64,000 nt of DNA from a virus. The stretch lies in UHGV virus genome UHGV-1351770; one strand, given 5' to 3'. The translations under genes were made by a program, and so were the position numbers. Under the pieces are notes generated by a model that was given only the letters and a program-made list of their open reading frames with translations, made no database searches and had not been told where the DNA came from. Positions 1-64,000 of this stretch are shown piece by piece; positions within the stretch are counted from its first letter, which is position 1, and every line of letters starts with the position of its first letter.

Positions 1-191
1 ATAAGGTTTTTAGTACCGATTTAGCTGCTCCTGGCATTTCTCTAGGATTATATAGCCACCTAGCGTAAGGATTATCTCGAATAATTACTTCTGTATTTCC
101 AGACTTAGCAGCTTCTACAATCTTTTCTTCTATAAACTTTAGAAATGCGGGTACTTCTGTTAATCCTGCAAGTTCTTGAGCTTCTTTGGCT
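1..191 (-). CDS. hypothetical protein, truncated by the window edge (starts MISAKEAQELAGL...)
   Basis: ATG at 191..189 on the minus strand, preceded by GGAGG (complement of 198..202) with a 6-nt spacer. The frame is open to position 1. Confidence 0.45.
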
Positions 192-292
192 GAAATCATT
201 ATATACCTCCAGTTTATAAAATATATTATATTTTAATTTCACTAAATAAGCAAATGAAATTTAAATATAATAGCCCCGAAGGGCTATTTAAA

Positions 293-1147
293 TTACACAG
301 TGAATGGATACGCAATAGCAGGGTGGTGTTCGTAACCACGAACAGTAAAATCATCCTTACTTACCCAGGTCAATACATCCTCCAAAGTTCGGATATTTGG
401 ATTGATTTCTAGAGTAGGAGGTGCAAAAGGTTCACGATCGAATTGCTTATGCTCCATCAAAACATTATACTGATCCTCATAGATATGAAGATTGATAATC
501 TTCTGGCGTGCAATTCCTGGTTTAAGGCCTGTAATCTGTGCCATTAATGCTAGAAGCGTATAGCACTGAACCATGTTAAATACTTGGCCTAACAGGAAGT
601 CATTAGATCTCTGGAAAGAATTCAGGTATAATGTATCTCCCAAAATAGAGAACTGATGAGTGTGCATACATGGACGTAAGCAACCCTTTGAGAACTCTCC
701 CGGATTCCAGAAAGTTAGAATTTCTCCACGATCATCAATGCCATTTTTCAGATTATGATAAATCTTGGCTAGTTGGTCAAACATAAGACCATCGGAATTA
801 GTCCACTGACGTCCTTGAACACCATAGACTCGTCCCATATCATCCTCACCTTTACGGTATGGATTGTCTAGCCAAGCTAAATTTTCATTTGCATTAGCAT
901 TCCATGTGTTAACACCAATAGCGCGGAACTGTGCTGCTGAATCATACCCACGTAGATACCCAATCATTTCCATTATTGCTTGTTTTGCAAACGCCTTACG
1001 AGTAGTAATAAGGGGAAATTCACCTGCACCTACGTTAAAAGTAAAATCTGCGTCAATAATAGTGAGGCAACGAACCCCTGTTCTAGGATTCGTTACCCAC
1101 TGACCCTCTGATAGAATACGTTTTCCAACTTCGATATACTGATCCAT
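293..1147 (-). CDS. thyA: thymidylate synthase
   Basis: 284 aa. Carries the ThyA active-site and core motifs [10 protein letters not shown] ... [26 protein letters not shown] (compare E. coli LAPCH...[20 protein letters not shown]). Confidence 0.9.
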
Positions 1148-1680
1148 TAATAAGTAACCAATTCCTGTACAAATCGCAGGCTGTTATCACTGTTTGCGCC
1201 GGTTGCGTAAACTAAACGCGTAGATTCATAGTTGTAATCTAGAATCGTATTATCCAGATGTACATCTGCCTCTAGTTTTTGATTACTAAAGATTGTGGAT
1301 ACAAAAGCACTTTCAATATGTCCATGAATATACATTTCGTACAGTAATGTTGCACCACCTAAAACCACTGTCTGCTGATCTTTTAAGAACGTAGGTAATG
1401 TATCCCCAATCTTTGAAATTGGAGTATAGATACCATGTTTAATATCATCAGGCAGAGGACGATCCGCACGAATAAAGAGGTCAGATTCTCCAATCATACG
1501 TTGCCGAACAACTTCTGGAAGTGCTAAATAAGTACCTGCACCAATGATGATGTTATCTGGGTTCAACACGTCCAGTTGAGAGTAGAAAGCATCTAGTTCT
1601 TCTTTGAAGGAACCCCATGGGAGTTTGCCTCGGAGGCCGAACTCCCCATTCGGCCCAACTGCATATAATGCCGTTATCAT
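1147..1680 (-). CDS. frd: dihydrofolate reductase
   Basis: 177 aa. N-terminal [22 protein letters not shown] matches the DHFR substrate-binding pattern. It is start/stop-coupled to thyA and nrdB, as in T-even and T5 phages. Confidence 0.8.
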
Positions 1681-2822
1681 AAGAAATCTCCAAATTCATT
1701 GCCCAGATCTTTCAGAGTATCCGTAGAGGTCTCAGTTACCTGACCTACACGGTAGGCTGCACCAATCTGGATTTCTTGTGGAGCAGGCTGTAAAGAAGTG
1801 GTATCCAACCAGTTCATGATCCACGGAATAGGGTTTTTGGTGATTACTGGTAAATGACTAGGCCATTCTACACCAATGTGCATAAACGCATTACGCCCCA
1901 CAAAATATAGGTACTCTTCTAGAAGTTCTGCGTTCAAACCAATCAGACTACGACCTTTGAAAATGAAATGACCCCATTCAATTTCAGTTTTTAGAGTTTT
2001 CAGGAGCTGTGCTGGTGCTTTAGCCACTGCTTCCTCTACCAGATCTTTGTCAAATTGTTGAAACATAATCTGGATGATTGCTTTGGACATCTGAGTGTGC
2101 AGAGCTTCATCTTTAGCGATTAATTGCAGATTTTTAGCAATACCTTGCAGAATATCGTTTTCTGCTAATGCAAAGGTACATGCAAAGGATGCGTAAAACT
2201 GCATTGCTTCCAGACCGTAGATCGCAAAGTAAGCATCTAATAGCTTAGCCTGAGTTTCACGTTTAACTTCGGGGAACTCAGTTTCTGGATATGTATTGTC
2301 GCCACGATGATCGCGTACTGCGATGAAATACTGACCTAACTGGTACAGTTCATCGAATAGTTCAACAGAATCAGCTATGCGTGCGAATGCTTCTTGGTTT
2401 TTGGTTACAGAATCAATAAATTCTGCTGGATCAGTTAGCACATTACGAATAATATTGCTATAAGCACGACTATGCAGATCTTCGAAGTAGCTCCACTGCT
2501 TGAGCATACCTTCCAATTCTGGACGACTTACAAGCGGCATAATAGCCGCTTCAGGAGCACGACTGATAAAGGAATCTGTTTGAGTCTGCCATGCTAAGTT
2601 CAGGAGTGTAATTTCCTGAATTTCACGTGGGAGATTAGGCCATTGTTTCTTATCTGCTTCCAGACTGATTTCAGTTTCAGTCCAAAATTGAGAGCGTTGC
2701 AGAAGTGCCAGACGTTCTAGTTCTGGATGTGCTACACGTACATAATCTGCGATACCGAGAGAATCGCCCAGGAAAAGATCAGCGTTAGTATGATCCCAAT
2801 TCAGGTTTAGTAAAGTAGTCAT
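1677..2822 (-). CDS. nrdB: ribonucleotide reductase class Ia small (beta) subunit
   Basis: 381 aa. Sits immediately downstream of nrdA on the same strand and has NrdB-like size and acidic/aromatic composition. The assignment rests on synteny and size; no motif was read from the sequence. Confidence 0.8.
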   Translation of the reverse strand: MTTLLNLNWDHTNADLFLGDSLGIADYVRVAHPELERLALLQRSQFWTETEISLEADKKQWPNLPREIQEITLLNLAWQTQTDSFISRAPEAAIMPLVSRPELEGMLKQWSYFEDLHSRAYSNIIRNVLTDPAEFIDSVTKNQEAFARIADSVELFDELYQLGQYFIAVRDHRGDNTYPETEFPEVKRETQAKLLDAYFAIYGLEAMQFYASFACTFALAENDILQGIAKNLQLIAKDEALHTQMSKAIIQIMFQQFDKDLVEEAVAKAPAQLLKTLKTEIEWGHFIFKGRSLIGLNAELLEEYLYFVGRNAFMHIGVEWPSHLPVITKNPIPWIMNWLDTTSLQPAPQEIQIGAAYRVGQVTETSTDTLKDLGNEFGDFL

Positions 2823-2928
2823 TGATTTTCCTCTTTCTCACTATTTCAGGAATATTATAGCAAATCTGGTAGCGATTAGCAAGTAAAATTTCAAAGAAAA
2901 AGGAGACCCGAAGATCTCCTTGTTTTTA

Positions 2929-5364
2929 TTAAATAGTACAACCACCGGATGCACAACCGGCTGCTTCTTCTCCAGCACCTCCACCATTTGCGGTATTGAA
3001 GTTAGCATAATACCAAGTTTTCCACCCATACTTAACAGCAGTCATGAAATCACGAACTACTACTGGGCCAGGAATGATTTCATTCTCAAACTTGGTGTAG
3101 TCATAGTACATATTCGTACTGATAGACTGGCTGAAGAATTTCTGCATAGTTGCTACCCACTTGATCCACTCGATACGATCTACATCATAAGCCAGTTTAT
3201 AGCTCATTAACGTTTCCCAATCGGTTGCACCTGGAGCAATTGCAATTACTTTATTAACTGCACTACCCTTGATAGATACAATCTTACGGGGTGGTTCGAT
3301 AGAGTTAGTAACACCTAACAGAACGGAAGAACTTTCTCCCGGCATCTGAGCAGTCAGAACAGAGTTACGCATACCATATTTCAAAATATCTGCACGCAGA
3401 GACTCCCAATCTATTTCTAGACCTACGGATACCAGTTCATCAACAGTTTTCTTGTACGTGTCGATTACCAGAATTCCTTTAGATGGTTTAGTACGATCAA
3501 ACCACTCACATGCACCCTGTTCTTTAGCTAGGCGTACAGAGGCTTTATGCAGGAAGTAAGACAGTTTTTCAGCCTCACGGTGAATCCAGTTACGGGCTTC
3601 AATACCTTCGTAAGCCAGACCTTCTGCTGCCATTGCACCTGCTGCGTTCATCAGGCCAATACCAACATTACGACGTTTCTTAGCCGTATATTCCATAGTT
3701 GGGAACGGATAATCCTGAATTTCAATAATTGTATCAACGAATTTCAGAAGGATGTAGCAAGTTTTTTCCCACTCAGCCAGAGATTCCATGCGTCCAAGTA
3801 CAACACCCCCGAGGTTACACAGAGATACTTCACCAATATCCTCCGGCTTCATTTGATCAAGCTGCTCTTTTGTCTTATACAGCTCTGTGATATGATGGAA
3901 CGGGCGAGTAGGCTGAGTAATTTCAACACAAAGGTTTGTCATACGGATCGGATCAAGGAAGTTACCGTGACGGTTAGATTCCCCAATGTGATGAGCATAC
4001 ATACGTCCTGTTTCCATTCGGATACGTAGCCAAGTATCTAGGATTTCTTTTGCAGAGACTTTAGGAGCTGCAGGAACAGTTTTTCCTTCGTGGTCGATCT
4101 TTGTAAGAGATGCCACACGTTTCTCCGCTGCCACGTAGATTTCTTCAAATTTAGCCTCGTCATCACTATAAAACGCTTCATGAACTTCTGGAGCATAGAA
4201 GTATGACATTAGCGTAATATCTTCGTTTTTAAGATAACGTTTTAACAAAAGATTGTTAAAGCTCAGAGAATAATCCATCTTATCGATTTTATTCTCGTCT
4301 GTAGCACGTTGTTGCTTAACCTGCATCAATTGAATGATTTCAGGGTCGAAGTACGGATAAGACACTGTGGCAGAACCACCACGAGTTTGCTGAGTATTGG
4401 CCTTTACTGAGCGGTCAATGTGTCGATAATATGGCAGTTTTCCGGAATGCGGGAATGCCCCATTTCGCACCGGATCAGCAATTGATCGGCTTTCAAGATG
4501 ATACCCGATTCCCGCTCTGGCTGCGACCATTTTGAAGACGATGTGCTCGGCGGTGTCGATTGAATCCAACGTGTCAGTGGAATCCACGAGGCAGCAACTA
4601 GCAAATCCACGGTCACTAGAGCGCAGACCAACCAGTGGCGGCGTAGGAACGTTGATTTTGTGGAGTGACATTGCGTTGTAGAGGTCGATTGCATCTAGAA
4701 TTGTCCAGTTAGGTTGAGATAACATCGCCATTGCCATACCCATATAGGCAAACTGCGGAGTTTCATAAATTTCACCAGTGGCTATATTACGACGGGAATA
4801 CTTATCAAAGAACTGCTTCAGCCCACCACTAGTAAAAAGACGGTCACGATCATGGTCGATAACCTGATTCAGAGCTTCAAATTGCTCATCGGTAATCCAT
4901 GCACTCATGTCTTCCCATGCACCTACGCTAACCATATGGTCATGGAAGAAGCGCAGAGAAGGCGGTTCGAAGGAATCATAGAGGCGTTTACGCATTTGCG
5001 CAAGACGTAATTCCTTTGCTGGCACATCATATGCTGGATTATCTTTGATAAGACTTTCAGCAGCTTTAATTAATGCATCCATCAGAGTGTCGGAATCTAC
5101 AACCCCTTTAGGCAGAGTTTTTTGAGCAGCCATAGTAATGGCTGACCAACTTACATCAACTGTTTTGCAACCATACTCCGCCCAACCATTGAGTTTTTCA
5201 GGAGCAAAGTCTTCTACAGTACCGTCACGTTTAATTACTTTTTCAATGCGATGGCTCATTTGGCTTTCCTTTTTATAGTTATCAGGATTTAAGGAATATT
5301 CTACTTTATTATCGGTCATTAGGCAAATAAAATTTTCTGATAGAAAAGGCCCGAGTATTTTCAT
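2929..5364 (-). CDS. nrdA: ribonucleotide reductase class Ia large (alpha) subunit
   Basis: 811 aa. N-terminal ATP-cone (RIEKVIKRDGTVEDF), C-terminal CASGGC redox cysteine pair, and nrdAB arrangement. Confidence 0.88.
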   Translation of the reverse strand: MKILGPFLSENFICLMTDNKVEYSLNPDNYKKESQMSHRIEKVIKRDGTVEDFAPEKLNGWAEYGCKTVDVSWSAITMAAQKTLPKGVVDSDTLMDALIKAAESLIKDNPAYDVPAKELRLAQMRKRLYDSFEPPSLRFFHDHMVSVGAWEDMSAWITDEQFEALNQVIDHDRDRLFTSGGLKQFFDKYSRRNIATGEIYETPQFAYMGMAMAMLSQPNWTILDAIDLYNAMSLHKINVPTPPLVGLRSSDRGFASCCLVDSTDTLDSIDTAEHIVFKMVAARAGIGYHLESRSIADPVRNGAFPHSGKLPYYRHIDRSVKANTQQTRGGSATVSYPYFDPEIIQLMQVKQQRATDENKIDKMDYSLSFNNLLLKRYLKNEDITLMSYFYAPEVHEAFYSDDEAKFEEIYVAAEKRVASLTKIDHEGKTVPAAPKVSAKEILDTWLRIRMETGRMYAHHIGESNRHGNFLDPIRMTNLCVEITQPTRPFHHITELYKTKEQLDQMKPEDIGEVSLCNLGGVVLGRMESLAEWEKTCYILLKFVDTIIEIQDYPFPTMEYTAKKRRNVGIGLMNAAGAMAAEGLAYEGIEARNWIHREAEKLSYFLHKASVRLAKEQGACEWFDRTKPSKGILVIDTYKKTVDELVSVGLEIDWESLRADILKYGMRNSVLTAQMPGESSSVLLGVTNSIEPPRKIVSIKGSAVNKVIAIAPGATDWETLMSYKLAYDVDRIEWIKWVATMQKFFSQSISTNMYYDYTKFENEIIPGPVVVRDFMTAVKYGWKTWYYANFNTANGGGAGEEAAGCASGGCTI

Positions 5365-5401
5365 ACCCAGGCCCTGTATATTACCAGTCTAGCTTTTTAG
5401 C

Positions 5402-5623
5402 TTATTCAATTACTTTAGCTCTAGCTACTTCTTTTAATAGAATATCTATGGAGGTGCTCAGCTCGTTATAATTGAATGGTTTATTTGGATTTGAGGTTAC
5501 AATTTTCCACGCTAGGGTTGTCTTAGGACTTTCTTCCCCTTCCTTACGTGTAATCATATTAGCAGCACTCAGTGAAGTACGATGTATTTTAGTTTTACGG
5601 CTCAGATGAACGACGTTTCCCAT
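5402..5623 (-). CDS. hypothetical small basic protein (MGNVVHLSRKTKIHR...)
   Basis: ATG at 5623..5621 immediately after the phoH stop, with E. coli-optimal codon usage. The longer 96-aa ORF reaches into phoH, so the internal start is preferred. Confidence 0.4.
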   Translation of the reverse strand: MGNVVHLSRKTKIHRTSLSAANMITRKEGEESPKTTLAWKIVTSNPNKPFNYNELSTSIDILLKEVARAKVIE

Positions 5624-5624
5624 A

Positions 5625-6386
5625 TTACACCTTCCCCATGTCTTTAAAAATATCATAGAATGCTTTAGACTCAACAGAACGAACGTTATCAATCAATTCG
5701 ATCATTGAGAATGGGGCATTTTCGTATTTCTCATAGACTTCCATAAGGAGTGCTAGACCTGAGTCACCTTTAATGTCTTTCTGAGCTATATCTCCGCAGA
5801 TAATTAAACGGCAGTCTTGTCCTACACGAGTTAGGAGACAAATCATTGCCTCAACGGAAATATTCTGAGCTTCATCGACAATTACATAGGAGTTGTTGAA
5901 AGTTCTGCCACGAGCATGTTCGATAGCCAAAAATTTAATTTTCTGACGTTCGACATATCCCTTATAGGCATGATCGCCGATGGCCCATTTCATACCATCA
6001 GCTATTGGCTCCAACCAAGGCTCTAGCTTTTCTGCTAGATCACCAGGAAGCATACCAAGAGACTTACCTAGAGGTTCATTAGGACGTACGAGGATCACTT
6101 GCTCAATATCTGAGTGAATGTCTACGAGTTCCTGAGCTGCAAGAACGGACGGAATAAAGGTTTTACCAGTACCTGGCTCACCGATACCCACAGTCACTGT
6201 GTTGTTCTTGATCATATTGATATATGATTTTTGCTCGCGGTTTTTACCTACTAGGGATTTAGCAACTGGGTTAGCGTAATCATTAGAAAAATCAGCCTGA
6301 ATTACGTTGTTCTCATATTTGTTGCCACGCTTTCTTGAACCATTGCGGTTCTCTCTTTTTTGACGTGCTTTTCCCATAAATAACAC
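5625..6386 (-). CDS. phoH: PhoH-like ATPase
   Basis: 253 aa. Walker A GEPGTGKT; PhoH family size and layout. Confidence 0.85.
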   Translation of the reverse strand: MLFMGKARQKRENRNGSRKRGNKYENNVIQADFSNDYANPVAKSLVGKNREQKSYINMIKNNTVTVGIGEPGTGKTFIPSVLAAQELVDIHSDIEQVILVRPNEPLGKSLGMLPGDLAEKLEPWLEPIADGMKWAIGDHAYKGYVERQKIKFLAIEHARGRTFNNSYVIVDEAQNISVEAMICLLTRVGQDCRLIICGDIAQKDIKGDSGLALLMEVYEKYENAPFSMIELIDNVRSVESKAFYDIFKDMGKV

Positions 6387-6670
6387 TCCTATAGTGTACT
6401 TCGCTAACAGAGGATCAACAAAAAGATCTTGTTTATCAACTTACAAATATATTATACCAATATATACAGTAAAAAGCAACTACAATTTTAAATAAGCCTA
6501 TGATATTGCATTTAAATAAAAATTTGCTTGCTTTTAGCGTGAGATGTGTGATACTAGATAATCATTTTATATCGCGTGCACGAGTGCGTGATTATACAAT
6601 TTTTAATAGAGATTGGCAAATAAAATTTTTTGACTCAGATCATGTTACAGAACTTTATAGTAAAATATTG

Positions 6671-6699
6671 TTGACATCCGCCCTCGAATGAGTTATAAT
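6671..6699 (+). promoter_or_regulatory. sigma70-type promoter upstream of nrdD (TTGACA, 17 bp, TATAAT)
   Basis: ttgaca at 6671..6676 and tataat at 6694..6699, with exact 17-bp spacing. Confidence 0.7.
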
Positions 6700-6728
6700 A
6701 GTAGTCTTAGTTAGAGAAGGAGAGTGTA

Positions 6729-8603
6729 ATGAATCGTAATGAAGAACTAAAATATAAAGAAATGCAGGCGTTAATTAGAAACTGCAAAGAGATTATCGAA
6801 GGGTCAGCAGATGAAGAGCTGCTGTTTAATAATGCTAATAAACCCTCAGAACGTTTCCCTACACAAAGGGATATGCTTGCAGGTGAATTGAGTAAGTATC
6901 TGATTCTAGAAGAAATGCCAATTCAGATTCGAAATGCTCATATGATTGGGGATATTCATTTCCATGATGCTGATTATGCTGCATTAGGCATGACTAACTG
7001 TTGTCTGGTAGCTCTGGAAGATATGTTGAAGAATGGTATGAAGGTTGGTAATGCTGAAATTAGCACTCCAAACTCTATCACTACTGCGGCGGCTATTACT
7101 GCCCAGATTATCACTCAGGTTAGCTCCCATCAGTATGGTGGTACTTCTGTAGATCGCCTTGATGAAGTATTAGCCCCTTATGTTCGTAAATCCTATGACA
7201 AAAATCATGCGTTTGCAAAACGTTGGACTAAGGATGAAGCCAAAGCATCAGTAATGGCTACGGAGATGACTGAAAAGGAAGTCTATGATGCCTGTCAGGG
7301 TCTGGAGTATGAAATCAATACGATGTTCAACTCTAATGGTCAGAGTCCATTTATTACCTTTGGTTTTGGTCTAGGAACTTCTTGGGAAGCACGTCTAGTA
7401 CAGAAAGCAATACTGAAAGTACGCATGGATGGTTTAGGTATCAATAAACGTACAGCTATCTTCCCTAAACTAGTATTTGTACTTCGTGATGGCGTAAATA
7501 TGAAGCCAGGAGATGTTAATTATGACATCAAGAAGTTAGCTATGAAATGTACTGCTGAACGTATGTATCCAGATTATATCAGCTATGATAAGGTTGTGGA
7601 AGTTACTGGAGACTATAAAGTTTCTATGGGCTGCCGTTCATTCCTAGCTGCTACAGAAGATGGTGAAACTGCCGGTCGTAATAACTTAGGTGTTGTTTCT
7701 GTAAACTTGCCTAGAATTGCTATCGAAGCTGAAGGAAATATTGACCTATTCTTTGATTTGCTTGAGCTACGTGTAGATACAGCATTAAAAGCGTTGGAGT
7801 GGAGAGTTGATCGCTTAAAATACATTCAAGCTAAAGCTGCACCCATCCTCTATATGTCAGGAGCCTTTGGGTTGCGCTTGGAGCCTGATGAATATGTATT
7901 CGATCATTTCTATAACCGTGCTTCTGTATCTCTAGGGTATATTGGCTGCCATGAAATGCTACAGTTCATGTTTGGCAAAGATGTAGACACAATGTCCGAG
8001 ACCTGCATCAAGTTTGTTCAGCGTGTATTGCAGTACATGCGGGATAGGGTCGATCAGAAGAAGGAAGAAACTAAATTAGGTTATAGCCTGTATGCTACAC
8101 CATCAGAATCCCTATGTGACCGTTTTTGTCGTCTAGACCGTGAATATTTCCCGGAGTATGAAGATATTCTGTCTAAAGGATACTACACTAACTCTCACCA
8201 CCTTGATGTGGAACGTAAAGTTGCTCCTAACGTGAAATTTGATTATGAGTCTAACTTTACTCCGATTGCTTCTGGTGGGTGTATTTCCTACGTAGAATTA
8301 CCGGATATGAAACGATTCCCAGATGCACTGGAATGGGTTATTAATTATGCTGCTAGTAAGGTTCATTACTTCGGTATTAATACCCCAGTGGATTCTTGTG
8401 GTAAATGTGGATTCTTAGGTGAAACAATAGCATCCGAAGATGGATTTAAGTGCCCTATCTGTGGTAATCATGACCCCGAAACTCTTGAAGTAACTCGTCG
8501 AGTTTGTGGGTATCTTGGAAATCCTGGTGCTCGTCCATTTAACCCCGGCAAACAGCACGAGGTGATGGGCAGAGTGAAACATCAGGATATTCGAGCTAAA
8601 TAA
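6729..8603 (+). CDS. nrdD: anaerobic ribonucleoside-triphosphate reductase (class III)
   Basis: 624 aa. C-terminal glycine-radical motif RVCGYLG and Zn ribbon CPICGNHD...C. Confidence 0.88.
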   Translation: MNRNEELKYKEMQALIRNCKEIIEGSADEELLFNNANKPSERFPTQRDMLAGELSKYLILEEMPIQIRNAHMIGDIHFHDADYAALGMTNCCLVALEDMLKNGMKVGNAEISTPNSITTAAAITAQIITQVSSHQYGGTSVDRLDEVLAPYVRKSYDKNHAFAKRWTKDEAKASVMATEMTEKEVYDACQGLEYEINTMFNSNGQSPFITFGFGLGTSWEARLVQKAILKVRMDGLGINKRTAIFPKLVFVLRDGVNMKPGDVNYDIKKLAMKCTAERMYPDYISYDKVVEVTGDYKVSMGCRSFLAATEDGETAGRNNLGVVSVNLPRIAIEAEGNIDLFFDLLELRVDTALKALEWRVDRLKYIQAKAAPILYMSGAFGLRLEPDEYVFDHFYNRASVSLGYIGCHEMLQFMFGKDVDTMSETCIKFVQRVLQYMRDRVDQKKEETKLGYSLYATPSESLCDRFCRLDREYFPEYEDILSKGYYTNSHHLDVERKVAPNVKFDYESNFTPIASGGCISYVELPDMKRFPDALEWVINYAASKVHYFGINTPVDSCGKCGFLGETIASEDGFKCPICGNHDPETLEVTRRVCGYLGNPGARPFNPGKQHEVMGRVKHQDIRAK

Positions 8604-8606
8604 GCC

Positions 8607-8640
8607 AATCAGCCGGGTTGCTAGTCGACCTGGCTTTTAT
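8607..8640 (+). terminator. putative intrinsic terminator after nrdD (imperfect stem gccgggt/acctggc followed by a T-run)
   Basis: Hairpin with one G-U pair followed by ttttatttt. Confidence 0.35.
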
Positions 8641-8645
8641 TTTAT

Positions 8646-8700
8646 TTGCTTTCAGCCAAAAATTTATATATAATAGATTTATAAATTTGAGAGGAGAAAG
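8646..8700 (+). promoter_or_regulatory. T5 PN25-type early promoter plus conserved leader (TTGCTT, 17 bp, TATAAT, then ATAAATTTGAGAGGAG)
   Basis: ttgctt 8646..8651 and tataat 8669..8674, followed by ataaatttgagaggag, which doubles as the RBS for the 8703 gene. Confidence 0.8.
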
Positions 8701-8702
8701 CT

Positions 8703-8984
8703 ATGAGCGAATTGCTTCCTAAAATAGATGTCTCCCATCTTGGAGAGCCTAGTGAAGAACGTAAGGCTCTAGATTGGTTGGGCGGATTTGATTATCGTCG
8801 TGTTGTTGCAACATGGAATGATAAGAAAGTTAAGAAGTTTCGGGTACATTATGTAGGTAAAGACAAGTGGCTCTGGATTGATTATGAAGAATCGAATGGG
8901 TATACTAAGGCTGTGAAAATTTATCGCATGTATGGGTATTATTACGCTCACTGTGATAAGAATGAATTTACAGTACAGAACTAA
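8703..8984 (+). CDS. hypothetical protein (93 aa)
   Basis: ORF directly behind the early promoter/RBS. No recognisable motif, and no Cys cluster, so it is not an NrdG activase. Confidence 0.6.
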   Translation: MSELLPKIDVSHLGEPSEERKALDWLGGFDYRRVVATWNDKKVKKFRVHYVGKDKWLWIDYEESNGYTKAVKIYRMYGYYYAHCDKNEFTVQN

Positions 8985-8993
8985 GGAACAAGA

Positions 8994-9197
8994 ATGAAAA
9001 ACGTAAAACATCTTAAATATCGCTTAATTTACAACGGACGTATGGAAACAGAAGACCTGGCCCAATTAGCTATTAATTCTAATGAGGTTACAGTGCGTGC
9101 GCTGGCAATTGAAAAGTTGCGTGCCTCTTATGAAAATCGTGTTATGGAACTAGAGGAGAAACTTTATGGCATTCTCGAAGCCGATGCTACCAGATAA
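8994..9197 (+). CDS. hypothetical protein (67 aa)
   Basis: ORF in operon context; AGGAAC before the ATG. Confidence 0.5.
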   Translation: MKNVKHLKYRLIYNGRMETEDLAQLAINSNEVTVRALAIEKLRASYENRVMELEEKLYGILEADATR

Positions 9198-9387
9198 GGG
9201 TTTAAACTCCGCTTTGGAAAACGCATTAATGCAGCACTGGGAAACTGGCTATAAGGATGGTGTTGAATCCTGCGCTACTATGCTAGAAGTTATTGCTAAT
9301 ACCTTAATGGAGAAAGGTAACAAAGAATTAGCTGAGCTGTTAGACAGTATTGGGCAAAACTTTAGAGAACAGGTGAAAAATGCGTAG
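9166..9387 (+). CDS. hypothetical protein (73 aa)
   Basis: Overlaps its neighbours by short start/stop overlaps, suggesting translational coupling. Confidence 0.5.
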   Translation: MAFSKPMLPDKGLNSALENALMQHWETGYKDGVESCATMLEVIANTLMEKGNKELAELLDSIGQNFREQVKNA

Positions 9388-10195
9388 ATTAATTATTATT
9401 AGCGGTGCAGGTTTGAGTGTTGAAAGTGGTGTACGAGCCTTCCGTACTGATACTACTAGTGGTAAAGCATTATGGGATGATTATGATCTAGAAGAAGTAT
9501 GTAATATTCATGCCTTTCGTGGTAATTTTTATCATAAAACCCATATGTTTTACAACAAGCGTCGTGAAGAGCTAAAAACTGTTGAACCCAATCTTGCGCA
9601 TTTGCGTATTGGTGAATGGTATAAACAATACCCTGGTCAAGTAGTAAACTTGACCACCAACGTAGATGACCTTATTGAGCGTGCTGGCGTTCCACATAAT
9701 GACATTCTGCACATTCACGGATATTTAAAAGAGGTTGTTGTAGCTGATAGCTACAATAGTAGCAATAAACGGATTATTGACGTAGGATACAATTCTATTG
9801 ATCCAGATGATTATAAATGGGTTAAACCTAATGTAATCTTCTTTGGAGAGCATGCTCCTGCATATGCAGAAATGTACAATGTTTTTGATGGTATTACCAG
9901 TCAGGATATGATCGTTGTGGTTGGTTGCTCTAACCAAGTAATTAACTTCTACTGGGAATTATTTCCTGTTCTTAATTTGACTGCTGCCAAGCTAATGATT
10001 GTTAACTACTATGATAGTGCACTAGCGGAGGAACCGGGCTATCAAGGTATGACTCGTAGTGAGATGTACCAGCTGGAAGAACGCGGTATCCCTTACTGGA
10101 GTAAAGGTGCGGTAGATGCTTTCAGTGATCCTGATTTTATTGCTCGTGTAGAAGCTCATTTAGGGGGTAGACCTTATGTGTCAGGAAATAAGTAA
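9380..10195 (+). CDS. Sir2-family NAD-dependent deacylase/ADP-ribosyltransferase-like protein lacking the zinc ribbon
   Basis: 271 aa. Rossmann motifs SGAGLSVESGVRAFR, TTNVDDLIERAG, HIHGY and VKPNVIFFGE are present. The CxxC...CxxC zinc module between them is absent. Confidence 0.8.
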   Translation: MRRLIIISGAGLSVESGVRAFRTDTTSGKALWDDYDLEEVCNIHAFRGNFYHKTHMFYNKRREELKTVEPNLAHLRIGEWYKQYPGQVVNLTTNVDDLIERAGVPHNDILHIHGYLKEVVVADSYNSSNKRIIDVGYNSIDPDDYKWVKPNVIFFGEHAPAYAEMYNVFDGITSQDMIVVVGCSNQVINFYWELFPVLNLTAAKLMIVNYYDSALAEEPGYQGMTRSEMYQLEERGIPYWSKGAVDAFSDPDFIARVEAHLGGRPYVSGNK

Positions 10196-10688
10196 TACTC
10201 CAATTATTTTTCTAGACATTGATGGGGTGCTCAATTCGAGCATCTCCCACCATCATGCACCTGATGATGAAAAGATTTTCTTTGGAAGTGACTGGGTTTT
10301 CAAACCGCTTCTCAAGGCTTTTCAGGACTTTATTCGTCCTTCTCCGATAATGATTGTTGGAGTATCATCTTGGTTCTCTGTCAGGAATGAGATGGAGAAC
10401 GTTCAGATTATGACCAGATTAGGTCTTATCGATCGTTTTCTTGGTACAACGGATTTTACTGGTGGTGGATTATCTAGGGGTAATTCTGTTCTTCGCTTCG
10501 TTGAAAAGCATAAGCTCAAACATTGGTGTGTGCTGGATGATGCCGGTGCTATGATGTATCAGTATCCAACGGTTATAGTCAATGGTAGGACTGGGATAAA
10601 TCTTCAAGATTTAAAAGCTGTTAGCTATATGCTAGAATTTAGTCCAGATCTTGAAATGTGTAAATCCTTGCAACAATTTAAGGTGTAA
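10176..10688 (+). CDS. HAD-superfamily phosphatase-like protein
   Basis: 170 aa. Motif I FLDIDGVLN, motif II VGVSS, C-terminal VLDDAG. Overlaps the Sir2-like gene by 20 nt. Confidence 0.65.
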   Translation: MCQEISNTPIIFLDIDGVLNSSISHHHAPDDEKIFFGSDWVFKPLLKAFQDFIRPSPIMIVGVSSWFSVRNEMENVQIMTRLGLIDRFLGTTDFTGGGLSRGNSVLRFVEKHKLKHWCVLDDAGAMMYQYPTVIVNGRTGINLQDLKAVSYMLEFSPDLEMCKSLQQFKV

Positions 10689-10690
10689 AT

Positions 10691-11119
10691 ATGTTCAATA
10701 ATGTATTCTCTAAAGAAGCTAACCCAATTTTGGTTAACTTTTGGCGTACTCTCCCAGCTAGCCTGTATAATGAGGTTATTAACTCTTTGAAAATATGGTG
10801 TGAGAATAACGAAATCTCCTTTGCTTTTAAAGATGATATTGATGAGGCTCCCTGTATTGGTTTAATTGTGCAGGTAGAGGAGGGTCTTGAAGAGATTGTC
10901 GGCTGGAAAGAGTTAGATGAAATGGGCTTAGTTTTTGCGTTAAACTATAAGCTGTTTATGCCTGCTAAGCATCGCCTCGTTGTTAATTATAAAACTAGTG
11001 AATCTCCTGGTTTTCAGGTTAATGAACGTTATGGTTGGTCTTACTCACCGGAAGAAGTAAATGAGGGGATTCAGAAACTTCGCCGTTTTGGTTATCAAAT
11101 TCCGGGTTTAACTGCCTAA
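10691..11119 (+). CDS. hypothetical protein, paralog A of a tandem pair
   Basis: 142 aa. Shares PCIG, MGLVFALN and C-terminal GYQIPGL blocks with the next ORF. Confidence 0.6.
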   Translation: MFNNVFSKEANPILVNFWRTLPASLYNEVINSLKIWCENNEISFAFKDDIDEAPCIGLIVQVEEGLEEIVGWKELDEMGLVFALNYKLFMPAKHRLVVNYKTSESPGFQVNERYGWSYSPEEVNEGIQKLRRFGYQIPGLTA

Positions 11120-11128
11120 GGGGGCATA

Positions 11129-11518
11129 ATGGAACAAGTATATTGGCGTCAGATTGACCCTAGTTTGGTGAAACGTGCGGAGAAGCTGCTACAACGTTGG
11201 TTGGGGGTAAGACAAGCCTCCTTCACTTTTCCTGAGCAGCAAACGGATGATCCATGTATTGGCGTTTTCCTGTCTGGATATGCCGAGGAATGGGAGATGG
11301 ATTGGAATGAATTGTCCGCTATGGGTTTAATTGTTGCCCTAAACTTCTCTATATTCCATCCACGTGGTTTGGCCATATGTCGTGTGCCGGATGATGGTTG
11401 TTCGCCCCATCTTTTACAGGTGGAAGATGATATTTGGGAGTACACTCCAGATATTCTCAAAGAAGCTAAAGAACAGTTAAACCGTGTTGGGATCTATGTT
11501 CCGGGATTAAATGACTAA
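11129..11518 (+). CDS. hypothetical protein, paralog B of a tandem pair
   Basis: 129 aa. Carries PCIG, MGLIVALN and GIYVPGL blocks collinear with paralog A. Confidence 0.6.
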   Translation: MEQVYWRQIDPSLVKRAEKLLQRWLGVRQASFTFPEQQTDDPCIGVFLSGYAEEWEMDWNELSAMGLIVALNFSIFHPRGLAICRVPDDGCSPHLLQVEDDIWEYTPDILKEAKEQLNRVGIYVPGLND

Positions 11519-11544
11519 TGATTTTTATTAGCTGAACTCTGATT

Positions 11545-11570
11545 ACCGAGTCATTTTGGCTCGGTTTTAT
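11545..11570 (+). terminator. intrinsic terminator closing the 8703-11518 operon
   Basis: accgag-tcattttgg-ctcggt hairpin followed by tttat. Confidence 0.6.
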
Positions 11571-11613
11571 CCGTACTCAAGACCAATGATAGCACCATCC
11601 GGAAAATTTTACT

Positions 11614-11641
11614 TGCAGGATGCTCAAAATCTTGATATAAT
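11614..11641 (+). promoter_or_regulatory. early sigma70-type promoter (TTGCAG, 16 bp, TATAAT)
   Basis: ttgcag 11614..11619 and tataat 11636..11641. A second candidate (ttgcta...tacaat) lies around 11683..11712. Confidence 0.55.
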
Positions 11642-11689
11642 ATTTATATTGAATTGAGAGACATTAGTAAAAATTGATTTTGCTAATTT

Positions 11690-12140
11690 TTCTTGTTTAC
11701 AATCCGCGATACGGAACAGTTAGGCTGCCCCATTAAGGGTTGTTTTAACTGTTACGTGTTAGTTTTTAAACAAATAGTTAATAGAATACTTAGCGATCTG
11801 CGTCCCGTAGGAACCCTGGTAAGGCCTCGAAGCAACCTAGATAGAGGTGGTTGTGAAGTGAGACGGGAGGAGTGAAAAACTCCGAGACGTGATTCTGTAA
11901 GTTATACTGCATCTAGTATGAGCTAGTATATGAAGCATTAGGTGAGCAAATCTGGCTTAGCGGCCATCCTCAAGGATTTGTGCGGTATAGCAAAGCAGCA
12001 GCGCAGCGTGAAAGTGGAAGTTGCCACCCCACTTCAGTATTTGCGATTAATTTGTTGAGAAATTGACAGTAACAGTTGTTCTATTCTTTCTGAATAGTCC
12101 TAAAGAAAACTTATTTCATTTCCAACACAGGAGTATTGTT
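11690..12140 (+). other. about 440-nt untranslated, structure-rich leader upstream of the PrimPol-helicase gene (candidate regulatory RNA or ncRNA)
   Basis: No credible ORF (only a 60-aa ORF with no RBS). Several local hairpins, for example aacagtta/taactgtt, ggagt-GAAAA-actcc, and directly repeated gagacg. GC content is higher than in the flanking regions. Confidence 0.35.
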
Positions 12141-14930
12141 GTGTTCTCAATCCTACAAGGTCATGCAGGATTTCATCGCGATTTAGCTACAGGCAATTGG
12201 CGAGAAGTTAAAGCAGAAGACTATCTTTTTGCTAAAAGATTTTCCTCAAAGCATCCTGAAGGTAAACCAGCTTCAATGCCCTTCAAGTTTGATGTAATTG
12301 ATGAAGTTGATCCGCAAACCCTAGTAGAAATGCTTCCTCTTATGAGACGTTTAACGTCTGACCCTCATATCGTTGCGGTACGAGGTAGATGTCTTGCACC
12401 TAAAAATAATGTGCGACGTAAGAAGGGCAACTTTAATGTATCTAACCCAAGCAATATAATTGCAATGGACGTGGATGGTATTGTAGATACAGGTGGTTGT
12501 AACAAGTTTGATCTTGTTGGCATGGCTCGACATATTATTAGAATGTTAAATAGTATTAGTGAGGATATGTTTCCTCTTGATGCAGGGTTTATCGCTCATG
12601 CATCGTCTTCGGCTGGGCTAAAACCGGGTATCCGAATGCACTTAATACTAGAATCTAATGTTAAAGTAACTCAGGGTCAAATCAAATTCTTATTTACATC
12701 TATCAACGAAAGTAGTAGACAAAAGTATGGCTTTGATATTGCCGACTTAGCTTATTACTCTTCCGTACAGCTCCATTATTTTGCAGATCCGTTATTTACC
12801 GATGGTATAGTAGATCCGTTTAAAGCGGAGGGTGCTTCACGTCTGGTATTTGTTAAGGGTTCTAAAGTAAATTTACCCAATAATCTGGTTGACTATGAAA
12901 CAGCTAGAGGTGAGTTTAAGGAGGAGTTTTACTCTTTACTCGATCAAATTAAAGGTAAAAAAGCTGCCTCTGATAAAGTAGAGGAAACTATCAGCGAACT
13001 AGAAGAAGCTGAGGATGGAGTGTATCTACGTATCATACCTAAACTCTATCACAGAGCCTTAGAGGATGGTGTTGATTTTGCATGGCTAGAAAAAGAAATC
13101 CGTCCAGCCTTATCAGAATATATTGCAACTAAAGATAACAGTCGCAATATTCAAGATTACTTTAATAACGGTCGTAAACAGGCTCTGAAAGCATTTGTTA
13201 ATAATTCTAAACGTGATATACCTGATGTTTTAAAGGGTATTCCACTCAAAAAGCTAGAAACTAATTCTCTAGAAACTGATAACTTCTTGAAATTAAATAC
13301 TGTACCACCAGAAGGTTATATGACTTTTGTAAAAGCAAGTCTAGGTACAGGTAAAACTACAGCGGTTGTGCGTTGGTTAGATTCAGGAGTTATTAAAGGT
13401 AATTTCTTAGCAATTACCAATACTCGAGCACTGGTATCTTCAAATGCTAAGAAATTTAGTGCAGGACAATATGATAAGTCTGTAGATATGCTTAATTTTA
13501 AGCGTGGTGCTATTGACCGTATGTCCACAACTATTCACTCTTTGCATAAGTTCAAGAGTTTTATTGGTCAAATCGATGCAATCTTTATCGATGAATGTGA
13601 TGCTGTAATGAATGACCTACTATTCGCCCCGGTTGTTAAACAACGTCGTGAATGTATTCAGGTTCTTCGGGATATTCTTGCAACTGCAAAAATCATTATA
13701 TTATCTGATGGGGATATTAGTGCAGAAACAATTGAAGCATATGGTTCTTTGATTGAGTTTGATAAACCAGTAGCATTTTATAATCATCACCGTAAGATGC
13801 TGTCAAAAGCTCATGCTTATGAGTTTCCTGATGAATCCAGTATTTGGGTTGCACTTCAGACTTCTCTAGAAATGGGGGAGAAATCTATTCTGGTATCTGA
13901 TTGTGGCCCGGATGAACTGAATGAGAAGGGCATGGCGTTGCGTCGTAATACTGGTGCGTTAGTTAAGGAAATCCACTCAAATTCTACATCCGATGTAGAT
14001 ATTCGACGTATTCTGGATTACACAACTAATGAGCTAATTGATCAACAAATTGATTGCTTATTATGTAGTCCATCCGTAACAAGTGGTGTTGACTTCAACT
14101 ATTTTGATAACGTATTCGTTATTACTAGAACCAGCAACCAAGCGCCAAACATGCGTTTCCAAGCAATCAGGCGCGACCGTGGCGCTCAGAACATTTATTA
14201 TTTTATTGATAAATCTACGAGTGGATTCTCCGCAGGTTCTGAGCAATATAACATTGATGAAGGTTGGCTGGAGTTAGCACAGCAATTATACGCACGTCGC
14301 AGGGAGCTGGAATCTAGAAACTATACTAGTACTTTACGTTATTACTTGCTTGATCAGGGTGCAACTATTGATATTTTCAGCGAAAGCTGGGGAACTATCG
14401 AAGGTGCAGGAAAAGAGTATACGGAAGAGCGAATCAAAGCTATTTTGTATTCAACCCCTGATTATTGTGCTCCACGCCATGCAGATGCGTATGAAGCTAA
14501 ACTACTTCTTGTTCGCTATTATCATCTTGAGTCTATTAAAGATGTAACAGTTGAGCATGTTGAACAATATATCAAGGATAAACCGAATGATCGAGCGGCA
14601 TTCTTCCATAAAATGCACGAGATGTTCTGGGAAGATATTAAGAAGTGTTCAAATGTCACTATCAAACCATTCATAGAAGCTCTGAAAGGTAAGAAGAAAG
14701 ATTTCTTCCTTAAAACAGGTCAGAGTGCTAACCCAAAATATGCTAGAATGTATCTTGGTATGATGGGTATTGGTAAGGATATGAACACGGAGAATATTGT
14801 AGACTGGTACAGAACCTATTGTAAAATCGAGTGTATGCCAATCCCGTATAAGTTTATGACTGATGAGGAGAAACATATGCATGATGAAGCAATGGCAGAG
14901 CTAGGTGCTAGAAATGACAGTGAAGAATAA
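12141..14930 (+). CDS. primase-polymerase (AEP-like) fused to a Walker A/B NTPase helicase; putative origin-binding replication initiator
   Basis: GTG at 12141 with AGGAG at 12129..12133 (7-nt spacer); the track's TTG at 12063 has no RBS. N-terminus has IIAMDVDG (DxD) and an AHASSS...RMHLIL (sxH-like) motif. Middle has Walker A SLGTGKTT and Walker B IFIDECD. Confidence 0.7.
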   Translation: MFSILQGHAGFHRDLATGNWREVKAEDYLFAKRFSSKHPEGKPASMPFKFDVIDEVDPQTLVEMLPLMRRLTSDPHIVAVRGRCLAPKNNVRRKKGNFNVSNPSNIIAMDVDGIVDTGGCNKFDLVGMARHIIRMLNSISEDMFPLDAGFIAHASSSAGLKPGIRMHLILESNVKVTQGQIKFLFTSINESSRQKYGFDIADLAYYSSVQLHYFADPLFTDGIVDPFKAEGASRLVFVKGSKVNLPNNLVDYETARGEFKEEFYSLLDQIKGKKAASDKVEETISELEEAEDGVYLRIIPKLYHRALEDGVDFAWLEKEIRPALSEYIATKDNSRNIQDYFNNGRKQALKAFVNNSKRDIPDVLKGIPLKKLETNSLETDNFLKLNTVPPEGYMTFVKASLGTGKTTAVVRWLDSGVIKGNFLAITNTRALVSSNAKKFSAGQYDKSVDMLNFKRGAIDRMSTTIHSLHKFKSFIGQIDAIFIDECDAVMNDLLFAPVVKQRRECIQVLRDILATAKIIILSDGDISAETIEAYGSLIEFDKPVAFYNHHRKMLSKAHAYEFPDESSIWVALQTSLEMGEKSILVSDCGPDELNEKGMALRRNTGALVKEIHSNSTSDVDIRRILDYTTNELIDQQIDCLLCSPSVTSGVDFNYFDNVFVITRTSNQAPNMRFQAIRRDRGAQNIYYFIDKSTSGFSAGSEQYNIDEGWLELAQQLYARRRELESRNYTSTLRYYLLDQGATIDIFSESWGTIEGAGKEYTEERIKAILYSTPDYCAPRHADAYEAKLLLVRYYHLESIKDVTVEHVEQYIKDKPNDRAAFFHKMHEMFWEDIKKCSNVTIKPFIEALKGKKKDFFLKTGQSANPKYARMYLGMMGIGKDMNTENIVDWYRTYCKIECMPIPYKFMTDEEKHMHDEAMAELGARNDSEE

Positions 14931-15147
14931 AAAATGGGAAACAAGGAAGTTTCCAGTAAAAGAACGTAAAGTTCCTGTTTACGACACTTCGGAAAAGCTA
15001 TGTAGGGTGGTACCGCATAGATTAGCTGGCATCCCTAACATATCCGAGTGGCTACTTAAACAACGGAAAACTAATGTGTCTCTTCGCATCGGCTTTGAGT
15101 TAGATAAAGTCTATGCTGAACTTGCTTCTTTGCTCAAGGAATCGTAA
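14905..15147 (+). CDS. hypothetical protein (80 aa)
   Basis: ORF overlapping the end of the upstream gene; basic N-terminus. Confidence 0.4.
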   Translation: MLEMTVKNKKWETRKFPVKERKVPVYDTSEKLCRVVPHRLAGIPNISEWLLKQRKTNVSLRIGFELDKVYAELASLLKES

Positions 15148-15155
15148 AAATTTAT

Positions 15156-15215
15156 TTGCATAGTGCAAATAATTTCTGTATAATAGATTCATAAATTTGA
15201 GAGAGGAGTTTAAAT
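15156..15215 (+). promoter_or_regulatory. T5 PN25-like early promoter plus conserved leader (TTGCAT, 17 bp, TATAAT, then AGATTCATAAATTTGAGAGAGGAGTT)
   Basis: ttgcat 15156..15161 and tataat 15179..15184. The downstream leader is near-identical to the PN25 leader as I remember it. Confidence 0.85.
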
Positions 15216-15920
15216 ATGGCTGGTTCTCGTAGAAAGAAACATATCCATGAAATCCCAGATGAAGTCTTTAAAAAGGTTATAGAGCATCTGGAGAACGGTG
15301 GTACTAAGAAAGCAGCATGTGAAATGCTCGGCGTATCCTCTAATCCAACTATGGAAAGGATGATTGAAGAGTGGCAAGATCGCCAAATTCAAGTTGCCGA
15401 AATGAAGAAAAAGAAACGTGGCACACTAATTGAAGGCATCGAGTTAGCCAACGTTATTGAGCAGTATTTATCTGGTGATTCTTTTGAAGAAATTGCCGAT
15501 CGTAATTATCGCTCTGTAGCAATGGTTAAATCTGTTCTGGAACGCTACGGTGCTCTACTTCGTTTGAATGATATTGTAGATCCACTGAATCCTCCGATTA
15601 TTCCTGATGATGCTGTAGCAGAAGAATTTGCAGTTGGTGAGCTTGTTTGGGTTCCTGGATACCAGTGTATCGGTGAAATCAAAAAAGCAATGGATAACCC
15701 TGTTGGTTGCTACCGTGTATGGCTCCTATCAGAAGGCAAACAACAGAACGTCCATTATATGAATTACGAGCTGGCTTCTGTTAAACATCTGGAAAAGCTA
15801 GGGGTTGACGTAAAATCTCTAGGGTACAAGTGGACTCGTGAAGAAATTATTACGTTGATTAACGAAGCTGTTAAGGCCGCCTTGAAACTTGATAAAGAAA
15901 AAGGAAAACGCCGTGAGTAG
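15216..15920 (+). CDS. putative HTH DNA-binding/regulatory protein
   Basis: 234 aa. N-terminal segment NGGTKKAACEMLGVSSNPTMERM looks like an HTH. Confidence 0.5.
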   Translation: MAGSRRKKHIHEIPDEVFKKVIEHLENGGTKKAACEMLGVSSNPTMERMIEEWQDRQIQVAEMKKKKRGTLIEGIELANVIEQYLSGDSFEEIADRNYRSVAMVKSVLERYGALLRLNDIVDPLNPPIIPDDAVAEEFAVGELVWVPGYQCIGEIKKAMDNPVGCYRVWLLSEGKQQNVHYMNYELASVKHLEKLGVDVKSLGYKWTREEIITLINEAVKAALKLDKEKGKRRE

Positions 15921-16164
15921 ACTAACTGATTTACTTAAAGATGGGGAAGTAAAAACACTATATCGTAGAAGCTGGGATAACGATAATAACGGCTTAGTGT
16001 TACTAACTTTAGATGCTGACTCGGATGTAGCTACTCAGCATACCTGGGTAGCCGGTAACTATCCATATAGCGAGGTTGTTTCATTAACAGTATGCGAAGC
16101 TATTGCAGACGATTGGGAGGTTGCCAGCATCGAGGATATGCTCGCTGTTGGCCTGGTGGAGTAA
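15913..16164 (+). CDS. hypothetical protein
   Basis: GTG at 15913 with AAGGA at 15901..15905. The track's alternative start is TTG at 15889. Confidence 0.45.
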   Translation: MSRLTDLLKDGEVKTLYRRSWDNDNNGLVLLTLDADSDVATQHTWVAGNYPYSEVVSLTVCEAIADDWEVASIEDMLAVGLVE

Positions 16165-16181
16165 CTACTTAAAAATTTCAG

Positions 16182-16210
16182 TTGCTTAATCCTACAATTC
16201 TTGATATAAT
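16182..16210 (+). promoter_or_regulatory. early promoter (TTGCTT, 17 bp, TATAAT)
   Basis: ttgctt 16182..16187 and tataat 16205..16210. Confidence 0.65.
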
Positions 16211-16267
16211 ATTCTCATAGTTTGAAAGAACTATTCTGTTTAATTCTTAATTAAGGAAATATAAAAT

Positions 16268-16678
16268 ATGACTACTCCAACTCAGTGGACTGATGAACTG
16301 TTCGAAAAAATGTCTTCCGAATATGTTGCTCGTATGGAGCAATTCCCAGAGGATGAACGTCCCGGTGTTAGCATGGAAATTGTTAGCGAAATTGCCCAGG
16401 AAAATGGCGTAACTCCGAACGGTTTTCGTATGAAGCTGACTAAAGCAGGTTTGTATATCAAGAAAGCTGCTGGTTCTACTTCTAAATCTAGCGCATCTAC
16501 TGGAGAAAAAGCTTCCGGTGGTTCTCGTACCTCCAAAGCACAAGCCCATGCCGACCTTCGCGCAGCATTCTCTGACGCTGGCTTAGCACCAGATTTTCTG
16601 GATGATGCAATTATCGACAAACTGACCGGTAAAGCGGCTGCTCATCTGGCAGAAGCAATCCGAGCTATCACTAAGTAA
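16268..16678 (+). CDS. hypothetical abundant small protein with strongly optimised codons (136 aa)
   Basis: ORF with AAGGAAAT RBS. Strong bias towards ctg/cgt/ggt/tct codons, unlike neighbouring genes. Confidence 0.6.
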   Translation: MTTPTQWTDELFEKMSSEYVARMEQFPEDERPGVSMEIVSEIAQENGVTPNGFRMKLTKAGLYIKKAAGSTSKSSASTGEKASGGSRTSKAQAHADLRAAFSDAGLAPDFLDDAIIDKLTGKAAAHLAEAIRAITK

Positions 16679-16715
16679 TATTTAGATAAATCCACCAACA
16701 AAAGGAACTACAGTT

Positions 16716-17012
16716 ATGACCAAAGCTGAAATTATCGCACAATGTGAAAAATTTGGTGAGTTTTATCTTCATTACGAGAAACTTCGTCAGAAAGGAACCA
16801 CGTACCTTCAGGGTACGATGGAATTTGATCCAGCCCAAGATAAATATCTGGCTGAGCGTATTAAACGTGAACGTATTCGTAAAGAGAAAGATGATGAGAT
16901 CCTTGTCTTCTCTCGTACTAATGATAGCTTCCGTTTTATTCCTGTCGAGAAAGTCCGTCGTGTGACTAGCCTCCAATCAGAGTTAGATCGTGCTTCTCCA
17001 GTAGGCCGATAA
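16716..17012 (+). CDS. hypothetical protein (98 aa)
   Basis: ORF with AAGGAAC RBS, followed by a terminator. Confidence 0.55.
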   Translation: MTKAEIIAQCEKFGEFYLHYEKLRQKGTTYLQGTMEFDPAQDKYLAERIKRERIRKEKDDEILVFSRTNDSFRFIPVEKVRRVTSLQSELDRASPVGR

Positions 17013-17020
17013 GAAACCAA

Positions 17021-17046
17021 TTAGCCCCTATATGGGGCTTTTTGTG
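17021..17046 (+). terminator. intrinsic terminator
   Basis: agcccc-tatat-ggggct hairpin plus ttttt. Confidence 0.75.
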
Positions 17047-17062
17047 TATTTGGGATATGTAA

Positions 17063-17371
17063 ATGAGCGAACAGGTAAATCAAAACTATGAAGGACACGT
17101 TGATGACCAGTCCATCATACTTTGGGAGAAGGAGGGAGAACAAGTAAGATTAACAGTATCTGAATTTCGTGGGAATCTATACATGGGTATTCGTTACTGG
17201 CTTCTTGATATTAATGATGAATGGTTTCCAACGAAATCTGGCTTCTCTTTTCCTTACACCCTAGAAACAACATCACAGCTTTTCTATGCGTTTACACAGA
17301 TTCTTAGCGAATCTGAGGTTTTACATGAAGTACAGAAACGAGCTGAAGAACTCAAAGCCAAGAATGCCTAG
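17063..17371 (+). CDS. hypothetical protein (102 aa)
   Basis: ORF in an intergenic slot. Confidence 0.5.
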   Translation: MSEQVNQNYEGHVDDQSIILWEKEGEQVRLTVSEFRGNLYMGIRYWLLDINDEWFPTKSGFSFPYTLETTSQLFYAFTQILSESEVLHEVQKRAEELKAKNA

Positions 17372-17398
17372 TTCTTGGCTTTTTCTTTATAAATGTAT

Positions 17399-17427
17399 TT
17401 GCTTTCAACTCAGTTTTGTTATATAAT
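17399..17427 (+). promoter_or_regulatory. early promoter (TTGCTT, 17 bp, TATAAT)
   Basis: ttgctt 17399..17404 and tataat 17422..17427. Confidence 0.7.
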
Positions 17428-17458
17428 ATTTATATAAATTAATGAGAGATACAAATAA

Positions 17459-18430
17459 ATGACTAATGTAAAAGAATTTATTAAACGCTGTCAAGAAGCA
17501 TACTATCAAGGCATGTCTTTAATCTCTGATGAAGAATATGATTGCTTAGTAAAACGCTTCCCACTAGAAGAAGAGATCGGGCCTAAGGGTGATATTCCAC
17601 ATCTGTATCGTATGTATTCTTTGCAGAAAGTTTACTATAATCGTGGAGACAAACCACCATTCAATCCATTAGGACAAGTAGAAACAGATAAACTGGATGG
17701 GTGTGCAATTTCTCTACTGTATATTGATGGTGAATTTGTCCAAGCACTAACTCGTGGTAACGGTATTTTAGGAAATGATGTCACAAGCAACGTAAGATTG
17801 CTGAACATACCTAAAAAGATTTCTCAAAAAGTACCAACCCAAATCACTGGTGAAGTTCTAATTACAAAAGAAGTAGAAAATAAACGTAACTTTGCCTCTG
17901 GTGCTATTAACCTCAAAGATAGCGATGATTTCGTACAACGTATTGGAGAAGGTGGTTTAATCTTCGTTGCATATGGTATTCAGTGTTCTGCCGAATCTGT
18001 AGGTATTACAGAATCGTATTTAAAAGATATGCTTTGGCTAGAGAATGAGGACTTCTTAACAGTTGTTAATGTGCGTTCCTTCTTTAAATGGATTCCTACG
18101 GACGGTAAAGTTGTTCGTATTAATGACAACAACAAATTCTTCCGAGAAGGCTGGACTAATAAATTCCCTCGTGGAGCATTCGCTATTAAAGAGGATGAAG
18201 AAGGCGAGATTACAACTCTTACTAAAGTTGAATGGCAGGTAGGGGCTTCTGGTAAAGTAACTCCAGTTGGCTATTTCGAACCGGTAATTATTGATGATGC
18301 TACAATTGTTAAGGCGACTCTTAATAACGTTGATTATATTAACTCTCTTGATCTAGAGATCGGTTGCCAGATTCGAGTGATTCGTGCTGGTGGTGTAATC
18401 CCGTGCATAGTAGAGCGAGTATACGATTAA
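17459..18430 (+). CDS. ligA: NAD-dependent DNA ligase, N-terminal part (adenylation + OB domains), subunit A
   Basis: 323 aa. KxDG adenylation motif TDKLDGCAISLLY and LigA-like domain order. Lacks a Zn-finger, HhH and BRCT. Confidence 0.75.
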   Translation: MTNVKEFIKRCQEAYYQGMSLISDEEYDCLVKRFPLEEEIGPKGDIPHLYRMYSLQKVYYNRGDKPPFNPLGQVETDKLDGCAISLLYIDGEFVQALTRGNGILGNDVTSNVRLLNIPKKISQKVPTQITGEVLITKEVENKRNFASGAINLKDSDDFVQRIGEGGLIFVAYGIQCSAESVGITESYLKDMLWLENEDFLTVVNVRSFFKWIPTDGKVVRINDNNKFFREGWTNKFPRGAFAIKEDEEGEITTLTKVEWQVGASGKVTPVGYFEPVIIDDATIVKATLNNVDYINSLDLEIGCQIRVIRAGGVIPCIVERVYD

Positions 18431-18480
18431 TACATAACCCTTTGCTACCCATCTACCATATCGGAATTATAAAGTGGTTA

Positions 18481-18509
18481 TTGACATTTTCGCCGCTTAG
18501 GTATATACT
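18481..18509 (+). promoter_or_regulatory. sigma70 promoter inside the ligA-ligB spacer (TTGACA, 17 bp, TATACT)
   Basis: ttgaca 18481..18486 and tatact 18504..18509. Confidence 0.55.
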
Positions 18510-18573
18510 ATTATCATTCAGTTGAGGGATAGAAAGTTATGGCGAGGGTAAGCAAAGTTAGTTAAAATTGTAG

Positions 18574-18602
18574 TTGCTAAATGCTTAAATACTTGCTATA
18601 AT
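18574..18602 (+). promoter_or_regulatory. early promoter (TTGCTA, 17 bp, TATAAT) in front of ligB
   Basis: ttgcta 18574..18579 and tataat 18597..18602. Confidence 0.7.
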
Positions 18603-18632
18603 ATTTATATAAATTGATAAGGAAGAAATTTG

Positions 18633-19412
18633 ATGAAAATCGAAATTCCAACACAATGTCCCTCTTGTGGTTCTAAGCTAGATCTTGTCAACGGACAATT
18701 ATTCTGTCGGAATAAGTCCAACTGTCCAGCGCAATCAAGTAAGTTAATTGAGAACTTCTGTTCAAAAATGAAGTTAAAGGGCTTTGGCCCAAAAACTATT
18801 GAGAAGCTGGAGCTGACGAAGATTTCAGAACTATTTTATCTAACCGAAGAAGATTTGGTTAGAGCCGTGGGTAGCAAGGTTGCCGCTAAGTTAATTAGCG
18901 AATTAAATACTAAAGTTCGCGGAGACATTGACTTTGGTTCAGTTCTCGGTTCTTTAGGAATCCCTCTAATTGGAGAGGTTGCAGCAAAGAAATTATCCCA
19001 AAATTGCACTAGCTTCCATGATGTGAAGGCTGACGGCAAAGCTGGAGAAAACTATAGAGCCTGGCTAAATTCCCCACAAGGCAAGGATGTTATTGAACTA
19101 CCGTGGAAATTTTCAACTGGTATTAAGGGCACTAAAGCTAATATTATCACTACGGATGAATTAGTTGCCCAGCCAAATGGAATCGCGGTATGTATTACCG
19201 GATCTTTGCAAGATTTTGCAAATAGAACGGATGCAACAAACTATTTAGAAAGTCTAGGGTATACGGTTAAGAAATCCGTTACTAAAGACGTCAAATACCT
19301 AATCTGTGAGGATGAATCAAAACGTTCTTCCTCATCTTATAAGAAAGCCGAAACGAATGGGATAGAAATCCTGTCGATTAAAGAACTATTGGAGAAAAAT
19401 AATAATGTCTAA
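18633..19412 (+). CDS. ligB: NAD-dependent DNA ligase, C-terminal part (Zn-finger, HhH, BRCT), subunit B
   Basis: Cys4 zinc finger CPSCGS...CRNKSNCPAQ at the N-terminus, followed by HhH-like GFGPKTIEKL and a C-terminal BRCT-like segment. Confidence 0.7.
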   Translation: MKIEIPTQCPSCGSKLDLVNGQLFCRNKSNCPAQSSKLIENFCSKMKLKGFGPKTIEKLELTKISELFYLTEEDLVRAVGSKVAAKLISELNTKVRGDIDFGSVLGSLGIPLIGEVAAKKLSQNCTSFHDVKADGKAGENYRAWLNSPQGKDVIELPWKFSTGIKGTKANIITTDELVAQPNGIAVCITGSLQDFANRTDATNYLESLGYTVKKSVTKDVKYLICEDESKRSSSSYKKAETNGIEILSIKELLEKNNNV

Positions 19413-20172
19413 ACTGAACTGGAACGTAGAAGGTGTAACCGAGTCTCTGAAAGCAAAAGCCACTGCTCTGGGTGTTTCTGTAATCTCTCAAGAACAAGTA
19501 GCTGCTATCGCTGCTGAACTGGCTGCTGAAACTGGCAAAGATGTTACTGCTCGCTCTGTTGGCTCTAAACTGCGTAAAGAAGGTTTTGAAGTACAAAAAG
19601 CTAACGAAGTACAGAAATCTCCGTGGACTCCTGAGCAGGAAGCTGAACTGGTTGATTTCCTGAATGCTCATGCTGGTCAGTATACCTATGCTGAAATCGC
19701 TGCTGCTGTAGCTGGGGGTCAGTTCGGTGCTAAACAGGTACAGGGTAAGATCCTGAGTCTGGAAATGACCGCTTCTGTTAAGCCAACCGAAAAAGCTGCT
19801 GCTGTTCGTTCCTTCACTCCGGATGAAGAAACTGATTTTGTTAATCAGGTTGTTGCTGGTGCTACTATTGAAGCTATCGCTGCTCACTTCGGTCGTAATA
19901 TCAAGCAGATCCGTGGTAAAGCTCTGAGCCTGCTTCGTGAAGGTCGTATCGCTGCTATGCCGGTACAGGAAACCTCAAGTGCTAAAACTCGTGAAGATCT
20001 GTTAGAAGGTCTGGATCTGGTTAACATGACTGTTGCTGAGATCGCTGAGAAAACTGGTAAATCTGAGCGCGGTGTTAAATCTATGCTGTCTCGTCGTGGT
20101 CTGGTTGCTAAGGACTATGATGGTGCCGCTAAGCGTGCTAAACTGGATGCAAAAGCTGCGGCTGCTGAATAA
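19405..20172 (+). CDS. abundant DNA-binding protein with three internal HTH-like repeats (candidate T5 D5-like protein)
   Basis: 255 aa with extreme codon optimisation. Three repeated modules (TYAEIAAAV / TIEAIAAHFGRNIKQIRGKALSL / TVAEIAEKTGKSERGVKSMLSRRGL). Confidence 0.5.
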   Translation: MSKLNWNVEGVTESLKAKATALGVSVISQEQVAAIAAELAAETGKDVTARSVGSKLRKEGFEVQKANEVQKSPWTPEQEAELVDFLNAHAGQYTYAEIAAAVAGGQFGAKQVQGKILSLEMTASVKPTEKAAAVRSFTPDEETDFVNQVVAGATIEAIAAHFGRNIKQIRGKALSLLREGRIAAMPVQETSSAKTREDLLEGLDLVNMTVAEIAEKTGKSERGVKSMLSRRGLVAKDYDGAAKRAKLDAKAAAAE

Positions 20173-20187
20173 TCTGGTAAATTAAAC

Positions 20188-20222
20188 CTAAGGGGAGGGG
20201 GCTATGCTCCTTCCCCTTTTTG
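20188..20222 (+). terminator. intrinsic terminator
   Basis: aaggggagg...ccttcccct hairpin followed by ttttt. Confidence 0.65.
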
Positions 20223-20254
20223 CATTTAGAAGGCACGAAAGCGTGCAAAGGAGA

Positions 20255-21727
20255 ATGACCTTGTTTAACGTGCAAGCTGTAGTGTTGAAGATGCTTCTAG
20301 CTTCCGAACAGAAGCAAATAGCATTGGAAACATTCTCAAAACTGCATAAAGATCATTTTAATGACGCTTTCTCCTCAATTTACCAAGCCGTCCAGAATTA
20401 TTATAAAAAATATAACACAATGCCGTCCATTGACGCACTTATGCTTGAAGCTAATAGGAACGCCCGCCTTTCTCAAGCTCTAGTCGTCTTAGCTAACACT
20501 CAAATTCCAGAAGTGAGCATGGAACAGGCACTTGAAGTCCTAGAAGCCGAATATACACAGGATTTATTCCTGAAGCTTCTAGAAACAGACGTGCTTCAAG
20601 ATTTAACAATGCTGGATCAGGGAGAAATTCTCAACCGAGTTGCCTCCCTTCACTTAAAATTAGAAGAGAAAGTAACGAATACTGGAAAAGTATTCAACGC
20701 AGATAACATGCGTATTTTCCAGAGAGAAGAAGATACCAAACTGAACTTAATCGCTCTTGGTATTTGTAATGAGTTCGACGCTCAAATCGGTTTAGCTCGC
20801 ACAGAAACGTTACTGCTTGGTGGTTGGCGTGGTACTGGTAAATCCATTATCTGTTCAAACATACAGGTTCAGCAATATTTGAATGGGGATATTGCTCCAT
20901 ACTTCTCAATTGAGATGAAAGAACATGAAGTATTTAGACGTAATCTAGCCATGTTAGCTGGTGTATCAGCACTAGCAATGCGTAATAATACTCTAGAAGG
21001 TGCAGCTCTGTTGAGATTAGCCAGAACTAGAGCCAGAATGTTTAATGGTGGTGAAGAGCTTTTTGATAACTTCGTTAAACAGTACACAATGGCTAAGATG
21101 AGTGATTTCTACGATATGGAGAGTAAGCTAATAGAAGGATATGAACTACATACTCCTATGATTATCGTTTATGACCCTGAACTGTCCATTACAACAGTTG
21201 ACGTAGAATTAAATAAATTAGTTGCTAGATATGGTGATAAAGTTACAGTAGCTTTACTGGACTATATTAACCAAACCCGACTTCCAGACTCTAAAACCAT
21301 TGATATGTATGACTGGAAAGAACAGATGGTTGTTAGCTCGTCTTTCAAATCTATCTGCCAGAAACATAACGTGGCTGGTGTAGCTCCTTACCAGATCGAT
21401 CAAGATGGTAGAACACGTATGTCAAAGGGTATTCTCGATTCCGCAGACATGGCTGCTAATCTTAATGCTGCAAAAGCTGATAATGGTCAAGGTGCTATTA
21501 TGTTTGACTTCGTTAAGACTCGTTCTTCTGATAGCGTGAAGTTTATGCCTAAAATGAACTGGGAAACCTTGCGGATGGATAACACTACCAACCTAGCAAT
21601 GGAAGATATATCTCAAATGGAAGCTGAGTTCGTTATCCCTATTGAGAAGGATAAGCCGGCTCAACCTAAACGTGCTAAGAAAGATAAAACTGAAAATTCA
21701 ACAGGTGAACAGGCCAGCGATATATGA
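20255..21727 (+). CDS. DnaB-like replicative helicase
   Basis: Walker A GGWRGTGKS and RecA-like C-terminal domain. The track's start at 20204 lies in the terminator loop, so ATG 20255 is preferred. The start is uncertain. Confidence 0.7.
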   Translation: MTLFNVQAVVLKMLLASEQKQIALETFSKLHKDHFNDAFSSIYQAVQNYYKKYNTMPSIDALMLEANRNARLSQALVVLANTQIPEVSMEQALEVLEAEYTQDLFLKLLETDVLQDLTMLDQGEILNRVASLHLKLEEKVTNTGKVFNADNMRIFQREEDTKLNLIALGICNEFDAQIGLARTETLLLGGWRGTGKSIICSNIQVQQYLNGDIAPYFSIEMKEHEVFRRNLAMLAGVSALAMRNNTLEGAALLRLARTRARMFNGGEELFDNFVKQYTMAKMSDFYDMESKLIEGYELHTPMIIVYDPELSITTVDVELNKLVARYGDKVTVALLDYINQTRLPDSKTIDMYDWKEQMVVSSSFKSICQKHNVAGVAPYQIDQDGRTRMSKGILDSADMAANLNAAKADNGQGAIMFDFVKTRSSDSVKFMPKMNWETLRMDNTTNLAMEDISQMEAEFVIPIEKDKPAQPKRAKKDKTENSTGEQASDI

Positions 21728-22614
21728 GTAGAATAACAGAACTACTTGATCTGAAAGGCATTGAATATAAAGACACAGGTGGGGACATCCTCATCTGTTG
21801 TCTCAATCCAGATCATGACGATAAACACCCAAGTTTGCGTATTGATCCTGAAACAGGTATTATGCACTGCTTGAGTTGTGGCTTCGGTAAAGGTATACCG
21901 AGCATTTACCATTATTTTAATGAGACTCAGTACCGACAGTCCCCAAGACTATCGCAGGTACGTAAAAAGATTTCAGAGATTAGGAATGGATCTACGAATC
22001 TTGCAATTCCTGAATCTGCTTACCTTTTCGAAGGTGATTTCCGAGGTATAAGTTCTAAGACCTTGAAGAAATATTTTGCTTTCCAACACCAAGCAGACTG
22101 GGAAGGCAGAATTGTATTCCCAATCACAGATGCTGTTGGACGCAATATCCTATTTTTGGGTCGTTCTATAAACAGTTCTGCCCCTCCTAAATACTTAGTA
22201 AAACCAAAACAAGTTTCACCACCGATTTTCCCTGTACGATATAATACTCCAGTTCTTATTCTAGTTGAAGGTATCTTTGATATGCTGAACCTAGAGGATA
22301 ATGGTATAGACTATGCTTCTTGCTGCTTTGGTACACATCAGTTTACTTCGGATAACATTGCGGATAAGTTCAGCCCTTATATTATTGCTGGCGTAAAAGT
22401 TGTTGTTATCTTACTAGATAATGATGCTTCTGGTAATAAGGCTGCACAAGCACTGGCCAAGTTAATTCGTACAAAAACGCGTTTAACACCTGTAGTTGCT
22501 AACTTTCTTCTGCCCGAAGGTAAAGATCCGGGTGATTTAAACAAAGATGAAATTGATATGTTAGCAAAACGTATTGAAATTTTAGTTGCTGAATCGCTTA
22601 AAGATTTGGTATAA
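21724..22614 (+). CDS. DnaG-like DNA primase
   Basis: 296 aa. CHC2 zinc finger CCLNPDHDDKHPS...HCLSCG and a TOPRIM domain (EGIFDML, LLDNDASG). Confidence 0.8.
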   Translation: MSRITELLDLKGIEYKDTGGDILICCLNPDHDDKHPSLRIDPETGIMHCLSCGFGKGIPSIYHYFNETQYRQSPRLSQVRKKISEIRNGSTNLAIPESAYLFEGDFRGISSKTLKKYFAFQHQADWEGRIVFPITDAVGRNILFLGRSINSSAPPKYLVKPKQVSPPIFPVRYNTPVLILVEGIFDMLNLEDNGIDYASCCFGTHQFTSDNIADKFSPYIIAGVKVVVILLDNDASGNKAAQALAKLIRTKTRLTPVVANFLLPEGKDPGDLNKDEIDMLAKRIEILVAESLKDLV

Positions 22615-22642
22615 TATTTTCATAAATAACTGAGGAGTCACT

Positions 22643-22972
22643 ATGGAATATGTATATATTTATGAGGATGTTCCAGTATACGACAGTACAACACATGAAA
22701 GAGTGGAATTAGAACGGTTTACGGTACTAGAATCCCTTAATAAACGAAAGGATTTCCATCTATTTGGAGACTCTAAATTACCAGCATCATATATTTATTT
22801 TATAGTAAAAGATACTGGTCAAGAGGTATATCTAACGTATGATTGGGCTGTTGTAGAAAATACTGAGCAATCTATGAAAGTACTCAGAGCTTTCTTGCGC
22901 ATAGATGAAGAACTTAAGGCAGTAGAAAAGCAGCGCAACGAAATGCTTAAACTACTACACACATATAAATAG
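22643..22972 (+). CDS. hypothetical protein (109 aa)
   Basis: ORF with GAGGAG RBS. Confidence 0.55.
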   Translation: MEYVYIYEDVPVYDSTTHERVELERFTVLESLNKRKDFHLFGDSKLPASYIYFIVKDTGQEVYLTYDWAVVENTEQSMKVLRAFLRIDEELKAVEKQRNEMLKLLHTYK

Positions 22973-22975
22973 TAT

Positions 22976-23004
22976 TTGCTATTATCCTAATACTTTGATA
23001 TAAT
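22976..23004 (+). promoter_or_regulatory. early promoter (TTGCTA, 17 bp, TATAAT)
   Basis: ttgcta 22976..22981 and tataat 22999..23004. Confidence 0.7.
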
Positions 23005-23065
23005 ATATTGGTAAGTTAGAGAAGAAACACTGAAGTTATACTTACTTACCAAGAGGAGATTAAAT

Positions 23066-25633
23066 TTGAAAATCGCAGTAGTTGATAAAGCTCTAAACAA
23101 CACTCGTTATGATAAACACTTCCAGCTATACGGCGAGGAAGTTGATGTATTCCATATGTGTAACGAGAAGTTATCTGGTCGTTTGCTTAAAAAGCACATT
23201 ACTATTGGAACACCAGAAAACCCATTTGATCCGAATGATTATGATTTTGTTATACTAGTAGGTGCTGAACCTTTCCTGTACTTTGCAGGTAAGAAAGGCA
23301 TTGGTGACTATACTGGTAAACGTGTAGAGTATAATGGATATGCTAACTGGATTGCGAGTATCAGCCCAGCCCAGTTACACTTTAAGCCTGAAATGAAACC
23401 AGTTTTTGATGCAACAGTAGAGAATATCCACGATATTATCAATGGTCGTGAGAAGATTGCAAAAGCGGGTGATTACCGCCCTATTACTGACCCTGATGAG
23501 GCGGAAGAATATATCAAGATGGTGTATAACATGGTTATCGGACCTGTCGCATTCGACTCCGAAACCTCAGCACTATACTGTCGAGATGGTTATCTGCTTG
23601 GTGTTTCTATATCTCACCAAGAGTATCAGGGTGTGTATATCGATTCTGATTGTCTCACAGAGGTTGCAGTATATTATCTCCAGAAAATTCTGGATAGTGA
23701 AAACCACACTATTGTTTTTCACAACTTGAAGTTTGATATGCACTTTTATAAGTACCATCTGGGACTTACTTTTGATAAAGCACATAAAGAACGCAGGCTC
23801 CATGATACCATGTTGCAGCATTATGTTCTAGATGAGCGTCGTGGTACTCATGGCTTGAAATCTCTAGCAATGAAGTATACCGATATGGGCGACTATGACT
23901 TTGAACTAGATAAGTTCAAGGAGGATTACTGCAAAGCACATAAAATCAAGAAAGAAGATTTCACCTATGATTTAATTCCGTTTGATATTATGTGGCCTTA
24001 CGCTGCAAAAGATACCGATGCCACCCTACGTTTGCACAACTTCTTCTTACCAAAAATTGAGAAGAATGAAAAACTTTGTAGTCTGTATTATGATGTCCTA
24101 ATGCCTGGTTGCGTGTTCCTGCAACGTGTTGAAGATCGTGGTGTACCAATTTCTATTGATCGCTTGAAAGAAGCACAGTACCAGTTAACTCATAATCTGA
24201 ATAAAGCTCGTGAAAAGCTGTATACTTATCCAGAAGTCGTTCAGCTAGAGAAAGATCAGAACGAAGCATTTAACCCAAACTCTGTTAAACAACTCCGTGT
24301 TCTTCTGTTTGATTATGTTGGCTTAACTCCAACAGGTAAATTGACGGATACTGGAGCAGACTCTACAGATGCAGAAGCTCTGAACGAATTGTCTACGCAG
24401 CATCCAATTGCTAAGACCCTACTAGAGATTCGTAAGCTGACTAAGCTGATCTCTACTTACGTTGAGAAGATTCTTCTGAGTATTGATGCTGATGGTTGCA
24501 TTCGTACTGGCTTCCACGAACACATGACTACTTCTGGTCGTCTGAGTTCTTCTGGTAAACTGAACCTACAACAGTTACCTCGTGATGAATCTATTATCAA
24601 GGGTTGTGTAGTAGCTCCTCCCGGGTATCGTGTAATCGCATGGGACTTAACAACTGCGGAAGTTTATTATGCTGCTGTTCTATCTGGTGATAGAAATATG
24701 CAACAAGTATTTATCAACATGAGAAATGAACCTGATAAATACCCTGACTTCCACTCTAACATCGCACATATGGTATTTAAGCTCCAATGCGAGCCTCGTG
24801 ATGTTAAAAAGTTATTCCCCGCTCTGCGTCAAGCAGCTAAGGCAATTACCTTCGGTATTTTGTATGGTTCCGGCCCGGCTAAAGTAGCTCATTCTGTTAA
24901 CGAAGCTCTTTTGGAACAGGCTGCTAAGACAGGCGAACCGTTTGTAGAGTGTACGGTTGCAGATGCTAAAGAGTACATTGAAACTTACTTCGGTCAGTTC
25001 CCGCAGCTTAAGCGTTGGATTGATAAGTGCCACGATCAGATCAAGAATCATGGATTTATCTATAGTCACTTTGGTCGTAAACGTCGTCTGCATAATATCC
25101 ACTCCGAAGACCGTGGTGTTCAGGGTGAAGAAATCCGTTCTGGATTTAACGCAATCATTCAGTCTGCTTCTTCTGATAGTCTCCTTTTAGGGGCTGTAGA
25201 TGCGGATAATGAGATCATTTCTCTAGGCCTAGAACAAGAGATGAAGATTGTTATGCTGGTTCACGACTCCGTAGTTGCTATTGTTCGTGAGGATTTGATC
25301 GACCAATACAATGAAATCCTGATTCGTAATATTCAGAAAGACCGTGGTATCAGTATTCCTGGCTGTCCGATTGGTATTGATTCAGATTCTGAAGCTGGAG
25401 GTTCTCGTGACTACTCTTGTGGTAAGATGAAGAAACAGCACCCATCAATCGCTTGTATTGATGATGATGAATATACTCGCTATGTCAAAGGTGTGTTACT
25501 TGACGCAGATTTCGAGTATAAGAAACTAGCTGCAATGGATAAAGAGCATCCAGACCACAGCAAATACAAGGATGATAAATTTATCGCTGTATGTAAAGAT
25601 CTGGATAACGTGAAGAGGATTCTCGGTGCTTAA
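23066..25633 (+). CDS. family A DNA polymerase with 3'-5' exonuclease (T5 DNA polymerase-like, 855 aa)
   Basis: Exo I AFDSETS; pol motif A IAWDLTTAEV, motif B RQAAKAITFGILYG, motif C LVHDS. TTG start with GAGGAG RBS. Length identical to T5 Pol as I recall it. Confidence 0.9.
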   Translation: MKIAVVDKALNNTRYDKHFQLYGEEVDVFHMCNEKLSGRLLKKHITIGTPENPFDPNDYDFVILVGAEPFLYFAGKKGIGDYTGKRVEYNGYANWIASISPAQLHFKPEMKPVFDATVENIHDIINGREKIAKAGDYRPITDPDEAEEYIKMVYNMVIGPVAFDSETSALYCRDGYLLGVSISHQEYQGVYIDSDCLTEVAVYYLQKILDSENHTIVFHNLKFDMHFYKYHLGLTFDKAHKERRLHDTMLQHYVLDERRGTHGLKSLAMKYTDMGDYDFELDKFKEDYCKAHKIKKEDFTYDLIPFDIMWPYAAKDTDATLRLHNFFLPKIEKNEKLCSLYYDVLMPGCVFLQRVEDRGVPISIDRLKEAQYQLTHNLNKAREKLYTYPEVVQLEKDQNEAFNPNSVKQLRVLLFDYVGLTPTGKLTDTGADSTDAEALNELSTQHPIAKTLLEIRKLTKLISTYVEKILLSIDADGCIRTGFHEHMTTSGRLSSSGKLNLQQLPRDESIIKGCVVAPPGYRVIAWDLTTAEVYYAAVLSGDRNMQQVFINMRNEPDKYPDFHSNIAHMVFKLQCEPRDVKKLFPALRQAAKAITFGILYGSGPAKVAHSVNEALLEQAAKTGEPFVECTVADAKEYIETYFGQFPQLKRWIDKCHDQIKNHGFIYSHFGRKRRLHNIHSEDRGVQGEEIRSGFNAIIQSASSDSLLLGAVDADNEIISLGLEQEMKIVMLVHDSVVAIVREDLIDQYNEILIRNIQKDRGISIPGCPIGIDSDSEAGGSRDYSCGKMKKQHPSIACIDDDEYTRYVKGVLLDADFEYKKLAAMDKEHPDHSKYKDDKFIAVCKDLDNVKRILGA

Positions 25634-26123
25634 TTTCAAACTGCCCGTATATGCTTTACGGGCATTTGTATCAATTGAGCAAGAAGGTGATTATTCCGTA
25701 ATTACAACAAGATATAATAAATATGTGTTAGATAACAGGAAGTTGCCTGGCACTTTTTCTCAACGTAGACTTATTCTATTTGAGAGACGGAAAGAATTAC
25801 CGTACAAGCTCTATCCTATTAGAGGTAGAATATCAATGTTGTCTCAATTAGTTGGGTCAAAGCGTAACCAATTTATAGATTCTGATGGAAATCTTATCAA
25901 TTGGAAGAAAACTACGTTCTATGATGTTGTCACCTCTAAAGTTTTGCATTCAGCTAGAATTTATAACGGAAAATACCAATGCTATGTAGCTAAAGTTCCA
26001 TACCCATTTGTGTTATCCTATGTTCCAGCTTATATAAGCTATATTCTGGTAAATAATAGCCCTGTTATTTATCAAGTCCATCAAGAGGAGCCTGAAATTC
26101 CTAGACTTAGAATAAAATTATGA
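25626..26123 (+). CDS. hypothetical protein (165 aa), AT-rich
   Basis: ORF overlapping the pol stop and the D10 start. Composition is distinct from its neighbours. Confidence 0.5.
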   Translation: MLNFKLPVYALRAFVSIEQEGDYSVITTRYNKYVLDNRKLPGTFSQRRLILFERRKELPYKLYPIRGRISMLSQLVGSKRNQFIDSDGNLINWKKTTFYDVVTSKVLHSARIYNGKYQCYVAKVPYPFVLSYVPAYISYILVNNSPVIYQVHQEEPEIPRLRIKL

Positions 26124-27472
26124 AGGTTGTTATATCTAATAAAGCCTATTTCAAGCCCGATGATGAACTTTGGGATTATTGTAGTAAACAAACTACTTAT
26201 CACATTGAGACAATGACTAGTAAATACCCTATTATGTATAAAAATAGTGGTGTTGTTGCCAAAGAGATTAAGTGGATTCCTATCACGCGTCTAGATTTAT
26301 TAGATGCTAAAGGAGTAAAATACGAATTAGTAGATAAACGTACATTAGCTCCGGTAGATATACCAAAACCTAAGTTCAAATTGCGTGAAGAAGACCAGCT
26401 CCCAATATATGAAGAGTGTGATGATACCTGTATTATTAATGGTAAGCCTGGATTTGGTAAAACTATACTAGCACTTGCACTTGCGTATAAATTTGGCCAG
26501 AAAACTTTGGTAATTTGTACCAACACATCTATTCGTGAAATGTGGGCGGCAGAAGTTCGTAAATGGTTTGGGTTTGAACCAGGTATCATAGGTTCTGGGA
26601 AATACAATATTGATCCACCAATTGTGGTCAGTAATATTCAAACAGTGAATAAACATGCGAATAATCTTTCTAAAGTATTCGGTACTGTTATAGTTGATGA
26701 AGTTCACCATTGTGTGGCTACAACTTTCACTAACTTCCTAGAAATATCATGTGCTCGCTATAAGATTGGACTATCCGGTACATTAAAAAGAAAAGATGGT
26801 CTACAAGTTATGTTCAAAGATTTCTTTGGATATAAGATCTTTAGCCCACCGGTTAATAATACTGTTGCACCTACAATCCATAGGTATTCCGTACCTGTTG
26901 AGTTATCAGGGAACCAAAACGTACCATGGGCATTACGTGCTAACGATGTATACAATCATCCTGAATATCGAGAGACTATTATAAATCTAGCACATTTATA
27001 CGTGAATATGGGGCATAAAGTACTCATTGTAAGTGACAGAACAGAGTTAATCCAAACAGTACTAGAAGCTCTTGCGCAGCGTGGTGTTACAACGTATGAA
27101 ATTATAGGGGCAACCCACTTAGATGATCGATTAAAAATTCAGGAAGATATAGCAAAAGGTGGGCCTTGCGTACTTGCAGCCGCTCAAAGTATCTTCTCTG
27201 AAGGTATTTCCCTTAACGAGCTGTCTTGTTTAATAATGGGAAGTCTTATTAATAATGAATCTCTCATTGAACAGCTTGCAGGACGTGTTCAACGTATTGT
27301 CGAGGGTAAACTCGATCCTATTGTTGTAGATCTAATTATGAAAGGTGGTACTGGGCTAAGACAGGCTTCTGGACGTATGGCAGTATATCGTAACAACGGG
27401 TGGAAAACTATTACCATGACTCCTGAGAAAGCAGTTCAATTAGCTAAAATTGCATTTGTCAACAGCGCATAA
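26120..27472 (+). CDS. D10-like SF2 DNA helicase (DEAH box)
   Basis: 450 aa. Walker A GKPGFGKT, DEVHH box, helicase C motifs. Same length as T5 D10. Confidence 0.85.
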   Translation: MKVVISNKAYFKPDDELWDYCSKQTTYHIETMTSKYPIMYKNSGVVAKEIKWIPITRLDLLDAKGVKYELVDKRTLAPVDIPKPKFKLREEDQLPIYEECDDTCIINGKPGFGKTILALALAYKFGQKTLVICTNTSIREMWAAEVRKWFGFEPGIIGSGKYNIDPPIVVSNIQTVNKHANNLSKVFGTVIVDEVHHCVATTFTNFLEISCARYKIGLSGTLKRKDGLQVMFKDFFGYKIFSPPVNNTVAPTIHRYSVPVELSGNQNVPWALRANDVYNHPEYRETIINLAHLYVNMGHKVLIVSDRTELIQTVLEALAQRGVTTYEIIGATHLDDRLKIQEDIAKGGPCVLAAAQSIFSEGISLNELSCLIMGSLINNESLIEQLAGRVQRIVEGKLDPIVVDLIMKGGTGLRQASGRMAVYRNNGWKTITMTPEKAVQLAKIAFVNSA

Positions 27473-27479
27473 ATAATGT

Positions 27480-27600
27480 ATAATATATACATAAATTTGA
27501 GAGAGAAAGTTTCGGATTGATAAGAAAGTCCGAAGCAGAAAAATAAAAATTTTAGTTGCTAAATTCTCTCGAAATCTAGTATAATATATACATAAATTCG
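27480..27600 (+). promoter_or_regulatory. two tandem early promoters with the ATAAATT(T/C)GAG leader
   Basis: tgtataatatatacataaatttgagagag (27487..) and tagtataatatatacataaattcgaggag (27577..), each with an upstream ttgcta-like -35. Confidence 0.65.
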
Positions 27601-27692
27601 AGGAGAAAACAAAAATTAAATTCTTCGATTATGAAAAGCTATATTTACTAGCTAGAGGAAATTCCGACCTAATTATTAAGCTCTTCAAAAGA

Positions 27693-27977
27693 ATGCTTAC
27701 AGAGCCTGATGCTCACCAATTATTGGTCGGTTCCTCATTCATTTTAAATGAATCAACAATAGTTGATAATCCAAATAAATTGTCTAATAGACAACTGGCA
27801 GAATATCTAGGAATTTTAAGTCTACGAAATTATGCCGAATACAAGTTTACAAACGATCCTAGTTTGGACATACAATATGTTCCAGTATGGATACCACGTT
27901 TAGTAATCGACACTAACCCACTAATCGCAATTAACAAATCGAAATTAATCTTTAAAGAGGAAATAAAATATGGCTAA
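27693..27977 (+). CDS. hypothetical protein (94 aa), AT-rich
   Basis: ORF between the tandem promoters and the SSB gene. Confidence 0.45.
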   Translation: MLTEPDAHQLLVGSSFILNESTIVDNPNKLSNRQLAEYLGILSLRNYAEYKFTNDPSLDIQYVPVWIPRLVIDTNPLIAINKSKLIFKEEIKYG

Positions 27978-28743
27978 GTCTTGGGGCGAAACTACTGGCG
28001 GTTCTAACGATAAAATCGAATTCCTGAAGTTCAACAACGGTATCACTCGTGTTCGTATCGTTTCTGGTGTTCTTCCACGTTATGTCTATTGGCTGACTAA
28101 TAAAGAGGGTAGCGTAGCTCCTTTCGAATGTCTACGTTTTAACCGTGACAAAGAGAGCTTTGTTCGTGGTAAAGCTGATCCGGTTCATGAGATGGGCTTC
28201 TTCGAGAAAGAGCTGGATAAAGATGGTAATCGTGTTCCGCTGAAACCGAAGAAAAACTATATCGCTTTTGTTATTGACCGTTCTGATAACAAACTGAAAG
28301 TAATGGAAGTCAAGGCTACTATTCTGAAAGGCATCCAGTCTATCATGAAGCAGCTGAGTCTGGCAACTCCGTTTGATATTGATATTTCTATCGAGAAAAA
28401 AGGTAAAGGTTTCGATACTGAGTATGATGTACAGCAGATTGCTGCTATGCAGTTCCAGATTAAGCTGCAAGATCCTAACAGTGCGGAATCTAAGCAATAT
28501 GCTGCGGATGTCGATCTGATCGGTGAAGCTATGTGTGATGAAGATGGCGACATCATTAAGTTCGAAAAAGTTCCTTCTCTAGAACAAACCTATCCGGTTC
28601 CTACCTATGAAGAGCAGAAAGAGGCAATTCTAGCCTTCATGGAGGGTCGTGAGAATAAAGATGATGATGCCAAATCTGGTAATAGCAATGCAGGCTCCCA
28701 AAAAGGTATTGACTCAGAAGCTGCAAGCGATCTGGACGACTAA
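27970..28743 (+). CDS. single-stranded DNA-binding protein (T4 gp32-like fold) with acidic tail
   Basis: 257 aa, strongly codon-optimised. FNNGITRVRIVSGVLPRY resembles the gp32 GQAVIRFLP region. Acidic C-terminus DDDAKSG...SDLDD. Confidence 0.65.
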   Translation: MAKSWGETTGGSNDKIEFLKFNNGITRVRIVSGVLPRYVYWLTNKEGSVAPFECLRFNRDKESFVRGKADPVHEMGFFEKELDKDGNRVPLKPKKNYIAFVIDRSDNKLKVMEVKATILKGIQSIMKQLSLATPFDIDISIEKKGKGFDTEYDVQQIAAMQFQIKLQDPNSAESKQYAADVDLIGEAMCDEDGDIIKFEKVPSLEQTYPVPTYEEQKEAILAFMEGRENKDDDAKSGNSNAGSQKGIDSEAASDLDD

Positions 28744-28750
28744 TAAATAG

Positions 28751-28775
28751 AGGGGCTTCGGCCCCTTTCTTTTTA
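28751..28775 (+). terminator. intrinsic terminator
   Basis: aggggc-ttcg-gcccct hairpin plus ttcttttt. Confidence 0.8.
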
Positions 28776-28779
28776 ACCA

Positions 28780-29757
28780 ATGAGAATATTATTTAGTGCT
28801 GATCATCATATCAAACTAGGGCAAGATAAAGTTCCAAAGGAATGGCAGAAGCGTCGTTTCCTGATGCTAGGAGAACGGTTAAATGATATATTCCATAATC
28901 ATAACTGTGATCTTCATATTGCTGGTGGTGATATTCTTGATGTTGCCGACCCGTCGTCAGAAGAAATAGAACTGCTTGAACAGTTCATGTCAAGACTTGA
29001 CCACCCAGGTAAAATCTTTACTGGAAATCATGAAATGTTAACTAAAACGATTTCATGTCTATATCATTATGCAGGAGTTATTAATAAAGTAACTAGTGGA
29101 AAGTGGGAAGTAATTACCAAACCATATCGTTCTCCTGAATTTGATATTGTTCCGTATGATGAGATCCATAAATCCAAATGGAAACCGTCTGAATCAAAAC
29201 TATGTTTCACGCATGTTCGTGGTGAAATCCCTCCACATGTAAAACCAGAAATTGATCTAACTAAGTATAACTGTTATGATACTGTAATTGCTGGCGATTT
29301 ACATTCTTATACTAATAGCCAGACTATAGGATCTACTAGACTTCTCTACCCAGGCTCTCCATTAACTACATCGTTCCATAGAGAACGCACAAAAGGTACA
29401 AATGGTTGCTTTATCGTTGATACCGACACATTAAAAGTAGAATGGATTGAACTAGGTGATTTACCACAACTGATTCGTAAAACAATCGGAGCTGGTGAAG
29501 AGATGGAACCTAGTGATTATGATCGTGTAGTCTATGAAGTTACTGGTGACGTTGTTCAATTAAAGTCAATCAAAGACTCTGATTTATTAGATAAGAAGAT
29601 TAACCATCGAGTTACTAAAGATGCTAAGTTAAATCTTGTTGATCTTGATATGTTAGGTGAACTTGAACTTTACTTCCGTGAAGTCGAGAAGCTATCTCAA
29701 GGCGACATTGATAGAATCTTGGCTAGAGCTGCGAAATATGTCAAAGATTACAATTAA
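28780..29757 (+). CDS. SbcD/Mre11-like nuclease (T5 D12-like)
   Basis: 325 aa. Metallophosphoesterase motifs SADHH, AGGDILD, GNHE. Confidence 0.8.
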   Translation: MRILFSADHHIKLGQDKVPKEWQKRRFLMLGERLNDIFHNHNCDLHIAGGDILDVADPSSEEIELLEQFMSRLDHPGKIFTGNHEMLTKTISCLYHYAGVINKVTSGKWEVITKPYRSPEFDIVPYDEIHKSKWKPSESKLCFTHVRGEIPPHVKPEIDLTKYNCYDTVIAGDLHSYTNSQTIGSTRLLYPGSPLTTSFHRERTKGTNGCFIVDTDTLKVEWIELGDLPQLIRKTIGAGEEMEPSDYDRVVYEVTGDVVQLKSIKDSDLLDKKINHRVTKDAKLNLVDLDMLGELELYFREVEKLSQGDIDRILARAAKYVKDYN

Positions 29758-31576
29758 GACACTAAAATTTAGTAACGTTATGTCTTACGGTAAGGACATC
29801 GTAATTCATTTCGATAAGAATCCAGTTACTCAACTAATTGGTGGCAATGGATTAGGGAAATCCACCATCGCTACGGTTATCGAGGAGCTGTTTTATAATA
29901 AGAACTCACGTGGTATTAAGAAGGATGCTCTGTTCTCTTGGTCCTCTCCGAAAAAAGAGTATGATATGCACGCTTACTTCTCGAAAGATGAAGATGAGTA
30001 CGAACTGCATAAAGTAGTTAAATCAACTGCTAAAGTAACTCTTATTAAGAATGGGGAAGATATTAGTGGGCATACGGCAACCCAAACGTACAAGATGATT
30101 GAGGAGATTATGGGTGGTGACTTCCAAACATTCACCAAATTAATTTATCAATCAGTGGGTTCCAATCTAGACTTTCTAAAAGCAACAGATGCAACACGTA
30201 AGGCTTTTCTTGTTAACTTGTTCAATCAAGAACAGTATAAAGAAATGTCAGAAACTATTAAGGCTGACCGTAAAGAAATAGCAAATACCCTAAATAATTT
30301 GCAGGGCCAAATGGCTGTAATTACGAAAATCCTTAGTGGAAAGAATAACTTGGGAACCTTACAAGAACCAGTCGAAGTGCCTGAGTTTGATGAAGAACCC
30401 TTAGCACAAGAACTTACTGAATCGAAAATTAAGGCGGCATTAGCCAAGTCACAAGAGGCTAATATTACTAAATTGCGTAATTTGGACAAAGCTGTACAAG
30501 TTGCTGAACAATCTTTCGAGCCTTTCAAAAATTTGCCCGCGCCCACCGACCAAAATGAAGAGATCTCGAGTGTTACGCGTGACCTAACGATTGTGACCTC
30601 ACGTGCGGGCGAAGTTAAGAAACGTTATCAGAAGTTCAAGCAGGAGGCTTCAAATACTGAATGTCCTACTTGTGGTACTCATCTGGATACAACTGCTGCT
30701 CAAAAAGCAATGGATATGGCTAGAACAGAATATGATCCTCTGTTCAAAGAGAAACAATCTCTTGAAGCTAAGTTAGAACAGTTGAAGAAAGAACAACTTG
30801 AGTACACTACTTATATTAGAGCAAAGGATGCTTTGGATAAAGCAGTGGCAGCTAGAGACGAGTTCAAAAATTCAATGAGTGATGCTTCTTTTGAAGAACT
30901 CAATGTGCAAAACCTACAGGTGCAAATCCGACAACTAGAACAGGAAATCGCTGACGGACGTTCTAAGGTTGCAATTGCCAAAGAGCATAATGCAAATGTT
31001 GAATTAGCCAATGCAAAATATAAAGCGAAACTAGAACAGATTGAGAAAGCTGAGGCAGAAATGTCTGAGATTACTTCCAAACTGGATGGAGTATCAGAAG
31101 CTGTTGCTGATCTCGATATTCTGATCGCCGCATTGAAAAATCTGGTAGGGTATAAACTAGAGCATAGTGTGAAAGTATTTGAAGAATTAATTAATAAATA
31201 CCTTTCTATTATGACTGGTGGTAAGTTCGCACTTGGATTTGAACTTGATGAAACAAAATTACAAGTAGTAATCTTCAATGATGGAAACCGTACCAGTATG
31301 GAGAACTGCTCCACTGGTCAACAAAGTAGAATTAATTTAGCAACTCTGTTAGCTATTCGAATGCTACTAACATCTATTAGTAAAGTTAATATTAATCTTC
31401 TATTCCTTGATGAAGTAATCAGCTTTATTGATACGAAAGGACTTGACACCCTTGTTGAATTATTAAATGAGGAAGAAAGTCTAAATTCTATCATTGTTTC
31501 TCATGGGCATACGCATCCATTGGCCCATAGGATTACCGTCAAAAAAGATGCAGAAGGATTTTCCTACTTAGATTAA
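29738..31576 (+). CDS. SbcC/Rad50-like ATPase (T5 D13-like)
   Basis: Starts MSKITIKTLKFSNVMSYG. Walker A NGLGKST, long coiled-coil, signature STGQQSRINLA, Walker B LFLDEV. Start overlaps the SbcD stop by 20 nt. Confidence 0.8.
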   Translation: MSKITIKTLKFSNVMSYGKDIVIHFDKNPVTQLIGGNGLGKSTIATVIEELFYNKNSRGIKKDALFSWSSPKKEYDMHAYFSKDEDEYELHKVVKSTAKVTLIKNGEDISGHTATQTYKMIEEIMGGDFQTFTKLIYQSVGSNLDFLKATDATRKAFLVNLFNQEQYKEMSETIKADRKEIANTLNNLQGQMAVITKILSGKNNLGTLQEPVEVPEFDEEPLAQELTESKIKAALAKSQEANITKLRNLDKAVQVAEQSFEPFKNLPAPTDQNEEISSVTRDLTIVTSRAGEVKKRYQKFKQEASNTECPTCGTHLDTTAAQKAMDMARTEYDPLFKEKQSLEAKLEQLKKEQLEYTTYIRAKDALDKAVAARDEFKNSMSDASFEELNVQNLQVQIRQLEQEIADGRSKVAIAKEHNANVELANAKYKAKLEQIEKAEAEMSEITSKLDGVSEAVADLDILIAALKNLVGYKLEHSVKVFEELINKYLSIMTGGKFALGFELDETKLQVVIFNDGNRTSMENCSTGQQSRINLATLLAIRMLLTSISKVNINLLFLDEVISFIDTKGLDTLVELLNEEESLNSIIVSHGHTHPLAHRITVKKDAEGFSYLD

Positions 31577-31579
31577 AAC

Positions 31580-32062
31580 ATGGCTGTAGATAGTAGAGAG
31601 AAAGGTAAACGTGGCGAATATCAGGTAAGAGATATTCTACGTGAGCGTACAGGTCTTGAGTGGGAACGTGTTCCTGGCTCTGGTGCTTTTGGCCAGAGCC
31701 ATGGACTAAAAGGTGACATCTACCTTCCACCACAAAGTGGACACATTAGTAAATACTGCTTCGAAGTTAAGTGGTATAAAGATGATAATATATCAAGTAA
31801 TTTATTTAATGTTGGTGAATCCACTCTAGAGAAGTGGTGGCAGCAATGCTCACGTGAAGGTGAGCAGATGAACTCCAAACCTGCATTAATATTCAAGAAA
31901 GACAGAGGACAGTGGTTAATAGCTTTGGATAGCTCAGACCCGATGGTTGACAACTTAATGAGTCGTACCCATATGGTGTTAAATAAGAAAGACATGGAAA
32001 TCGTAATTGGTTTATTTGAGCCGTGGCTACATCATGCATCTGTTGAGGACTTAATTAAATAA
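31580..32062 (+). CDS. hypothetical protein (T5 D14 position, 160 aa)
   Basis: ORF in a conserved slot between D13 and D15. Confidence 0.55.
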   Translation: MAVDSREKGKRGEYQVRDILRERTGLEWERVPGSGAFGQSHGLKGDIYLPPQSGHISKYCFEVKWYKDDNISSNLFNVGESTLEKWWQQCSREGEQMNSKPALIFKKDRGQWLIALDSSDPMVDNLMSRTHMVLNKKDMEIVIGLFEPWLHHASVEDLIK

Positions 32063-32937
32063 TGAGTAAATCCTGGGGAAAATTTATTGAAGAAGAGGAA
32101 GCTGAAATGGCTTCCCGTCGTAACCTAATGATTGTCGATGGAACTAACTTAGGCTTTCGCTTCAAGCATAATAACAGTAAAAAACCATTTGCCTCAAGTT
32201 ATGTTTCCACTATTCAGTCTCTAGCAAAATCTTATTCCGCTAGAACTACAATAGTTTTAGGAGATAAAGGAAAGTCTGCATTCCGCTTAGAGCATCTCCC
32301 CGAGTATAAAGGGAACCGAGATGAGAAATACTCTCAGCGTACGGAAGAGGAGAAAGCATTAGATGAGCAGTTCTTCGAGTATTTGAAAGATGCTTTCGAA
32401 TTATGTGAAACTACATTCCCAACTTTCACTATTCGTGGTGTAGAAGCAGATGATATGGCGGCTTATATTGTTAAACTCATTGGACATCTGTATGATCACG
32501 TTTGGTTGATTTCTACTGATGGTGACTGGGATACTTTATTAACTGATAAAGTTTCTCGTTTTTCTTTTACAACACGTCGTGAATATCATCTTCGTGATAT
32601 GTATGAGCATCATAATGTTGACGATGTAGAGCAGTTTATCTCTCTGAAAGCAATTATGGGTGATTTAGGGGATAATATCCGAGGTGTTGAAGGTATTGGG
32701 GCAAAACGCGGGTATAATATTATTCGTGAATTTGGTAACGTTCTGGATATTATTGATCAGCTTCCACTACCTGGAAAACAGAAATATATACAGAATTTAA
32801 ATGCTTCGGAAGAATTACTTTATCGAAACTTAATTCTGGTTGATTTACCAACCTACTGTGTAGATGCTATCGCCGCTGTAGGTCAAGATGTATTAGATAA
32901 GTTTACAAAAGATATTTTGGAGATTGCAGAACAATGA
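32062..32937 (+). CDS. flap endonuclease / 5'-3' exonuclease (T5 D15-like)
   Basis: 291 aa. N-terminal PIN-like acidic residues. H3TH motif GDLGDNIRGVEGIGAKRG. Confidence 0.88.
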   Translation: MSKSWGKFIEEEEAEMASRRNLMIVDGTNLGFRFKHNNSKKPFASSYVSTIQSLAKSYSARTTIVLGDKGKSAFRLEHLPEYKGNRDEKYSQRTEEEKALDEQFFEYLKDAFELCETTFPTFTIRGVEADDMAAYIVKLIGHLYDHVWLISTDGDWDTLLTDKVSRFSFTTRREYHLRDMYEHHNVDDVEQFISLKAIMGDLGDNIRGVEGIGAKRGYNIIREFGNVLDIIDQLPLPGKQKYIQNLNASEELLYRNLILVDLPTYCVDAIAAVGQDVLDKFTKDILEIAEQ

Positions 32938-33380
32938 TTAAAATTAAATTAACTCATCCAGATTGTATGCCTAAGATTGGTTCCGAAGATGCTGCAGGTA
33001 TGGATCTGCGAGCATTCTTTGGTACTAACCCTGCTGCAGATTTACGTGCTATTGCACCAGGCAAATCCTTAATGATTGACACCGGTGTCGCGGTAGAAAT
33101 TCCGCGAGGTTGGTTCGGTTTGGTAGTTCCTCGTAGCTCCTTAGGTAAGCGTCATCTGATGATTGCAAACACCGCAGGAGTGATCGACTCAGACTATCGT
33201 GGAACTATTAAGATGAACCTATTCAATTACGGTTCCGAAATGCAAACCCTGGAAAATTTTGAAAGACTTTGTCAGCTAGTGGTACTACCACACTATTCAA
33301 CTCATCATTTTGAAATCGTTGATGAACTAGAGGAGACAGAACGTGGAGAAGGTGGATTTGGAAGTTCAGGAAACAAATAA
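32934..33380 (+). CDS. dut: dUTPase
   Basis: 148 aa. Motifs AAGMDLRA, RSSLGK, GVIDSDYRGTI, and C-terminal GGFGSSG. Confidence 0.9.
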   Translation: MIKIKLTHPDCMPKIGSEDAAGMDLRAFFGTNPAADLRAIAPGKSLMIDTGVAVEIPRGWFGLVVPRSSLGKRHLMIANTAGVIDSDYRGTIKMNLFNYGSEMQTLENFERLCQLVVLPHYSTHHFEIVDELEETERGEGGFGSSGNK

Positions 33381-33610
33381 TTTTACTAACCCTAGTATGG
33401 TAGGTATTGTTAATACCAATATGTCTACTTATCAGATTAAAACCACTGAATCCTAAAAGTTTGTGCTGAAAACAGATAAAGAAGGTAATGTTACTTTTTG
33501 GGATCCTGAAGGTTTTATAGAACTTTGCACTAATAGTGACAATGAGCATTTAAAATTCCTTTTAGCCATTTATAATCTTGGTATTATAGAAGGCAGTAAA
33601 TAAATAATAA

Positions 33611-33638
33611 AACCCCAGTGGATTTTGTCCACTGGGGT
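33611..33638. terminator. bidirectional intrinsic terminator at the early(+)/late(-) convergence point
   Basis: aaccccagtgga-tttt-gtccactggggtt hairpin flanked by A-runs (5' side) and T-runs (3' side). Confidence 0.8.
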
Positions 33639-33647
33639 TTTCTTTTA

Positions 33648-35393
33648 TTACTGTACTAATTGTATTTTTAATTGTTTGAGTTCTTCTTCCAAAGATTCAA
33701 TCCGTTTTATAAGTTCTTGCACGACATGCATAGTGTCAAGAAGCATTGGAGTCGTATCTAATTCCTTCTGTTCTTGCTCCACCCCATCATTATTATAAAA
33801 TCTTCTAGTTTTTACATAAAGTGGTTCTATAGTCTCTACTTGCTGAGCAATAACCCCACGTCGGACGCGAGATTTTTCATCGTTATTATATACAAAGGAT
33901 TGGAATTCTAATCCTTTTAATACCTCGATGGACTTAGTTGCGTCTATAGCCTTAATATCATGCTTTAAGCGAGAATCAGATACAGCATTTAATTGCAAAG
34001 TATAGACTGCTGAAGCACCAGGCCACCAAGAATAGAAATAAATACTGTTATTATTAGGCTGAATTTTTAAACGTACACCATATTTGTTATCATCATCACC
34101 TGCAACATGCCAGCAGCTATCAGCAAATGAACCGTTATCATTGTGGATTTGACCAATATGGGTATGAGTTTTATAGCCCGTGCTTGAACTTTGGGAGCCG
34201 CTAAGAATACTGTAGAAACTGTAGTCGTTACCGATGGCTTGGTGGGCTTGGGAAAATGTGCCATAGGCCCAGCCGGTCTGAACCCAAGCCATACGGGTGC
34301 CAAATCTAGCCTTAAAGCGGTCGGACCACAGATCACCATCTTCTGTGACGCTGATATCTTTCTCTTTGCCCGTAGTGGCATTTTTAACAGAGAGCTGGGT
34401 AGAATATGCTCCGCCCATTGTTGCAGCAGTATAGACATTACCCTGCGCCTCAATAGCCGTTCCAATCTTATATTCTACACTTACTTTCCCTGATTCAACT
34501 CTTGTGCCGTCTATCGGTCTGGTCGCATCGCCGTTAATAACACTCCATGATGTATTTGCTGCAACGAAACCACCAGATGCACGAATCACCCATACACCTA
34601 CAAAATTTCGTGTAAGAATCTCATCATTTGATGCTCCGTAAATTGGACTTGAACGTGAGGCGTCAAAATTTAGCGTGTTACAACGGCCAGTAAGCGGTGT
34701 CTTACCTGCAGGGATGACATCCCCATCCCCGTTAGGAAAAAGCATATTATCAGAAAAGAATGCACCTCTAGCAGCAGAACCGAATACCTGAGCATACATA
34801 CCTCCTGAGTAGCTAGGAACAGCACCTGTAATATTCGGTGCAGCGGATTCAAAAGCACGACCGTTAGCGTCGGACATACCGCCATCACCACGACCATAAA
34901 GAGCGCGTATTGACCCTTGCTGTACCCCATTCCTATCTGGAACACGAAAAGTTGTTGTTCCATCTCCTGATGAGTATTTACCACGCTGGAATTTATCCGC
35001 TAACCAGACGGAATCCTCTATAAGCCCAACCATCTGAGCATAAGCCCAAAGCTCAGGCCAGTCAGCCCTATTAAGAAGCTGTCCGTCAGAAACGACTTCG
35101 TATGGTTGAATATATGCACGACTATCTCGGAGGTGAAAATCACCAACACCGTAGTTCATAACACCATTCATAGTGGGTCCAACTGTACCAGTGTTAATCT
35201 TATTCTCTACCCAACGTTTAGTTGCGGCATCATAGTCCCCAACAGGATCCCCCGCAAGAGGGGTGGATCCAATAGGACGCACATTTAGCCATGCTGCTGC
35301 ACGGTCTGCTAAGTCACTCAGGTTATTATTCTTATTAAGTGACTCGTTTTTAAGTTTTGTAATATCCGTAGGAATTACTGTTTTAGTTACCAT
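33648..35393 (-). CDS. L-shaped tail fibre distal subunit (LtfB-like) with C-terminal intramolecular chaperone (peptidase S74) domain
   Basis: 581 aa. C-terminal SDSRLKHDIKAID...coiled coil is typical of the auto-cleaving chaperone of T5 pb1/endosialidases (about residues 472-581, nt 33651..33980). Confidence 0.75.
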   Translation of the reverse strand: MVTKTVIPTDITKLKNESLNKNNNLSDLADRAAAWLNVRPIGSTPLAGDPVGDYDAATKRWVENKINTGTVGPTMNGVMNYGVGDFHLRDSRAYIQPYEVVSDGQLLNRADWPELWAYAQMVGLIEDSVWLADKFQRGKYSSGDGTTTFRVPDRNGVQQGSIRALYGRGDGGMSDANGRAFESAAPNITGAVPSYSGGMYAQVFGSAARGAFFSDNMLFPNGDGDVIPAGKTPLTGRCNTLNFDASRSSPIYGASNDEILTRNFVGVWVIRASGGFVAANTSWSVINGDATRPIDGTRVESGKVSVEYKIGTAIEAQGNVYTAATMGGAYSTQLSVKNATTGKEKDISVTEDGDLWSDRFKARFGTRMAWVQTGWAYGTFSQAHQAIGNDYSFYSILSGSQSSSTGYKTHTHIGQIHNDNGSFADSCWHVAGDDDNKYGVRLKIQPNNNSIYFYSWWPGASAVYTLQLNAVSDSRLKHDIKAIDATKSIEVLKGLEFQSFVYNNDEKSRVRRGVIAQQVETIEPLYVKTRRFYNNDGVEQEQKELDTTPMLLDTMHVVQELIKRIESLEEELKQLKIQLVQ

Positions 35394-35402
35394 TATAAAA
35401 CC

Positions 35403-35681
35403 TTATGCCCACTCTCTAAGAGGCTGTTCTAGCTGAACTATAAAAGGCTCAAAGTATTCGTAAGTAAAGGATTCATCAAGAATCCTTACATTAACATAAT
35501 ACCCTTCATTACGGATGCCTCTAGGCTCATCATCACCTAGCGGAGAGATTTCAGTATAAGTATAGCCAATTTCATCAAGCATTATTTGGTTTTGCAAAGT
35601 TTCATTAGTATCCCACTCTATTTTTAAGAGAAAATCTTTATATGCTGATTTATCCGTGAATTTTAGGATTATATCTCTCAT
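35403..35681 (-). CDS. hypothetical protein (92 aa) between the fibre subunits
   Basis: ORF tightly packed between ltfA and ltfB. Confidence 0.45.
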   Translation of the reverse strand: MRDIILKFTDKSAYKDFLLKIEWDTNETLQNQIMLDEIGYTYTEISPLGDDEPRGIRNEGYYVNVRILDESFTYEYFEPFIVQLEQPLREWA

Positions 35682-35902
35682 ACATACTCCTTCATTTGTC
35701 TATCAGTTAGTTCCTTATGCCAGATTCTAAAGTTTCTAACGTGCCCGAAAAGATGACGTTCGCCCGTAGTTGTTTGTCCGCCAATCCTTATAGTAGCCGT
35801 TGATTGTATGTATCTCCATTCCGTTTTTGTTTCGCTTGATATTCTGGCATTACTTACACAGCAATTATTATAATCACTCTTTACTCTCATTCCTATGATC
35901 AT
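35678..35902 (-). CDS. hypothetical protein (74 aa) between the fibre subunits
   Basis: ORF with 4-nt overlaps on both sides. Confidence 0.45.
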   Translation of the reverse strand: MIIGMRVKSDYNNCCVSNARISSETKTEWRYIQSTATIRIGGQTTTGERHLFGHVRNFRIWHKELTDRQMKEYV

Positions 35903-38070
35903 CTTTTTAGTTTTGCATTCTCGTAAACCCTTCTGTTTGATTTACCTATATCGCAATAAGGGAATCCATCATTATCGCCTTCGGCAGATCCGAAAGCAAG
36001 AATAATTGCCGCACCAGATTGATGACCTCTAGTATCGAAAACACGAGGCGCAGCATTTGGCGTTATACTCCAGTTTTTATTAGCTTCCACAAGTATTGTA
36101 AACGGCAAATTGTAAAGGTTGTTTTTTATTGGCAATGTAACCATATCACTTGCCCGTGTAACTGGAGTTGCTTCTGTAATAATAAATGATGAAGCGCACG
36201 CCCCGCCTTCAACTTGAGGGGTAGCAATATAAATATAATCATCTGCACCAGTGCCCTCTCCCTCTTTTGCTGGTGCATACTGCACCATTGCACCGATCAT
36301 ATTTTCTGTATCAAGCGCTTTAATTGTTGCCTCAAAGAAAATCCATTTGCTTGCTTCATCTTTAACAGCCCTTGCAGTAATACGATTTGCAGCGCCGCCA
36401 GATTTTTCAATTGATAAATCTGTCAGATTTACGTAAGCATCACCCAAAAATGTATAAGCAGATCCATCGTAGTTTTCAAATCGTAATCGGCATCTTAAAT
36501 TTGGAGTCCCACTTTGCGCCCTGCATGATATGGTTACATACTTTTCATTTCCTGTTACATCAAAACCTCTACTGCCGGAAACGGTTACTATGTTAATCGC
36601 TGAAGTTTGCCCTACCATTTCTGGTTTTAATGTAAATTTTGCGTACTGGAATCCGAAATCATCTACACCTGATCTATCTAAGATCATATTTGATGACTTG
36701 TTCCATTTTGAAGGATTGGTGCTATTTATAAGAAGGTTTGTTCTTTGCCCCTCAATGAGCAAACCATCCTTTTCAAATCTAGGTTCATCAATCCCCGCAA
36801 CAGTTAATACACCTGATTTATTAATATATGTCGCAGTTGATGCACGTGTAAAGCTAACAATCTTATCACTAGGCAGTGTTATTTCCTCATCACCGACTGT
36901 TATTTTTTTATAGCCTGGTGCAAAGCCGGTGATCATATCTAGAGAATCGTTAAACGGTATCCATACATCTGGAAGAGGTTGAATGTCGGGGGTAGAATTA
37001 GCAGCAGCTTCTGATCTATCAGCCTCAGTTTTTGAACGATCGGCTTCAGTTTTAGCAGTATTAGCACTATTAGCAGCAGCAGTAGCCTGTCTCCCCGCTT
37101 CTGCTGCAGAATTAGCAGCATTAGTTGCAGAAGTTGCAGCTTGGTTTTTTAAAGTTGTTGTCTCAGCTACCGCGCTATCTTTAATACCTTGTGTATCCGT
37201 TTTTAACTGCGCAACATCTGCCTTTATAGCTGTTGTCTCTGTTACAGCACTGTTTTTAATGGCCTGAGTATCTGATTTTAGCTGCTCAACATCTGATTTT
37301 AAGCCTTGAATAGTAGTTACTGACTGCCTAGCTGAAGTTGCGGAACTAGCTGCGTTAGTCTCACTAGCTTTGGCTTTAGTCTCACTAGCTTTTGCATTAG
37401 TTTCGCTAGTTTTAGCCTTTGTTTCGGAAGTTTTTGCAGCAGAAGCTGATGTGGCAGCTTGTGTAGAGAATGTTTCCGCCTCATTCCTAAAACCACTGGA
37501 ATCCGCAGCGGATGCAGCAGCATTAGTCTCACTGATTTTTGCATTATCCTCACTAAGTTTTGCCGCTGCAGCCGAAGCAGCAGCATTAGTTTCACTAGCC
37601 TTAGCATTAGTCTCGGAGGCCTTAGCTTTGATTTCACTAGACTTTGTATTAGTTTCTGATGTTTTTGCATTAGTCTCGGAGGTTTTAGCCTTAGTTTCAC
37701 TAGCTTTCGCATTAGTCTCGGATACTTTAGCTGCTGCGGCTGATTCTGCAGATCTATCCGCTGATGCAGCAGATTGAGTAGCAGATGTAGCAGACTGAGT
37801 AGCAGAAGCTTCTGAAGCTACGGCAGAAATAGCAGCTTCCTGCTCCGAATTCTTAGCATTAAGCTCTGAGGTCTTAGCTGCTATCTCAGAATCTTTTGCA
37901 GCCGCAGCAGATTTAGCAGCGGCCTCTATAGAAGATACTAACTCACTAGCAGTAATAGAACTAATAGAATTTCCAAGAATTACTGTATATCTAGGAAATT
38001 TACTAGCAGTAGCTTTCGTATCATCTATATTCAGTATTTGTTGCACAATAATTTTAGTAGTTACTGCCAT
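35899..38070 (-). CDS. L-shaped tail fibre proximal subunit (LtfA-like), Ala/Ser/Thr-rich with tandem heptad repeats
   Basis: 723 aa. Long runs of AK(A/T)SETN heptads and a duplicated about 25-aa block; fibrous composition. Position equivalent to T5 pb1. Confidence 0.7.
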   Translation of the reverse strand: MAVTTKIIVQQILNIDDTKATASKFPRYTVILGNSISSITASELVSSIEAAAKSAAAAKDSEIAAKTSELNAKNSEQEAAISAVASEASATQSATSATQSAASADRSAESAAAAKVSETNAKASETKAKTSETNAKTSETNTKSSEIKAKASETNAKASETNAAASAAAAKLSEDNAKISETNAAASAADSSGFRNEAETFSTQAATSASAAKTSETKAKTSETNAKASETKAKASETNAASSATSARQSVTTIQGLKSDVEQLKSDTQAIKNSAVTETTAIKADVAQLKTDTQGIKDSAVAETTTLKNQAATSATNAANSAAEAGRQATAAANSANTAKTEADRSKTEADRSEAAANSTPDIQPLPDVWIPFNDSLDMITGFAPGYKKITVGDEEITLPSDKIVSFTRASTATYINKSGVLTVAGIDEPRFEKDGLLIEGQRTNLLINSTNPSKWNKSSNMILDRSGVDDFGFQYAKFTLKPEMVGQTSAINIVTVSGSRGFDVTGNEKYVTISCRAQSGTPNLRCRLRFENYDGSAYTFLGDAYVNLTDLSIEKSGGAANRITARAVKDEASKWIFFEATIKALDTENMIGAMVQYAPAKEGEGTGADDYIYIATPQVEGGACASSFIITEATPVTRASDMVTLPIKNNLYNLPFTILVEANKNWSITPNAAPRVFDTRGHQSGAAIILAFGSAEGDNDGFPYCDIGKSNRRVYENAKLKR
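37000..37800. repeat. in-frame tandem 21-bp (heptad-encoding) repeats plus a duplicated about 75-bp block inside ltfA
   Basis: Repeated gctttagtctcactagctttt-type units on the plus strand. Peptide repeats KASETNA, about 15 copies, in two arrays. Confidence 0.7.
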
Positions 38071-38492
38071 TATTTAGTTACCCCATCACTGATAAATACT
38101 TTACCCTCCATTATACGAAAGGAGCTAATTGCAGATCCTATAACATCTCTAGTCATAATTATATCATAGTATCCTGCGAATCGCTGACGAGGGTTATATC
38201 TATCTCTTTCTTTGGTGGCTTTTTCACCAATATTCTCTACCGCTTCTATGGGTAAACTTATAGCTATAGCACCTTGAGCAGCATCAATAATTTTAGTAGT
38301 AAAAGATGCTAAAGTTTCCGCAGTCTCATCAAGGCTATTCTTTATAGTACCCCTTAGAGAATACCCCGTTAAGTTAACAGGGGTATTTGTAGGGGGATAA
38401 GTACTATCATCAACATCTAAGAATTGCATTAGTAGACCATAAGGCACTTTCTCATCTATTACTAAGTCTATAACTCTATTTTCAGTACTCAT
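38070..38492 (-). CDS. tail collar protein (T5 p132-like, 140 aa)
   Basis: Size and position between pb4 and the fibre genes. Confidence 0.6.
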
Positions 38493-38498
38493 TATTAA

Positions 38499-40571
38499 TT
38501 ACCTTATATGGATATACCCATTATTTAGGTCTATCTTCATCTTGTAGTATGCCTCAGGGTTACCTGATAGTGCGGCGTTCCTATCATAAATAATGTTAAC
38601 ACCGATCTGAGATAAGAAAGCATTTCCTGCTACAATTTTATCTGCCGTCACTGTACCATTAACAATCATATTTCCGTGGAGAACCATTGCAGGGTTAACC
38701 CAACTAGACCCATTCCATTGCCGTGTAAATGCTGATTGTGGGGCATTACTATTAAATTCAGTTAATACATCATATTTAACTGGGGAAGAACCGAAATTAC
38801 TTTGAAAGAAGGAATTAGCTTGTCCATCGTCCCAACCACCTAAACCTGGTATACCTACAGAGTACATCCCAGGACCACGTTGTCCATCATGTCCTATAGT
38901 GCCTTCAGTACCACTCCACTGAACTACATCAGACCAGCTAGTACCCTCTAATAATCTATTAGTCACAGGATCTAAAGTACCAGTAGTAGCATAGATATTC
39001 TGAGTCATATCAGTACGATTAGGCGGTGTTTTAGACCAACCAGGAGGGGGATAATCTTGCTCTAATGGTTTTGCTGGCAAACTTTTACCAAGTTTATAAA
39101 TAAATACGGTTTGTTTGCCTTGCAAACCAGTTTCAATATCTACGTCACCATTTGGTGTTCCAATTACTACACCGCTAGAAATACGTAGCACATCACCATC
39201 ATAACGAATCCACTGTGTGGCATTACCAATGTCTAACTTAGCTTTGGCAGAGGTATTATCCATGCCCATCCAAATACCGGAGTTATTATCCCCCCAAGAT
39301 TTACCTTGAGTGTAAATTGCTGGATTATCCTTACCGGATAAGTTAGTCATAATAAAGTTTGCAGCATTAATATCTCTAGTAATTACTTTCCCATCAACGT
39401 TAACAACACGGTTTATAGGGTCAAAAGAAATAGATGCTTTTCCTTCTTCATCTAGCAGACCAATGTTAATAGCGCCAGTGGCTGCGTCGATTAAGAATGT
39501 CTGCCTCCAGATTTCTCCATCTTTCATACTACCTCTAATAAAGGCATAATTAACATCAATACCCGTCTCATTGACAAAGCTGTTGTCTAGAGGAGTATCT
39601 TCATTCAATATAAATGTTACAGGAGCTGATTCTGTTATATCTTGCTTATTTGGTCCCCAGGCAATTGATGATACCTTAAAAGTATGCTCAACTTTCCATG
39701 GGAATGATATGATCGTTGCAGCTCTAGCAGCCCCAACGTTTATCTTTTGAGCTTTAGCCCAGCCAGTCTTAGCATATTCCTCAGAGTTTATATAAGTGAC
39801 TAGAAATTCACGGACATTAGCACCACCACCACGTTCCCAGTCCCACTCTATTCTAACATCATATCGTTCCTTACCGTCTGCGATTCGTGCAGCTTTAAAG
39901 GCAATGTTAGTAGGTGCAGTAGGTGGTACGAAATTATAAGCTACAGTGAAAACGCTAGGGTATTCATAATAACCAGATGAGTCAACTGTAACACCATCTG
40001 GCATCGTAACTTGACCCGATATTCTGATCTTATAGTCGCCAACCGGAACACCACCAAATTTGATAGTAGATCCCAATGCGCCTATATAATACTTAACCCA
40101 TTCACTATCTTCTGATGCAGTACTTTTTAATTCAATAGTGCAGTAACTAGCTTCCCCAGTAGTATCTACAACAACTATTGGAGCACCAACACCCACGTCG
40201 ACGGGTTCTGATTCAGATCTTGCTGCAGTAATTATTGGCTTTTCCTTTGTTCTAAAGTTAGTTTCATTAGAGAGGTTGATACCAATCTTAGCTTCCAGTA
40301 ACTCTGAGTCAATAATTGAGTCATAGAAAGCCCCCTGAACCCCGTAGGAGGTAGAAGGGGTTAGATTATTAATCATTACGAAGAAAGTATCTATACCAGT
40401 ATAATCACGTCTATCTATACTTTCTTCTGTCTTTAACCAAAAAGATCTACCAATAACGTCATAGTCAGTATATATAGAGTGCTGGACATATGCCATTGTA
40501 TATCCAGTCATTATACTATTTAAGACCATTTTGGCTGGTGCATTATTCGAAATCATTAAATGGATGCCCAC
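38499..40571 (-). CDS. baseplate/straight-fibre protein pb4-like (690 aa)
   Basis: Size (T5 pb4 about 688 aa) and synteny downstream of pb3. FN3-like repeats. Confidence 0.7.
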   Translation of the reverse strand: MGIHLMISNNAPAKMVLNSIMTGYTMAYVQHSIYTDYDVIGRSFWLKTEESIDRRDYTGIDTFFVMINNLTPSTSYGVQGAFYDSIIDSELLEAKIGINLSNETNFRTKEKPIITAARSESEPVDVGVGAPIVVVDTTGEASYCTIELKSTASEDSEWVKYYIGALGSTIKFGGVPVGDYKIRISGQVTMPDGVTVDSSGYYEYPSVFTVAYNFVPPTAPTNIAFKAARIADGKERYDVRIEWDWERGGGANVREFLVTYINSEEYAKTGWAKAQKINVGAARAATIISFPWKVEHTFKVSSIAWGPNKQDITESAPVTFILNEDTPLDNSFVNETGIDVNYAFIRGSMKDGEIWRQTFLIDAATGAINIGLLDEEGKASISFDPINRVVNVDGKVITRDINAANFIMTNLSGKDNPAIYTQGKSWGDNNSGIWMGMDNTSAKAKLDIGNATQWIRYDGDVLRISSGVVIGTPNGDVDIETGLQGKQTVFIYKLGKSLPAKPLEQDYPPPGWSKTPPNRTDMTQNIYATTGTLDPVTNRLLEGTSWSDVVQWSGTEGTIGHDGQRGPGMYSVGIPGLGGWDDGQANSFFQSNFGSSPVKYDVLTEFNSNAPQSAFTRQWNGSSWVNPAMVLHGNMIVNGTVTADKIVAGNAFLSQIGVNIIYDRNAALSGNPEAYYKMKIDLNNGYIHIR

Positions 40572-43405
40572 TCCACAGACTGTTCTCCATCATCTCCTTC
40601 TGCTCTAATACGAAAATATAGTTTTCTATTGATTCCTAGAGCATCACTGTTATGAAGAGCAAAATCTGCCTTATTATACGTTAATAAATAGTCATAAGTA
40701 TACTGATTTTCAATACGTACACTTCTTAGCATTCTATTCTGGGAATCATAGATCTCCAGAGTATAGAATATACTCTCTATTATATCTTCTTCTGGTATTC
40801 TATCCCAAGCTAGTTTTACATCTGGGCCTACAAACTCAGTTACATCCCCAGAAGCCGTATTAGTTACCCTAAAATTAGATACTACACTTAGGTTTTTAGC
40901 AGAGTTAAGTTCTATAGATAATGTTACTGGAGAACTTCTTCTACCGTTTATATCCACAGCCCTTATTTCAAATATTGCTAAACCTGCAGGCTCTCCAATT
41001 ATCTCTTGGATCATCCGTTCGTTGGGATTTGTTTCTAGTTGCTGCACAATATAAGGTTCAGCATGACCGGAATGCACGATAGAGTAATAAACTACGTTAT
41101 TAGTTAAGCTTGGAAGCCAAGATAACTCACCATTTTTTCCTATAGAACCAACTAAGCCACCGGGTGTAGGAGTATACTTAAAATCTCTAGGAGGAAGAAC
41201 ATTGTTACTAATATCTGGTATATCATTACCACTATTATCTACTTGATCAGAGTTGATAAATACATCCTCCCCGTACTCCTGTAGAGTAACATTTATCTTT
41301 CCTTCTCTAGAGTTTTCTACTTCATCTACTAAAAAGTATTTCTTATCCCATCCATAACGGTCGTATGTAAATGCAATAGCATCGTTAGGCTCAATACCAA
41401 TGAATTGATATGGTAAAGAAAATGAGAGGGTTCTAGAATACCTAGATTTCTTAAGTTCTCTGTCTGCAAAACTTCTAGCAGTATAGTAGTTAGTTATATT
41501 TGCAAAAGATAATTGTAATTTTTTGTCTAAATTTTTATCTTGTTCTTTATATTTAGAGTTGTAAAAGGTAATAGAGTTAGTTTTCCAGCTAAGAGCTGGG
41601 TCTACGATGGATGCTTGAACTGAGTTGAATTTATTTCTACCAGTAGTATCTGATAGCTCTAAATCACCATAAGTATCCAGAAAATTAATCTCTAGTGGAG
41701 TATTAGAATATTTTTCTACAGTAATCCTATATTGACCAGATAAGTTGTTAATAGCCCCACCGTAGGACTCTAATAAACCTTGCACATTTTTAAATACTGA
41801 TTCAGATGTATCCAGAATAGTATTCATTTGTACTATTTGTCTATTTTCTGCTAGTGGATCAGTCCACCCAACGTATCTCCAATATGGCTGCCAAGATACC
41901 TGATAGGATTCATCTATAATATCTAAAATAGCTGCTTCCTGTATTAATTGCTGAAGTGGGAACTGATCAATGGTAATATTAGCGCCATATCTATCAGAGG
42001 TTAAGTAATCAAGTGTTTGCCAAATACCATTTAAGCTAGTACTATTAGCAGTTACTCTACCATCAGAATGATAGACTTTTACTTTTTTACCTTGAATTTC
42101 AGCACTAACTTCTGGAATCTCAGTCCTATTTTCATTAATAGTGAAGCGCACCACTGCGTATGCAGTATCTAGTAGCTTATATCTAGCATCCCAGTATTCA
42201 GGCCCATTACCATTCATATTTTGAAGATAGAACCCACGTTCTTTAGCTATATCTACTAGTACTTCAGAAGCCGCTTGGTCAGATTTTCCATGATACGTCC
42301 AAATTCTTATGTCCCCGTTACCATCATTATATTTATATTCCTGTCCATGCACGGATGGGCTACTAGAGGAGGTTCCAGATGCTATCCTCTGCATTGTATC
42401 CCCTACTACTTTTTTAGTACCAAAACAGGTTCTAGCAGAGCTATCATTAGCATCTATGCAGATCATAGGGTTATCACCAAAGGAGAAATCAAGAAAACCA
42501 TCAATCTCTCCCTCAGCAAAGGCGTATACGACATAAACTATGTTGGGATTATGTAGTTCTGTATCCGCAAAAATAGGTATTCCTGGTATTTTCTGTACGC
42601 CATAAACTACTGGGATATATTTAGCAGCAAGGTTAAAATCTATATCTACTTCCTTAGTAACAGTTTCATAGTACTTTTTAAGGCTGTAGCTTCTAGATAA
42701 GCCAAATAGTTTTTTCTTTGATTTTAACTTGTATCTTTCTTCTTGAACCTGATATTTTGCCAGGATAGAGATACTTTTATTGGAGTGGAAGAACCCATAA
42801 TCTTCTTGGTACTCAGGTCTTTTAGCTCCGTTAGATGGAACTAATTGTCCTGCTACAATTTCAAGCCCTCTATGGGAAGCGTCATCAGTATACCTACCAT
42901 TAACTCTATCAAAGTCATAGAATTGGTTAGAACAATTCCAGGTAATTGTAGAGGTTCCTACTCCAGAGGTACTAATATTATCTTTAATACCCCCTCCAGT
43001 AATCCTCCCCCTAAAATATAGTAAAGGACCATTTGTATCTGGGTCTACTGGCAGAATAGAACCATCTTCGGTAATAATTGCTTGGTGGATTGATACTAGT
43101 CTATCTAAAAAGGACACACCATTCTGCACTAGTTTCAGTACTTCATCCTGCGCTGTACCTGTAATAGTAAAAGATAGACTGCCAATAGATAAATCTCTAT
43201 TTTGTTTATGTGTGCTAATGGACTTAACCTTACCAGCCTGGTACAAAATACCATTATATAGTACATCTCTAAAATAATCAGTTAAATAAATAAAAGCAGT
43301 ACTAGTACCAGTAGAGCCAGGTAATTCTAGGGAAATTAGACTAGCAGTTTTTATTCTGCTATTATTTTTTAAGTAGTTTCTAGCACTATCTAGTATTTTC
43401 TTCAT
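40556..43405 (-). CDS. baseplate hub protein pb3-like (949 aa)
   Basis: Size matches T5 pb3, between Dit and pb4. Confidence 0.75.
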   Translation of the reverse strand: MKKILDSARNYLKNNSRIKTASLISLELPGSTGTSTAFIYLTDYFRDVLYNGILYQAGKVKSISTHKQNRDLSIGSLSFTITGTAQDEVLKLVQNGVSFLDRLVSIHQAIITEDGSILPVDPDTNGPLLYFRGRITGGGIKDNISTSGVGTSTITWNCSNQFYDFDRVNGRYTDDASHRGLEIVAGQLVPSNGAKRPEYQEDYGFFHSNKSISILAKYQVQEERYKLKSKKKLFGLSRSYSLKKYYETVTKEVDIDFNLAAKYIPVVYGVQKIPGIPIFADTELHNPNIVYVVYAFAEGEIDGFLDFSFGDNPMICIDANDSSARTCFGTKKVVGDTMQRIASGTSSSSPSVHGQEYKYNDGNGDIRIWTYHGKSDQAASEVLVDIAKERGFYLQNMNGNGPEYWDARYKLLDTAYAVVRFTINENRTEIPEVSAEIQGKKVKVYHSDGRVTANSTSLNGIWQTLDYLTSDRYGANITIDQFPLQQLIQEAAILDIIDESYQVSWQPYWRYVGWTDPLAENRQIVQMNTILDTSESVFKNVQGLLESYGGAINNLSGQYRITVEKYSNTPLEINFLDTYGDLELSDTTGRNKFNSVQASIVDPALSWKTNSITFYNSKYKEQDKNLDKKLQLSFANITNYYTARSFADRELKKSRYSRTLSFSLPYQFIGIEPNDAIAFTYDRYGWDKKYFLVDEVENSREGKINVTLQEYGEDVFINSDQVDNSGNDIPDISNNVLPPRDFKYTPTPGGLVGSIGKNGELSWLPSLTNNVVYYSIVHSGHAEPYIVQQLETNPNERMIQEIIGEPAGLAIFEIRAVDINGRRSSPVTLSIELNSAKNLSVVSNFRVTNTASGDVTEFVGPDVKLAWDRIPEEDIIESIFYTLEIYDSQNRMLRSVRIENQYTYDYLLTYNKADFALHNSDALGINRKLYFRIRAEGDDGEQSVEWASI

Positions 43406-44016
43406 AAACTTTCCCGTAAATTTAATGAGATGCCGGAATATGTTCCGTTATTATTTAATGTAGATCCGAAAGCATCACCATTCATGAGTTTTGTTCTAAA
43501 TAGTATTCCGTTAAACACTGGTTTCTCAGCCCCAGTAGTAGTTATAAATAAATCAGGGTATAAGTTTATAGACCACGTATTGCCTGATTTATTGAATGAT
43601 GTTATTTTATATACTTTTGGATGGTTAGATAGCTTAAATAGATCCCCTGGTTTTGGAATACCTGTGAGAAGTCCTTTTGTATCCATAGTTATATTAGAAC
43701 CCTTCTGTCCAGCAGGTATATTTACTAGGCTAGTATTACCTCTAACTCTAAAAGCTTCGTATTGGGGTAATATAACATCTATATAACCACCAGTCCTTTT
43801 GTATTCTAGAATAAAAGCATCTAGAACACTATATTCATCTGGAAATAATTCTGGATAAGAAATATTTATACCCCAGTATTGAGCAGATACCTTAACTTCG
43901 TTAACTTTACCATTTGGTAACTCATCACGAATTACTGGGTCATTATCAATCAGGTTAACACTTTCGAATCCTAATCCTGAAAGTTCTGGATTCGTGTATG
44001 GGTCTGGTAATCTCAT
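43402..44016 (-). CDS. distal tail protein Dit (pb9-like, 204 aa)
   Basis: Same length as T5 pb9, immediately downstream of the TMP. Confidence 0.75.
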   Translation of the reverse strand: MRLPDPYTNPELSGLGFESVNLIDNDPVIRDELPNGKVNEVKVSAQYWGINISYPELFPDEYSVLDAFILEYKRTGGYIDVILPQYEAFRVRGNTSLVNIPAGQKGSNITMDTKGLLTGIPKPGDLFKLSNHPKVYKITSFNKSGNTWSINLYPDLFITTTGAEKPVFNGILFRTKLMNGDAFGSTLNNNGTYSGISLNLRESL

Positions 44017-44096
44017 AGTTAATTTCTCCTCTTTAATAACAATATTATAATAGTATTAGAAAATTTTATCAAGAAATTTTTATTTTTCCATAAAGA

Positions 44097-44122
44097 AAAG
44101 GAGGACTCAAAGTCCTCCTCCA
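44097..44122 (-). terminator. intrinsic terminator after the tape-measure gene (minus strand)
   Basis: ggaggact-ttg-agtcctcc hairpin followed by ttttcttt on the minus strand. Confidence 0.6.
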
Positions 44123-44125
44123 GTT

Positions 44126-47100
44126 TTAAGAATTTCCTAATGTTTTCAGACTAGCACCGTTCTCATTCAGAGCTAATTCTACTGCGTCTCTTAGAGCACT
44201 ACTATTACTAGAAGCAAACTCTCTAAAACTTGCAGCATCCATAGCACTAATATTCAGGATGATAGGTCTTCCTGAAGTTGAGTTAGATGAGGTTTTTAGC
44301 TCATCATTAGGTGTAGCTTTCATAGGAACCATAGGGGTAACTACTTCTGTACCATGTTCACCCATTTGGTAACTAACCCCTGGGTACATATTACCACCCT
44401 CAGCACGAGGAACGAAAGAGTTGGCACTACCTATACCTTGATCGCCACGAATATAAGATAGTTCACCTGCATTAGCAGACATGGACACATCTATATTCTT
44501 TTGACGTTCTCCTAAGGTTAAGTAACTAGTTGTATCAGCTCCCGAATCAGCAATACTCGACATACTCGATGCAGAGGATGCTTGGGCGAGGGCCAGAGCA
44601 CCTGCTAAACCTGCCGCTACCATCAGAGGAATAGAGAACGGGTATGGAACAGCTGTTGCCGCCTGCATTACAGCTACTGCAGTTTGGATGATAATCTGCT
44701 TCTTAGCTGCGTCTTGTTGAATCTTCAGCTTTTCAGCTTCTAACTTTTTCAGTTTAGCTTTAGATGCTTCAGATTTACCATCTCGTTTCTGCTCTGCTGC
44801 AATAGCCTGATCAATTGCACTAACCTGTTGACTAGTACTATATTGAATCATAGAGGCCACAGTCTGCATACCGGAAGCAATCATAGATGTAGTATCTAAA
44901 GATCCCTGAGAGAATTGAATCATAGCATTGGTTAAGTTACCCATGCTTTGAGCTACAGCGGTTGCTTCAGAGTTTAGCTCAGATAGTTTAGAGATTGCCT
45001 GATCATAAGAAGCCATTCTATTTCCCATATCAGCAAAATCTTTATCTTCTCCAGATAGTCCAGTTGTAGGAGTATATACAGCACCTACAGAAGACCCTAC
45101 CTGTTGCTGCATCTGGCTATCTCTCTGTTTTCTAAGCTGCTCTAAGGCTGCTGAAGTTTTATAAATCTCATTACGATATTTAATTTCTTCTTCAGTATTA
45201 CCTTTAGACAGTTCCAGCTGCTGCTGCAGAATAGATAACCTTTCAGTGAGAATCTGTGACTGACCAGTGACATTTCTCTGCGTTTGGCTGACCTCTAGCG
45301 CATCCATGAGAGCTGATACATGTGAGGCAGTTGCCTGTTTCTCCGCTTCCCATATTTCTCTGCTTATTTGTGCTTGAGCACGTCTAGACTGTTCTGCCTC
45401 TTTCTGTTTGTCCGCTTGTTTTGTATACCATTCGTACTTCTCTTTCTCTATAGTTAGTTCTAGTTTTAGCTGAGCTAATCTATATTGAGTAGTAGTCATA
45501 GTGCGGTCATTCAGAAGAGCTATCTCACGATCTACACCCAGGATTTTATCTGTATAATCCTTAACCTTCTTCTGGGCCTCCATACCCTGATTGGTAAGTT
45601 TAAGTTTCTCCAGCTGAATTTTTTCAATTTCTTTCTCAACAGCTTTATTTCCCTGGTTTGTTTGAAGAACACGGCGTAAAGCAGCTTCTTGCTCTTCTAA
45701 CTGTTGCAACTCTAAACGTCTACCAGCTTCCTGAGCCTTTTCCTTATCCTTAGTTTGGTTATATACATCAGCTATCTTCTGTTGAACTGCTAACTGGTTC
45801 TTAGTCTCATTACCGGTTAGTTTAACGTACTCAGATAAGGCCTGAGACGCAGTTTTCATTTCGGACAGAGTATTGTACCCTAGATTAAGATTTTTAACGT
45901 ATTCATCAGCACTCTTACCAGTACCTAGAGATAGAGATTCTATATTTTTTATAGCATCTGCTAAAGTAGCACTAGTTTTAGCAGCAGTATCTGTATTCTG
46001 AGCAACGTTCTGTATGTCATTAGCTAAGTCACTAGCCGTTTTCTTAGTCTGATTGTACGCTTTCTGCTGCTCAGTTAGTCCTTTTAATACAGTAGAGTTA
46101 AAATCGTATACAGCATCAGGATCAGTAGTATCTCTCTGTAGATTAATTTGCTTCTGAAACTCTGGACTAGCCTTTGCAGCAGCGGCCCCAGCAGCTTGAT
46201 ATGCTGATTTCCAGGCATTAAGGTTTTCAGTAGAATCCTCTACTTCCTTACCAAGTCTAGTTACTTGTAGACCCATAGCTGCAGTTTCTGCTACAAATTG
46301 CTTATTGGCCTCCGAAGCACCTGCTGCTGCAAGACCAACAGGAATACCTTCACCAACTTGACGTATAGCTAATTTTGTATAGAAATCTGCTTGTTCCATT
46401 CGTTTATCGAACTCAGATTTTAGCTTATTACGCTTATCAAGAGATTCCTTATACATATCTAGAGCTTTATTATAGCCTTCTTCAGAAGCAGCTAAACTTA
46501 AAGCAACAGCACCAACGTTGGTAGGGTCTATCTGTCTATTAGTTTTTTCTTGAGCTCTAGCTGCCTCAGCAGATATAGAAGCCTGAGATGTATAAAATAC
46601 TGTGTTGATAGCATCAATTACTGGCCCTAAATACTTAGCAGCAGCTTGTTGTATTTTTCTTAGTGCAGCATCTGCATTAGCAGCAAATTGCTCCCATGGA
46701 GTTGCACGTAGTACTTCATCTAGGTAGCCAAACCGCTTAGTAGATTCAGCAATTACCGCGTTAGCGTATGCTTGTTGTTTCTGGAAAGTGGTAAGACTAT
46801 TAACATTATATGTTATACCTGTGTTTGCAGCATTTAACTGCTTAACGTAATCAGCGTATGCGTCATTAAGACGGATAGTGACACCAAGTTCATCCAGAAG
46901 TTCGATTTCTTGTTTAGATACGCCCTTAATTACACGGTTAAGTGCATCAGTCATATCAACACCAAGAACAGCAGCAGCACGACGAGCTACTAAACCAAAT
47001 TTATTAAGTTGTTCGGCATCAAATCCATAAGCAGATGCTGAAGATGCCTGTCTCATTGCTTCCTCAAAAGAAATAGCATATCCAGCAGCTTCTTGTAGTG

Positions 47101-47806
47101 ACCTAGCAAGGGTCTGAACAGGAGTACCTGTCTGAGTACCTACTATAACACCAAATTTTTCTAGACGATTTAGCTGATCACCTAGTTTAAGTTGTTCAAA
47201 TGCTGATTGCAAAACGAAGATGTTGGAAGCAAGAGCTGCGTACATAATAGGTAAACTACCACCGATCTTAGCCATTGCCGCAAAATCACGAGTTGCACCA
47301 CGTGCTGAACCAGAAGTATTACCAATAGCTCTAGAAGCTCTACCAGCGGCACCAGCAGTATCATTAAAACCCCTAGCTGTGCCACCTAATGCTCTATTAG
47401 TATCGTATAATCTATCCTGGACTTTTTCTGTTGCAGCTGCAACATCATTACCCATTGTTTTAACAGATCTAGAAACTCCATCGAATCCAATTTCTAGTTT
47501 ATCTGTTACTTCAATAAGCTGGATAGCCAGGTAGTCTAGCTTATCACCAATACCATCAATGGATTTAGTGATACCAGCCATACCCCTACTAGCTTGCATT
47601 TTAGTAAGACTTTTCGCTGCTCTGTCTGCTGCCCTCTCAATGGAATAAAGAGTTCTGGGCATTTTACCTAACTGCTCATTTGTCAGTTCGGAAGCAGCAG
47701 CAGCATTTTCCAACGCATCAGATACGTTTTCAATAGACTTTGCAGTACGAGTTGCCCCCTTCTGTTTAACGTCTATTAGTAATTCTCGTATTAGCTTATC
47801 AGTCAT
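44126..47806 (-). CDS. tail tape measure protein (pb2-like, 1226 aa)
   Basis: Very long coiled-coil protein rich in A/Q/K/E, with a C-proximal hydrophobic segment (IIIQTAVAVMQAATAV...AGLAGALALAQA). T5 pb2 is about 1219 aa. Confidence 0.88.
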   Translation of the reverse strand: MTDKLIRELLIDVKQKGATRTAKSIENVSDALENAAAASELTNEQLGKMPRTLYSIERAADRAAKSLTKMQASRGMAGITKSIDGIGDKLDYLAIQLIEVTDKLEIGFDGVSRSVKTMGNDVAAATEKVQDRLYDTNRALGGTARGFNDTAGAAGRASRAIGNTSGSARGATRDFAAMAKIGGSLPIMYAALASNIFVLQSAFEQLKLGDQLNRLEKFGVIVGTQTGTPVQTLARSLQEAAGYAISFEEAMRQASSASAYGFDAEQLNKFGLVARRAAAVLGVDMTDALNRVIKGVSKQEIELLDELGVTIRLNDAYADYVKQLNAANTGITYNVNSLTTFQKQQAYANAVIAESTKRFGYLDEVLRATPWEQFAANADAALRKIQQAAAKYLGPVIDAINTVFYTSQASISAEAARAQEKTNRQIDPTNVGAVALSLAASEEGYNKALDMYKESLDKRNKLKSEFDKRMEQADFYTKLAIRQVGEGIPVGLAAAGASEANKQFVAETAAMGLQVTRLGKEVEDSTENLNAWKSAYQAAGAAAAKASPEFQKQINLQRDTTDPDAVYDFNSTVLKGLTEQQKAYNQTKKTASDLANDIQNVAQNTDTAAKTSATLADAIKNIESLSLGTGKSADEYVKNLNLGYNTLSEMKTASQALSEYVKLTGNETKNQLAVQQKIADVYNQTKDKEKAQEAGRRLELQQLEEQEAALRRVLQTNQGNKAVEKEIEKIQLEKLKLTNQGMEAQKKVKDYTDKILGVDREIALLNDRTMTTTQYRLAQLKLELTIEKEKYEWYTKQADKQKEAEQSRRAQAQISREIWEAEKQATASHVSALMDALEVSQTQRNVTGQSQILTERLSILQQQLELSKGNTEEEIKYRNEIYKTSAALEQLRKQRDSQMQQQVGSSVGAVYTPTTGLSGEDKDFADMGNRMASYDQAISKLSELNSEATAVAQSMGNLTNAMIQFSQGSLDTTSMIASGMQTVASMIQYSTSQQVSAIDQAIAAEQKRDGKSEASKAKLKKLEAEKLKIQQDAAKKQIIIQTAVAVMQAATAVPYPFSIPLMVAAGLAGALALAQASSASSMSSIADSGADTTSYLTLGERQKNIDVSMSANAGELSYIRGDQGIGSANSFVPRAEGGNMYPGVSYQMGEHGTEVVTPMVPMKATPNDELKTSSNSTSGRPIILNISAMDAASFREFASSNSSALRDAVELALNENGASLKTLGNS

Positions 47807-47889
47807 GTTTTATTTTTCCCAATAAAAAAGGCTCTGGGCAAATCACCCAGAGCCAAGCCTCATCGTGGAACGCCCATTGGAGGAAACTT

Positions 47890-48345
47890 TTACCGTGCAC
47901 GAGATCTAGCATGTGGCTTAACGTTAGGAATCCTCCCGTTTTGCGGTTTATGCTTCTCAGCACGTTTACGTGCAGCGTCTACAGCTTTAGCATCAAATAT
48001 ATTGATAATGTGTAGAACAAATTCTTTTTCTATAGGATCAGTAATCCCATAAATATCAAATAAAACACCTAATGCAGCTTTATCCTTACCTATAAAAATA
48101 GGAAAGTCACCCGGTATGAAACAGTCAATCAGACTGTTATAAATATTCATACTAATAGATACAATAGGTGGAAAATCCTCAAGTTCAACGGGCATAGCCT
48201 TAGGATCAGGCTCTATACCCATTGACTCGCAAAGTATTAAATATTGTTGTTTGGTCATTTTAGATGCTGAGCTCTTAATACATTTATCTGCAAAATCAGC
48301 AACAGCATCTAGGAGTTCTTTACGCTTTTGGGCTACGAAAAGTGT
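47890..48345 (-). CDS. tail-assembly chaperone, downstream/extension ORF (a T-like frameshift product or separately initiated 122-aa protein)
   Basis: The frame is open from 48345, overlapping the 3' end of the 134-aa ORF in the +1/-2 frame. CCCAAAAG sits in the overlap. The internal ATG at 48258 lacks a good RBS. Confidence 0.5.
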   Translation of the reverse strand, partial: TLFVAQKRKELLDAVADFADKCIKSSASKMTKQQYLILCESMGIEPDPKAMPVELEDFPPIVSISMNIYNSLIDCFIPGDFPIFIGKDKAALGVLFDIYGITDPIEKEFVLHIINIFDAKAVDAARKRAEKHKPQNGRIPNVKPHARSRAR

Positions 48346-48724
48346 CTAAGTGGAACACTGTCTGGTTGATCCAAGAATCAAACGCAGCAGAGTTCTGCAT
48401 GAGCATTACAGCATTATCGCGGCTAAAAGGAACTTCAGTAGCAGGATCAGCATCTGTTTCAATCAGCATCAGTTTTTCAACGTCACCTACAGTCAAACCG
48501 GTCCAACCTTTAATAGCTGCGTCAACAAAGGCTTCAATGAACTTATCATCATCCTGTACCTGAATCAAAGTACCATTAACCCATTCATCGCGTTTAGCAG
48601 AAGAAATAACACGTTTAGAGGTAGCACGAGACATATAGTTAAGTTCTAGTTTAAAGTTCGGCATACCCGGGTAGGAAAGAGTAATAGTACGAGTATCGAG
48701 AGTAATATCTTTTAAATTAATCAT
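48320..48724 (-). CDS. tail-assembly chaperone (G-like, 134 aa)
   Basis: Position between p140/pb6 and the TMP; acidic. Confidence 0.6.
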   Translation of the reverse strand: MINLKDITLDTRTITLSYPGMPNFKLELNYMSRATSKRVISSAKRDEWVNGTLIQVQDDDKFIEAFVDAAIKGWTGLTVGDVEKLMLIETDADPATEVPFSRDNAVMLMQNSAAFDSWINQTVFHLDTFRSPKA

Positions 48725-49620
48725 TTTTTAATTTCTCCAAAGAAATCTATTCTCACTGGGTCTGAAGAAGCAGTAGGTATAATATCCCACTCAACTCTAT
48801 ACACATCTGAGAAATCTAGGCGTTTTGTAATACGTGCTGAAGGAAAATCTATAGAAATATTGTTGTTTCTTATATTTAAGGGTACATCTATCTCCGGTTC
48901 GATATTGTAAACCATGTCTCCTGCAAAACGTTTTAAGTAGTACAGAGAAATGGTTGCCGAAGCATTCATTTCATTTACATAAGCTCTTTTATTATTATAA
49001 ATTTTATTTATATCAAAAACACTCTTATCCTCTCTCCAGGAGCACTGCTGTTGGAAAGATAAAGAGGCAGAAATAAGACCGGGTAAGATGCTGCCATTAG
49101 TAGAAGCTATTACTGGGCTGTAAGACATTACTTCACCCTGTATAATAGAAGCTGCTTCTCTATAGGTAGATACTTCTGAGAATTTCCCAGACTCAATACC
49201 AATATTAAGAATTGGTATATTCTTATCTAAAGAAAAATCTACTGTAGATACATAACAGTTTTCAAAATATACACAGTTATTATCTTTGTTTACTATATAG
49301 ATATTGAACATAATAGGTTCAATATTATTACTATATAATGGGAGTAAGAAAGTATTACCTTTTCTATCAAAACCTAACCATTCAAAGAAGTTAGCTTCAG
49401 TAAGAGTATTACTAAAATTTACTGCTAGAGAGATAGAAGAAGGGGTTTGAGCATTTATAATAGAGTCTGCATAGTTAGTTCTACGATGAACAGTCCTACG
49501 AAGAGTCTTGAATTCCTCGTAGGAAGTCTGTATATCATAGTTTGATAGGGCATCAAAATGAAATGCCCTACCATCATACTCAACTATAACTTTTGACTCT
49601 CGCATTAGAGAGTAGTACAT
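48721..49620 (-). CDS. tail protein (T5 p140-like, 299 aa)
   Basis: Synteny immediately downstream of the tail tube gene. Confidence 0.55.
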   Translation of the reverse strand: MYYSLMRESKVIVEYDGRAFHFDALSNYDIQTSYEEFKTLRRTVHRRTNYADSIINAQTPSSISLAVNFSNTLTEANFFEWLGFDRKGNTFLLPLYSNNIEPIMFNIYIVNKDNNCVYFENCYVSTVDFSLDKNIPILNIGIESGKFSEVSTYREAASIIQGEVMSYSPVIASTNGSILPGLISASLSFQQQCSWREDKSVFDINKIYNNKRAYVNEMNASATISLYYLKRFAGDMVYNIEPEIDVPLNIRNNNISIDFPSARITKRLDFSDVYRVEWDIIPTASSDPVRIDFFGEIKK

Positions 49621-49624
49621 TTAT

Positions 49625-51031
49625 TTAACCACCAGCACTAACTGTGATAGTTTTAGTACCTTCTACACCAGAACCGTCTTTAGCTACAGCCTTCACAGTA
49701 ACTGCACCAGTTTTAGAGGCATCAGCTGTTAATAATCCAGATTCTGCATCAATCGTAGCTGCGTTACCGCTAGAAATAGACCAAATTACAGCCTTATTAG
49801 TAGCTTCTGGAGGTGTTACCTCAACAGACATCTGTAAAGTATTACTATTTGTTACAGAAGTAGCCTCACCAGCCGATTTAACTGTGATTGATTCAACTAG
49901 TTTTGGTGGAGTTTTAGCACCATCCCCTGTAGCAATCAGATTAGCCACAGTAGTTTTTGTATACTTGTTAGAAAATCCGAGATAACCCTCGTCACCAGTA
50001 TCCAAATCTGTAGGAATAGCCTTAAACTCTACTGAAGTACCAAGTACATCATCAGTCTCAATAGTAGGAATGTTAACGTGCGCCTGTTTAGCAACTAACA
50101 CAGCTGCCGGACGTTCCTCGTCATATTCACCACCCAAAATAAGTGCGATTTCAAAACGGTTAACTACCTTAAGGGTTTTAATTAGATCTTTATATAATTC
50201 CATAGATCCTAGAGACTTATCATTAAGGTATGCTGTCAAAGAACCCGTTAGTTCAAACGCACCAGTAAATGAGCCGATTGGAATATTTACACGTGACATA
50301 ATATTCGGGGTTAGGTACGTGATGTTGTTATTAATGGTAAAAGTACCACCAGTAATAGGAATATCATATGCCTTATCAGAATCCATATCCTTAATTTTTA
50401 GGATAGTTAACTTGTTCTTAATGTAAGAACTCTGAATAGTTATATAGGTTTCATCATCAATACCTAATGCATCAGGGTCAAATGGTTGGCTGTCTAACGG
50501 GATGAGCTGATTACCATTACCAGACCAAGTTACACGACCAATATCTTCAATATCAACGTTAACTTCTGCCTGGTTGATCTGGCAAGAGTCAATGTAACTC
50601 CACGCATTGTCAGTTAGAATGTAAATATGCAGCATAGCCAGTTCGTGATATGCGTTATCTTTGAAGTTAACCATGAAGTTAGTAGCATTATTATGTGCTC
50701 CGGTATCTCCATCAAGGTTAATAGCTTTACCACTAGAAAGTGCATGCCATAACATATAGTCAGGAACAATTTGTTTGCTAGTAGTTTTATCCTTGTATGG
50801 CAGGATATAAGTAGAAAAACTCCACTCAGCCGCATTTAAAGAATCGTTAAAACGTTTAGAACCACGAGTAGGACGCGGACCAGCTTCATTAACAGTAATA
50901 TCTGTTGAGTTACTGTCCTGACCCCAAGAAATATCATCCTGAACTAGAATCTCTTGCGTGTTGGTCTTGTCGTGACCAGTCTTAACCGTAGACACGAAGA
51001 TTCGAGTATTACGTAATAGTTGTAAAGACAT
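49625..51031 (-). CDS. major tail tube protein (pb6-like) with C-terminal Ig-like (Big_2) domain
   Basis: 468 aa (T5 pb6 is 464 aa). The C-terminal about 85 aa, TVKSAGEATSV...VKAVAKDGSGVEGTKTITVSAGG, is a Big_2-type Ig domain. Confidence 0.85.
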   Translation of the reverse strand: MSLQLLRNTRIFVSTVKTGHDKTNTQEILVQDDISWGQDSNSTDITVNEAGPRPTRGSKRFNDSLNAAEWSFSTYILPYKDKTTSKQIVPDYMLWHALSSGKAINLDGDTGAHNNATNFMVNFKDNAYHELAMLHIYILTDNAWSYIDSCQINQAEVNVDIEDIGRVTWSGNGNQLIPLDSQPFDPDALGIDDETYITIQSSYIKNKLTILKIKDMDSDKAYDIPITGGTFTINNNITYLTPNIMSRVNIPIGSFTGAFELTGSLTAYLNDKSLGSMELYKDLIKTLKVVNRFEIALILGGEYDEERPAAVLVAKQAHVNIPTIETDDVLGTSVEFKAIPTDLDTGDEGYLGFSNKYTKTTVANLIATGDGAKTPPKLVESITVKSAGEATSVTNSNTLQMSVEVTPPEATNKAVIWSISSGNAATIDAESGLLTADASKTGAVTVKAVAKDGSGVEGTKTITVSAGG

Positions 51032-51057
51032 TTAATTATTTTCTCCTAATCTGTAAC

Positions 51058-51543
51058 TTATCTGCGAAGTGACCTACGTGGAGGCTGATACCTCACTGTT
51101 ACATTTATTTCTGCTAAACCATATGGGGCCAGTAGACCCTCATCTGTACTAACTGATGTAATGCTCATATCAGTCGCCTCACATGGGAAGGTCGATCCAT
51201 TAGGTTTACTAACAGTATATTCTAAATTTCCACCTGTGTCAATAACGGTTTTTATATCCGCTACGAGTTTTTCAAGTTGCTCTTGAATGTCTGTTTTCTC
51301 TTTATCATACACCAGGATAGGAAGTTCTAAAAACATCCACTGTTGACCTGAGGGAAGATACTGCCCAGTTTCAGTTCCGATATGAACTGCAACATAAGGA
51401 AACTCTCTTATCTCCTCAAACTTATAAGTTTGACGTGAGACGTTTCCATACAAGTTATTAAAATATTCATCTGGTTGGGAGCCATCCATTTGTTTGGCTA
51501 TTCGGTCAACCAGAGCTTGTGCTATACTTGTTCTGTGATCCAT
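51058..51543 (-). CDS. tail completion protein (p142-like, 161 aa)
   Basis: Size and position. Confidence 0.55.
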   Translation of the reverse strand: MDHRTSIAQALVDRIAKQMDGSQPDEYFNNLYGNVSRQTYKFEEIREFPYVAVHIGTETGQYLPSGQQWMFLELPILVYDKEKTDIQEQLEKLVADIKTVIDTGGNLEYTVSKPNGSTFPCEATDMSITSVSTDEGLLAPYGLAEINVTVRYQPPRRSLRR

Positions 51544-51546
51544 TTA

Positions 51547-52314
51547 TTAGGTTCCTTGATTAACCTTAATTTTGTATCTGGAGTGAATTAAGTCTCTTGC
51601 AGCTTTAGCTATCGCCTCTCCAATTAATCTTTGAGGGTTTCTAGCACCTGGGTAGGGTCGTAATGACAATCTTCGATATGTAGATACTGCAGGATTAAAT
51701 ACTGAATATGGACGTACCATATAATTATAGGTAACATTTAATTCAGGAGCACCTTTGCTAGTTCCAGCATCTCTAAGCATAACATCTTTAACTTTTAGAG
51801 AATTTGCAAAACGACCTGTTCTAAACTTAAGTGGAGCTCCTGCTTTTTTCATATCCTTTATTAAGTATTCTTTAGCAACCAACTCCAGAATAACCTTCAT
51901 ATTGCTATTAGATACAAAACGTCCTGAAGCACCTGTTACTGCACCAGAATATCCATCTTCTACGTCTCTAGGATCCCCAAAGTTTACTTGAACTCTACCA
52001 GTAGAACGTTTTTTACCTACAGAGGATTTTTTACCAGCGGTTGCTTGAATAAGACTTTCTAAAGCACCTAAGTCTCCCGTTAGATCTAAGCTAGAAGAAA
52101 CTGCTTTTAGAATAGAAGCGGTCCTAACATTAAGGAGGTCTTGGGATACAGGTTTTGAGAATTTAAAAGATACCTGAGCAACAGTACCATCTCTAGTAGG
52201 ATCTTTCAGTCCTGTTTCAACAGAATATACAACGGTATTCTTATTATTCTCGGAACGTCCCGCAGTATCTAATTGCTCCTTAATAATTTGTGTAGCTAAA
52301 TCAGAAAGAGACAT
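51547..52314 (-). CDS. head-tail joining / tail terminator protein (p143-like, 255 aa)
   Basis: Position between the capsid and tail modules. Confidence 0.5.
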   Translation of the reverse strand: MSLSDLATQIIKEQLDTAGRSENNKNTVVYSVETGLKDPTRDGTVAQVSFKFSKPVSQDLLNVRTASILKAVSSSLDLTGDLGALESLIQATAGKKSSVGKKRSTGRVQVNFGDPRDVEDGYSGAVTGASGRFVSNSNMKVILELVAKEYLIKDMKKAGAPLKFRTGRFANSLKVKDVMLRDAGTSKGAPELNVTYNYMVRPYSVFNPAVSTYRRLSLRPYPGARNPQRLIGEAIAKAARDLIHSRYKIKVNQGT

Positions 52315-52826
52315 TATACTCTCCTGTAAACTTCAATAATAGTACGAATATGCTCTGGAATACCAGACTTAGTATTATTAAAAGTAACTGTTTCTCCACC
52401 AATTGTTTTAGCTTGGCGATAATCCTGTTTGTGCCAATGATCTACTAGCATACATGCTGCAAGTTTGAGATCCTCAGGTATTGGATTAAATCCACCTTGT
52501 GTGTATTCTACATCCATATAACCTTCTGGAGGGTTAAATTTAAGAAGTATAACCCCATCTGAGTATAATTTGTATTGCTCGGGATCTATCTCCTTATCAT
52601 TAATAGTCATTTTGGTTACTGAAGTAGCCGAGGGAGAACTTAAGAAGTATTTTTTACGAGAAGGTTTTGTATTGATTAACTGGTCTACCGCATCAGCATC
52701 ATCCATACCTAGGAGGCTGGTAATCAGCGCGTTGGCAGCAGTAATCATCATCTCTACTCCAGATTCTAGTTCCGGTCGTTTTAACCCACCGTATAATCTA
52801 TAGTCTTCAGCTGTGATTATTTGCAT
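52314..52826 (-). CDS. head completion/connector protein (p144-like, 170 aa)
   Basis: Position immediately downstream of the MCP. Confidence 0.5.
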   Translation of the reverse strand: MQIITAEDYRLYGGLKRPELESGVEMMITAANALITSLLGMDDADAVDQLINTKPSRKKYFLSSPSATSVTKMTINDKEIDPEQYKLYSDGVILLKFNPPEGYMDVEYTQGGFNPIPEDLKLAACMLVDHWHKQDYRQAKTIGGETVTFNNTKSGIPEHIRTIIEVYRRV

Positions 52827-52885
52827 TTATTTTTCCCAATAAAAAAGGAGAGCCGAAGCTCTCCTTATCGGCTGAAAAGCCTGTA

Positions 52886-54262
52886 TTAAGCGGTAGCGTA
52901 AGCACCGGATACAACACCATTACTAAAGTAACGTTGCAGGTTAACACGCTGAGTAACGTAGTATGCATCACGCTGTTTACCAGCTTGACGCTCACGTTCA
53001 ACAGTAACAGCACGCTGGCGTGGCATTACGAAGTTATCTTTATAAACAATAACTGCGAACTCTTTCTCAGCTGCTTTAGCTGGGAAGTACTCAGAAACTA
53101 CAACCGGCAGACCATAAATACGACCAACCTGACCTTGCAGTTTAACAGCATCGTTACCAACCTGTGCAACATCCTGCCATTCTTCATCTTCTAGCAGATC
53201 GTAGTAAGCATCCATAGATACGATCAGTACCAGTTTGCTTAGTTTCAGACCATGACGGCCCAGTTTACGACGTAGTTTAGAAATGGTTTTAGCAGTTACC
53301 AGAACAGTACCATCAGCTTTAGCTTCGGTAGTAACTTTAGCACCATCGTCTTCAGCCAGTTTCAACAGACCTTTCGGCTGACCCGTACCATTACCAGTCA
53401 TAAACGCTTCTTCGATAGAAACAGCATGTGCTTCGATCAGACGCTTACGCAGCAGAGGCAGCAGGGAGAAGATCGCATCTTCTTCAGTTTCATCAGTGAT
53501 GAAGGACTTAGCAGCCAGCTTGTAAGTTTTGAAGCTGATTTCAGTCAGGGCACCTTTAACTTCGTCACCAACAGTTTCGTCAGTACCAAATTTGGAAGCA
53601 TCTACCCAAGTAGCTTTTCCAGCTTCGGGTTCAACGAGCATAGTAAGAATTTTGCTGGACATTGGCAGTTCATCGAACAGTGCACCAACTACTAATTCTT
53701 TCTGCAGGTCACGGATAATACGGGTGGAGAAGATAGTTTCGTATGCTTCGCTAGACATAGAAACGGAAGAAGAACCATTGACAGCCTTAACGTGGGCTTT
53801 ACCATGTTCAGTTTCGAATACGTCCTTCTCCATCATATAAGATAACAGAACTAGTTTTTCAACTTCATCTTCAAAAGCTTCCTGAGTACCGTATAGTGCT
53901 TTAGCTACACTATCACCAACGAAGGAACGACCTTCACGAGCTGCTAGCAGAGATTTGATTTCGTCCTGAAGACCAACAATAGTTTCCTGCTGCTTTTCTA
54001 CAGTCTGTGCGAACAATTCTGCACTCTTTTTAGATTTTTCATCCAGGGACTTAACCAGTTCCAGAGCTTGTTCCAGTTTCTGACGATCTTCGCCAACTGC
54101 TTTAGAAACCAGATCATTCATACGAGCCAGTTCTTTTTCTTCCTGCTCTTTACGCATACGTTCAGCTTCGGCAGCTTTCTGAGCAGCGGTCAGACCTTCC
54201 AGAGATTTAGCCAGATCACCCAGACCAAGTTCTTCTTTCAGCTTATTAATATCAATAGTCAT
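52886..54262 (-). CDS. major capsid protein with N-terminal scaffolding (delta) domain (pb8-like)
   Basis: 458 aa, the same as T5 pb8. N-terminal about 150 aa is a charged coiled coil, followed by an HK97-like body. Confidence 0.88.
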   Translation of the reverse strand: MTIDINKLKEELGLGDLAKSLEGLTAAQKAAEAERMRKEQEEKELARMNDLVSKAVGEDRQKLEQALELVKSLDEKSKKSAELFAQTVEKQQETIVGLQDEIKSLLAAREGRSFVGDSVAKALYGTQEAFEDEVEKLVLLSYMMEKDVFETEHGKAHVKAVNGSSSVSMSSEAYETIFSTRIIRDLQKELVVGALFDELPMSSKILTMLVEPEAGKATWVDASKFGTDETVGDEVKGALTEISFKTYKLAAKSFITDETEEDAIFSLLPLLRKRLIEAHAVSIEEAFMTGNGTGQPKGLLKLAEDDGAKVTTEAKADGTVLVTAKTISKLRRKLGRHGLKLSKLVLIVSMDAYYDLLEDEEWQDVAQVGNDAVKLQGQVGRIYGLPVVVSEYFPAKAAEKEFAVIVYKDNFVMPRQRAVTVERERQAGKQRDAYYVTQRVNLQRYFSNGVVSGAYATA

Positions 54263-54279
54263 TTTTAAATAATTCTCCG

Positions 54280-54912
54280 TTATTCTTTAACGTAGCCTAA
54301 AGCTATCGCAAGTTTTTCTAGTTCAGAAAGATTACGTTCTTGAGCTGGGACAGCTTTAGAACTTATTGCAGTAAAAGATTTACGCCATTCAGTATAATCA
54401 TGACCATTCATGCTCTTAGCGAGATTGAACGTAGAGTCCTGATTACAAGGTACAGAAACTACCGAAACTTCGTATAGTTCTAAATCTTTAATAATAAATA
54501 TATCAGTAGCTTCATCCCACTCTGCATCTAGGCAGCGGAATCCGATACTAAAAGTTTTCAGTACACCGTTTTTAATTAGTGAAAAGATAGCCGGATCAGA
54601 ACTTTCATAGATCTCGCATTCTATTTCGAGACCCATTTCAGTAGGGTTAAGATCAATGCACTTACCGATTGGACGACGATGATCGTGTCCGAAAAGAATA
54701 ATCGGGTTTTTCATGTAGTTAGTAAGTGCATTAGACGTTTTCCACGCAGAAGCAGGAATTACATCACCAGCGCGATCTTTACTAATTGTATTAGCGAATC
54801 CACGGATTTTTACAACACCCTCTTTGGATTCGCTATCAATAGATTTAATATAAGCATCTAAATGAACGGGTGCTGATTTTAACTTGTTATAGTCAATAGC
54901 AGCTTGTGTCAT
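54280..54912 (-). CDS. prohead protease (pb11-like, 210 aa)
   Basis: Size identical to T5 pb11; sits between the decoration protein/portal and the MCP. Confidence 0.75.
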   Translation of the reverse strand: MTQAAIDYNKLKSAPVHLDAYIKSIDSESKEGVVKIRGFANTISKDRAGDVIPASAWKTSNALTNYMKNPIILFGHDHRRPIGKCIDLNPTEMGLEIECEIYESSDPAIFSLIKNGVLKTFSIGFRCLDAEWDEATDIFIIKDLELYEVSVVSVPCNQDSTFNLAKSMNGHDYTEWRKSFTAISSKAVPAQERNLSELEKLAIALGYVKE

Positions 54913-54915
54913 TTA

Positions 54916-55407
54916 TTAGCCTCCAACCCCCGGGTTAACTGTCACAGTACACGCAGTAGAATCCTTACTTACTCGCTTACTATCTGTTACAGTTACTTTA
55001 TAGACCCCAGAATCCTCAGCTGCTGCTGCAGGCTTAGTATAGGTAGCTCCTGATGCTTCAGGAATAGGAGAACCATCTTTAGTCCATGCATAAGTATATG
55101 GACCAGTACCACCAGTTGCAGTAACAGAAAGTGTTAATGCTGCTCCCTCTTCAACTGACATGCTAGCAGTTAAATCTTTAGAAAGAGTTAATGGTGGGGC
55201 CGGTGGGGTCGGAGGAACTGCTTTACCATAAGCCTCTACAAATTTCTTCCATACTTTACGGTTAGTATGCGCAGATGAAAGCCCTAGTTCTCTACGCAGA
55301 AAAGCATAGCTAGGAACATATTTATGCGCAGCAACCGTAGCAAAGAAGATATGAGATTCTGGCAGTTTTTCACCAAAAATGGTCTTTAGACCATTATAAT
55401 CAATCAT
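54916..55407 (-). CDS. capsid decoration protein with C-terminal Ig-like domain (pb10-like)
   Basis: 163 aa. The C-terminal half, ALTLSVTATGGTGPYTYAWTKDGSPI...GVYKVTVTD, is an I-set/Ig-like domain. T5 pb10 is 164 aa with the same architecture. Confidence 0.75.
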   Translation of the reverse strand: MIDYNGLKTIFGEKLPESHIFFATVAAHKYVPSYAFLRRELGLSSAHTNRKVWKKFVEAYGKAVPPTPPAPPLTLSKDLTASMSVEEGAALTLSVTATGGTGPYTYAWTKDGSPIPEASGATYTKPAAAAEDSGVYKVTVTDSKRVSKDSTACTVTVNPGVGG

Positions 55408-56621
55408 TCTTTATCTCCCTCGGTGGAACCTTGAGGTCTACCACCTTCTTGACCAGATACACCTGTTGCAGAACCAGCAACGTTAGCAGGAATACGAATC
55501 TTATTCATCTGCTCATCATCTAAAGGTTCAAGGTTCAGCTCTAAACGAGCTTCGTTACCAGTCATAATACCATTATTAACCAATGAGGTTAAATGTTTAG
55601 CCTCAGCTTCTTTATCTGGTGTTAATGCAGCTACTTCCTTAGTATTAGGAGTAATCTTATAACCAAAAAAGAAAGTAAGAGAACTAGTCAGTTTGTTCAG
55701 CATAGGAATGATAGTCATATAATAGAACAGTTCGATGTTTGGTCGAATGTTCGCGTTATTACCACCATCAAGTAGCACTTGCGGAACACCAAAGGCTAGA
55801 CAGATGGATTTATTAAATCCTTCGATGTCTTCCTTAAAGTCTAGATCTTTAAAAGAGGATATTTGGGAGTACGGTTTAGCTTTCATACCACCATCTAGAA
55901 TCAGGACAGAGGACTGACCAGTACTAGGATTATAATCTAGTTGTAATTCTTCTTGTTTACGCTCACGCAATTTCTTGTTCAGGATTTCATCCGTCTCAAG
56001 AATAAGACCAATCACGGTTCCGTTATCGAGGAATTTCTCTTTAAAGTTAAGCATTTTAGAACGCTTCTCGAGAGAATCAATAACAGTAGCAACACGAGAT
56101 TGTCCAGAAATTTGAGAATTTGTGCCACACACGTAACTGTTATCCTTTATAAAGATAATCTCATCTACGCGATAGTCTATCTGGTTATTAAATATAAATT
56201 TTTTGATAAACTTATTGGCGTCTGCCTCTACTTGCATTAGTGCAGCAGGGACATGATAAAGTGCTGTGCCATCCCAATAGATGTACGCACAACCTTCAAA
56301 AAGTAGGTCAGTGACTACAAGTCTACGGAATGTGCTTATATCCATGAATGGATTAGGTCGTACATTTAAGAGAGTGTCTAGAGTCTTTGCCTTGATGCCA
56401 TTGGCATACGTGACAATATTATATTTATCTCCGACAGTATAAGAACACTCCGCCGCACTATCTATAACCATATTAGCAGTTCTATTGAGAATCTCAATTT
56501 TACTATAGGCTTGTCCAGTGGTAAAAGGCTTACGGTTAGTGCGGTGACTAACTGGTTCCATGTCTCTTATAATACGTTGACCCGGATTTAGCTTTTCAGT
56601 AATCCAGCTTTTAAAACCCAT
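55404..56621 (-). CDS. portal protein (pb7-like, 405 aa)
   Basis: Size and position between terminase/HNH and protease. Confidence 0.8.
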   Translation of the reverse strand: MGFKSWITEKLNPGQRIIRDMEPVSHRTNRKPFTTGQAYSKIEILNRTANMVIDSAAECSYTVGDKYNIVTYANGIKAKTLDTLLNVRPNPFMDISTFRRLVVTDLLFEGCAYIYWDGTALYHVPAALMQVEADANKFIKKFIFNNQIDYRVDEIIFIKDNSYVCGTNSQISGQSRVATVIDSLEKRSKMLNFKEKFLDNGTVIGLILETDEILNKKLRERKQEELQLDYNPSTGQSSVLILDGGMKAKPYSQISSFKDLDFKEDIEGFNKSICLAFGVPQVLLDGGNNANIRPNIELFYYMTIIPMLNKLTSSLTFFFGYKITPNTKEVAALTPDKEAEAKHLTSLVNNGIMTGNEARLELNLEPLDDEQMNKIRIPANVAGSATGVSGQEGGRPQGSTEGDKE

Positions 56622-57058
56622 TATAAGAACCTTGCGAATCCTGATTTTGTTTCAGTCTTGACTTGTGTCTTTTCTTGAGGATTCTGTAATTTGTCTTTCT
56701 GCTTTTGAACCCACACTTTTTGCTTATTAGCAGAAAATAAAGGAGGTTCTTTTGTGTAAACCTTATGTAATAATTGGTGATGGTGTACACAAAGGGTAAC
56801 AGTGTCTTCTACTAGCTCATGCCTATATCGATCATAGAATGCCGTCCTATTTGAAAGGACTATTTCTTCGTCAGTGAAATCCAATTGGAGTTCTTTAGCA
56901 AATTTTTTAACTAGTAGAGACACCGTATGGTAATGATGAAGCTCTAATTCTTCAGCACAACCGCAGATAGCACATTGAGAGTCTTTTTTATATTGACTTT
57001 TTATTCCGTCTCTCATAAGGGATATAGCATCGCGTTTATATTTTATATTGCTTGCCAT
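56621..57058 (-). CDS. HNH endonuclease
   Basis: CAICGC...HHYH...H...HHH zinc/HNH motifs. Internal start MASNIKYKRD with GAGGAG RBS (57065..57070). Confidence 0.75.
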   Translation of the reverse strand: MASNIKYKRDAISLMRDGIKSQYKKDSQCAICGCAEELELHHYHTVSLLVKKFAKELQLDFTDEEIVLSNRTAFYDRYRHELVEDTVTLCVHHHQLLHKVYTKEPPLFSANKQKVWVQKQKDKLQNPQEKTQVKTETKSGFARFL

Positions 57059-57172
57059 AGTGTTCTCCTCAACTGTATGAATATAGTATACATAATCGTA
57101 TCGAATTTGTAAAGGGGATTTTAAAATGCAGGAATGGGATACCAACTGAGTAGTATCCCATCCTATACTTAT

Positions 57173-58489
57173 TTATTTACCACGGGAAATAGAGTAAATT
57201 CCATAGCGCAGAGCATCACAAAGGTGAGAGTTAGCATCATGACGTGGTTTTTCACGTGATAATTTTTCTTCACCTTCTTGGAAATCCCACTTATAGTTCT
57301 GCAATGCATGGATTAATGAGGAACATGAAGCATCTACAATAATCTTACCCTGCTGGAATAGCGCCTGTAAACATGCTAGACCATCTAGAACAGATTTTTT
57401 AGCCGGAGCTGATGCAATTTCATGTTCATAAGCTAAGTCCTGGCGGAACTGAGCTGCCGCGGAGTCAACGAAGATACGATCTACGTTATAACGATCTATA
57501 CAGTGCTGAATATACGCAGCATGTTGGGCTGTGGTTTTCTCCGCCTGCTGGTATTCTTCTAGTACATAGTAAGTATCCGTATCGTAATGATATTTAATAG
57601 TAAGAACTGCTGTAGGATCACGATAACCAACGTCAATACCGAGCAACGTTTCGAAGGCTTCATCATCTTTAAAGAAGTGACGCATACCTTTGAGGTCTTT
57701 AACATGATCTATAGCATTAAAGGTATCAAAGATCTGACCTTCGAATACAGAGAAGTCAGCCTCGTATTCTTGGCGGAAGTAGTTTTTACTAACTGTACGA
57801 CGTGCTTCCTCAATGTCATTCAAATCCGCACGGGGGTTATCACGATATGTACCATGAATAGACACCCAGTTAGGTAACGTATCATCAAATCCGTAGGCAT
57901 AAAACTCTTTAAACCAGTTACCTCCACGAGGAGTAGAGATAAATAGAGCCTTAGAATTAGGTTTATCTAGGGTAGGACGCAACTGAACCCTGAAAGCATC
58001 ACCACCCACATCGGAAATTGCCGCTTCGTCAAAGATGATAAAATCGTATGAACGTCCAACCGCGGAGTCAGCCTGAGCCGCGGAAGCTAGTTTAAATAGA
58101 GAACCATTAGCTAACTCAATCTCTTTATCTTTAGCGTTTTCACGTTCGGTTTGTAGGCCATACTTTTTAATAAGACCACGAATCTGAGACCATCCGATGT
58201 TGGCCAGCGAGTAGTTAGGGGCAACTACTAGTACCTTCACATTAGGTTCCAGCAATTTTAGGAACCCAAGTGTATACGCTATAAAAGACTTGCCCACACG
58301 GCGTGATACACACGCCGTTACAAAACGATGTCTAGGATCTTCTAGCGCATTGATAATTGCTATTTGAGGACCATTAGGTGTAATGCCCTCTTGTGCTAGT
58401 ATTCCCGAAACAGGTAGACGAAAGAAACGTTTGTCTATTCCGAAATCAATAACATCAACTGTGTTAACGTAGGGTCTTGATACTTCCAT
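57173..58489 (-). CDS. terminase large subunit
   Basis: 438 aa, the same as T5 TerL. Walker A RRVGKS, plus a C-terminal RNaseH-like nuclease region. Confidence 0.88.
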   Translation of the reverse strand: MEVSRPYVNTVDVIDFGIDKRFFRLPVSGILAQEGITPNGPQIAIINALEDPRHRFVTACVSRRVGKSFIAYTLGFLKLLEPNVKVLVVAPNYSLANIGWSQIRGLIKKYGLQTERENAKDKEIELANGSLFKLASAAQADSAVGRSYDFIIFDEAAISDVGGDAFRVQLRPTLDKPNSKALFISTPRGGNWFKEFYAYGFDDTLPNWVSIHGTYRDNPRADLNDIEEARRTVSKNYFRQEYEADFSVFEGQIFDTFNAIDHVKDLKGMRHFFKDDEAFETLLGIDVGYRDPTAVLTIKYHYDTDTYYVLEEYQQAEKTTAQHAAYIQHCIDRYNVDRIFVDSAAAQFRQDLAYEHEIASAPAKKSVLDGLACLQALFQQGKIIVDASCSSLIHALQNYKWDFQEGEEKLSREKPRHDANSHLCDALRYGIYSISRGK

Positions 58490-58971
58490 TACTTCTTACC
58501 TCCAGTAGCTAGGGAAGTAATTAAGTCCATGTAGTTTTGATCCCCAGCTCCAGCAATAATATTATTCTGGATATTGGTCTGATTAGCAGGAGCACGGACG
58601 GCAGCTTTAGCTTTTTCTAGCTCCACCATCATTTTCATCTCCTCCATTTTCATCTTATGTGCCTTCCAGAGAATATCCATAATATCTTGGTCAGAACCCA
58701 TACCAGTTTCTTCTAGTTCCTCCAGCTTACGTTTAATAACTTCATCTAGAACACCAAACAAACGATCCCTGTTACGGAATCCACTCTCCATAAAAATATC
58801 ATTTAAGTAGTTCTTAACTTCACTACGATTCATAATATCTCGGAAAGCAATTTCGGACATTCCAAGACTACGTGCGGCAGAAGGCACATCGCTGCCACAC
58901 TGTAAATAAGCTTCGATCACATCCATCCCTTCAGGGGACATAAGATCTGGTACTAATACATCATTTGCCAT
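58489..58971 (-). CDS. putative terminase small subunit / DNA-binding packaging protein (160 aa)
   Basis: Immediately upstream of TerL. Predicted N-terminal HTH ([19 protein letters not shown]). Confidence 0.5.
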
Positions 58972-58981
58972 ATTTCCTCCT

Positions 58982-60739
58982 TTAGGTAAGGCGTTGAACT
59001 GTTACTCTTAATCTAGGTAGGAAAACTGCGCTACCCAAACTCACGTGCATAACTACTCCTAACTCTACATTTCCATTTCCTAGATTTTTAACGGTGTATA
59101 TAAAACTGTTTCTACTAAGAGCATTGTTAGGCGTGTATCTAAAAGCAGATGTAGTATGAAAAGGTACTAGATAGCCCACAGGTAGCGTTAAAATCTGGTG
59201 GAATATTGCATCCCCGCCGCTATAGCTATATGCTCTTCTTCCTTGCACTTGAAACACACCATTATTCCATGTATTAGCGGGAACACCTGCGCAATTAAGA
59301 TTACCTGATATAACTTCAGTAGTAAGAATTACTGTAGCATTTCCGCCTGGTATACCTAGCCCAATAGTTGATAAACCAACGTATCTATCACCCGTTCCTG
59401 GATAGTGGGGAGTAATATCATCTCCCATATAGGAACTACCTACATTTCCACCAAAAAGTCGCAGTGGAACTGCTGAAGGTCCCCAAACAACCCCATGCTC
59501 ATTACCAATAGTATTATCGTTAGAGTTTACATACCACTGTTTACCAGCAGAGAATTTGTAAATACTAATTTGAGACTTAGCCCCTCCGTAGTCCACAGGA
59601 GACCATAAACTCCCATTACTAGAACCTACAAGTTCACATCTTGCAGTGGTATCCCCAAAAACTCCGGTATACGCTGCGTTATTCCCTATATACTCCATAT
59701 CAGGACGATAACCTAAGTTACCAAAGGCATTCTGATTTATAAATTTATACCTGGTATTAGGGAGACTCACCCCTTTAATTATGAAATTAGAAGGAGATAT
59801 AAGAATATCAGAACCAGTAAAGGGGTTGCCGGAAATACTCATACCACCATTCGAGTATCTTAAATTAAGAACATACCAAATAACCTTAGTAGGAGTTATA
59901 TTATACCAATCCTGTATTACTGTAGGGTTGCCAGACTGATTGGCCAGATTAGTAGTAGATCCCCTACAAACAAATCTGTTCCCGCCGTCGTGGTACATAG
60001 TATTTACATTACCTGGGAGCCCTTGTCTAACCCCACCATATCCACGTATATTAGAATTGCAAACATAAAACCAATCATGCCCTCTATGTGCCGCTCCTAG
60101 AGGCGACATCCATCCAGGATCCCAATAGTATGGGTTATTACCATCTACAGGTACTGTGCTACTATTAGTAGGAAAACCTAATTGTGCAAAGGCTTCTGCA
60201 ACAGTAACACCTACAGGAGCTCCCGCACCGGGCCTAACTATACCGTGATAGGTACTATGTAACGTAGTACCCCCTGTGCCGCTCCTAGAGATAGATTCTT
60301 CGTGCCCTAGAGAGGGATTATAATTATAAGTGCCAGATGCTAGACTATTACCAAATGCAAATCCACTGGTTTGAGAAACACTAGCAAAAGATCTAAAGGG
60401 ATCTGCTTGAGTAGCAACTATAGTTTGACCAACTTTACTCTGAGTACCATTAAGAAAAGCCCTATGAGTACCATTAATCTCAATAGCAGTTAGTATAACT
60501 CTACCTGGGTCATTGGATTTAATATTTATTATGTCAGAGGGCATCTGACATACAAAAAACCCATTTCCAGCATTTCCTAACCCAGCCTCATAAGTACCGT
60601 CAACTAGGACAAATGGCATATCACTATGAAAAATACTATTGGCATTTGGACTATAGTGACGATTAATGTCACCACCAGATTCAGTATTTAAAGATAGTAC
60701 GGTCTTACCATCGCTATATTTTCCAGCGAAAAAACCCAT
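58982..60739 (-). CDS. receptor-binding protein (pb5/Oad-like, 585 aa)
   Basis: First gene of the late block next to divergently oriented llp. Gly/Asn/Tyr-rich beta-protein. Synteny with T5 oad-llp. Confidence 0.65.
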
Positions 60740-60764
60740 ATAATCTCCTATTATAAAAATGTAT

Positions 60765-60824
60765 TTGCTTTCATCCCTCTATTTTGCTATAATAGATTCA
60801 TAAATTAGAAATGGAGAGATAAAT
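60765..60824 (+). promoter_or_regulatory. PN25-type early promoter plus leader driving llp (TTGCTT, 17 bp, TATAAT)
   Basis: ttgctt 60765..60770 and tataat 60788..60793, followed by agattcataaattagaaatggagag. Confidence 0.8.
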
Positions 60825-61091
60825 ATGAAAAAGTTTGTGATTGCACTAGTTGCCGCAGTTATGTTATCTGGTTGTGCACCTGCTCCCAAACCATTTTGTA
60901 CGGGATTTGTAAAATCTTTTGGTGGTGCGGGAGAAGAACATTACGGTCTCAAGATTCAAAAAGTTCGTATTAAGGGAGATCGCTTCCCAGTAGTACAGCT
61001 CCGTACTAAGTTTGGATGGTGGGATCTCAGTCAGTTTGACCTTAAATATGGTGATTGTAAATTTAAACTAGAGCAATCTAACTACCTGTAA
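60825..61091 (+). CDS. llp: lytic-conversion lipoprotein (Llp-like receptor-blocking lipoprotein)
   Basis: 88 aa. Signal peptide with lipobox LSGC. Divergent from the RBP gene, as in T5. Confidence 0.8.
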   Translation: MKKFVIALVAAVMLSGCAPAPKPFCTGFVKSFGGAGEEHYGLKIQKVRIKGDRFPVVQLRTKFGWWDLSQFDLKYGDCKFKLEQSNYL

Positions 61092-61268
61092 TTAGTATAA
61101 AGCAAAAAGACATCCAAGTAAACTAAATTTTTATTTTTTGGATGGTATATTGGCAGAAACCACTATGTAAGAAAAGTAGAAGTCCTTTCTAGGAAGTCAC
61201 GAGCATAGTTGGTTATGCACAAACTATAAAATATTTTAAAATATCATATTTATTGGAGCATGAAAGAT

Positions 61269-61397
61269 ATGTCAAATAAAAGAAAGAACAGACGCGGAGA
61301 AGTGTACGAAGCGTGGATTAATATTTACGGATTTGGTTTTGTGTTATTCCTAGTCTTCGTAGGTTTTTGGTTAGCAGCTATGGCGGGGTGGATTTAA
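61269..61397 (+). CDS. small membrane protein (42 aa, single TM)
   Basis: MSNKRKNRRGEVYEAWINIYGFGFVLFLVFVGFWLAAMAGWI. Its stop overlaps the next ATG (tAATGg). Confidence 0.45.
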   Translation: MSNKRKNRRGEVYEAWINIYGFGFVLFLVFVGFWLAAMAGWI

Positions 61398-61501
61398 TGG
61401 AAGTAATAATTATTGTTTTATTAGTTGTGATAATTCTAGGGCAGTGTGTCTTGGATAACCACTTAGCTCGTATTGAACGTAAGCTGCGGGAATATAAATA
61501 A
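61397..61501 (+). CDS. small membrane protein (34 aa, single TM)
   Basis: MEVIIIVLLVVIILGQCVLDNHLARIERKLREYK, stop/start-overlapped on both sides. Confidence 0.4.
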   Translation: MEVIIIVLLVVIILGQCVLDNHLARIERKLREYK

Positions 61502-61746
61502 TGTTTAGTATTATAATTGCTTTTATTATCGGGATACTCGCGGGAGTTTTCGGGACGACTGCGGCAATCAACAAGCATCGTAAATATATTGCGGGAGTGT
61601 CGCGGGGGATTGCGGAAAGGGAGCGGAAGTTTGATGAGAAACGTGCGGAGTTTGAGAGAGAATGGTCGGATGGATCTCGGACGTCACGGAAGAGATTCCG
61701 TGAGTTTAGACCAGAACACAGGTTTGATGACCCTTCTATGCGCTAA
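61501..61746 (+). CDS. small membrane-anchored protein with charged C-terminal tail (81 aa)
   Basis: N-terminal TM segment IIIAFIIGILAGVFGTTAA, then an Arg/Glu-rich tail. Local GC-rich codon usage. Confidence 0.5.
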   Translation: MFSIIIAFIIGILAGVFGTTAAINKHRKYIAGVSRGIAERERKFDEKRAEFEREWSDGSRTSRKRFREFRPEHRFDDPSMR

Positions 61747-61849
61747 TTTGACTTTTGCCAATTTCTTTGGATTACGTACGCGTGGGTGTGTCCAGTGGCC
61801 TCCCAGATGAGAATGAGTCTCATTACCGCCCGGTACTTAGCAAGCTAAT

Positions 61850-61882
61850 AGTCACGGCATGTTATCATTACACACCGTGACT
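61850..61882. terminator. possible bidirectional hairpin between the small-TM operon (+) and the dmp-like gene (-)
   Basis: agtcacgg...ccgtgact 8-bp stem. The T-run is weak. Confidence 0.3.
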
Positions 61883-61898
61883 ATTTCAACTTTAATTA

Positions 61899-62633
61899 TT
61901 ACGCAACTTTTAATTTCTCAATATATTGTTGAGGACTGCAACTATATTCTGCGCGTTCTTCTTCGGTCATACCTTCCCAACATAATTGCAGGCGGTCGGC
62001 TAGGAACTGATAATCATTATCATCCTCAAGAGATTCATCGATAAAGGTTTCACCTATCAATGTAACCCCAATCGATAGAATATCGTTAACGGCTTGCGCG
62101 TCCAGCGTTTTAAATCCGTATGATGCCGCCGCTGATAGCACGCCTTTATGATCATCAATCATTGTGAAATCAGCGTTCGGATATAATTGTTTAAATAACT
62201 CAAAGTAATGGCTTTTATAAATAGCGTCTTTGCTGTGGTATATCTCGCTAACTTTATCAGCCTCAAAATATTTGTGTAGTGTATCGCGGGAAAATACACG
62301 GATATTACTATCCCCACGCCCTCGCAATCCTTGTTTGCGCAAATAATAATAATCCGACTTGCTCATCAGTCGAGCGGTGCAAATAATGTTTAAAGTATTT
62401 GAGTCATTCATACATTGGCGCATATATGTAACAAGGGGCAATAAAGTATCTTGCATTATTAAATCATGTTTGCAGGCTTCATTTTTATACTTATTTAAAT
62501 CTAAATTGCCCTCGCTATCAAAGCAAGGCGCTACACGATGGAAAGAATTAATGATAGTGCCGTCCAGATCCCAAATCATAACGCGGGAAATATGCGGGAA
62601 ATTACGGGTAATATTCGTTTTAACTTGATTCAT
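61899..62633 (-). CDS. dmp: HAD-family 5'-deoxyribonucleotidase (T5 dmp-like)
   Basis: 244 aa. HAD motif I MIWDLDGTII. Its size and position next to the late/llp end are typical of the T5 pre-early gene dmp. Confidence 0.7.
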   Translation of the reverse strand: MNQVKTNITRNFPHISRVMIWDLDGTIINSFHRVAPCFDSEGNLDLNKYKNEACKHDLIMQDTLLPLVTYMRQCMNDSNTLNIICTARLMSKSDYYYLRKQGLRGRGDSNIRVFSRDTLHKYFEADKVSEIYHSKDAIYKSHYFELFKQLYPNADFTMIDDHKGVLSAAASYGFKTLDAQAVNDILSIGVTLIGETFIDESLEDDNDYQFLADRLQLCWEGMTEEERAEYSCSPQQYIEKLKVA

Positions 62634-62713
62634 TTTGTTACGTTCTCCATTTAAGGGATTAGATTAATTCAGCATTACCCGCTATTTATAAGCGGGTAAT
62701 AATAAATTAACTA

Positions 62714-63106
62714 TTAAAGACCATACGCCAACGCATCAGCAATAAAACTAATATCTTCACCTGATACGCTGGAACGAATCCCCGCACAAGTATATACTTT
62801 CGCACTCGTTAGCTGATCATCAAAGCAAGCTGGGCAAGGCGCGACAACTGCAAAGGCTAGACCGGATTTTACGGCGTCGATGATAATCGTTTCTTGTTTT
62901 ACCGTGTCAACATAAACGCCTTTTGCTTTAATATGGCTAGTTAGTTTGCCTTGCATATATGCAAATGTTGTAACCTGTAAAGCGTCATTAAAGTCTAATA
63001 GATCATCAATAACGTGCCCCGCCTCGACGTGGTAACGTTCGCCATTAGAATAAACCAGAACAATGGAAGACTGAGCGCGATCGAATGGAATATTTTGCTT
63101 TTTCAT
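62714..63106 (-). CDS. hypothetical protein with HxE...PCxxC zinc-site-like residues (130 aa)
   Basis: YHVEAGH and APCPAC are present, but the spacing (about 75 aa) does not fit the cytidine/dCMP deaminase fold, so function is open. Confidence 0.4.
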   Translation of the reverse strand: MKKQNIPFDRAQSSIVLVYSNGERYHVEAGHVIDDLLDFNDALQVTTFAYMQGKLTSHIKAKGVYVDTVKQETIIIDAVKSGLAFAVVAPCPACFDDQLTSAKVYTCAGIRSSVSGEDISFIADALAYGL

Positions 63107-63144
63107 ATTTATAAAACCCCAATTAGTTTAATAATGAATTTAAA

Positions 63145-63402
63145 TTATTTGATAATAATCTGCATTTGGTACGGCGTTAATTCACCGTTTACGGGTAGAT
63201 TATTATCACTTAGCCACTCATAAAAAGCGCTATCGTCATCAAAAGGAACAACATCATTATCACGGTAATCGACGGAAATAATACCATCAGTATTAGTTTT
63301 GGCGGCTAGGATAGGCCCGAAGCTGTAAACTTTATCGGATTCCATTTCATCCGGTGAAATGAATACTTTTTCGTCCAATGTTTTGGGTAATGTAACTTTC
63401 AT
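63145..63402 (-). CDS. hypothetical acidic protein (85 aa)
   Basis: ORF with GGAG RBS. Confidence 0.45.
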   Translation of the reverse strand: MKVTLPKTLDEKVFISPDEMESDKVYSFGPILAAKTNTDGIISVDYRDNDVVPFDDDSAFYEWLSDNNLPVNGELTPYQMQIIIK

Positions 63403-63458
63403 TTTTTGTGACTCCTGTAATAGCGGCTATATTTCAAGCCGCTAGGGAAATAATTTAA

Positions 63459-64000
63459 TTACGCAAAGAATTTACCGTTTTTAAAGTCAATCAAAGTGCG
63501 CTGACCGTTTGCATAGGTAATTAAATGCGTCTGCGTCCAGCTTGACGCGCCAACGTTGTAACCCATATCCAGACTACCAGCTACGCCAGCGGTGTATACG
63601 CCGCCGTAAATGCTGGCGGTGTGAGTGTGCCCCGTGTTTAACTTGCCCAATTTCTTAAATTGTTTAGGATTGCCACGGCTGCCGTTAATGCCATTGTGAC
63701 CGTGTACGCCGCATTCAATGCCTGCAATCTTGAAAGATTGGTCAGTGGTTAGGAAAATGGCATTAAATTCACAACCTGCAACCTTGCGCAACGCATAATC
63801 TAGCACGTTAAACGTTTCGTCGTGTTCACCGATTGCCGCGTAAATTGCAGCATTCAGGCGGTGATATAACTCGGCGTTTGCTGGATCGTCTTTGATGTTA
63901 GCATTACGATCATCTAACCAACGGGATAACGCTAAATCGTGATTAGATTCAACAATGATTGTTTGACTAAAATCGCGCTCCATTGACTCCAGCACGCGCC
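63459..64000 (-). CDS. calcineurin-like metallophosphatase (Ser/Thr protein phosphatase-like), N-terminus possibly beyond the window edge
   Basis: GHTHTASIYGG and GVHGHNG metallophosphoesterase motifs. The frame reaches the end of the window. Confidence 0.6.
   Translation of the reverse strand, partial: RVLESMERDFSQTIIVESNHDLALSRWLDDRNANIKDDPANAELYHRLNAAIYAAIGEHDETFNVLDYALRKVAGCEFNAIFLTTDQSFKIAGIECGVHGHNGINGSRGNPKQFKKLGKLNTGHTHTASIYGGVYTAGVAGSLDMGYNVGASSWTQTHLITYANGQRTLIDFKNGKFFA

Follow-up and report, generated by a model that had tools for sequence, protein, structure and literature searches.

A Long ORF-free Region Precedes the D2 Gene

T5 is a classic model phage, the literature is divided on where its replication starts, and the D2 protein (gene obp) is a candidate initiator. 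In the T5-like virus genome UHGV-1351770, the D2 gene is preceded by a long stretch without a credible open reading frame (ORF). What this stretch encodes, and how it relates to D2, is the question addressed here. The ORF-free gap (11519-12140) is the longest in the window, that is, in the whole 64-kb stretch of DNA that was analyzed. It separates an upstream 129-aa ORF (DUF7415), which ends at 11518, from the 929-aa D2/obp gene on the plus strand. No ORF of 70 aa or more appears across 11519-12062 in the ORF list, and the gaps of the window have a median length of 59 nt, the next longest being 409 and 342 nt. The original prediction, made from the sequence alone, of a long leader out of line with the other gaps is thus borne out by a gap that ranks first in 64 kb. 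Window-wise GC agrees with its further claim that the leader is richer in GC than its surroundings: the value is 0.45-0.485 at 11700-12000, as compared with 0.305-0.315 in the neighboring windows of 11500-11800 and, for the most part, 0.32-0.44 in the coding sequence around it. The ribosome-binding site and start codon are also where they had been placed, with the Shine-Dalgarno (SD) sequence AGGAG at 12129-33 and GTG at 12141; the motif CAACAnAGGAG is kept in relatives. In the T5 reference record, the equivalent place is a blank of 470 nt.

The 5′ limit of the transcription unit is the intrinsic terminator of the upstream operon (11545-11570, plus strand). It consists of ACCGAGUCA-UUU-UGGCUCGGU followed by a U run, and corresponds to inverted repeat I11 (hairpin 11545-11565). 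The annotations of relatives and of T5 itself mark a terminator here, in agreement with the one foreseen near 11570. Downstream lies a sigma-70 early promoter (11613-11641, plus strand), with a −35 element TTGCAG (11613-18), a 17-nt spacer and an extended −10 element TGaTATAAT (11633-41). In a nine-lineage alignment the columns of TTGC and TATAAT do not vary; the promoter, originally proposed at 11614-11641, aligns in 9/9 lineages compared and is annotated in the T5 record. Promoter-like sites occupy the equivalent place in PSTCR5, My1, VF16, and the Proteus lineage. Transcription would start at about 11648. An ATATT-type discriminator has been described for T5 early promoters (PMC7472727).

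Between the RNA and the SD, neither a promoter nor a terminator was found in 8/9 lineages (the scan included the window, PSTCR5, and My1), so D2 is necessarily transcribed through the RNA. The exception is the Proteus-phage lineage, in which a second, perfect consensus promoter lies between the RNA and obp (L041 1435-1464) and D2 can therefore be made without the leader. Outside this lineage, the RNA is situated on the sense strand between a single conserved promoter and the start codon.

An overlooked protein gene with good conservation had been named as a finding that could refute an RNA at this place. None was found. The only notable plus strand ORF encodes 60 aa from a TTG start (11693-11875); it has no match in Pfam and is not kept in other lineages. 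ORFs of 30-73 aa occur on both strands, and in an ORF comparison between lineages none was common beyond close relatives. Tiny ORFs are annotated in the region in relatives.

A Fold Maintained by Compensatory Changes on the Plus Strand

The region upstream of D2 encodes a conserved structured RNA of ∼400 nt (about 11699-12097) on the plus strand. The minimum free energy (MFE) of 11645-12145 gives z = −3.05 for the plus strand and −3.41 for the minus strand; with such similar values energy alone is undecisive, and the comparative data decide. The fold shares the plus strand with the promoter and the downstream gene. Folding and covariation analysis across T5-like genomes, which had been suggested as a check of the locus, was carried out in two ways. 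A MAFFT alignment of all lineages, made for RNAalifold, missed even the invariant anchor, and alignments of helix blocks were therefore built by hand. In these blocks (11 lineages), 98.3% of positions are paired, 43/47 pairs show changes on both sides, and the covariation score is 0.871 versus 0.221. An unfitted check used a MAFFT alignment of 18 sequences from the closer lineages. Here 95.7% of cells are paired versus 91.9% in shuffles, and 28 pairs have changes on both sides versus 9.1 in shuffled alignments, a value reached in 0/500 shuffles; slid controls gave at most 7. The pairs are thus kept by compensatory mutations.

The long closing helix of the fold, P2, is informative about the strand. 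The complementarity of its arms has z values of −2.8 to −6.7 in 8/9 lineages despite differing arm sequences, and its pairs include 74 G·U pairs versus 2 A·C single mismatches. Such an excess is incompatible both with an inverted repeat that decays neutrally as DNA and with a fold on the minus strand. It is accordingly very improbable that the region has no function as a folded RNA and is instead a decaying inverted repeat, the scar of a mobile element, or an overlooked small gene. The tiny ORFs annotated in relatives, the HNH gene and the 98-nt element inserted close by, and the similar z-score of the minus strand fold could be cited for such an explanation. It is largely refuted by the 28-43 pairs with compensatory changes, the 74:2 ratio of G·U to A·C, the absence of ORF conservation between lineages, and two motifs that are invariant, at fixed spacing, across genera. 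A structure supported by covariation and devoid of coding potential is what is expected of a large noncoding RNA (ncRNA).

Architecture of the RNA

The RNA starts at its 5′ side with a hairpin (H0) and a small domain (P1), after which the 39-bp helix P2 closes over a core of ∼245 nt (P3-P10). Of two pseudoknots in the core, PK1 is well supported and PK2 is tentative. All elements lie on the plus strand. Two sequence invariants, ACrGAACrGUynGGCyG and CUUAGCGG, are ∼230 nt apart.

H0 (11656-11694) is an AU-rich, 5′-proximal hairpin with a stem of 11663-72/11678-87 and the loop AUUGA, followed by UUUUUCUU. It is present in both the MFE and centroid folds and is unique in the window. H0 and its U run are located upstream of the fold, not downstream, and the hairpin is a candidate 5′ stabilizer or weak attenuator. 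The module is duplicated in Shivani. In some relatives it is followed by the 98-nt insertion, which has no match in Rfam and whose fold is not unusual.

The P1 domain (11699-11743) is closed by P1 (11699-705/11737-43) and contains P1b (11713-14/11728-29) and the hairpin P1a (CAGU-UAG-GCUG, 11717-27). It carries the near-invariant AUACrGAACrGUynGGCyGC, as seen from invariant alignment columns. Both P1a and P1b covary (A-U to G-C; GG/CC to AG/CU). The arms of P2 follow at 11746-11790 (5′) and 12036-12078 (3′). They form 39 pairs (duplexfold) in runs of 10, 11, and 11 bp that are interrupted by single mismatches or a bulge.

Within P2, the core begins with P3o and P3, whose 5′ strands (11792-95 and 11798-803) are separated by a conserved AU bulge. 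The 3′ strands of P3 and P3o are at 12001-06 and 12007-10, respectively. All six pairs of P3 covary (CUGCGU/GCGCAG, CUGUGU/GCACAG, CUACAC/GUGUAG, CUAGAA/UUCUAG, and UUGCUA/UAGCAA), and two compensatory changes are found even within the near-identical type-A phages. The P4 domain (11804-11867) comprises P4 (11804-08/11863-67), the P4a loop with GGUAA (11818-22), and P5 (11832-37/11849-54) with an 11-nt loop, UAGAUAGAGGU. In the hand-built blocks P4 and P5 are 100% paired, with 5+5 pairs all covarying, and they covary in the unfitted alignment too.

The P5 loop supplies the 5′ strand of PK1, GAGG (11844-11847), whose partner CCUC (11968-71) lies in the P8 bulge. The two strands change together in every lineage: GAGG/CCUC, UAGAG/CUCUA, UUAAGG/CCUUAA, UAGG/CCUA, CAUGU/ACAUG, CAUG/CAUG, and AUCAGA/UCUGAU. 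PK1 is 100% paired with 4/4 covarying pairs in the blocks and 3/4 in the unfitted alignment (conservative shuffle test, Fisher p = 2.6e-3).

Hairpin P6 (GGAGU-GAAAA-ACUCC, 11869-11883) covaries and is followed by the conserved joining segment J6/7 (GAGAnGUGA). It is optional, being missing from T5 and EPS7 (type-B sequences). The P7 domain (11895-11998) contains P6.5 (11895-97/11996-98), P7 (11901-11/11981-91), and P8 (11947-53/11974-80). The domain also includes the mini-hairpin P8a (11954-57/11962-65, loop UAGC), which carries CUUAGCGG, invariant in all lineages, and the 3′ bulge of P8 at 11966-73; P7, P8, and P8a all covary. P10 (AGUGG/CCACU, 12013-12033) has an 11-nt loop, AAGUUGCCACC, is 100% paired, and covaries. 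From this loop UUGCC (12021-25) may pair with GGUAA (11818-22) to form PK2. The pairing is present in 90%-99%, and in the hand-built blocks 4/5 pairs change on both sides, one position being unpaired in three lineages; in the unfitted alignment no change on both sides was seen.

The terminal hairpin P11 (CUAUUC-UUUCU-GAAUAG, 12081-12097) comes from the MFE fold, and an equivalent small hairpin is recognized by eye in other lineages. As P11 has no U tract, it is not an intrinsic terminator, and a terminator scan found nothing there. It stands ∼30-45 nt from the conserved ribosome-binding region CAACAnAGGAG.

How do these elements compare with the several stable local stem-loops that were originally noticed? 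The hairpin ggagt-GAAAA-actcc is real and is P6. The inverted repeat aacagtta/taactgtt (I4) exists as well, but it lies outside the conserved fold, with its arms in the P1 domain and the P2 5′ arm. Erwinia phage KEY, among others, lacks this pairing, which is not kept outside the T5 group and is treated here as a chance or lineage-specific alternative. The repeated gagacg is incidental, its copies being the P4 3′ strand and J6/7. Beyond local stem-loops, the comparison of lineages reveals one large, long-range, pseudoknotted structure maintained by covariation.

Distribution and Divergence of the Core

An ORF-free stretch of 560-710 nt with its own strong promoter was found directly upstream of obp, and co-oriented with it, in all groups examined (Tequintavirus, Epseptimavirus, Erwinia KEY, Sugarlandvirus, Myunavirus, Priunavirus, and Proteus phages). 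The signature has 31 matches, all in T5-like viral contigs, and 0 in 185,579 species genomes. Every match is in one syntenic position, and the RNA never occurs away from obp. In relatives of obp at ∼42% identity (L047, L048, L065) the RNA is absent. One of these more distant relatives, L048, has an AT-rich, repeat-bearing region at the equivalent place. In Vibrio T5-like phages, the equivalent position is taken up by a large region, rich in GC and free of ORFs, for which homology could not be demonstrated.

Two covariance models were searched, one of the P7/P8 domain from a single-lineage seed (R1) and one of the P4-P6 domain from nine seeds (R2). Together they strongly recognize the type-A phages, KEY, L063, L039, and My1, with E ∼1e-5 for KEY and L063 (R1) and E ≤1e-23 for KEY, L063, L039, and My1 (R2). 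T5/EPS7, Sugarland, and PSTCR5 score only 7-16 bits, at the syntenic place, and the Proteus lineage gave no syntenic match to either model. The versions of T5, Sugarland, PSTCR5, and Proteus are probably homologous, as judged by synteny, the two fixed-spaced invariant motifs, and equal architecture.

Up to 11745 the window is 99% identical to T5; the figure is 60% for the core and 83%-86% for obp, and the core is nearer to that of Erwinia phage KEY (69%). The core has a history different from that of D2, which makes a specific fit between D2 protein and this RNA less likely.

The D2 Protein and the Question of a Replication Origin

The D2 protein of T5 is a biochemically characterized bipolar helicase and a proposed initiation protein (PMC3632103). 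In the present protein, Pfam and PDB sequence searches recognize only the UL9-like SF2 helicase part, with Herpes_ori_bp and UL9 matches at aa 388-533. The N-terminal 390 aa have no match in Pfam and none in the PDB by sequence or profile. The PrimPol label originally given to the protein is therefore putative for this part. Of the hallmarks of the AEP/PrimPol family, which are an AEP fold and the catalytic motifs I (DxD/E), II (sxH), and III (hD), it displays only a DxD...H...D motif pattern, with D110, D112, H167, and D202 invariant in seven lineages. An AlphaFold2 model of the N-terminal domain is unusable (pLDDT 39; the alignment was three sequences deep, two of them partial homologs).

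The nature of D2 raises the idea, also contained in the original prediction, that the region is associated with a replication origin. The early transcript might form an R-loop or a primer, as do ColE1 RNA II and the T4 oriF/oriG transcripts, or the folded RNA or displaced plus strand DNA might load D2, and the locus would be a T5 origin. The RNA adjoins the gene of a UL9-like origin-binding helicase proposed to act in initiation (PMC3632103), the L048-type relatives have their AT-rich, repeat-bearing region at this place, and the T5 locus is near the middle of the genome (∼49%). A strong promoter combined with a structure-dependent RNA also recalls ColE1 RNA II. A 1976 report by Bourguignon, cited in PMC3632103, describes internal origins.

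The idea found no direct support, however, and an origin at this locus appears improbable. A repeat search returned short two-copy matches only and no iteron array; neither conserved iterons, nor DnaA-box-like repeats, nor a conserved AT-rich unwinding element was found beside the fold. Recombitron strand bias suggests that T5 replication is dominantly unidirectional and starts from one genome end (PMC10055335). Helices rich in G·U pairs, together with the pseudoknot, fit a free, folded RNA better than a hybrid with DNA, and the PrimPol activity of D2 is itself putative.

Possible Functions of the RNA

We favor, with a probability of roughly 45%, the interpretation that 11648-12140 is the 5′ leader of the D2/obp mRNA and serves as a cis-acting regulatory and processing domain. 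The conserved early promoter would drive a transcript in which this leader precedes D2, and the RNA would act on its own transcript to set the amount and timing of D2. A factor of the phage or of the host could dock on the folded core. P2, as a near-perfect duplex, would be a likely entry site for RNase III, and a cut there would separate the core from the matured D2 mRNA. RNase III substrates have at least ∼20 bp of near-continuous double-stranded RNA, a length that P2 provides. The link with D2 is indicated by the position of the RNA directly upstream of the gene, co-oriented, across the T5-like groups named above. A point against the cis-acting leader is that the ∼245-nt pseudoknotted core far exceeds known translational operators. 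By inspection, which was unsystematic, no conserved alternative pairing that would sequester the SD was found; pairing of the SD with ACUCC of P6 is conceivable, yet P6 is missing in T5. Of the original suggestion of a cis-regulatory RNA in front of the replication initiator, the structured RNA is confirmed and the reading is the one preferred here, while its regulatory effect is something we infer.

It is possible, though on the unlikely side, that the RNA is instead a stand-alone ncRNA. The core would be excised, for example by RNase III within P2 in the way that rRNAs are released from flanking stems, and act in trans as a ribonucleoprotein scaffold, a decoy or anti-defense RNA, or a ribozyme; the place before D2 would then reflect early timing only. 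With its size, its pseudoknots, and its invariant unpaired motifs, the RNA recalls large ncRNAs and not operators. The 39-bp closing helix isolates the core, which behaves as a cassette, delimited by P2, that is exchangeable or evolves fast. The RNA also has a strong dedicated early promoter, and obp of the Proteus lineage has its own promoter 3′ of the RNA. Against this stand the constant company of obp, with one syntenic place for all signature matches, the lack of an intrinsic terminator after P11, and the lack of likeness to any Rfam family, ribozymes included.

A bolder proposal, which we consider unlikely, is that the RNA represents a new class of large functional RNA of T5-like phages that goes beyond a passive leader. 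It might be a cofactor of replication initiation, for instance a scaffold on which the D2 helicase, with its possible primase domain, is loaded, or a source of primers for it. Alternatively, it might be an exchangeable, P2-bounded cassette that is released by RNase III and counters a host factor or defense. The latter variant would account for a core that diverges, or is exchanged, at a much higher rate than the genes on either side.

Irrespective of the mechanism, D2 is preceded by a large, unannotated, pseudoknotted RNA in all enterobacterial T5-like genera examined. This well-supported new family of ∼400 nt adds to the small number of large structured RNAs that have no assigned function, and since it occurs in a genetically tractable phage-host pair, its function is directly testable. 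Should the RNA prove to control or assist the initiator, a new means by which virulent phages time their replication would have come to light; a trans-acting cassette would amount to a phage RNA effector of a new kind.

Comparison with Known RNAs

The large structured RNA before D2 is previously undescribed. An Rfam scan, which had been proposed for this locus, gave no family match: with Rfam 15 (4227 models, among them riboswitches, ribozymes, RNase P, tmRNA, 6S, group I/II introns, and HEARO), 10500-13500 yielded only two 13-bit chance matches at E ≤10, the whole window none at the gathering threshold, and the loci of 14 relatives nothing in the region at E ≤1. ARAGORN found neither tRNA nor tmRNA in the window, and our literature search found no paper describing an RNA upstream of D2.

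RNase P RNA (rnpB) is of comparable length (377 nt in E. coli) and likewise has pseudoknots and a closing helix of long range. The look-alikes ACAGAAC..CGGCU and GGCUUAnCGG were considered and rejected on account of mismatched motif order and helix topology. A blastn search of E. coli rnpB against 13 upstream regions had a best E of 1.5, at chance level and with no colinear set of the CR-I to CR-V blocks that mark RNase P RNA, and no RNase P model matches at E ≤10.

T5-like phages carry many tRNA genes, although there is none in this window. GOLLD and ROOL, presumably among the Rfam families searched, show no sequence or structure match to the T5-type RNA (Rfam, E ≤10). They resemble it in being several hundred nucleotides long, multidomain, pseudoknotted, phage-borne, and kept by covariation (cryo-EM, PMC12286853). 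The T5-type RNA differs in its smaller size (∼400 nt), in being the leader of one gene, D2/obp, in its location away from tRNA clusters, and in its restriction to Demerecviridae.

The ColE1 RNA II pre-primer and the T4 oriF/oriG origin transcripts are promoter-driven structured RNAs. They are, like the present RNA, untranslated, 400-550 nt long, and situated beside replication functions. In contrast to them, the T5-type RNA, for which no similarity in sequence is expected, has no adjacent unwinding element and runs straight into an SD and coding sequence.

RNase III acts on stems in rRNA precursors, at the R sites of T7 early mRNA, and in the lambda N leader. P2 is comparable as a long, nearly continuous 39-bp duplex with single mismatches that flanks a structured core in a phage early transcript. 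A T7 R site, however, is a short hairpin interrupted by an internal loop and, unlike P2, encloses no core of 245 nt.

The 5′ pseudoknot of T4 gene 32 and the operator of T4 gene 43 are autoregulatory structured leaders of replication genes. These operators are 20-40 nt long or a single pseudoknot plus an unstructured tract, whereas the T5-type fold has ∼400 nt and at least 12 helices; its core does not co-evolve with D2, and protein binding is putative. The likeness is that in a virulent coliphage the gene of a replication protein is preceded by a 5′ leader that is structured and pseudoknotted, and this is also the working model favored here for D2.

The D2 Leader and Its Neighbors

The window derives from a T5-like phage in the genus Tequintavirus. 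The query region shares 99.5% identity with phages chee24 and Lindwurm and matches ∼540 phage records. Between a DUF7415 ORF (129 aa) ending at 11518 and the D2/obp ORF (929 aa, plus strand, GTG start at 12141), no ORF of at least 70 aa covers positions 11519–12062. This is the longest such gap in the 64 kb, where the median is 59 nt, and its GC content is higher than that of the immediate flanks, as the original prediction had held for both length and composition. The terminator and then promoter proposed ahead of the leader are also confirmed: a terminator hairpin lies at 11545–65, upstream of a plus-strand promoter (TTGCAG 11613–18, 17 nt, TGaTATAAT 11633–41). The T5 reference record has the same kind of terminator and promoter annotated, followed by 470 nt left blank up to T5.108, and TTGC and TATAAT are invariant columns in an alignment of nine lineages.

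The operon upstream (9380–11518) codes for a Sir2-like protein (so named in relatives), a pair of DUF7415 paralogues (142 and 129 aa), and a 170-aa protein that one relative's annotation likens to an RNA repair protein. The next-longest gaps by the 70-aa cutoff are 61092–61500 (409 nt), where shorter ORFs seem by eye to be present, and 6387–6728 (342 nt); no Rfam match at the gathering threshold was found in either.

T5 D2 is annotated as "replication origin binding protein." Biochemically it is a bipolar helicase, and a part in initiation has been proposed for it (PMC3632103). In Pfam and PDB sequence searches, the 929-aa product matches only through a UL9-like SF2 helicase segment (aa 388–533). 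The N-terminal domain, aa 1–390 (12141–13310), matched nothing in Pfam, nor anything in PDB by either sequence or profile, and a large protein collection returned just two partial homologues. Across seven lineages, D110-x-D112, H167, and D202 are invariant in this domain and the segment AHASSSAGxKxGIRMH is largely so. The pattern of acidic residues and histidine is reminiscent of AEP/PrimPol motifs, and we infer from sequence a putative PrimPol label for the domain.

A Common Fold

Folded independently by MFE, nine lineages arrive at one common architecture on the plus strand. It comprises H0 (11656–94), P1 (11699–705 with 11737–43, enclosing P1a and P1b), P2 (11746–90 with 12036–78), a core of ∼245 nt (P3–P10), and P11 (12081–97). 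The core elements are P3o and P3 (11792–803 with 12001–10), P4 (11804–08 with 11863–67), P5 (11832–37 with 11849–54), P6 (11869–83), P6.5 and P7 (11895–911 with 11981–98), P8 (11947–53 with 11974–80), P8a (11954–65), which bears CUUAGCGG, and P10 (12013–33). In T5 and EPS7, P6 is missing and P5 is longer. Among the stem-loops named in the original prediction, GGAGU-GAAAA-ACUCC is P6, while the aacagtta/taactgtt repeat falls outside the conserved fold; so does the repeated gagacg, which is not upheld as a structural element. At the P2/P3o junction (11789–11796), close relatives of the window sequence (the window type) carry a second near-copy (CUUAGCGA) of the invariant motif, missing in other lineages.

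A loop-bulge pseudoknot, PK1, was spotted by inspection between the 3′ end of the P5 loop (11844–47) and a bulge in P8 (11968–71). Its partners switch together in every lineage (GAGG/CCUC, UAGAG/CUCUA, UUAAGG/CCUUAA, UAAGG/CCUUA, UAGG/CCUA, CAUGU/ACAUG, CAUG/CAUG, and AUCAGA/UCUGAU). When loop and bulge were shuffled with composition kept, a conservative test, the combined p was 2.6e-3. A second loop-loop contact, PK2 (GGUAA 11818–22 with UUGCC 12021–25), is tentative.

The structured RNA originally proposed is supported by covariation across T5-like genomes. In a plain MAFFT alignment, not fitted to structure, of 16 window-type sequences with Erwinia phage KEY and the related locus L063, the 123 pairs of the window model were paired in 95.7% of cells versus 91.9% in shuffles. 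Both-sided changes occurred in 28 pairs, compared with 9.1 for shuffles (not one of the 500 was as high as 28) and 3–7 for slid controls. Three of the four PK1 pairs covary in this alignment. Even between near-identical phages, P3 (at two positions), P4, P6, P6.5, and P10 show compensatory change. Divergent lineages lay beyond the reach of MAFFT, so helix strands were extracted by hand over 11 lineages, with N padding and artificial spacers between strands to hold register. Because the analyst fitted this alignment to the structure, its scores are to be read accordingly: 98.3% paired versus 64.4% in shuffles, both-sided changes in 43 of 47 pairs, a covariation score of 0.871 versus 0.221 (slid controls 0.08–0.14), and PK1 100% paired with 4/4 pairs covarying.

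The P2 arms, taken at fixed coordinates, are complementary with z of −2.8 to −6.7 in eight of nine lineages; the exception is Sugarland (−0.6) because of an inserted hairpin. Over the nine lineages, P2 holds 74 G·U pairs versus 2 A·C single mismatches, which argues against both neutral decay of a DNA inverted repeat and a minus-strand fold, since either predicts similar counts. The corresponding contrast in the hand-built blocks (61 versus 0) is partly circular. An overlooked conserved gene was looked for, and no ORF in the RNA region is kept between lineages. We put the probability that the region encodes a conserved, folded plus-strand RNA at about 0.9.

No Rfam 15 family matched in the window or in the loci of 14 relatives, and a literature search found no description of an RNA before D2. 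Strings resembling RNase P RNA were look-alikes only, and the resemblance was lost on direct comparison. The large structured RNA that forms the D2/obp leader is genuine and newly described here.

Distribution among T5-like Phages

A strong promoter and an ORF-free stretch of 560–710 nt, oriented like obp, lie ahead of that gene in Epseptimavirus, Tequintavirus, Erwinia phage KEY, Klebsiella phage Sugarland, Pectobacterium phage My1, Providencia phages PSTCR5 and PR1, and Proteus phages. These regions align poorly overall, with invariant islands amid the divergence, ACrGAACrGUynGGCyGC and CUUAGCGG, spaced 224–238 nt apart in lineages with both; such a sequence pattern is typical of structured RNA. 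Covariance models of the P7/P8 domain (R1, single-lineage seed) and the P4–P6 domain (R2, nine seeds) convincingly recognise the window type, KEY, L063, the related locus L039, and My1 (R1 38–39 bits; R2 E ≤1e-23). In T5/EPS7, Sugarland, and PSTCR5, they give just 7–16 bits at the syntenic position, and in the Proteus lineage a syntenic match was not found. Membership of these four groups is suggested by synteny, the two motifs at fixed spacing, and a shared helix order covarying in the hand alignment; in T5, the P1 region is additionally 99% identical to the window. The combined signature had 31 matches in IMG/VR, all T5-like contigs of 96–123 kb, and none in 185,579 bacterial and archaeal species (one genome each). 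The structured RNA is conserved in enterobacterial T5-like phages.

Vibrio T5-like phages also have an ORF-free region before obp, in a different form: GC/purine-rich, ∼550–650 nt, with predicted long-range helices (L008 ∼1030–1716; L051–L055, including L053 and L054) and, as in the window, a terminator-like hairpin directly after the promoter. These phages lack the CUUAGCGG signature and R2 finds nothing in them; the region could be a remote homologue or else a second, analogous RNA. Three uncultured phages whose obp is ∼42% identical (L048 ∼1200–1500, L047, L065) are AT-rich upstream of obp, with a tandem direct repeat (AGAATTTTTGAAAG x2), an origin-like look without structured RNA.

A Mosaic Core

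Comparison of the window with T5 shows an abrupt mosaic break, with the divergent segment at 11746–12035. Identity of the window to T5 is 99% to 11745, 67% in the P2 5′ arm, 60% in the core, 85% in the P2 3′ arm, and 83%–86% in obp. The core is nearer to KEY (69%), L063, and L039 (69%–70%) and therefore looks, from these identities, like a swapped or fast-evolving, hypervariable cassette bounded by P2.

Insertions occur in several relatives. In SP3/Gostya9-like phages, 98 nt lie between H0 and P1, after window position 11694 (L018 ∼1185–1282, also L032 and L045), flanked by direct repeat TTTTTCTT; they have no Rfam match and an ordinary fold (z = −0.4). In Salmonella phage Shivani (L010), an HNH homing endonuclease gene (692–1144) has been inserted ahead of the RNA promoter, together with a further copy of the H0 module that lies next to the promoter (∼1280–1350, GAGAGACATTAGTAAAAATTGATTTTGCTAATTTTTCT). 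In the Proteus lineage, L041 holds ∼190 additional GC-rich nt between RNA and obp (1240–1500), including CCUUAGCCG, which resembles the invariant CUUAGCGG.

Possible Roles of the RNA

In most lineages, that of the window included, D2 has a single promoter, which lies upstream of the RNA, and no terminator was found after the RNA in the window, PSTCR5, or My1; the D2 primary transcript therefore includes the fold. The 3′ end of the fold lies 30–45 nt ahead of the conserved ribosome-binding region. By position, the RNA is the leader of the D2/obp transcript. Of the readings offered in the original prediction, the cis-regulatory RNA is the favored one: the large conserved fold in that transcript would act in cis on D2 expression, as a domain for control and processing. 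P2, a 39-bp duplex with runs of 10, 11, and 11 bp, fits the substrate requirements of RNase III, and a cut there would release the core and shorten the D2 mRNA. This specific mechanism has perhaps a little under an even chance of being right.

An origin or primer role for the locus has adjacency to D2 and analogy as its sole pointers. Multiple internal T5 origins were reported in an older EM study, as cited in PMC3632103. Conserved iterons or an unwinding element were looked for and not found, and the strand bias of recombitron data indicates replication from a genome end (PMC10055335), leaving such a role improbable.

Weighing on the cis-acting mechanism itself is the Proteus lineage, where a second, perfect promoter (TTGACA-18-TATAAT, L041 1435–1464) lies between the RNA and obp, directly before the gene, which argues against a purely cis role. 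The core also diverges from T5 far more (60%) than the upstream part (99%) or obp (83%–86%). A processed trans-acting RNA, although unlikely, is therefore a serious rival, given this extra promoter, the divergence of the core, and a fold much bigger than known operators.

What the first reader, a model, noticed from the sequence alone, without database searches (positions are those of the whole stretch)
61269..61746. Cassette of three stop/start-overlapping micro-ORFs encoding single-pass membrane peptides in a GC-rich patch
Three consecutive ORFs (42, 34 and 81 aa) each begin with or contain a hydrophobic TM helix and are linked by tAATGg / taATGt overlaps, indicating translational coupling. 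The third has an Arg/Glu-rich cytoplasmic tail. The segment 61500-61830 is markedly more GC-rich (runs such as gcgggagtgtcgcgggggattgcggaaaggg) than the rest of the window. It sits between llp and the pre-early-like genes, a position where accessory/moron genes are common. Candidate functions are membrane-acting superinfection exclusion, a holin/antiholin-like or spanin-like set, or inhibitors of host membrane-bound defence or DNA-injection machinery. The GC bias suggests acquisition from outside.
Basis: seen in the sequence. Interest (0 to 1): 0.6.

Follow-up and report, generated by a model that had tools for sequence, protein, structure and literature searches.

The report
Phased CGG array beside T5 genome end
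The three tiny membrane-protein genes are real but already-annotated, dispensable T5 genes; the "GC-rich patch" is about 13 CGG motifs spaced one DNA helical turn apart, written into the third gene about 100 bp from the phage genome end, and it is probably a DNA packaging/end-cutting signal.

Summary
Three ATG-started ORFs (61269-61397, 61397-61501, 61501-61746) are joined by TAATG overlaps, and each has one hydrophobic helix. They are homologues of T5.159, T5.160 and T5.162. They are conserved in every T5-like locus examined, are under purifying selection, and were scored "Not Fit" in a published T5 knock-down screen. As genes they are known and ordinary, with function unknown.

The "foreign GC-rich DNA" reading is wrong. 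The GC excess is strand-specific G and sits largely at synonymous sites. It comes from 12-13 CGG(R)A motifs on the + strand (61487-61689) lying on a 10.53-bp lattice in all three codon phases. All four lattice Arg codons are the rare CGG; the nine other Arg codons never are.

The same lattice occurs in T5 and phiR2-01. In Klebsiella Sugarland-like phages it lies inside a non-homologous gene. In Proteus T5-like phages a different 10.5-bp-phased motif array lies mostly or entirely in non-coding DNA. In phages with mapped ends the array lies about 85-100 bp from the terminal-repeat cut (GGTG|TGTCC; window 61788|61789).

Best reading (inferred): a cis-acting terminase recognition or terminus-generation element overprinted on ORF3. 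The main rivals are an antisense Rho-loading site and binding sites for another DNA-binding protein.

The parts
61269..61397 (+). ORF1, 42 aa, homologue of T5.159 (phrog_8596). Basic N-terminus (5 K/R) followed by a C-terminal TM anchor. Predicted N-in, tail-anchored.
   Evidence: dN/dS 0.13; start codon and SD conserved
61397..61501 (+). ORF2, 34 aa, homologue of T5.160 (phrog_6369). TM helix at residues 1-19 and a short basic amphipathic C-terminus. This is the short allele typical of the 3-gene form of the cassette. T5.161 and a 51-aa extra ORF in relatives have the same TM-plus-charged-C-terminus layout and look like paralogues.
61501..61746 (+). ORF3, 81 aa, homologue of T5.162 (phrog_6447 'membrane protein'). 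N-terminal TM helix followed by a long Arg/Glu-rich helix. The coding sequence is overprinted by the CGG array.
   Evidence: (dN/dS 0.17)
61487..61692 (+). Helically phased array of 13 CGG (12 CGGR) at 61487, 61530, 61541, 61551, 61562, 61592, 61603, 61613, 61624, 61646, 61667, 61678 and 61687. Consensus TnKCGGRAG. Best-fit period 10.53 bp. All on the + strand and in all three codon phases.
61760..61788 (+). Conserved module immediately left of the terminal-repeat cut (AATTTC...GATTACGTACGCGTGGGTG). Homologous sequence is present in T5, Sugarland, Proteus and Vibrio T5-like phages.
61789..61835 (+). First bases of the direct terminal repeat. The predicted physical left genome end is GGTG|TGTCC, cut between 61788 and 61789. 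It includes the conserved AGTCTCATTACCGCC at 61816-61830.
   Evidence: the T5 record starts TGTCCACTGCC and the same 9-mer lies at 61785-61793
61847..61885 (.). Strong hairpin between the repeat boundary and the dmp stop codon. It is a likely terminator or 3' end stabiliser of the pre-early dmp transcript. The stem is kept with different sequences in T5-type, phiR2-01 and Sugarland alleles.
   Evidence: (z -2.4 / -3.2)
60825..61091 (+). Context: Llp/Cor-type receptor-blocking lipoprotein gene (88 aa, lipobox). A consensus-like sigma-70 promoter TTGCTT-17-TATAAT lies at 60765-60793.
58489..58971 (-). Context: putative small terminase subunit (T5.156 homologue, phrog_3802). It overlaps the start of the large terminase gene (57173-58489). 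It is the candidate binding protein for the array.
61899..62633 (-). Context: dmp (deoxynucleoside-5'-monophosphatase), the first gene inside the terminal repeat.

Best explanation
Two layers share this DNA.

(1) Protein layer. ORF1-3 are real, translationally coupled genes for three very small inner-membrane proteins, the T5.159/T5.160/T5.162 family. They are expressed after second-step DNA transfer at about the level of the neighbouring llp gene. They are accessory and dispensable in laboratory infection. Their most likely role (inferred, weakly) is an envelope or superinfection-related accessory function alongside Llp.

(2) DNA layer. The 'GC-rich patch' is a cis-acting DNA element. It consists of 12-14 copies of (T)nKCGGRA(G), all on one strand, placed every 10.5 bp or a multiple of it, so they lie on one face of the double helix over about 160-200 bp. 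It is written into ORF3 by the choice of rare G-ending codons. It ends about 100 bp before the conserved cut site GGTG|TGTCC that creates the left end of the 10-kb terminal repeat.

The most likely mechanism (inferred) is as follows. An oligomeric DNA-binding protein, most plausibly the small terminase encoded 2.5 kb away, binds or wraps this phased array at the concatemer junction. That positions or arrests the large terminase for the sequence-specific terminal cut.

Shown: the array, its phasing, its nucleotide-level selection, its conservation across genera, and its fixed neighbourhood to mapped genome ends.

Inferred: the binding protein and the packaging role.
For: Genes:
- PHROG hits.
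- T5 annotation as T5.159-162, each noted as having a single TM domain.
- Frames and overlaps conserved in 28 loci.
- dN/dS 0.12-0.29 in frame, about 0.4-3.5 out of frame.
- Family restricted to T5-like phages.
- All of T5.159-162 and llp scored 'Not Fit' in the CRISPRi-ART T5 screen (PMC11879866 source data).
- Bas33 RNA-seq reads over the homologous block are comparable per kb with llp, and drop to zero when only first-step DNA enters (PMC13250531 dataset).

Array statistics:
- 12 CGGR in 250 nt, against a window mean of 0.77 (sd 1.0) and a maximum of 5 elsewhere.
- Phase coherence R = 11.2 of 12 at 10.5 bp. The periodogram peak is sharp: 0.92 at 10.5, 0.10 at 10, 0.17 at 11, 0.34 at 3.
- It is the top signal among all 3-mers on both strands of the 64-kb window; the next best is 8.7.
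- The same protein recoded with background codon usage gives a mean of 2.2 CGG and a maximum R of 6.4 in 20,000 trials. Permuting synonymous codons reaches the observed R in 1e-4 of trials.
- The four lattice Arg codons are all CGG (2% background usage) and the nine other Arg codons never are. The five lattice Ala codons that supply the C of a CGG are all GCG.
- Lattice positions are identical across about 26 T5-like loci.

Other genera:
- phiR2-01: R 9.9.
- Klebsiella vB_Kpn13-P1: period 10.50, R/n 0.94.
- Sugarland: nine in-phase CGG inside a non-homologous S/G-rich gene.
- Proteus VTCCBPA139: GTCA-type 21-bp repeats, period 10.54, mostly non-coding.
- Proteus Stubb: TCGT-type units in non-coding DNA.

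Genome ends:
- The T5 record starts at TGTCC of GGTG|TGTCC.
- PhageTerm-based ends of Sugarland and Stubb fall within 1 nt of the homologous position.
- The last array unit lies 86-100 bp from the end in the window, Sugarland and Stubb.

Precedent and candidate protein:
- Short-repeat arrays flanking a terminal repeat exist in T7, with 12 TAAAG at a 13-bp period right of the left repeat.
- The putative TerS gene is nearby and was scored 'Fit'.
Against: - No binding or packaging experiment exists. The role is inferred from position and geometry only.
- T5 injects its left end first. By the usual last-in-first-out rule (my inference), packaging should start about 10 kb away at the right end of the repeat, so a simple 'initiation pac site' does not fit directly. 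The array would have to act in the left-end (termination or nicking) cut or in repeat duplication.
- HNH endonuclease insertions in several relatives put 500-700 bp between the array and the cut, or split the array, so spacing is not strict.
- No matching array is seen at the other repeat boundary in T5.
- Vibrio phage phi 3 has no phased array. It has five tandem copies of the cut-site module instead.
- The antisense RNA of the array is C-rich (0.37 C, 0.16 G) and unstructured, as expected of a Rho loading site.
- G at third positions is also raised outside the CGG triplets: 0.36 against 0.15 expected.
- For the proteins, nothing indicates a function, and one natural allele is truncated to 35 aa.
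Confidence: 0.55

Rival explanations
1. The array is an RNA-level signal, a Rho-utilisation (rut) site on the minus-strand transcript. Pre-early or early transcription leaving the right terminal repeat past dmp would run antisense through ORF3. The C-rich, G-poor, unstructured, untranslated RNA would load Rho and stop read-through into the llp cassette (antisense) and the late genes oad/terS/terL, which lie on the same strand.
For: The antisense RNA over 61525-61700 has C 0.37 and G 0.16. It is essentially unstructured: -16 kcal/mol, z +0.29. G enrichment at synonymous sites extends beyond the CGG triplets. The gene layout makes read-through from dmp into oad possible. All T5 transcription uses host RNA polymerase (PMC7472727 abstract).
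Against: The period is sharply 10.5 nt (0.92) and not 11-13 nt (0.17-0.29), and it is kept over about 16 lattice positions, far more than a Rho hexamer needs. The conserved motif contains obligatory G's. The positional counterparts in Proteus phages (GTCA and TCGT units) are not C-rich on either strand yet have the same 10.5-bp phasing and the same distance to the genome end. A strong hairpin already follows dmp.
Confidence: 0.12
2. The array binds some other DNA-binding protein unrelated to packaging. Candidates are iterons of a replication origin lying inside a gene (as in lambda ori within gene O), a partition or condensation-type centromere, or a phage or host regulator coating this junction.
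For: Direct repeats at one or two helical turns are typical of iterons and of ParR/parC-type sites (my own knowledge). The Proteus version is a clean 21-bp tandem repeat. Indels in ORF3 alleles are often 21 nt, so units appear to be gained and lost.
Against: The element keeps a constant neighbourhood (86-100 bp) to mapped genome ends in three genera, together with a conserved cut-site module. No initiator-like gene is adjacent. It is unique in the 64-kb window and absent from T5 1-13000.
Confidence: 0.15
3. One reading: a horizontally acquired, GC-rich moron cassette whose only content is three membrane peptides acting as a holin/antiholin, a spanin, superinfection exclusion factors or anti-defence factors. 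On this view the composition is a relic of a foreign origin.
For: Small TM proteins sit at an accessory locus next to llp. PHROG places T5.162 in the category 'moron, auxiliary metabolic gene and host takeover'. Copy number of the T5.160-like genes varies between phages. The genes are dispensable in the laboratory.
Against: The cassette is present in all T5-like loci examined, across receptor types. The composition is G-only, strand-specific, motif-based and phased. The same motif array occurs in a non-homologous gene in Sugarland-like phages. No lysis genes are adjacent and predicted topologies leave nothing in the periplasm.
Confidence: 0.05
4. The 10.5-nt periodicity is a by-product of protein structure. 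An amphipathic or heptad helix repeats every 3.5 residues, which equals 10.5 nt, so a stripe of Arg/Ala/Gly along the ORF3 helix would create it.
For: ORF3 is predicted to be one long helix. Lattice residues fall at about 3.5-residue steps: G11, G15, G18, A22, A31, R35, A38, R42, and so on.
Against: Codon choice, not residue identity, makes the signal. Lattice Arg is always CGG and off-lattice Arg never is. With background codons the same protein gives a mean of 2.2 CGG and R of at most 6.4. Permuting synonymous codons destroys the phasing (p = 1e-4). The lattice persists in a Ser/Gly-rich non-helical context in Sugarland and in non-coding DNA in Proteus phages.
Confidence: 0.02

Closest known systems
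T5 genes T5.159, T5.160 and T5.162 (NC_005859), with T5.161 absent here; PHROGs 8596, 6369 and 6447
   Same: These are direct homologues: 76%, 69% and 86% amino-acid identity to T5. They share the order, the stop/start overlaps and the position between llp and the right terminal repeat.
   Different: The window has the 3-gene form, which lacks T5.161 and carries a 34-aa ORF2 allele. Some relatives have 4 or 5 genes. No function is known for any of them.
Short-repeat arrays flanking the T7 terminal repeat (SRL/SRR; the names and the pacB concept are from my memory of Dunn & Studier 1983 and Chung & Hinkle 1990)
   Same: Both are arrays of about 12 copies of a short oriented motif lying directly beside a direct terminal repeat of a phage with exact ends. 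I verified 12 TAAAG/CCTAAAG units to the right of the T7 left repeat.
   Different: The T7 period is about 13 bp and the array is non-coding, with arrays on both flanks. Here the period is 10.5 bp (the helical repeat), the array is embedded in a protein-coding gene, it occurs on one flank only, and the repeat is 10 kb rather than 160 bp.
pac/cos recognition sites bound by small terminase rings (SPP1 pacL/pacR, lambda cosB, P22 pac; from my own knowledge)
   Same: Repeated or phased elements lie next to the terminase cut site and near the terS gene. The geometry is compatible with DNA wrapped around an oligomeric ring.
   Different: No binding data exist. T5-like ends are exact and flank a 10-kb repeat. 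The array is next to the left-end cut, which by injection polarity should be the last-made cut. The motif and family are unrelated.
Rho-utilisation (rut) sites
   Same: The antisense RNA is C-rich, G-poor and unstructured, with regularly spaced C-containing motifs.
   Different: The period is 10.5 rather than 11-13. G's are conserved. The array spans about 160-200 nt. The Proteus counterparts are not C-rich.
Iterons inside a gene (lambda ori within gene O) and the parC repeats of plasmid R1 (from my own knowledge)
   Same: Direct repeats at one or two helical turns can overlap a coding sequence.
   Different: No initiator or ParR-like gene is adjacent. The element is tied to the genome terminus in several genera.

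Membership tests
T5.159 / T5.160 / T5.162 small membrane protein families (phrog_8596, phrog_6369, phrog_6447) | Significant full-length profile match | tested here: met
   E = 2.5e-30, 1.5e-18 and 1.2e-46, each covering the whole profile
T5.159 / T5.160 / T5.162 small membrane protein families | Synteny: between llp and the right terminal repeat, same strand, overlapping stop/start codons | tested here: met
Holin / antiholin | Small protein with at least one TM domain and a charged C-terminus | tested here: met
   ORF2 and ORF3 fit this generic description
Holin / antiholin | Genetic linkage to an endolysin or lysis cassette | tested here: not met
   Neighbours are RBP, llp and dmp. T5 lys is T5.040 at 19.9 kb (table).
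Holin / antiholin | Controls lysis timing, so loss changes fitness or lysis | tested here: inconclusive
   The published knock-down gave 'Not Fit' for T5.159-162, but lys was also 'Not Fit' in that screen, so the assay is insensitive to lysis genes.
Two-component spanin (i-spanin plus o-spanin) | i-spanin: N-terminal TM with a periplasmic coiled-coil domain. o-spanin: outer-membrane lipoprotein gene embedded in or adjacent to it. | tested here: not met
   The positive-inside rule puts the charged tails in the cytoplasm. The only lipoprotein nearby is Llp, a Cor-type receptor blocker with its own promoter. No embedded lipobox ORF was seen.
Known superinfection-exclusion proteins (Cor/Llp, Imm, Sp, Sie) | Sequence or profile similarity to a characterised member | tested here: not met
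   No Pfam, NCBIfam or PHROG hit other than the orphan families. Function by analogy remains possible.
Terminase recognition (pac-type) element | Lies next to the site where the genome end is cut | tested here: met
   The array ends about 100 bp from GGTG|TGTCC, the start of the T5 record. The distance is 86 bp in Sugarland and about 95 bp in Stubb, both with PhageTerm ends.
Terminase recognition (pac-type) element | Repeated or phased sequence elements under selection at the DNA level | tested here: met
Terminase recognition (pac-type) element | Bound by the small terminase and required in cis for packaging or end formation | not testable with these tools
   Needs EMSA or footprinting, recoded mutants, or plasmid-packaging assays.
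T7-type short-repeat arrays flanking a terminal repeat | Array of about 10 or more oriented short repeats immediately adjacent to the direct terminal repeat | tested here: met
   Window; T7 left flank, 12 units
T7-type short-repeat arrays flanking a terminal repeat | Arrays on both flanks of the repeat, non-coding | tested here: not met
   No array near the T5 left-repeat right end. Here the array is inside ORF3.
Rho-utilisation site | C>G, unstructured RNA of about 80 nt or more on the transcribed strand | tested here: met
   Antisense strand: C 0.37, G 0.16, z +0.29
Rho-utilisation site | C residues spaced about 11-13 nt; Rho-dependent 3' ends downstream | tested here: not met
   The spacing is 10.5 nt, with coherence 0.17-0.29 at 11-12 nt. 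The 3' ends are not testable here.

The most novel reading that the evidence does not exclude
The phased CGGRA array, together with the conserved GGTG|TGTCC module, is the as yet undescribed cis-acting packaging or terminus-generation signal of T5-like phages. A ring or filament of small terminase (T5.156, 'sciB') would dock on one face of about 15 helical turns of DNA and direct the exact left-end cut of the 10-kb terminal repeat. Because the site is overprinted on a protein-coding gene, the Arg/Glu/Gly/Ala-rich tail of T5.162 is partly a by-product of the DNA code.
Probability: 0.45. Interest if true: 0.7.

Novelty: new variant of a known kind. Interest (0 to 1): 0.55.

Why it matters
How T5-like phages make exact ends flanking a 10-kb terminal repeat is, to my knowledge, unresolved. 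No paper in the searchable library describes a recognition site for their terminase. I could not read the 2005 T5 genome paper.

The finding is a precisely phased, family-wide motif array at a fixed distance from three independently mapped genome ends. It turns the question into simple experiments: synonymous recoding, footprinting and plasmid packaging.

It is also a clean case of a protein-coding gene whose codon usage and amino-acid composition are shaped by an overlapping DNA signal. This cautions against reading local GC or codon anomalies as horizontal transfer.

There are practical consequences too:
- Engineering of T5-like therapeutic phages at the popular llp/RBP locus should avoid disturbing this element.
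- The conserved cut motif can correct terminal-repeat annotations, which differ by 17-96 nt between records.

The micro-ORFs themselves remain ordinary orphan accessory genes.

Tried and rejected
- Literature. No paper in the searchable library mentions T5.159-162, and none describes a T5 pac site or this array. The T5 genome paper and Zivanovic 2014 are not held. The two transposon-mutagenesis papers I opened contain no T5-like phage data.
- Protein homology. Pfam and NCBIfam gave only sub-threshold noise: LapA_dom at E 0.0065, SecE and BamK fragments. Large-database searches found only T5-like phage proteins.
- Structure. ORF3 is predicted to be one long helix, so no fold search was worthwhile.
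- Rfam. No hit in 60700-62000.
- Promoter and terminator scan. It found nothing above chance and missed the obvious llp promoter. A conserved -10-like TAnAAT lies about 45 nt upstream of ORF1 without a good -35. It therefore stays open whether the cassette has its own promoter or is read through from llp.
- Overlapping alternative-frame ORFs (for example 61517-61810, + strand). Rejected because out-of-frame dN/dS is about 1.
- Amphipathic-helix origin of the 10.5-nt period. Rejected.
- A second CGG array at the other repeat boundary. Not found in T5 1-13000.
- Bas33 RNA-seq per-gene counts. These are distorted for genes shorter than a read and the library is not strand-specific. Only region-level transcription and absence in the first-step-only condition can be used. 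My assignment of bas33_0187-0191 to the cassette rests on exact gene lengths, overlaps and neighbours, not on sequence.
Full report
WHAT THE WINDOW IS. The region belongs to a T5-like phage (Demerecviridae, Tequintavirus-like), and 323 phage records match 61100-61900. The local gene order is as follows:
- large terminase, 57173-58489 (-)
- putative small terminase, 58489-58971 (-)
- receptor-binding protein, 58982-60739 (-)
- Llp/Cor-type lipoprotein, 60825-61091 (+)
- the three micro-ORFs (+)
- dmp, 61899-62633 (-), followed by the pre-early genes.
In T5 itself the same place holds T5.159 (42 aa), T5.160 (35 aa), T5.161 (64 aa) and T5.162 (81 aa). Each is annotated 'contains single transmembrane domain', and the right terminal repeat starts 42 nt after T5.162.

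CHECK OF THE OBSERVATION. The three ORFs, their lengths and the two TAATG overlaps are exactly as described.
- They match phrog_8596, phrog_6369 and phrog_6447.
- In 28 related loci the frames, ATG starts and overlaps are conserved.
- Pairwise dN/dS is 0.13 for ORF1, 0.12-0.29 for ORF2 and 0.29 for ORF3. For ORF3 it falls to 0.17 when recombinant tails are excluded. The two other frames give about 0.4-3.5.
- The upstream ATG at 61260 is not conserved, while the GGAG before 61269 is.
- Hydrophobicity and flanking charges predict ORF1 as N-in and tail-anchored, and ORF2 and ORF3 with the TM helix at the extreme N-terminus and basic C-termini inside.
- AlphaFold2 gives ORF3 as one helix, residues 2-69, with mean pLDDT 74.
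- The cassette varies in copy number. There is a 3-gene form (this window), a 4-gene form with T5.161, and a 5-gene form with a 51-aa T5.160-like extra ORF.
- The ORF3 tail after RKRFR is replaced in several lineages. One allele is truncated to 35 aa.

WHAT IS KNOWN ABOUT THE GENES. No paper in the library names them.
- The CRISPRi-ART screen of T5 (PMC11879866, source data) scored T5.159, T5.160, T5.161, T5.162 and llp as 'Not Fit'. T5.156 was 'Fit' and T5.155 'Semi-Fit'.
- In Bas33 RNA-seq at 20 min (PMC13250531) the block with the same gene lengths and overlaps collects about 2,290 reads over 820 nt, against 1,108 over the 267-nt llp. It collects none when daunorubicin limits entry to first-step DNA. 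So the block is transcribed, and it is not pre-early. That library is not strand-specific.
- The families are confined to T5-like phages.
As genes they are real, already annotated, accessory and of unknown function.

THE GC-RICH PATCH. GC of 61500-61830 is 0.477 against 0.393 +/- 0.038, which puts it in the top 1.9% of windows.
- The excess is not general GC. In ORF3 the third-position G is 0.37 (0.42 in the tail), against 0.16 +/- 0.035 in 43 long ORFs of the window.
- None of the background windows tested reaches the ORF3 values (0 of 3001 for the 57-codon tail). Third-position C is below average.
- The rare codons CGG, GCG, GGG, TCG and ACG are preferred. The bias is present in all 20 distinct alleles.
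- The cause is 13 CGG on the + strand at 61487, 61530, 61541, 61551, 61562, 61592, 61603, 61613, 61624, 61646, 61667, 61678 and 61687. The spacings are 43, 11, 10, 11, 30, 11, 10, 11, 22, 21, 11 and 9.
- CGGR occurs 12 times in 250 nt, against a mean of 0.77 and a maximum of 5 anywhere else on either strand.
- The positions fit a 10.53-bp lattice with coherence 0.93. The periodogram peak is sharp: 0.92 at 10.5, 0.10 at 10, 0.17 at 11, 0.34 at 3.
- In a scan of all 3-mers on both strands of the whole window this is the top signal, R 11.2 against a next best of 8.7.
- The motif sits in all three codon phases.

IS IT A PROTEIN ARTEFACT? A helix repeats every 3.5 residues, which is 10.5 nt, so I tested this.
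- With the same protein and the window's codon usage, 20,000 simulated genes had a mean of 2.2 CGG (maximum 8) and R of at most 6.4.
- Permuting synonymous codons among identical residues reached the observed R in 1 of 10,000 trials.
- All four lattice arginines use CGG (2% of Arg codons in the background), and none of the nine other arginines does. The five lattice alanines that supply the C of a CGG all use GCG.
So the signal is selected at the nucleotide level.

CONSERVATION BEYOND THE GENE.
- The lattice positions (ORF3 nt 29, 40, 50, 61, 91, 102, 112, 123, 145, 156, 166, 177, 186) recur in about 26 distinct T5-like loci. They are also present in phiR2-01.
- In Klebsiella phage vB_Kpn13-P1 (dmp 60% identical) an unbiased scan again puts a CGG array on top, with 11 sites, period 10.50 and coherence 0.94. 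There it lies in the Ser/Gly-rich C-terminal half of a 151-aa TM protein with no PHROG match.
- Sugarland has nine in-phase CGG in the equivalent gene.
- In Proteus phage VTCCBPA139 the same place holds eleven GTC(A) units forming 21-bp tandem repeats, period 10.54, mostly downstream of the stop codon.
- In Proteus phage Stubb eight TCG(T) units are phased in unannotated DNA.
- Vibrio phage phi 3 lacks such an array. It has five tandem copies of an approximately 100-nt module that contains the cut-site sequence.

RELATION TO THE GENOME END.
- The T5 record begins TGTCCACTGCC, and the junction at the right repeat reads GAAGGTG|TGTCC. The window has GGTGTGTCC at 61785-61793, so the repeat should start at 61789.
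- The PhageTerm-defined end of Sugarland is ...TTTTACGTGAGGGTGG|GCTTAGAGGG.
- That of Stubb is ...TACGTGAGGGTGT|GTCCCAATAAC.
- Both fall within 1 nt of the homologous T5 position.
- A second motif, AGTCTnnTnACCGCC, about 30 nt inside the repeat, is also conserved in the E. coli, Proteus and Vibrio phages.
- The last array unit is about 100 bp (window), 86 bp (Sugarland) and about 95 bp (Stubb) from the cut.
- Several relatives carry an HNH endonuclease gene between the array and the cut, or inside the array, so the spacing can be stretched.

INTERPRETATION. Several things are shown directly:
- a strand-specific, helically phased array of a short motif
- its maintenance by synonymous codon choice
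- its conservation while the overlapping protein changes or disappears
- its neighbourhood to the terminal-repeat cut.
From established knowledge, motifs repeated once per helical turn present one face of the DNA to a cooperative binder. Small terminases are oligomeric rings that recognise packaging sites, often near their own gene. T7 has short-repeat arrays beside its terminal repeat; I verified 12 TAAAG units at a 13-bp period in T7, while the names SRL/SRR and the pacB concept are from memory. I therefore infer a terminase recognition or terminus-generation element, with T5.156 as the candidate binder.

Three caveats apply:
- T5 injects its left end first. By the usual last-in-first-out rule, which is my inference, this cut should be the last-made one rather than the initiation cut.
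- No counterpart exists at the other repeat boundary.
- There is no biochemical evidence.

The best rival is an antisense Rho-loading site. The minus-strand RNA is C-rich and unstructured. Against it, the 10.5 period, the conserved G's and the non-C-rich Proteus arrays all argue otherwise. Binding of another protein, such as an origin or partition-type protein, cannot be excluded.

THE PROTEINS. I can only say that they are small inner-membrane proteins with cytoplasmic charged segments. They are probably co-expressed with or near llp, are dispensable in the laboratory, and are restricted to T5-like phages. An accessory role at the envelope, for example exclusion at the inner-membrane step alongside Llp, is my best guess, with low confidence. 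Holin and spanin readings lack the defining context. Part of the Arg/Glu/Gly/Ala richness of the ORF3 tail follows from the DNA motif: CGG-GAx encodes Arg-Glu/Asp, and xCG-GGA encodes Ala/Ser-Gly.

VERDICT. The finding as written concerns known, ordinary orphan genes, and its horizontal-transfer inference is wrong. The compositional oddity it noticed leads to a conserved DNA element next to the genome end. I could not find this element described, and it is directly testable.

Noticed in passing
window 60765-60793: The llp promoter is TTGCTT-17 nt-TATAAT followed by AGATTCATAAAT. From memory this is nearly identical to the -10 and initial transcribed region of the classic strong T5 early promoter PN25. 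The consensus scan tool missed it.
   Followed up: no
window 61789-61890; alignment A1: The first ~100 nt of the terminal repeat exist as two very different alleles among close relatives, the window/chee24 type and the T5/L013/L006 type. The cut motif, the ACCGCC motif and a hairpin before the dmp stop are kept, with different stem sequences.
   Followed up: partly
L001 3469, L002 3392, L030 3296 (record annotations): Annotated terminal-repeat starts in chee24, Kenya-K37 and phiR2-01 lie about 17-96 nt to the right of the position homologous to the T5 end (GGTG|TGTCC). These boundaries are probably imprecise annotations.
   Followed up: partly
L031 3889-4356; L017-L028 downstream of ORF3; Bas33 bas33_0186: An HNH homing-endonuclease gene is inserted between ORF3 and the terminal repeat in many relatives. 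It replaces the ORF3 C-terminus and the last lattice CGGs. In the Klebsiella phage it appears to split the array.
   Followed up: partly
alignment A3 (ORF3 homologues): Three of the indels among ORF3 alleles are exactly 7 codons (21 nt). That is the smallest length preserving both the reading frame and the 10.5-bp phase, as if array units are gained and lost in pairs.
   Followed up: no
L034 7900-8400 (Vibrio phage phi 3): Five tandem copies of an approximately 100-nt unit, each containing the cut-site-like TTTTACGTGAGGGTGGG and AGTCTAATAACCGCC, precede the annotated right terminal repeat.
   Followed up: partly
L018/L016 between ORF1 and ORF2; Bas33 bas33_0190: An extra 51-aa ORF (MEWVIIGIF...RIETLLEERK) looks like a paralogue of T5.160. 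T5.161 has the same TM-plus-charged-tail layout. The cassette behaves as a small expanding and contracting gene family.
   Followed up: partly
phage records: Homologues of these micro-ORFs carry misleading names in some records: 'tail fiber protein', 'tail assembly protein', 'receptor blocking protein', 'H-N-H endonuclease'.
   Followed up: no
window 58982-61091: The 585-aa receptor-binding protein and 88-aa Llp are the type shared with DT571/2 (locus L011; Llp 97.7% identical), not the FhuA-binding T5 type; phiR2-01 carries an RBP and Llp of similar size at the same place. phiR2-01 is a BtuB-dependent phage, so the window's phage probably uses BtuB. Homology between the two receptor modules resumes only about 60 nt upstream of ORF1.
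   Followed up: partly
window ~37000-37950: The second-best 10.5-bp phased 3-mer signals in the window lie here (CAG R 8.7, also CTG, GCA and AGT), presumably a repetitive coding region. Not examined.
   Followed up: no
PMC11879866 annotation table: T5.156, the putative small terminase, is also listed under the old gene name sciB. From memory, 'sci' stands for the single-chain interruption (nick) phenotype. If so, this hints at a link between terminase and the T5 nicks.
   Followed up: no
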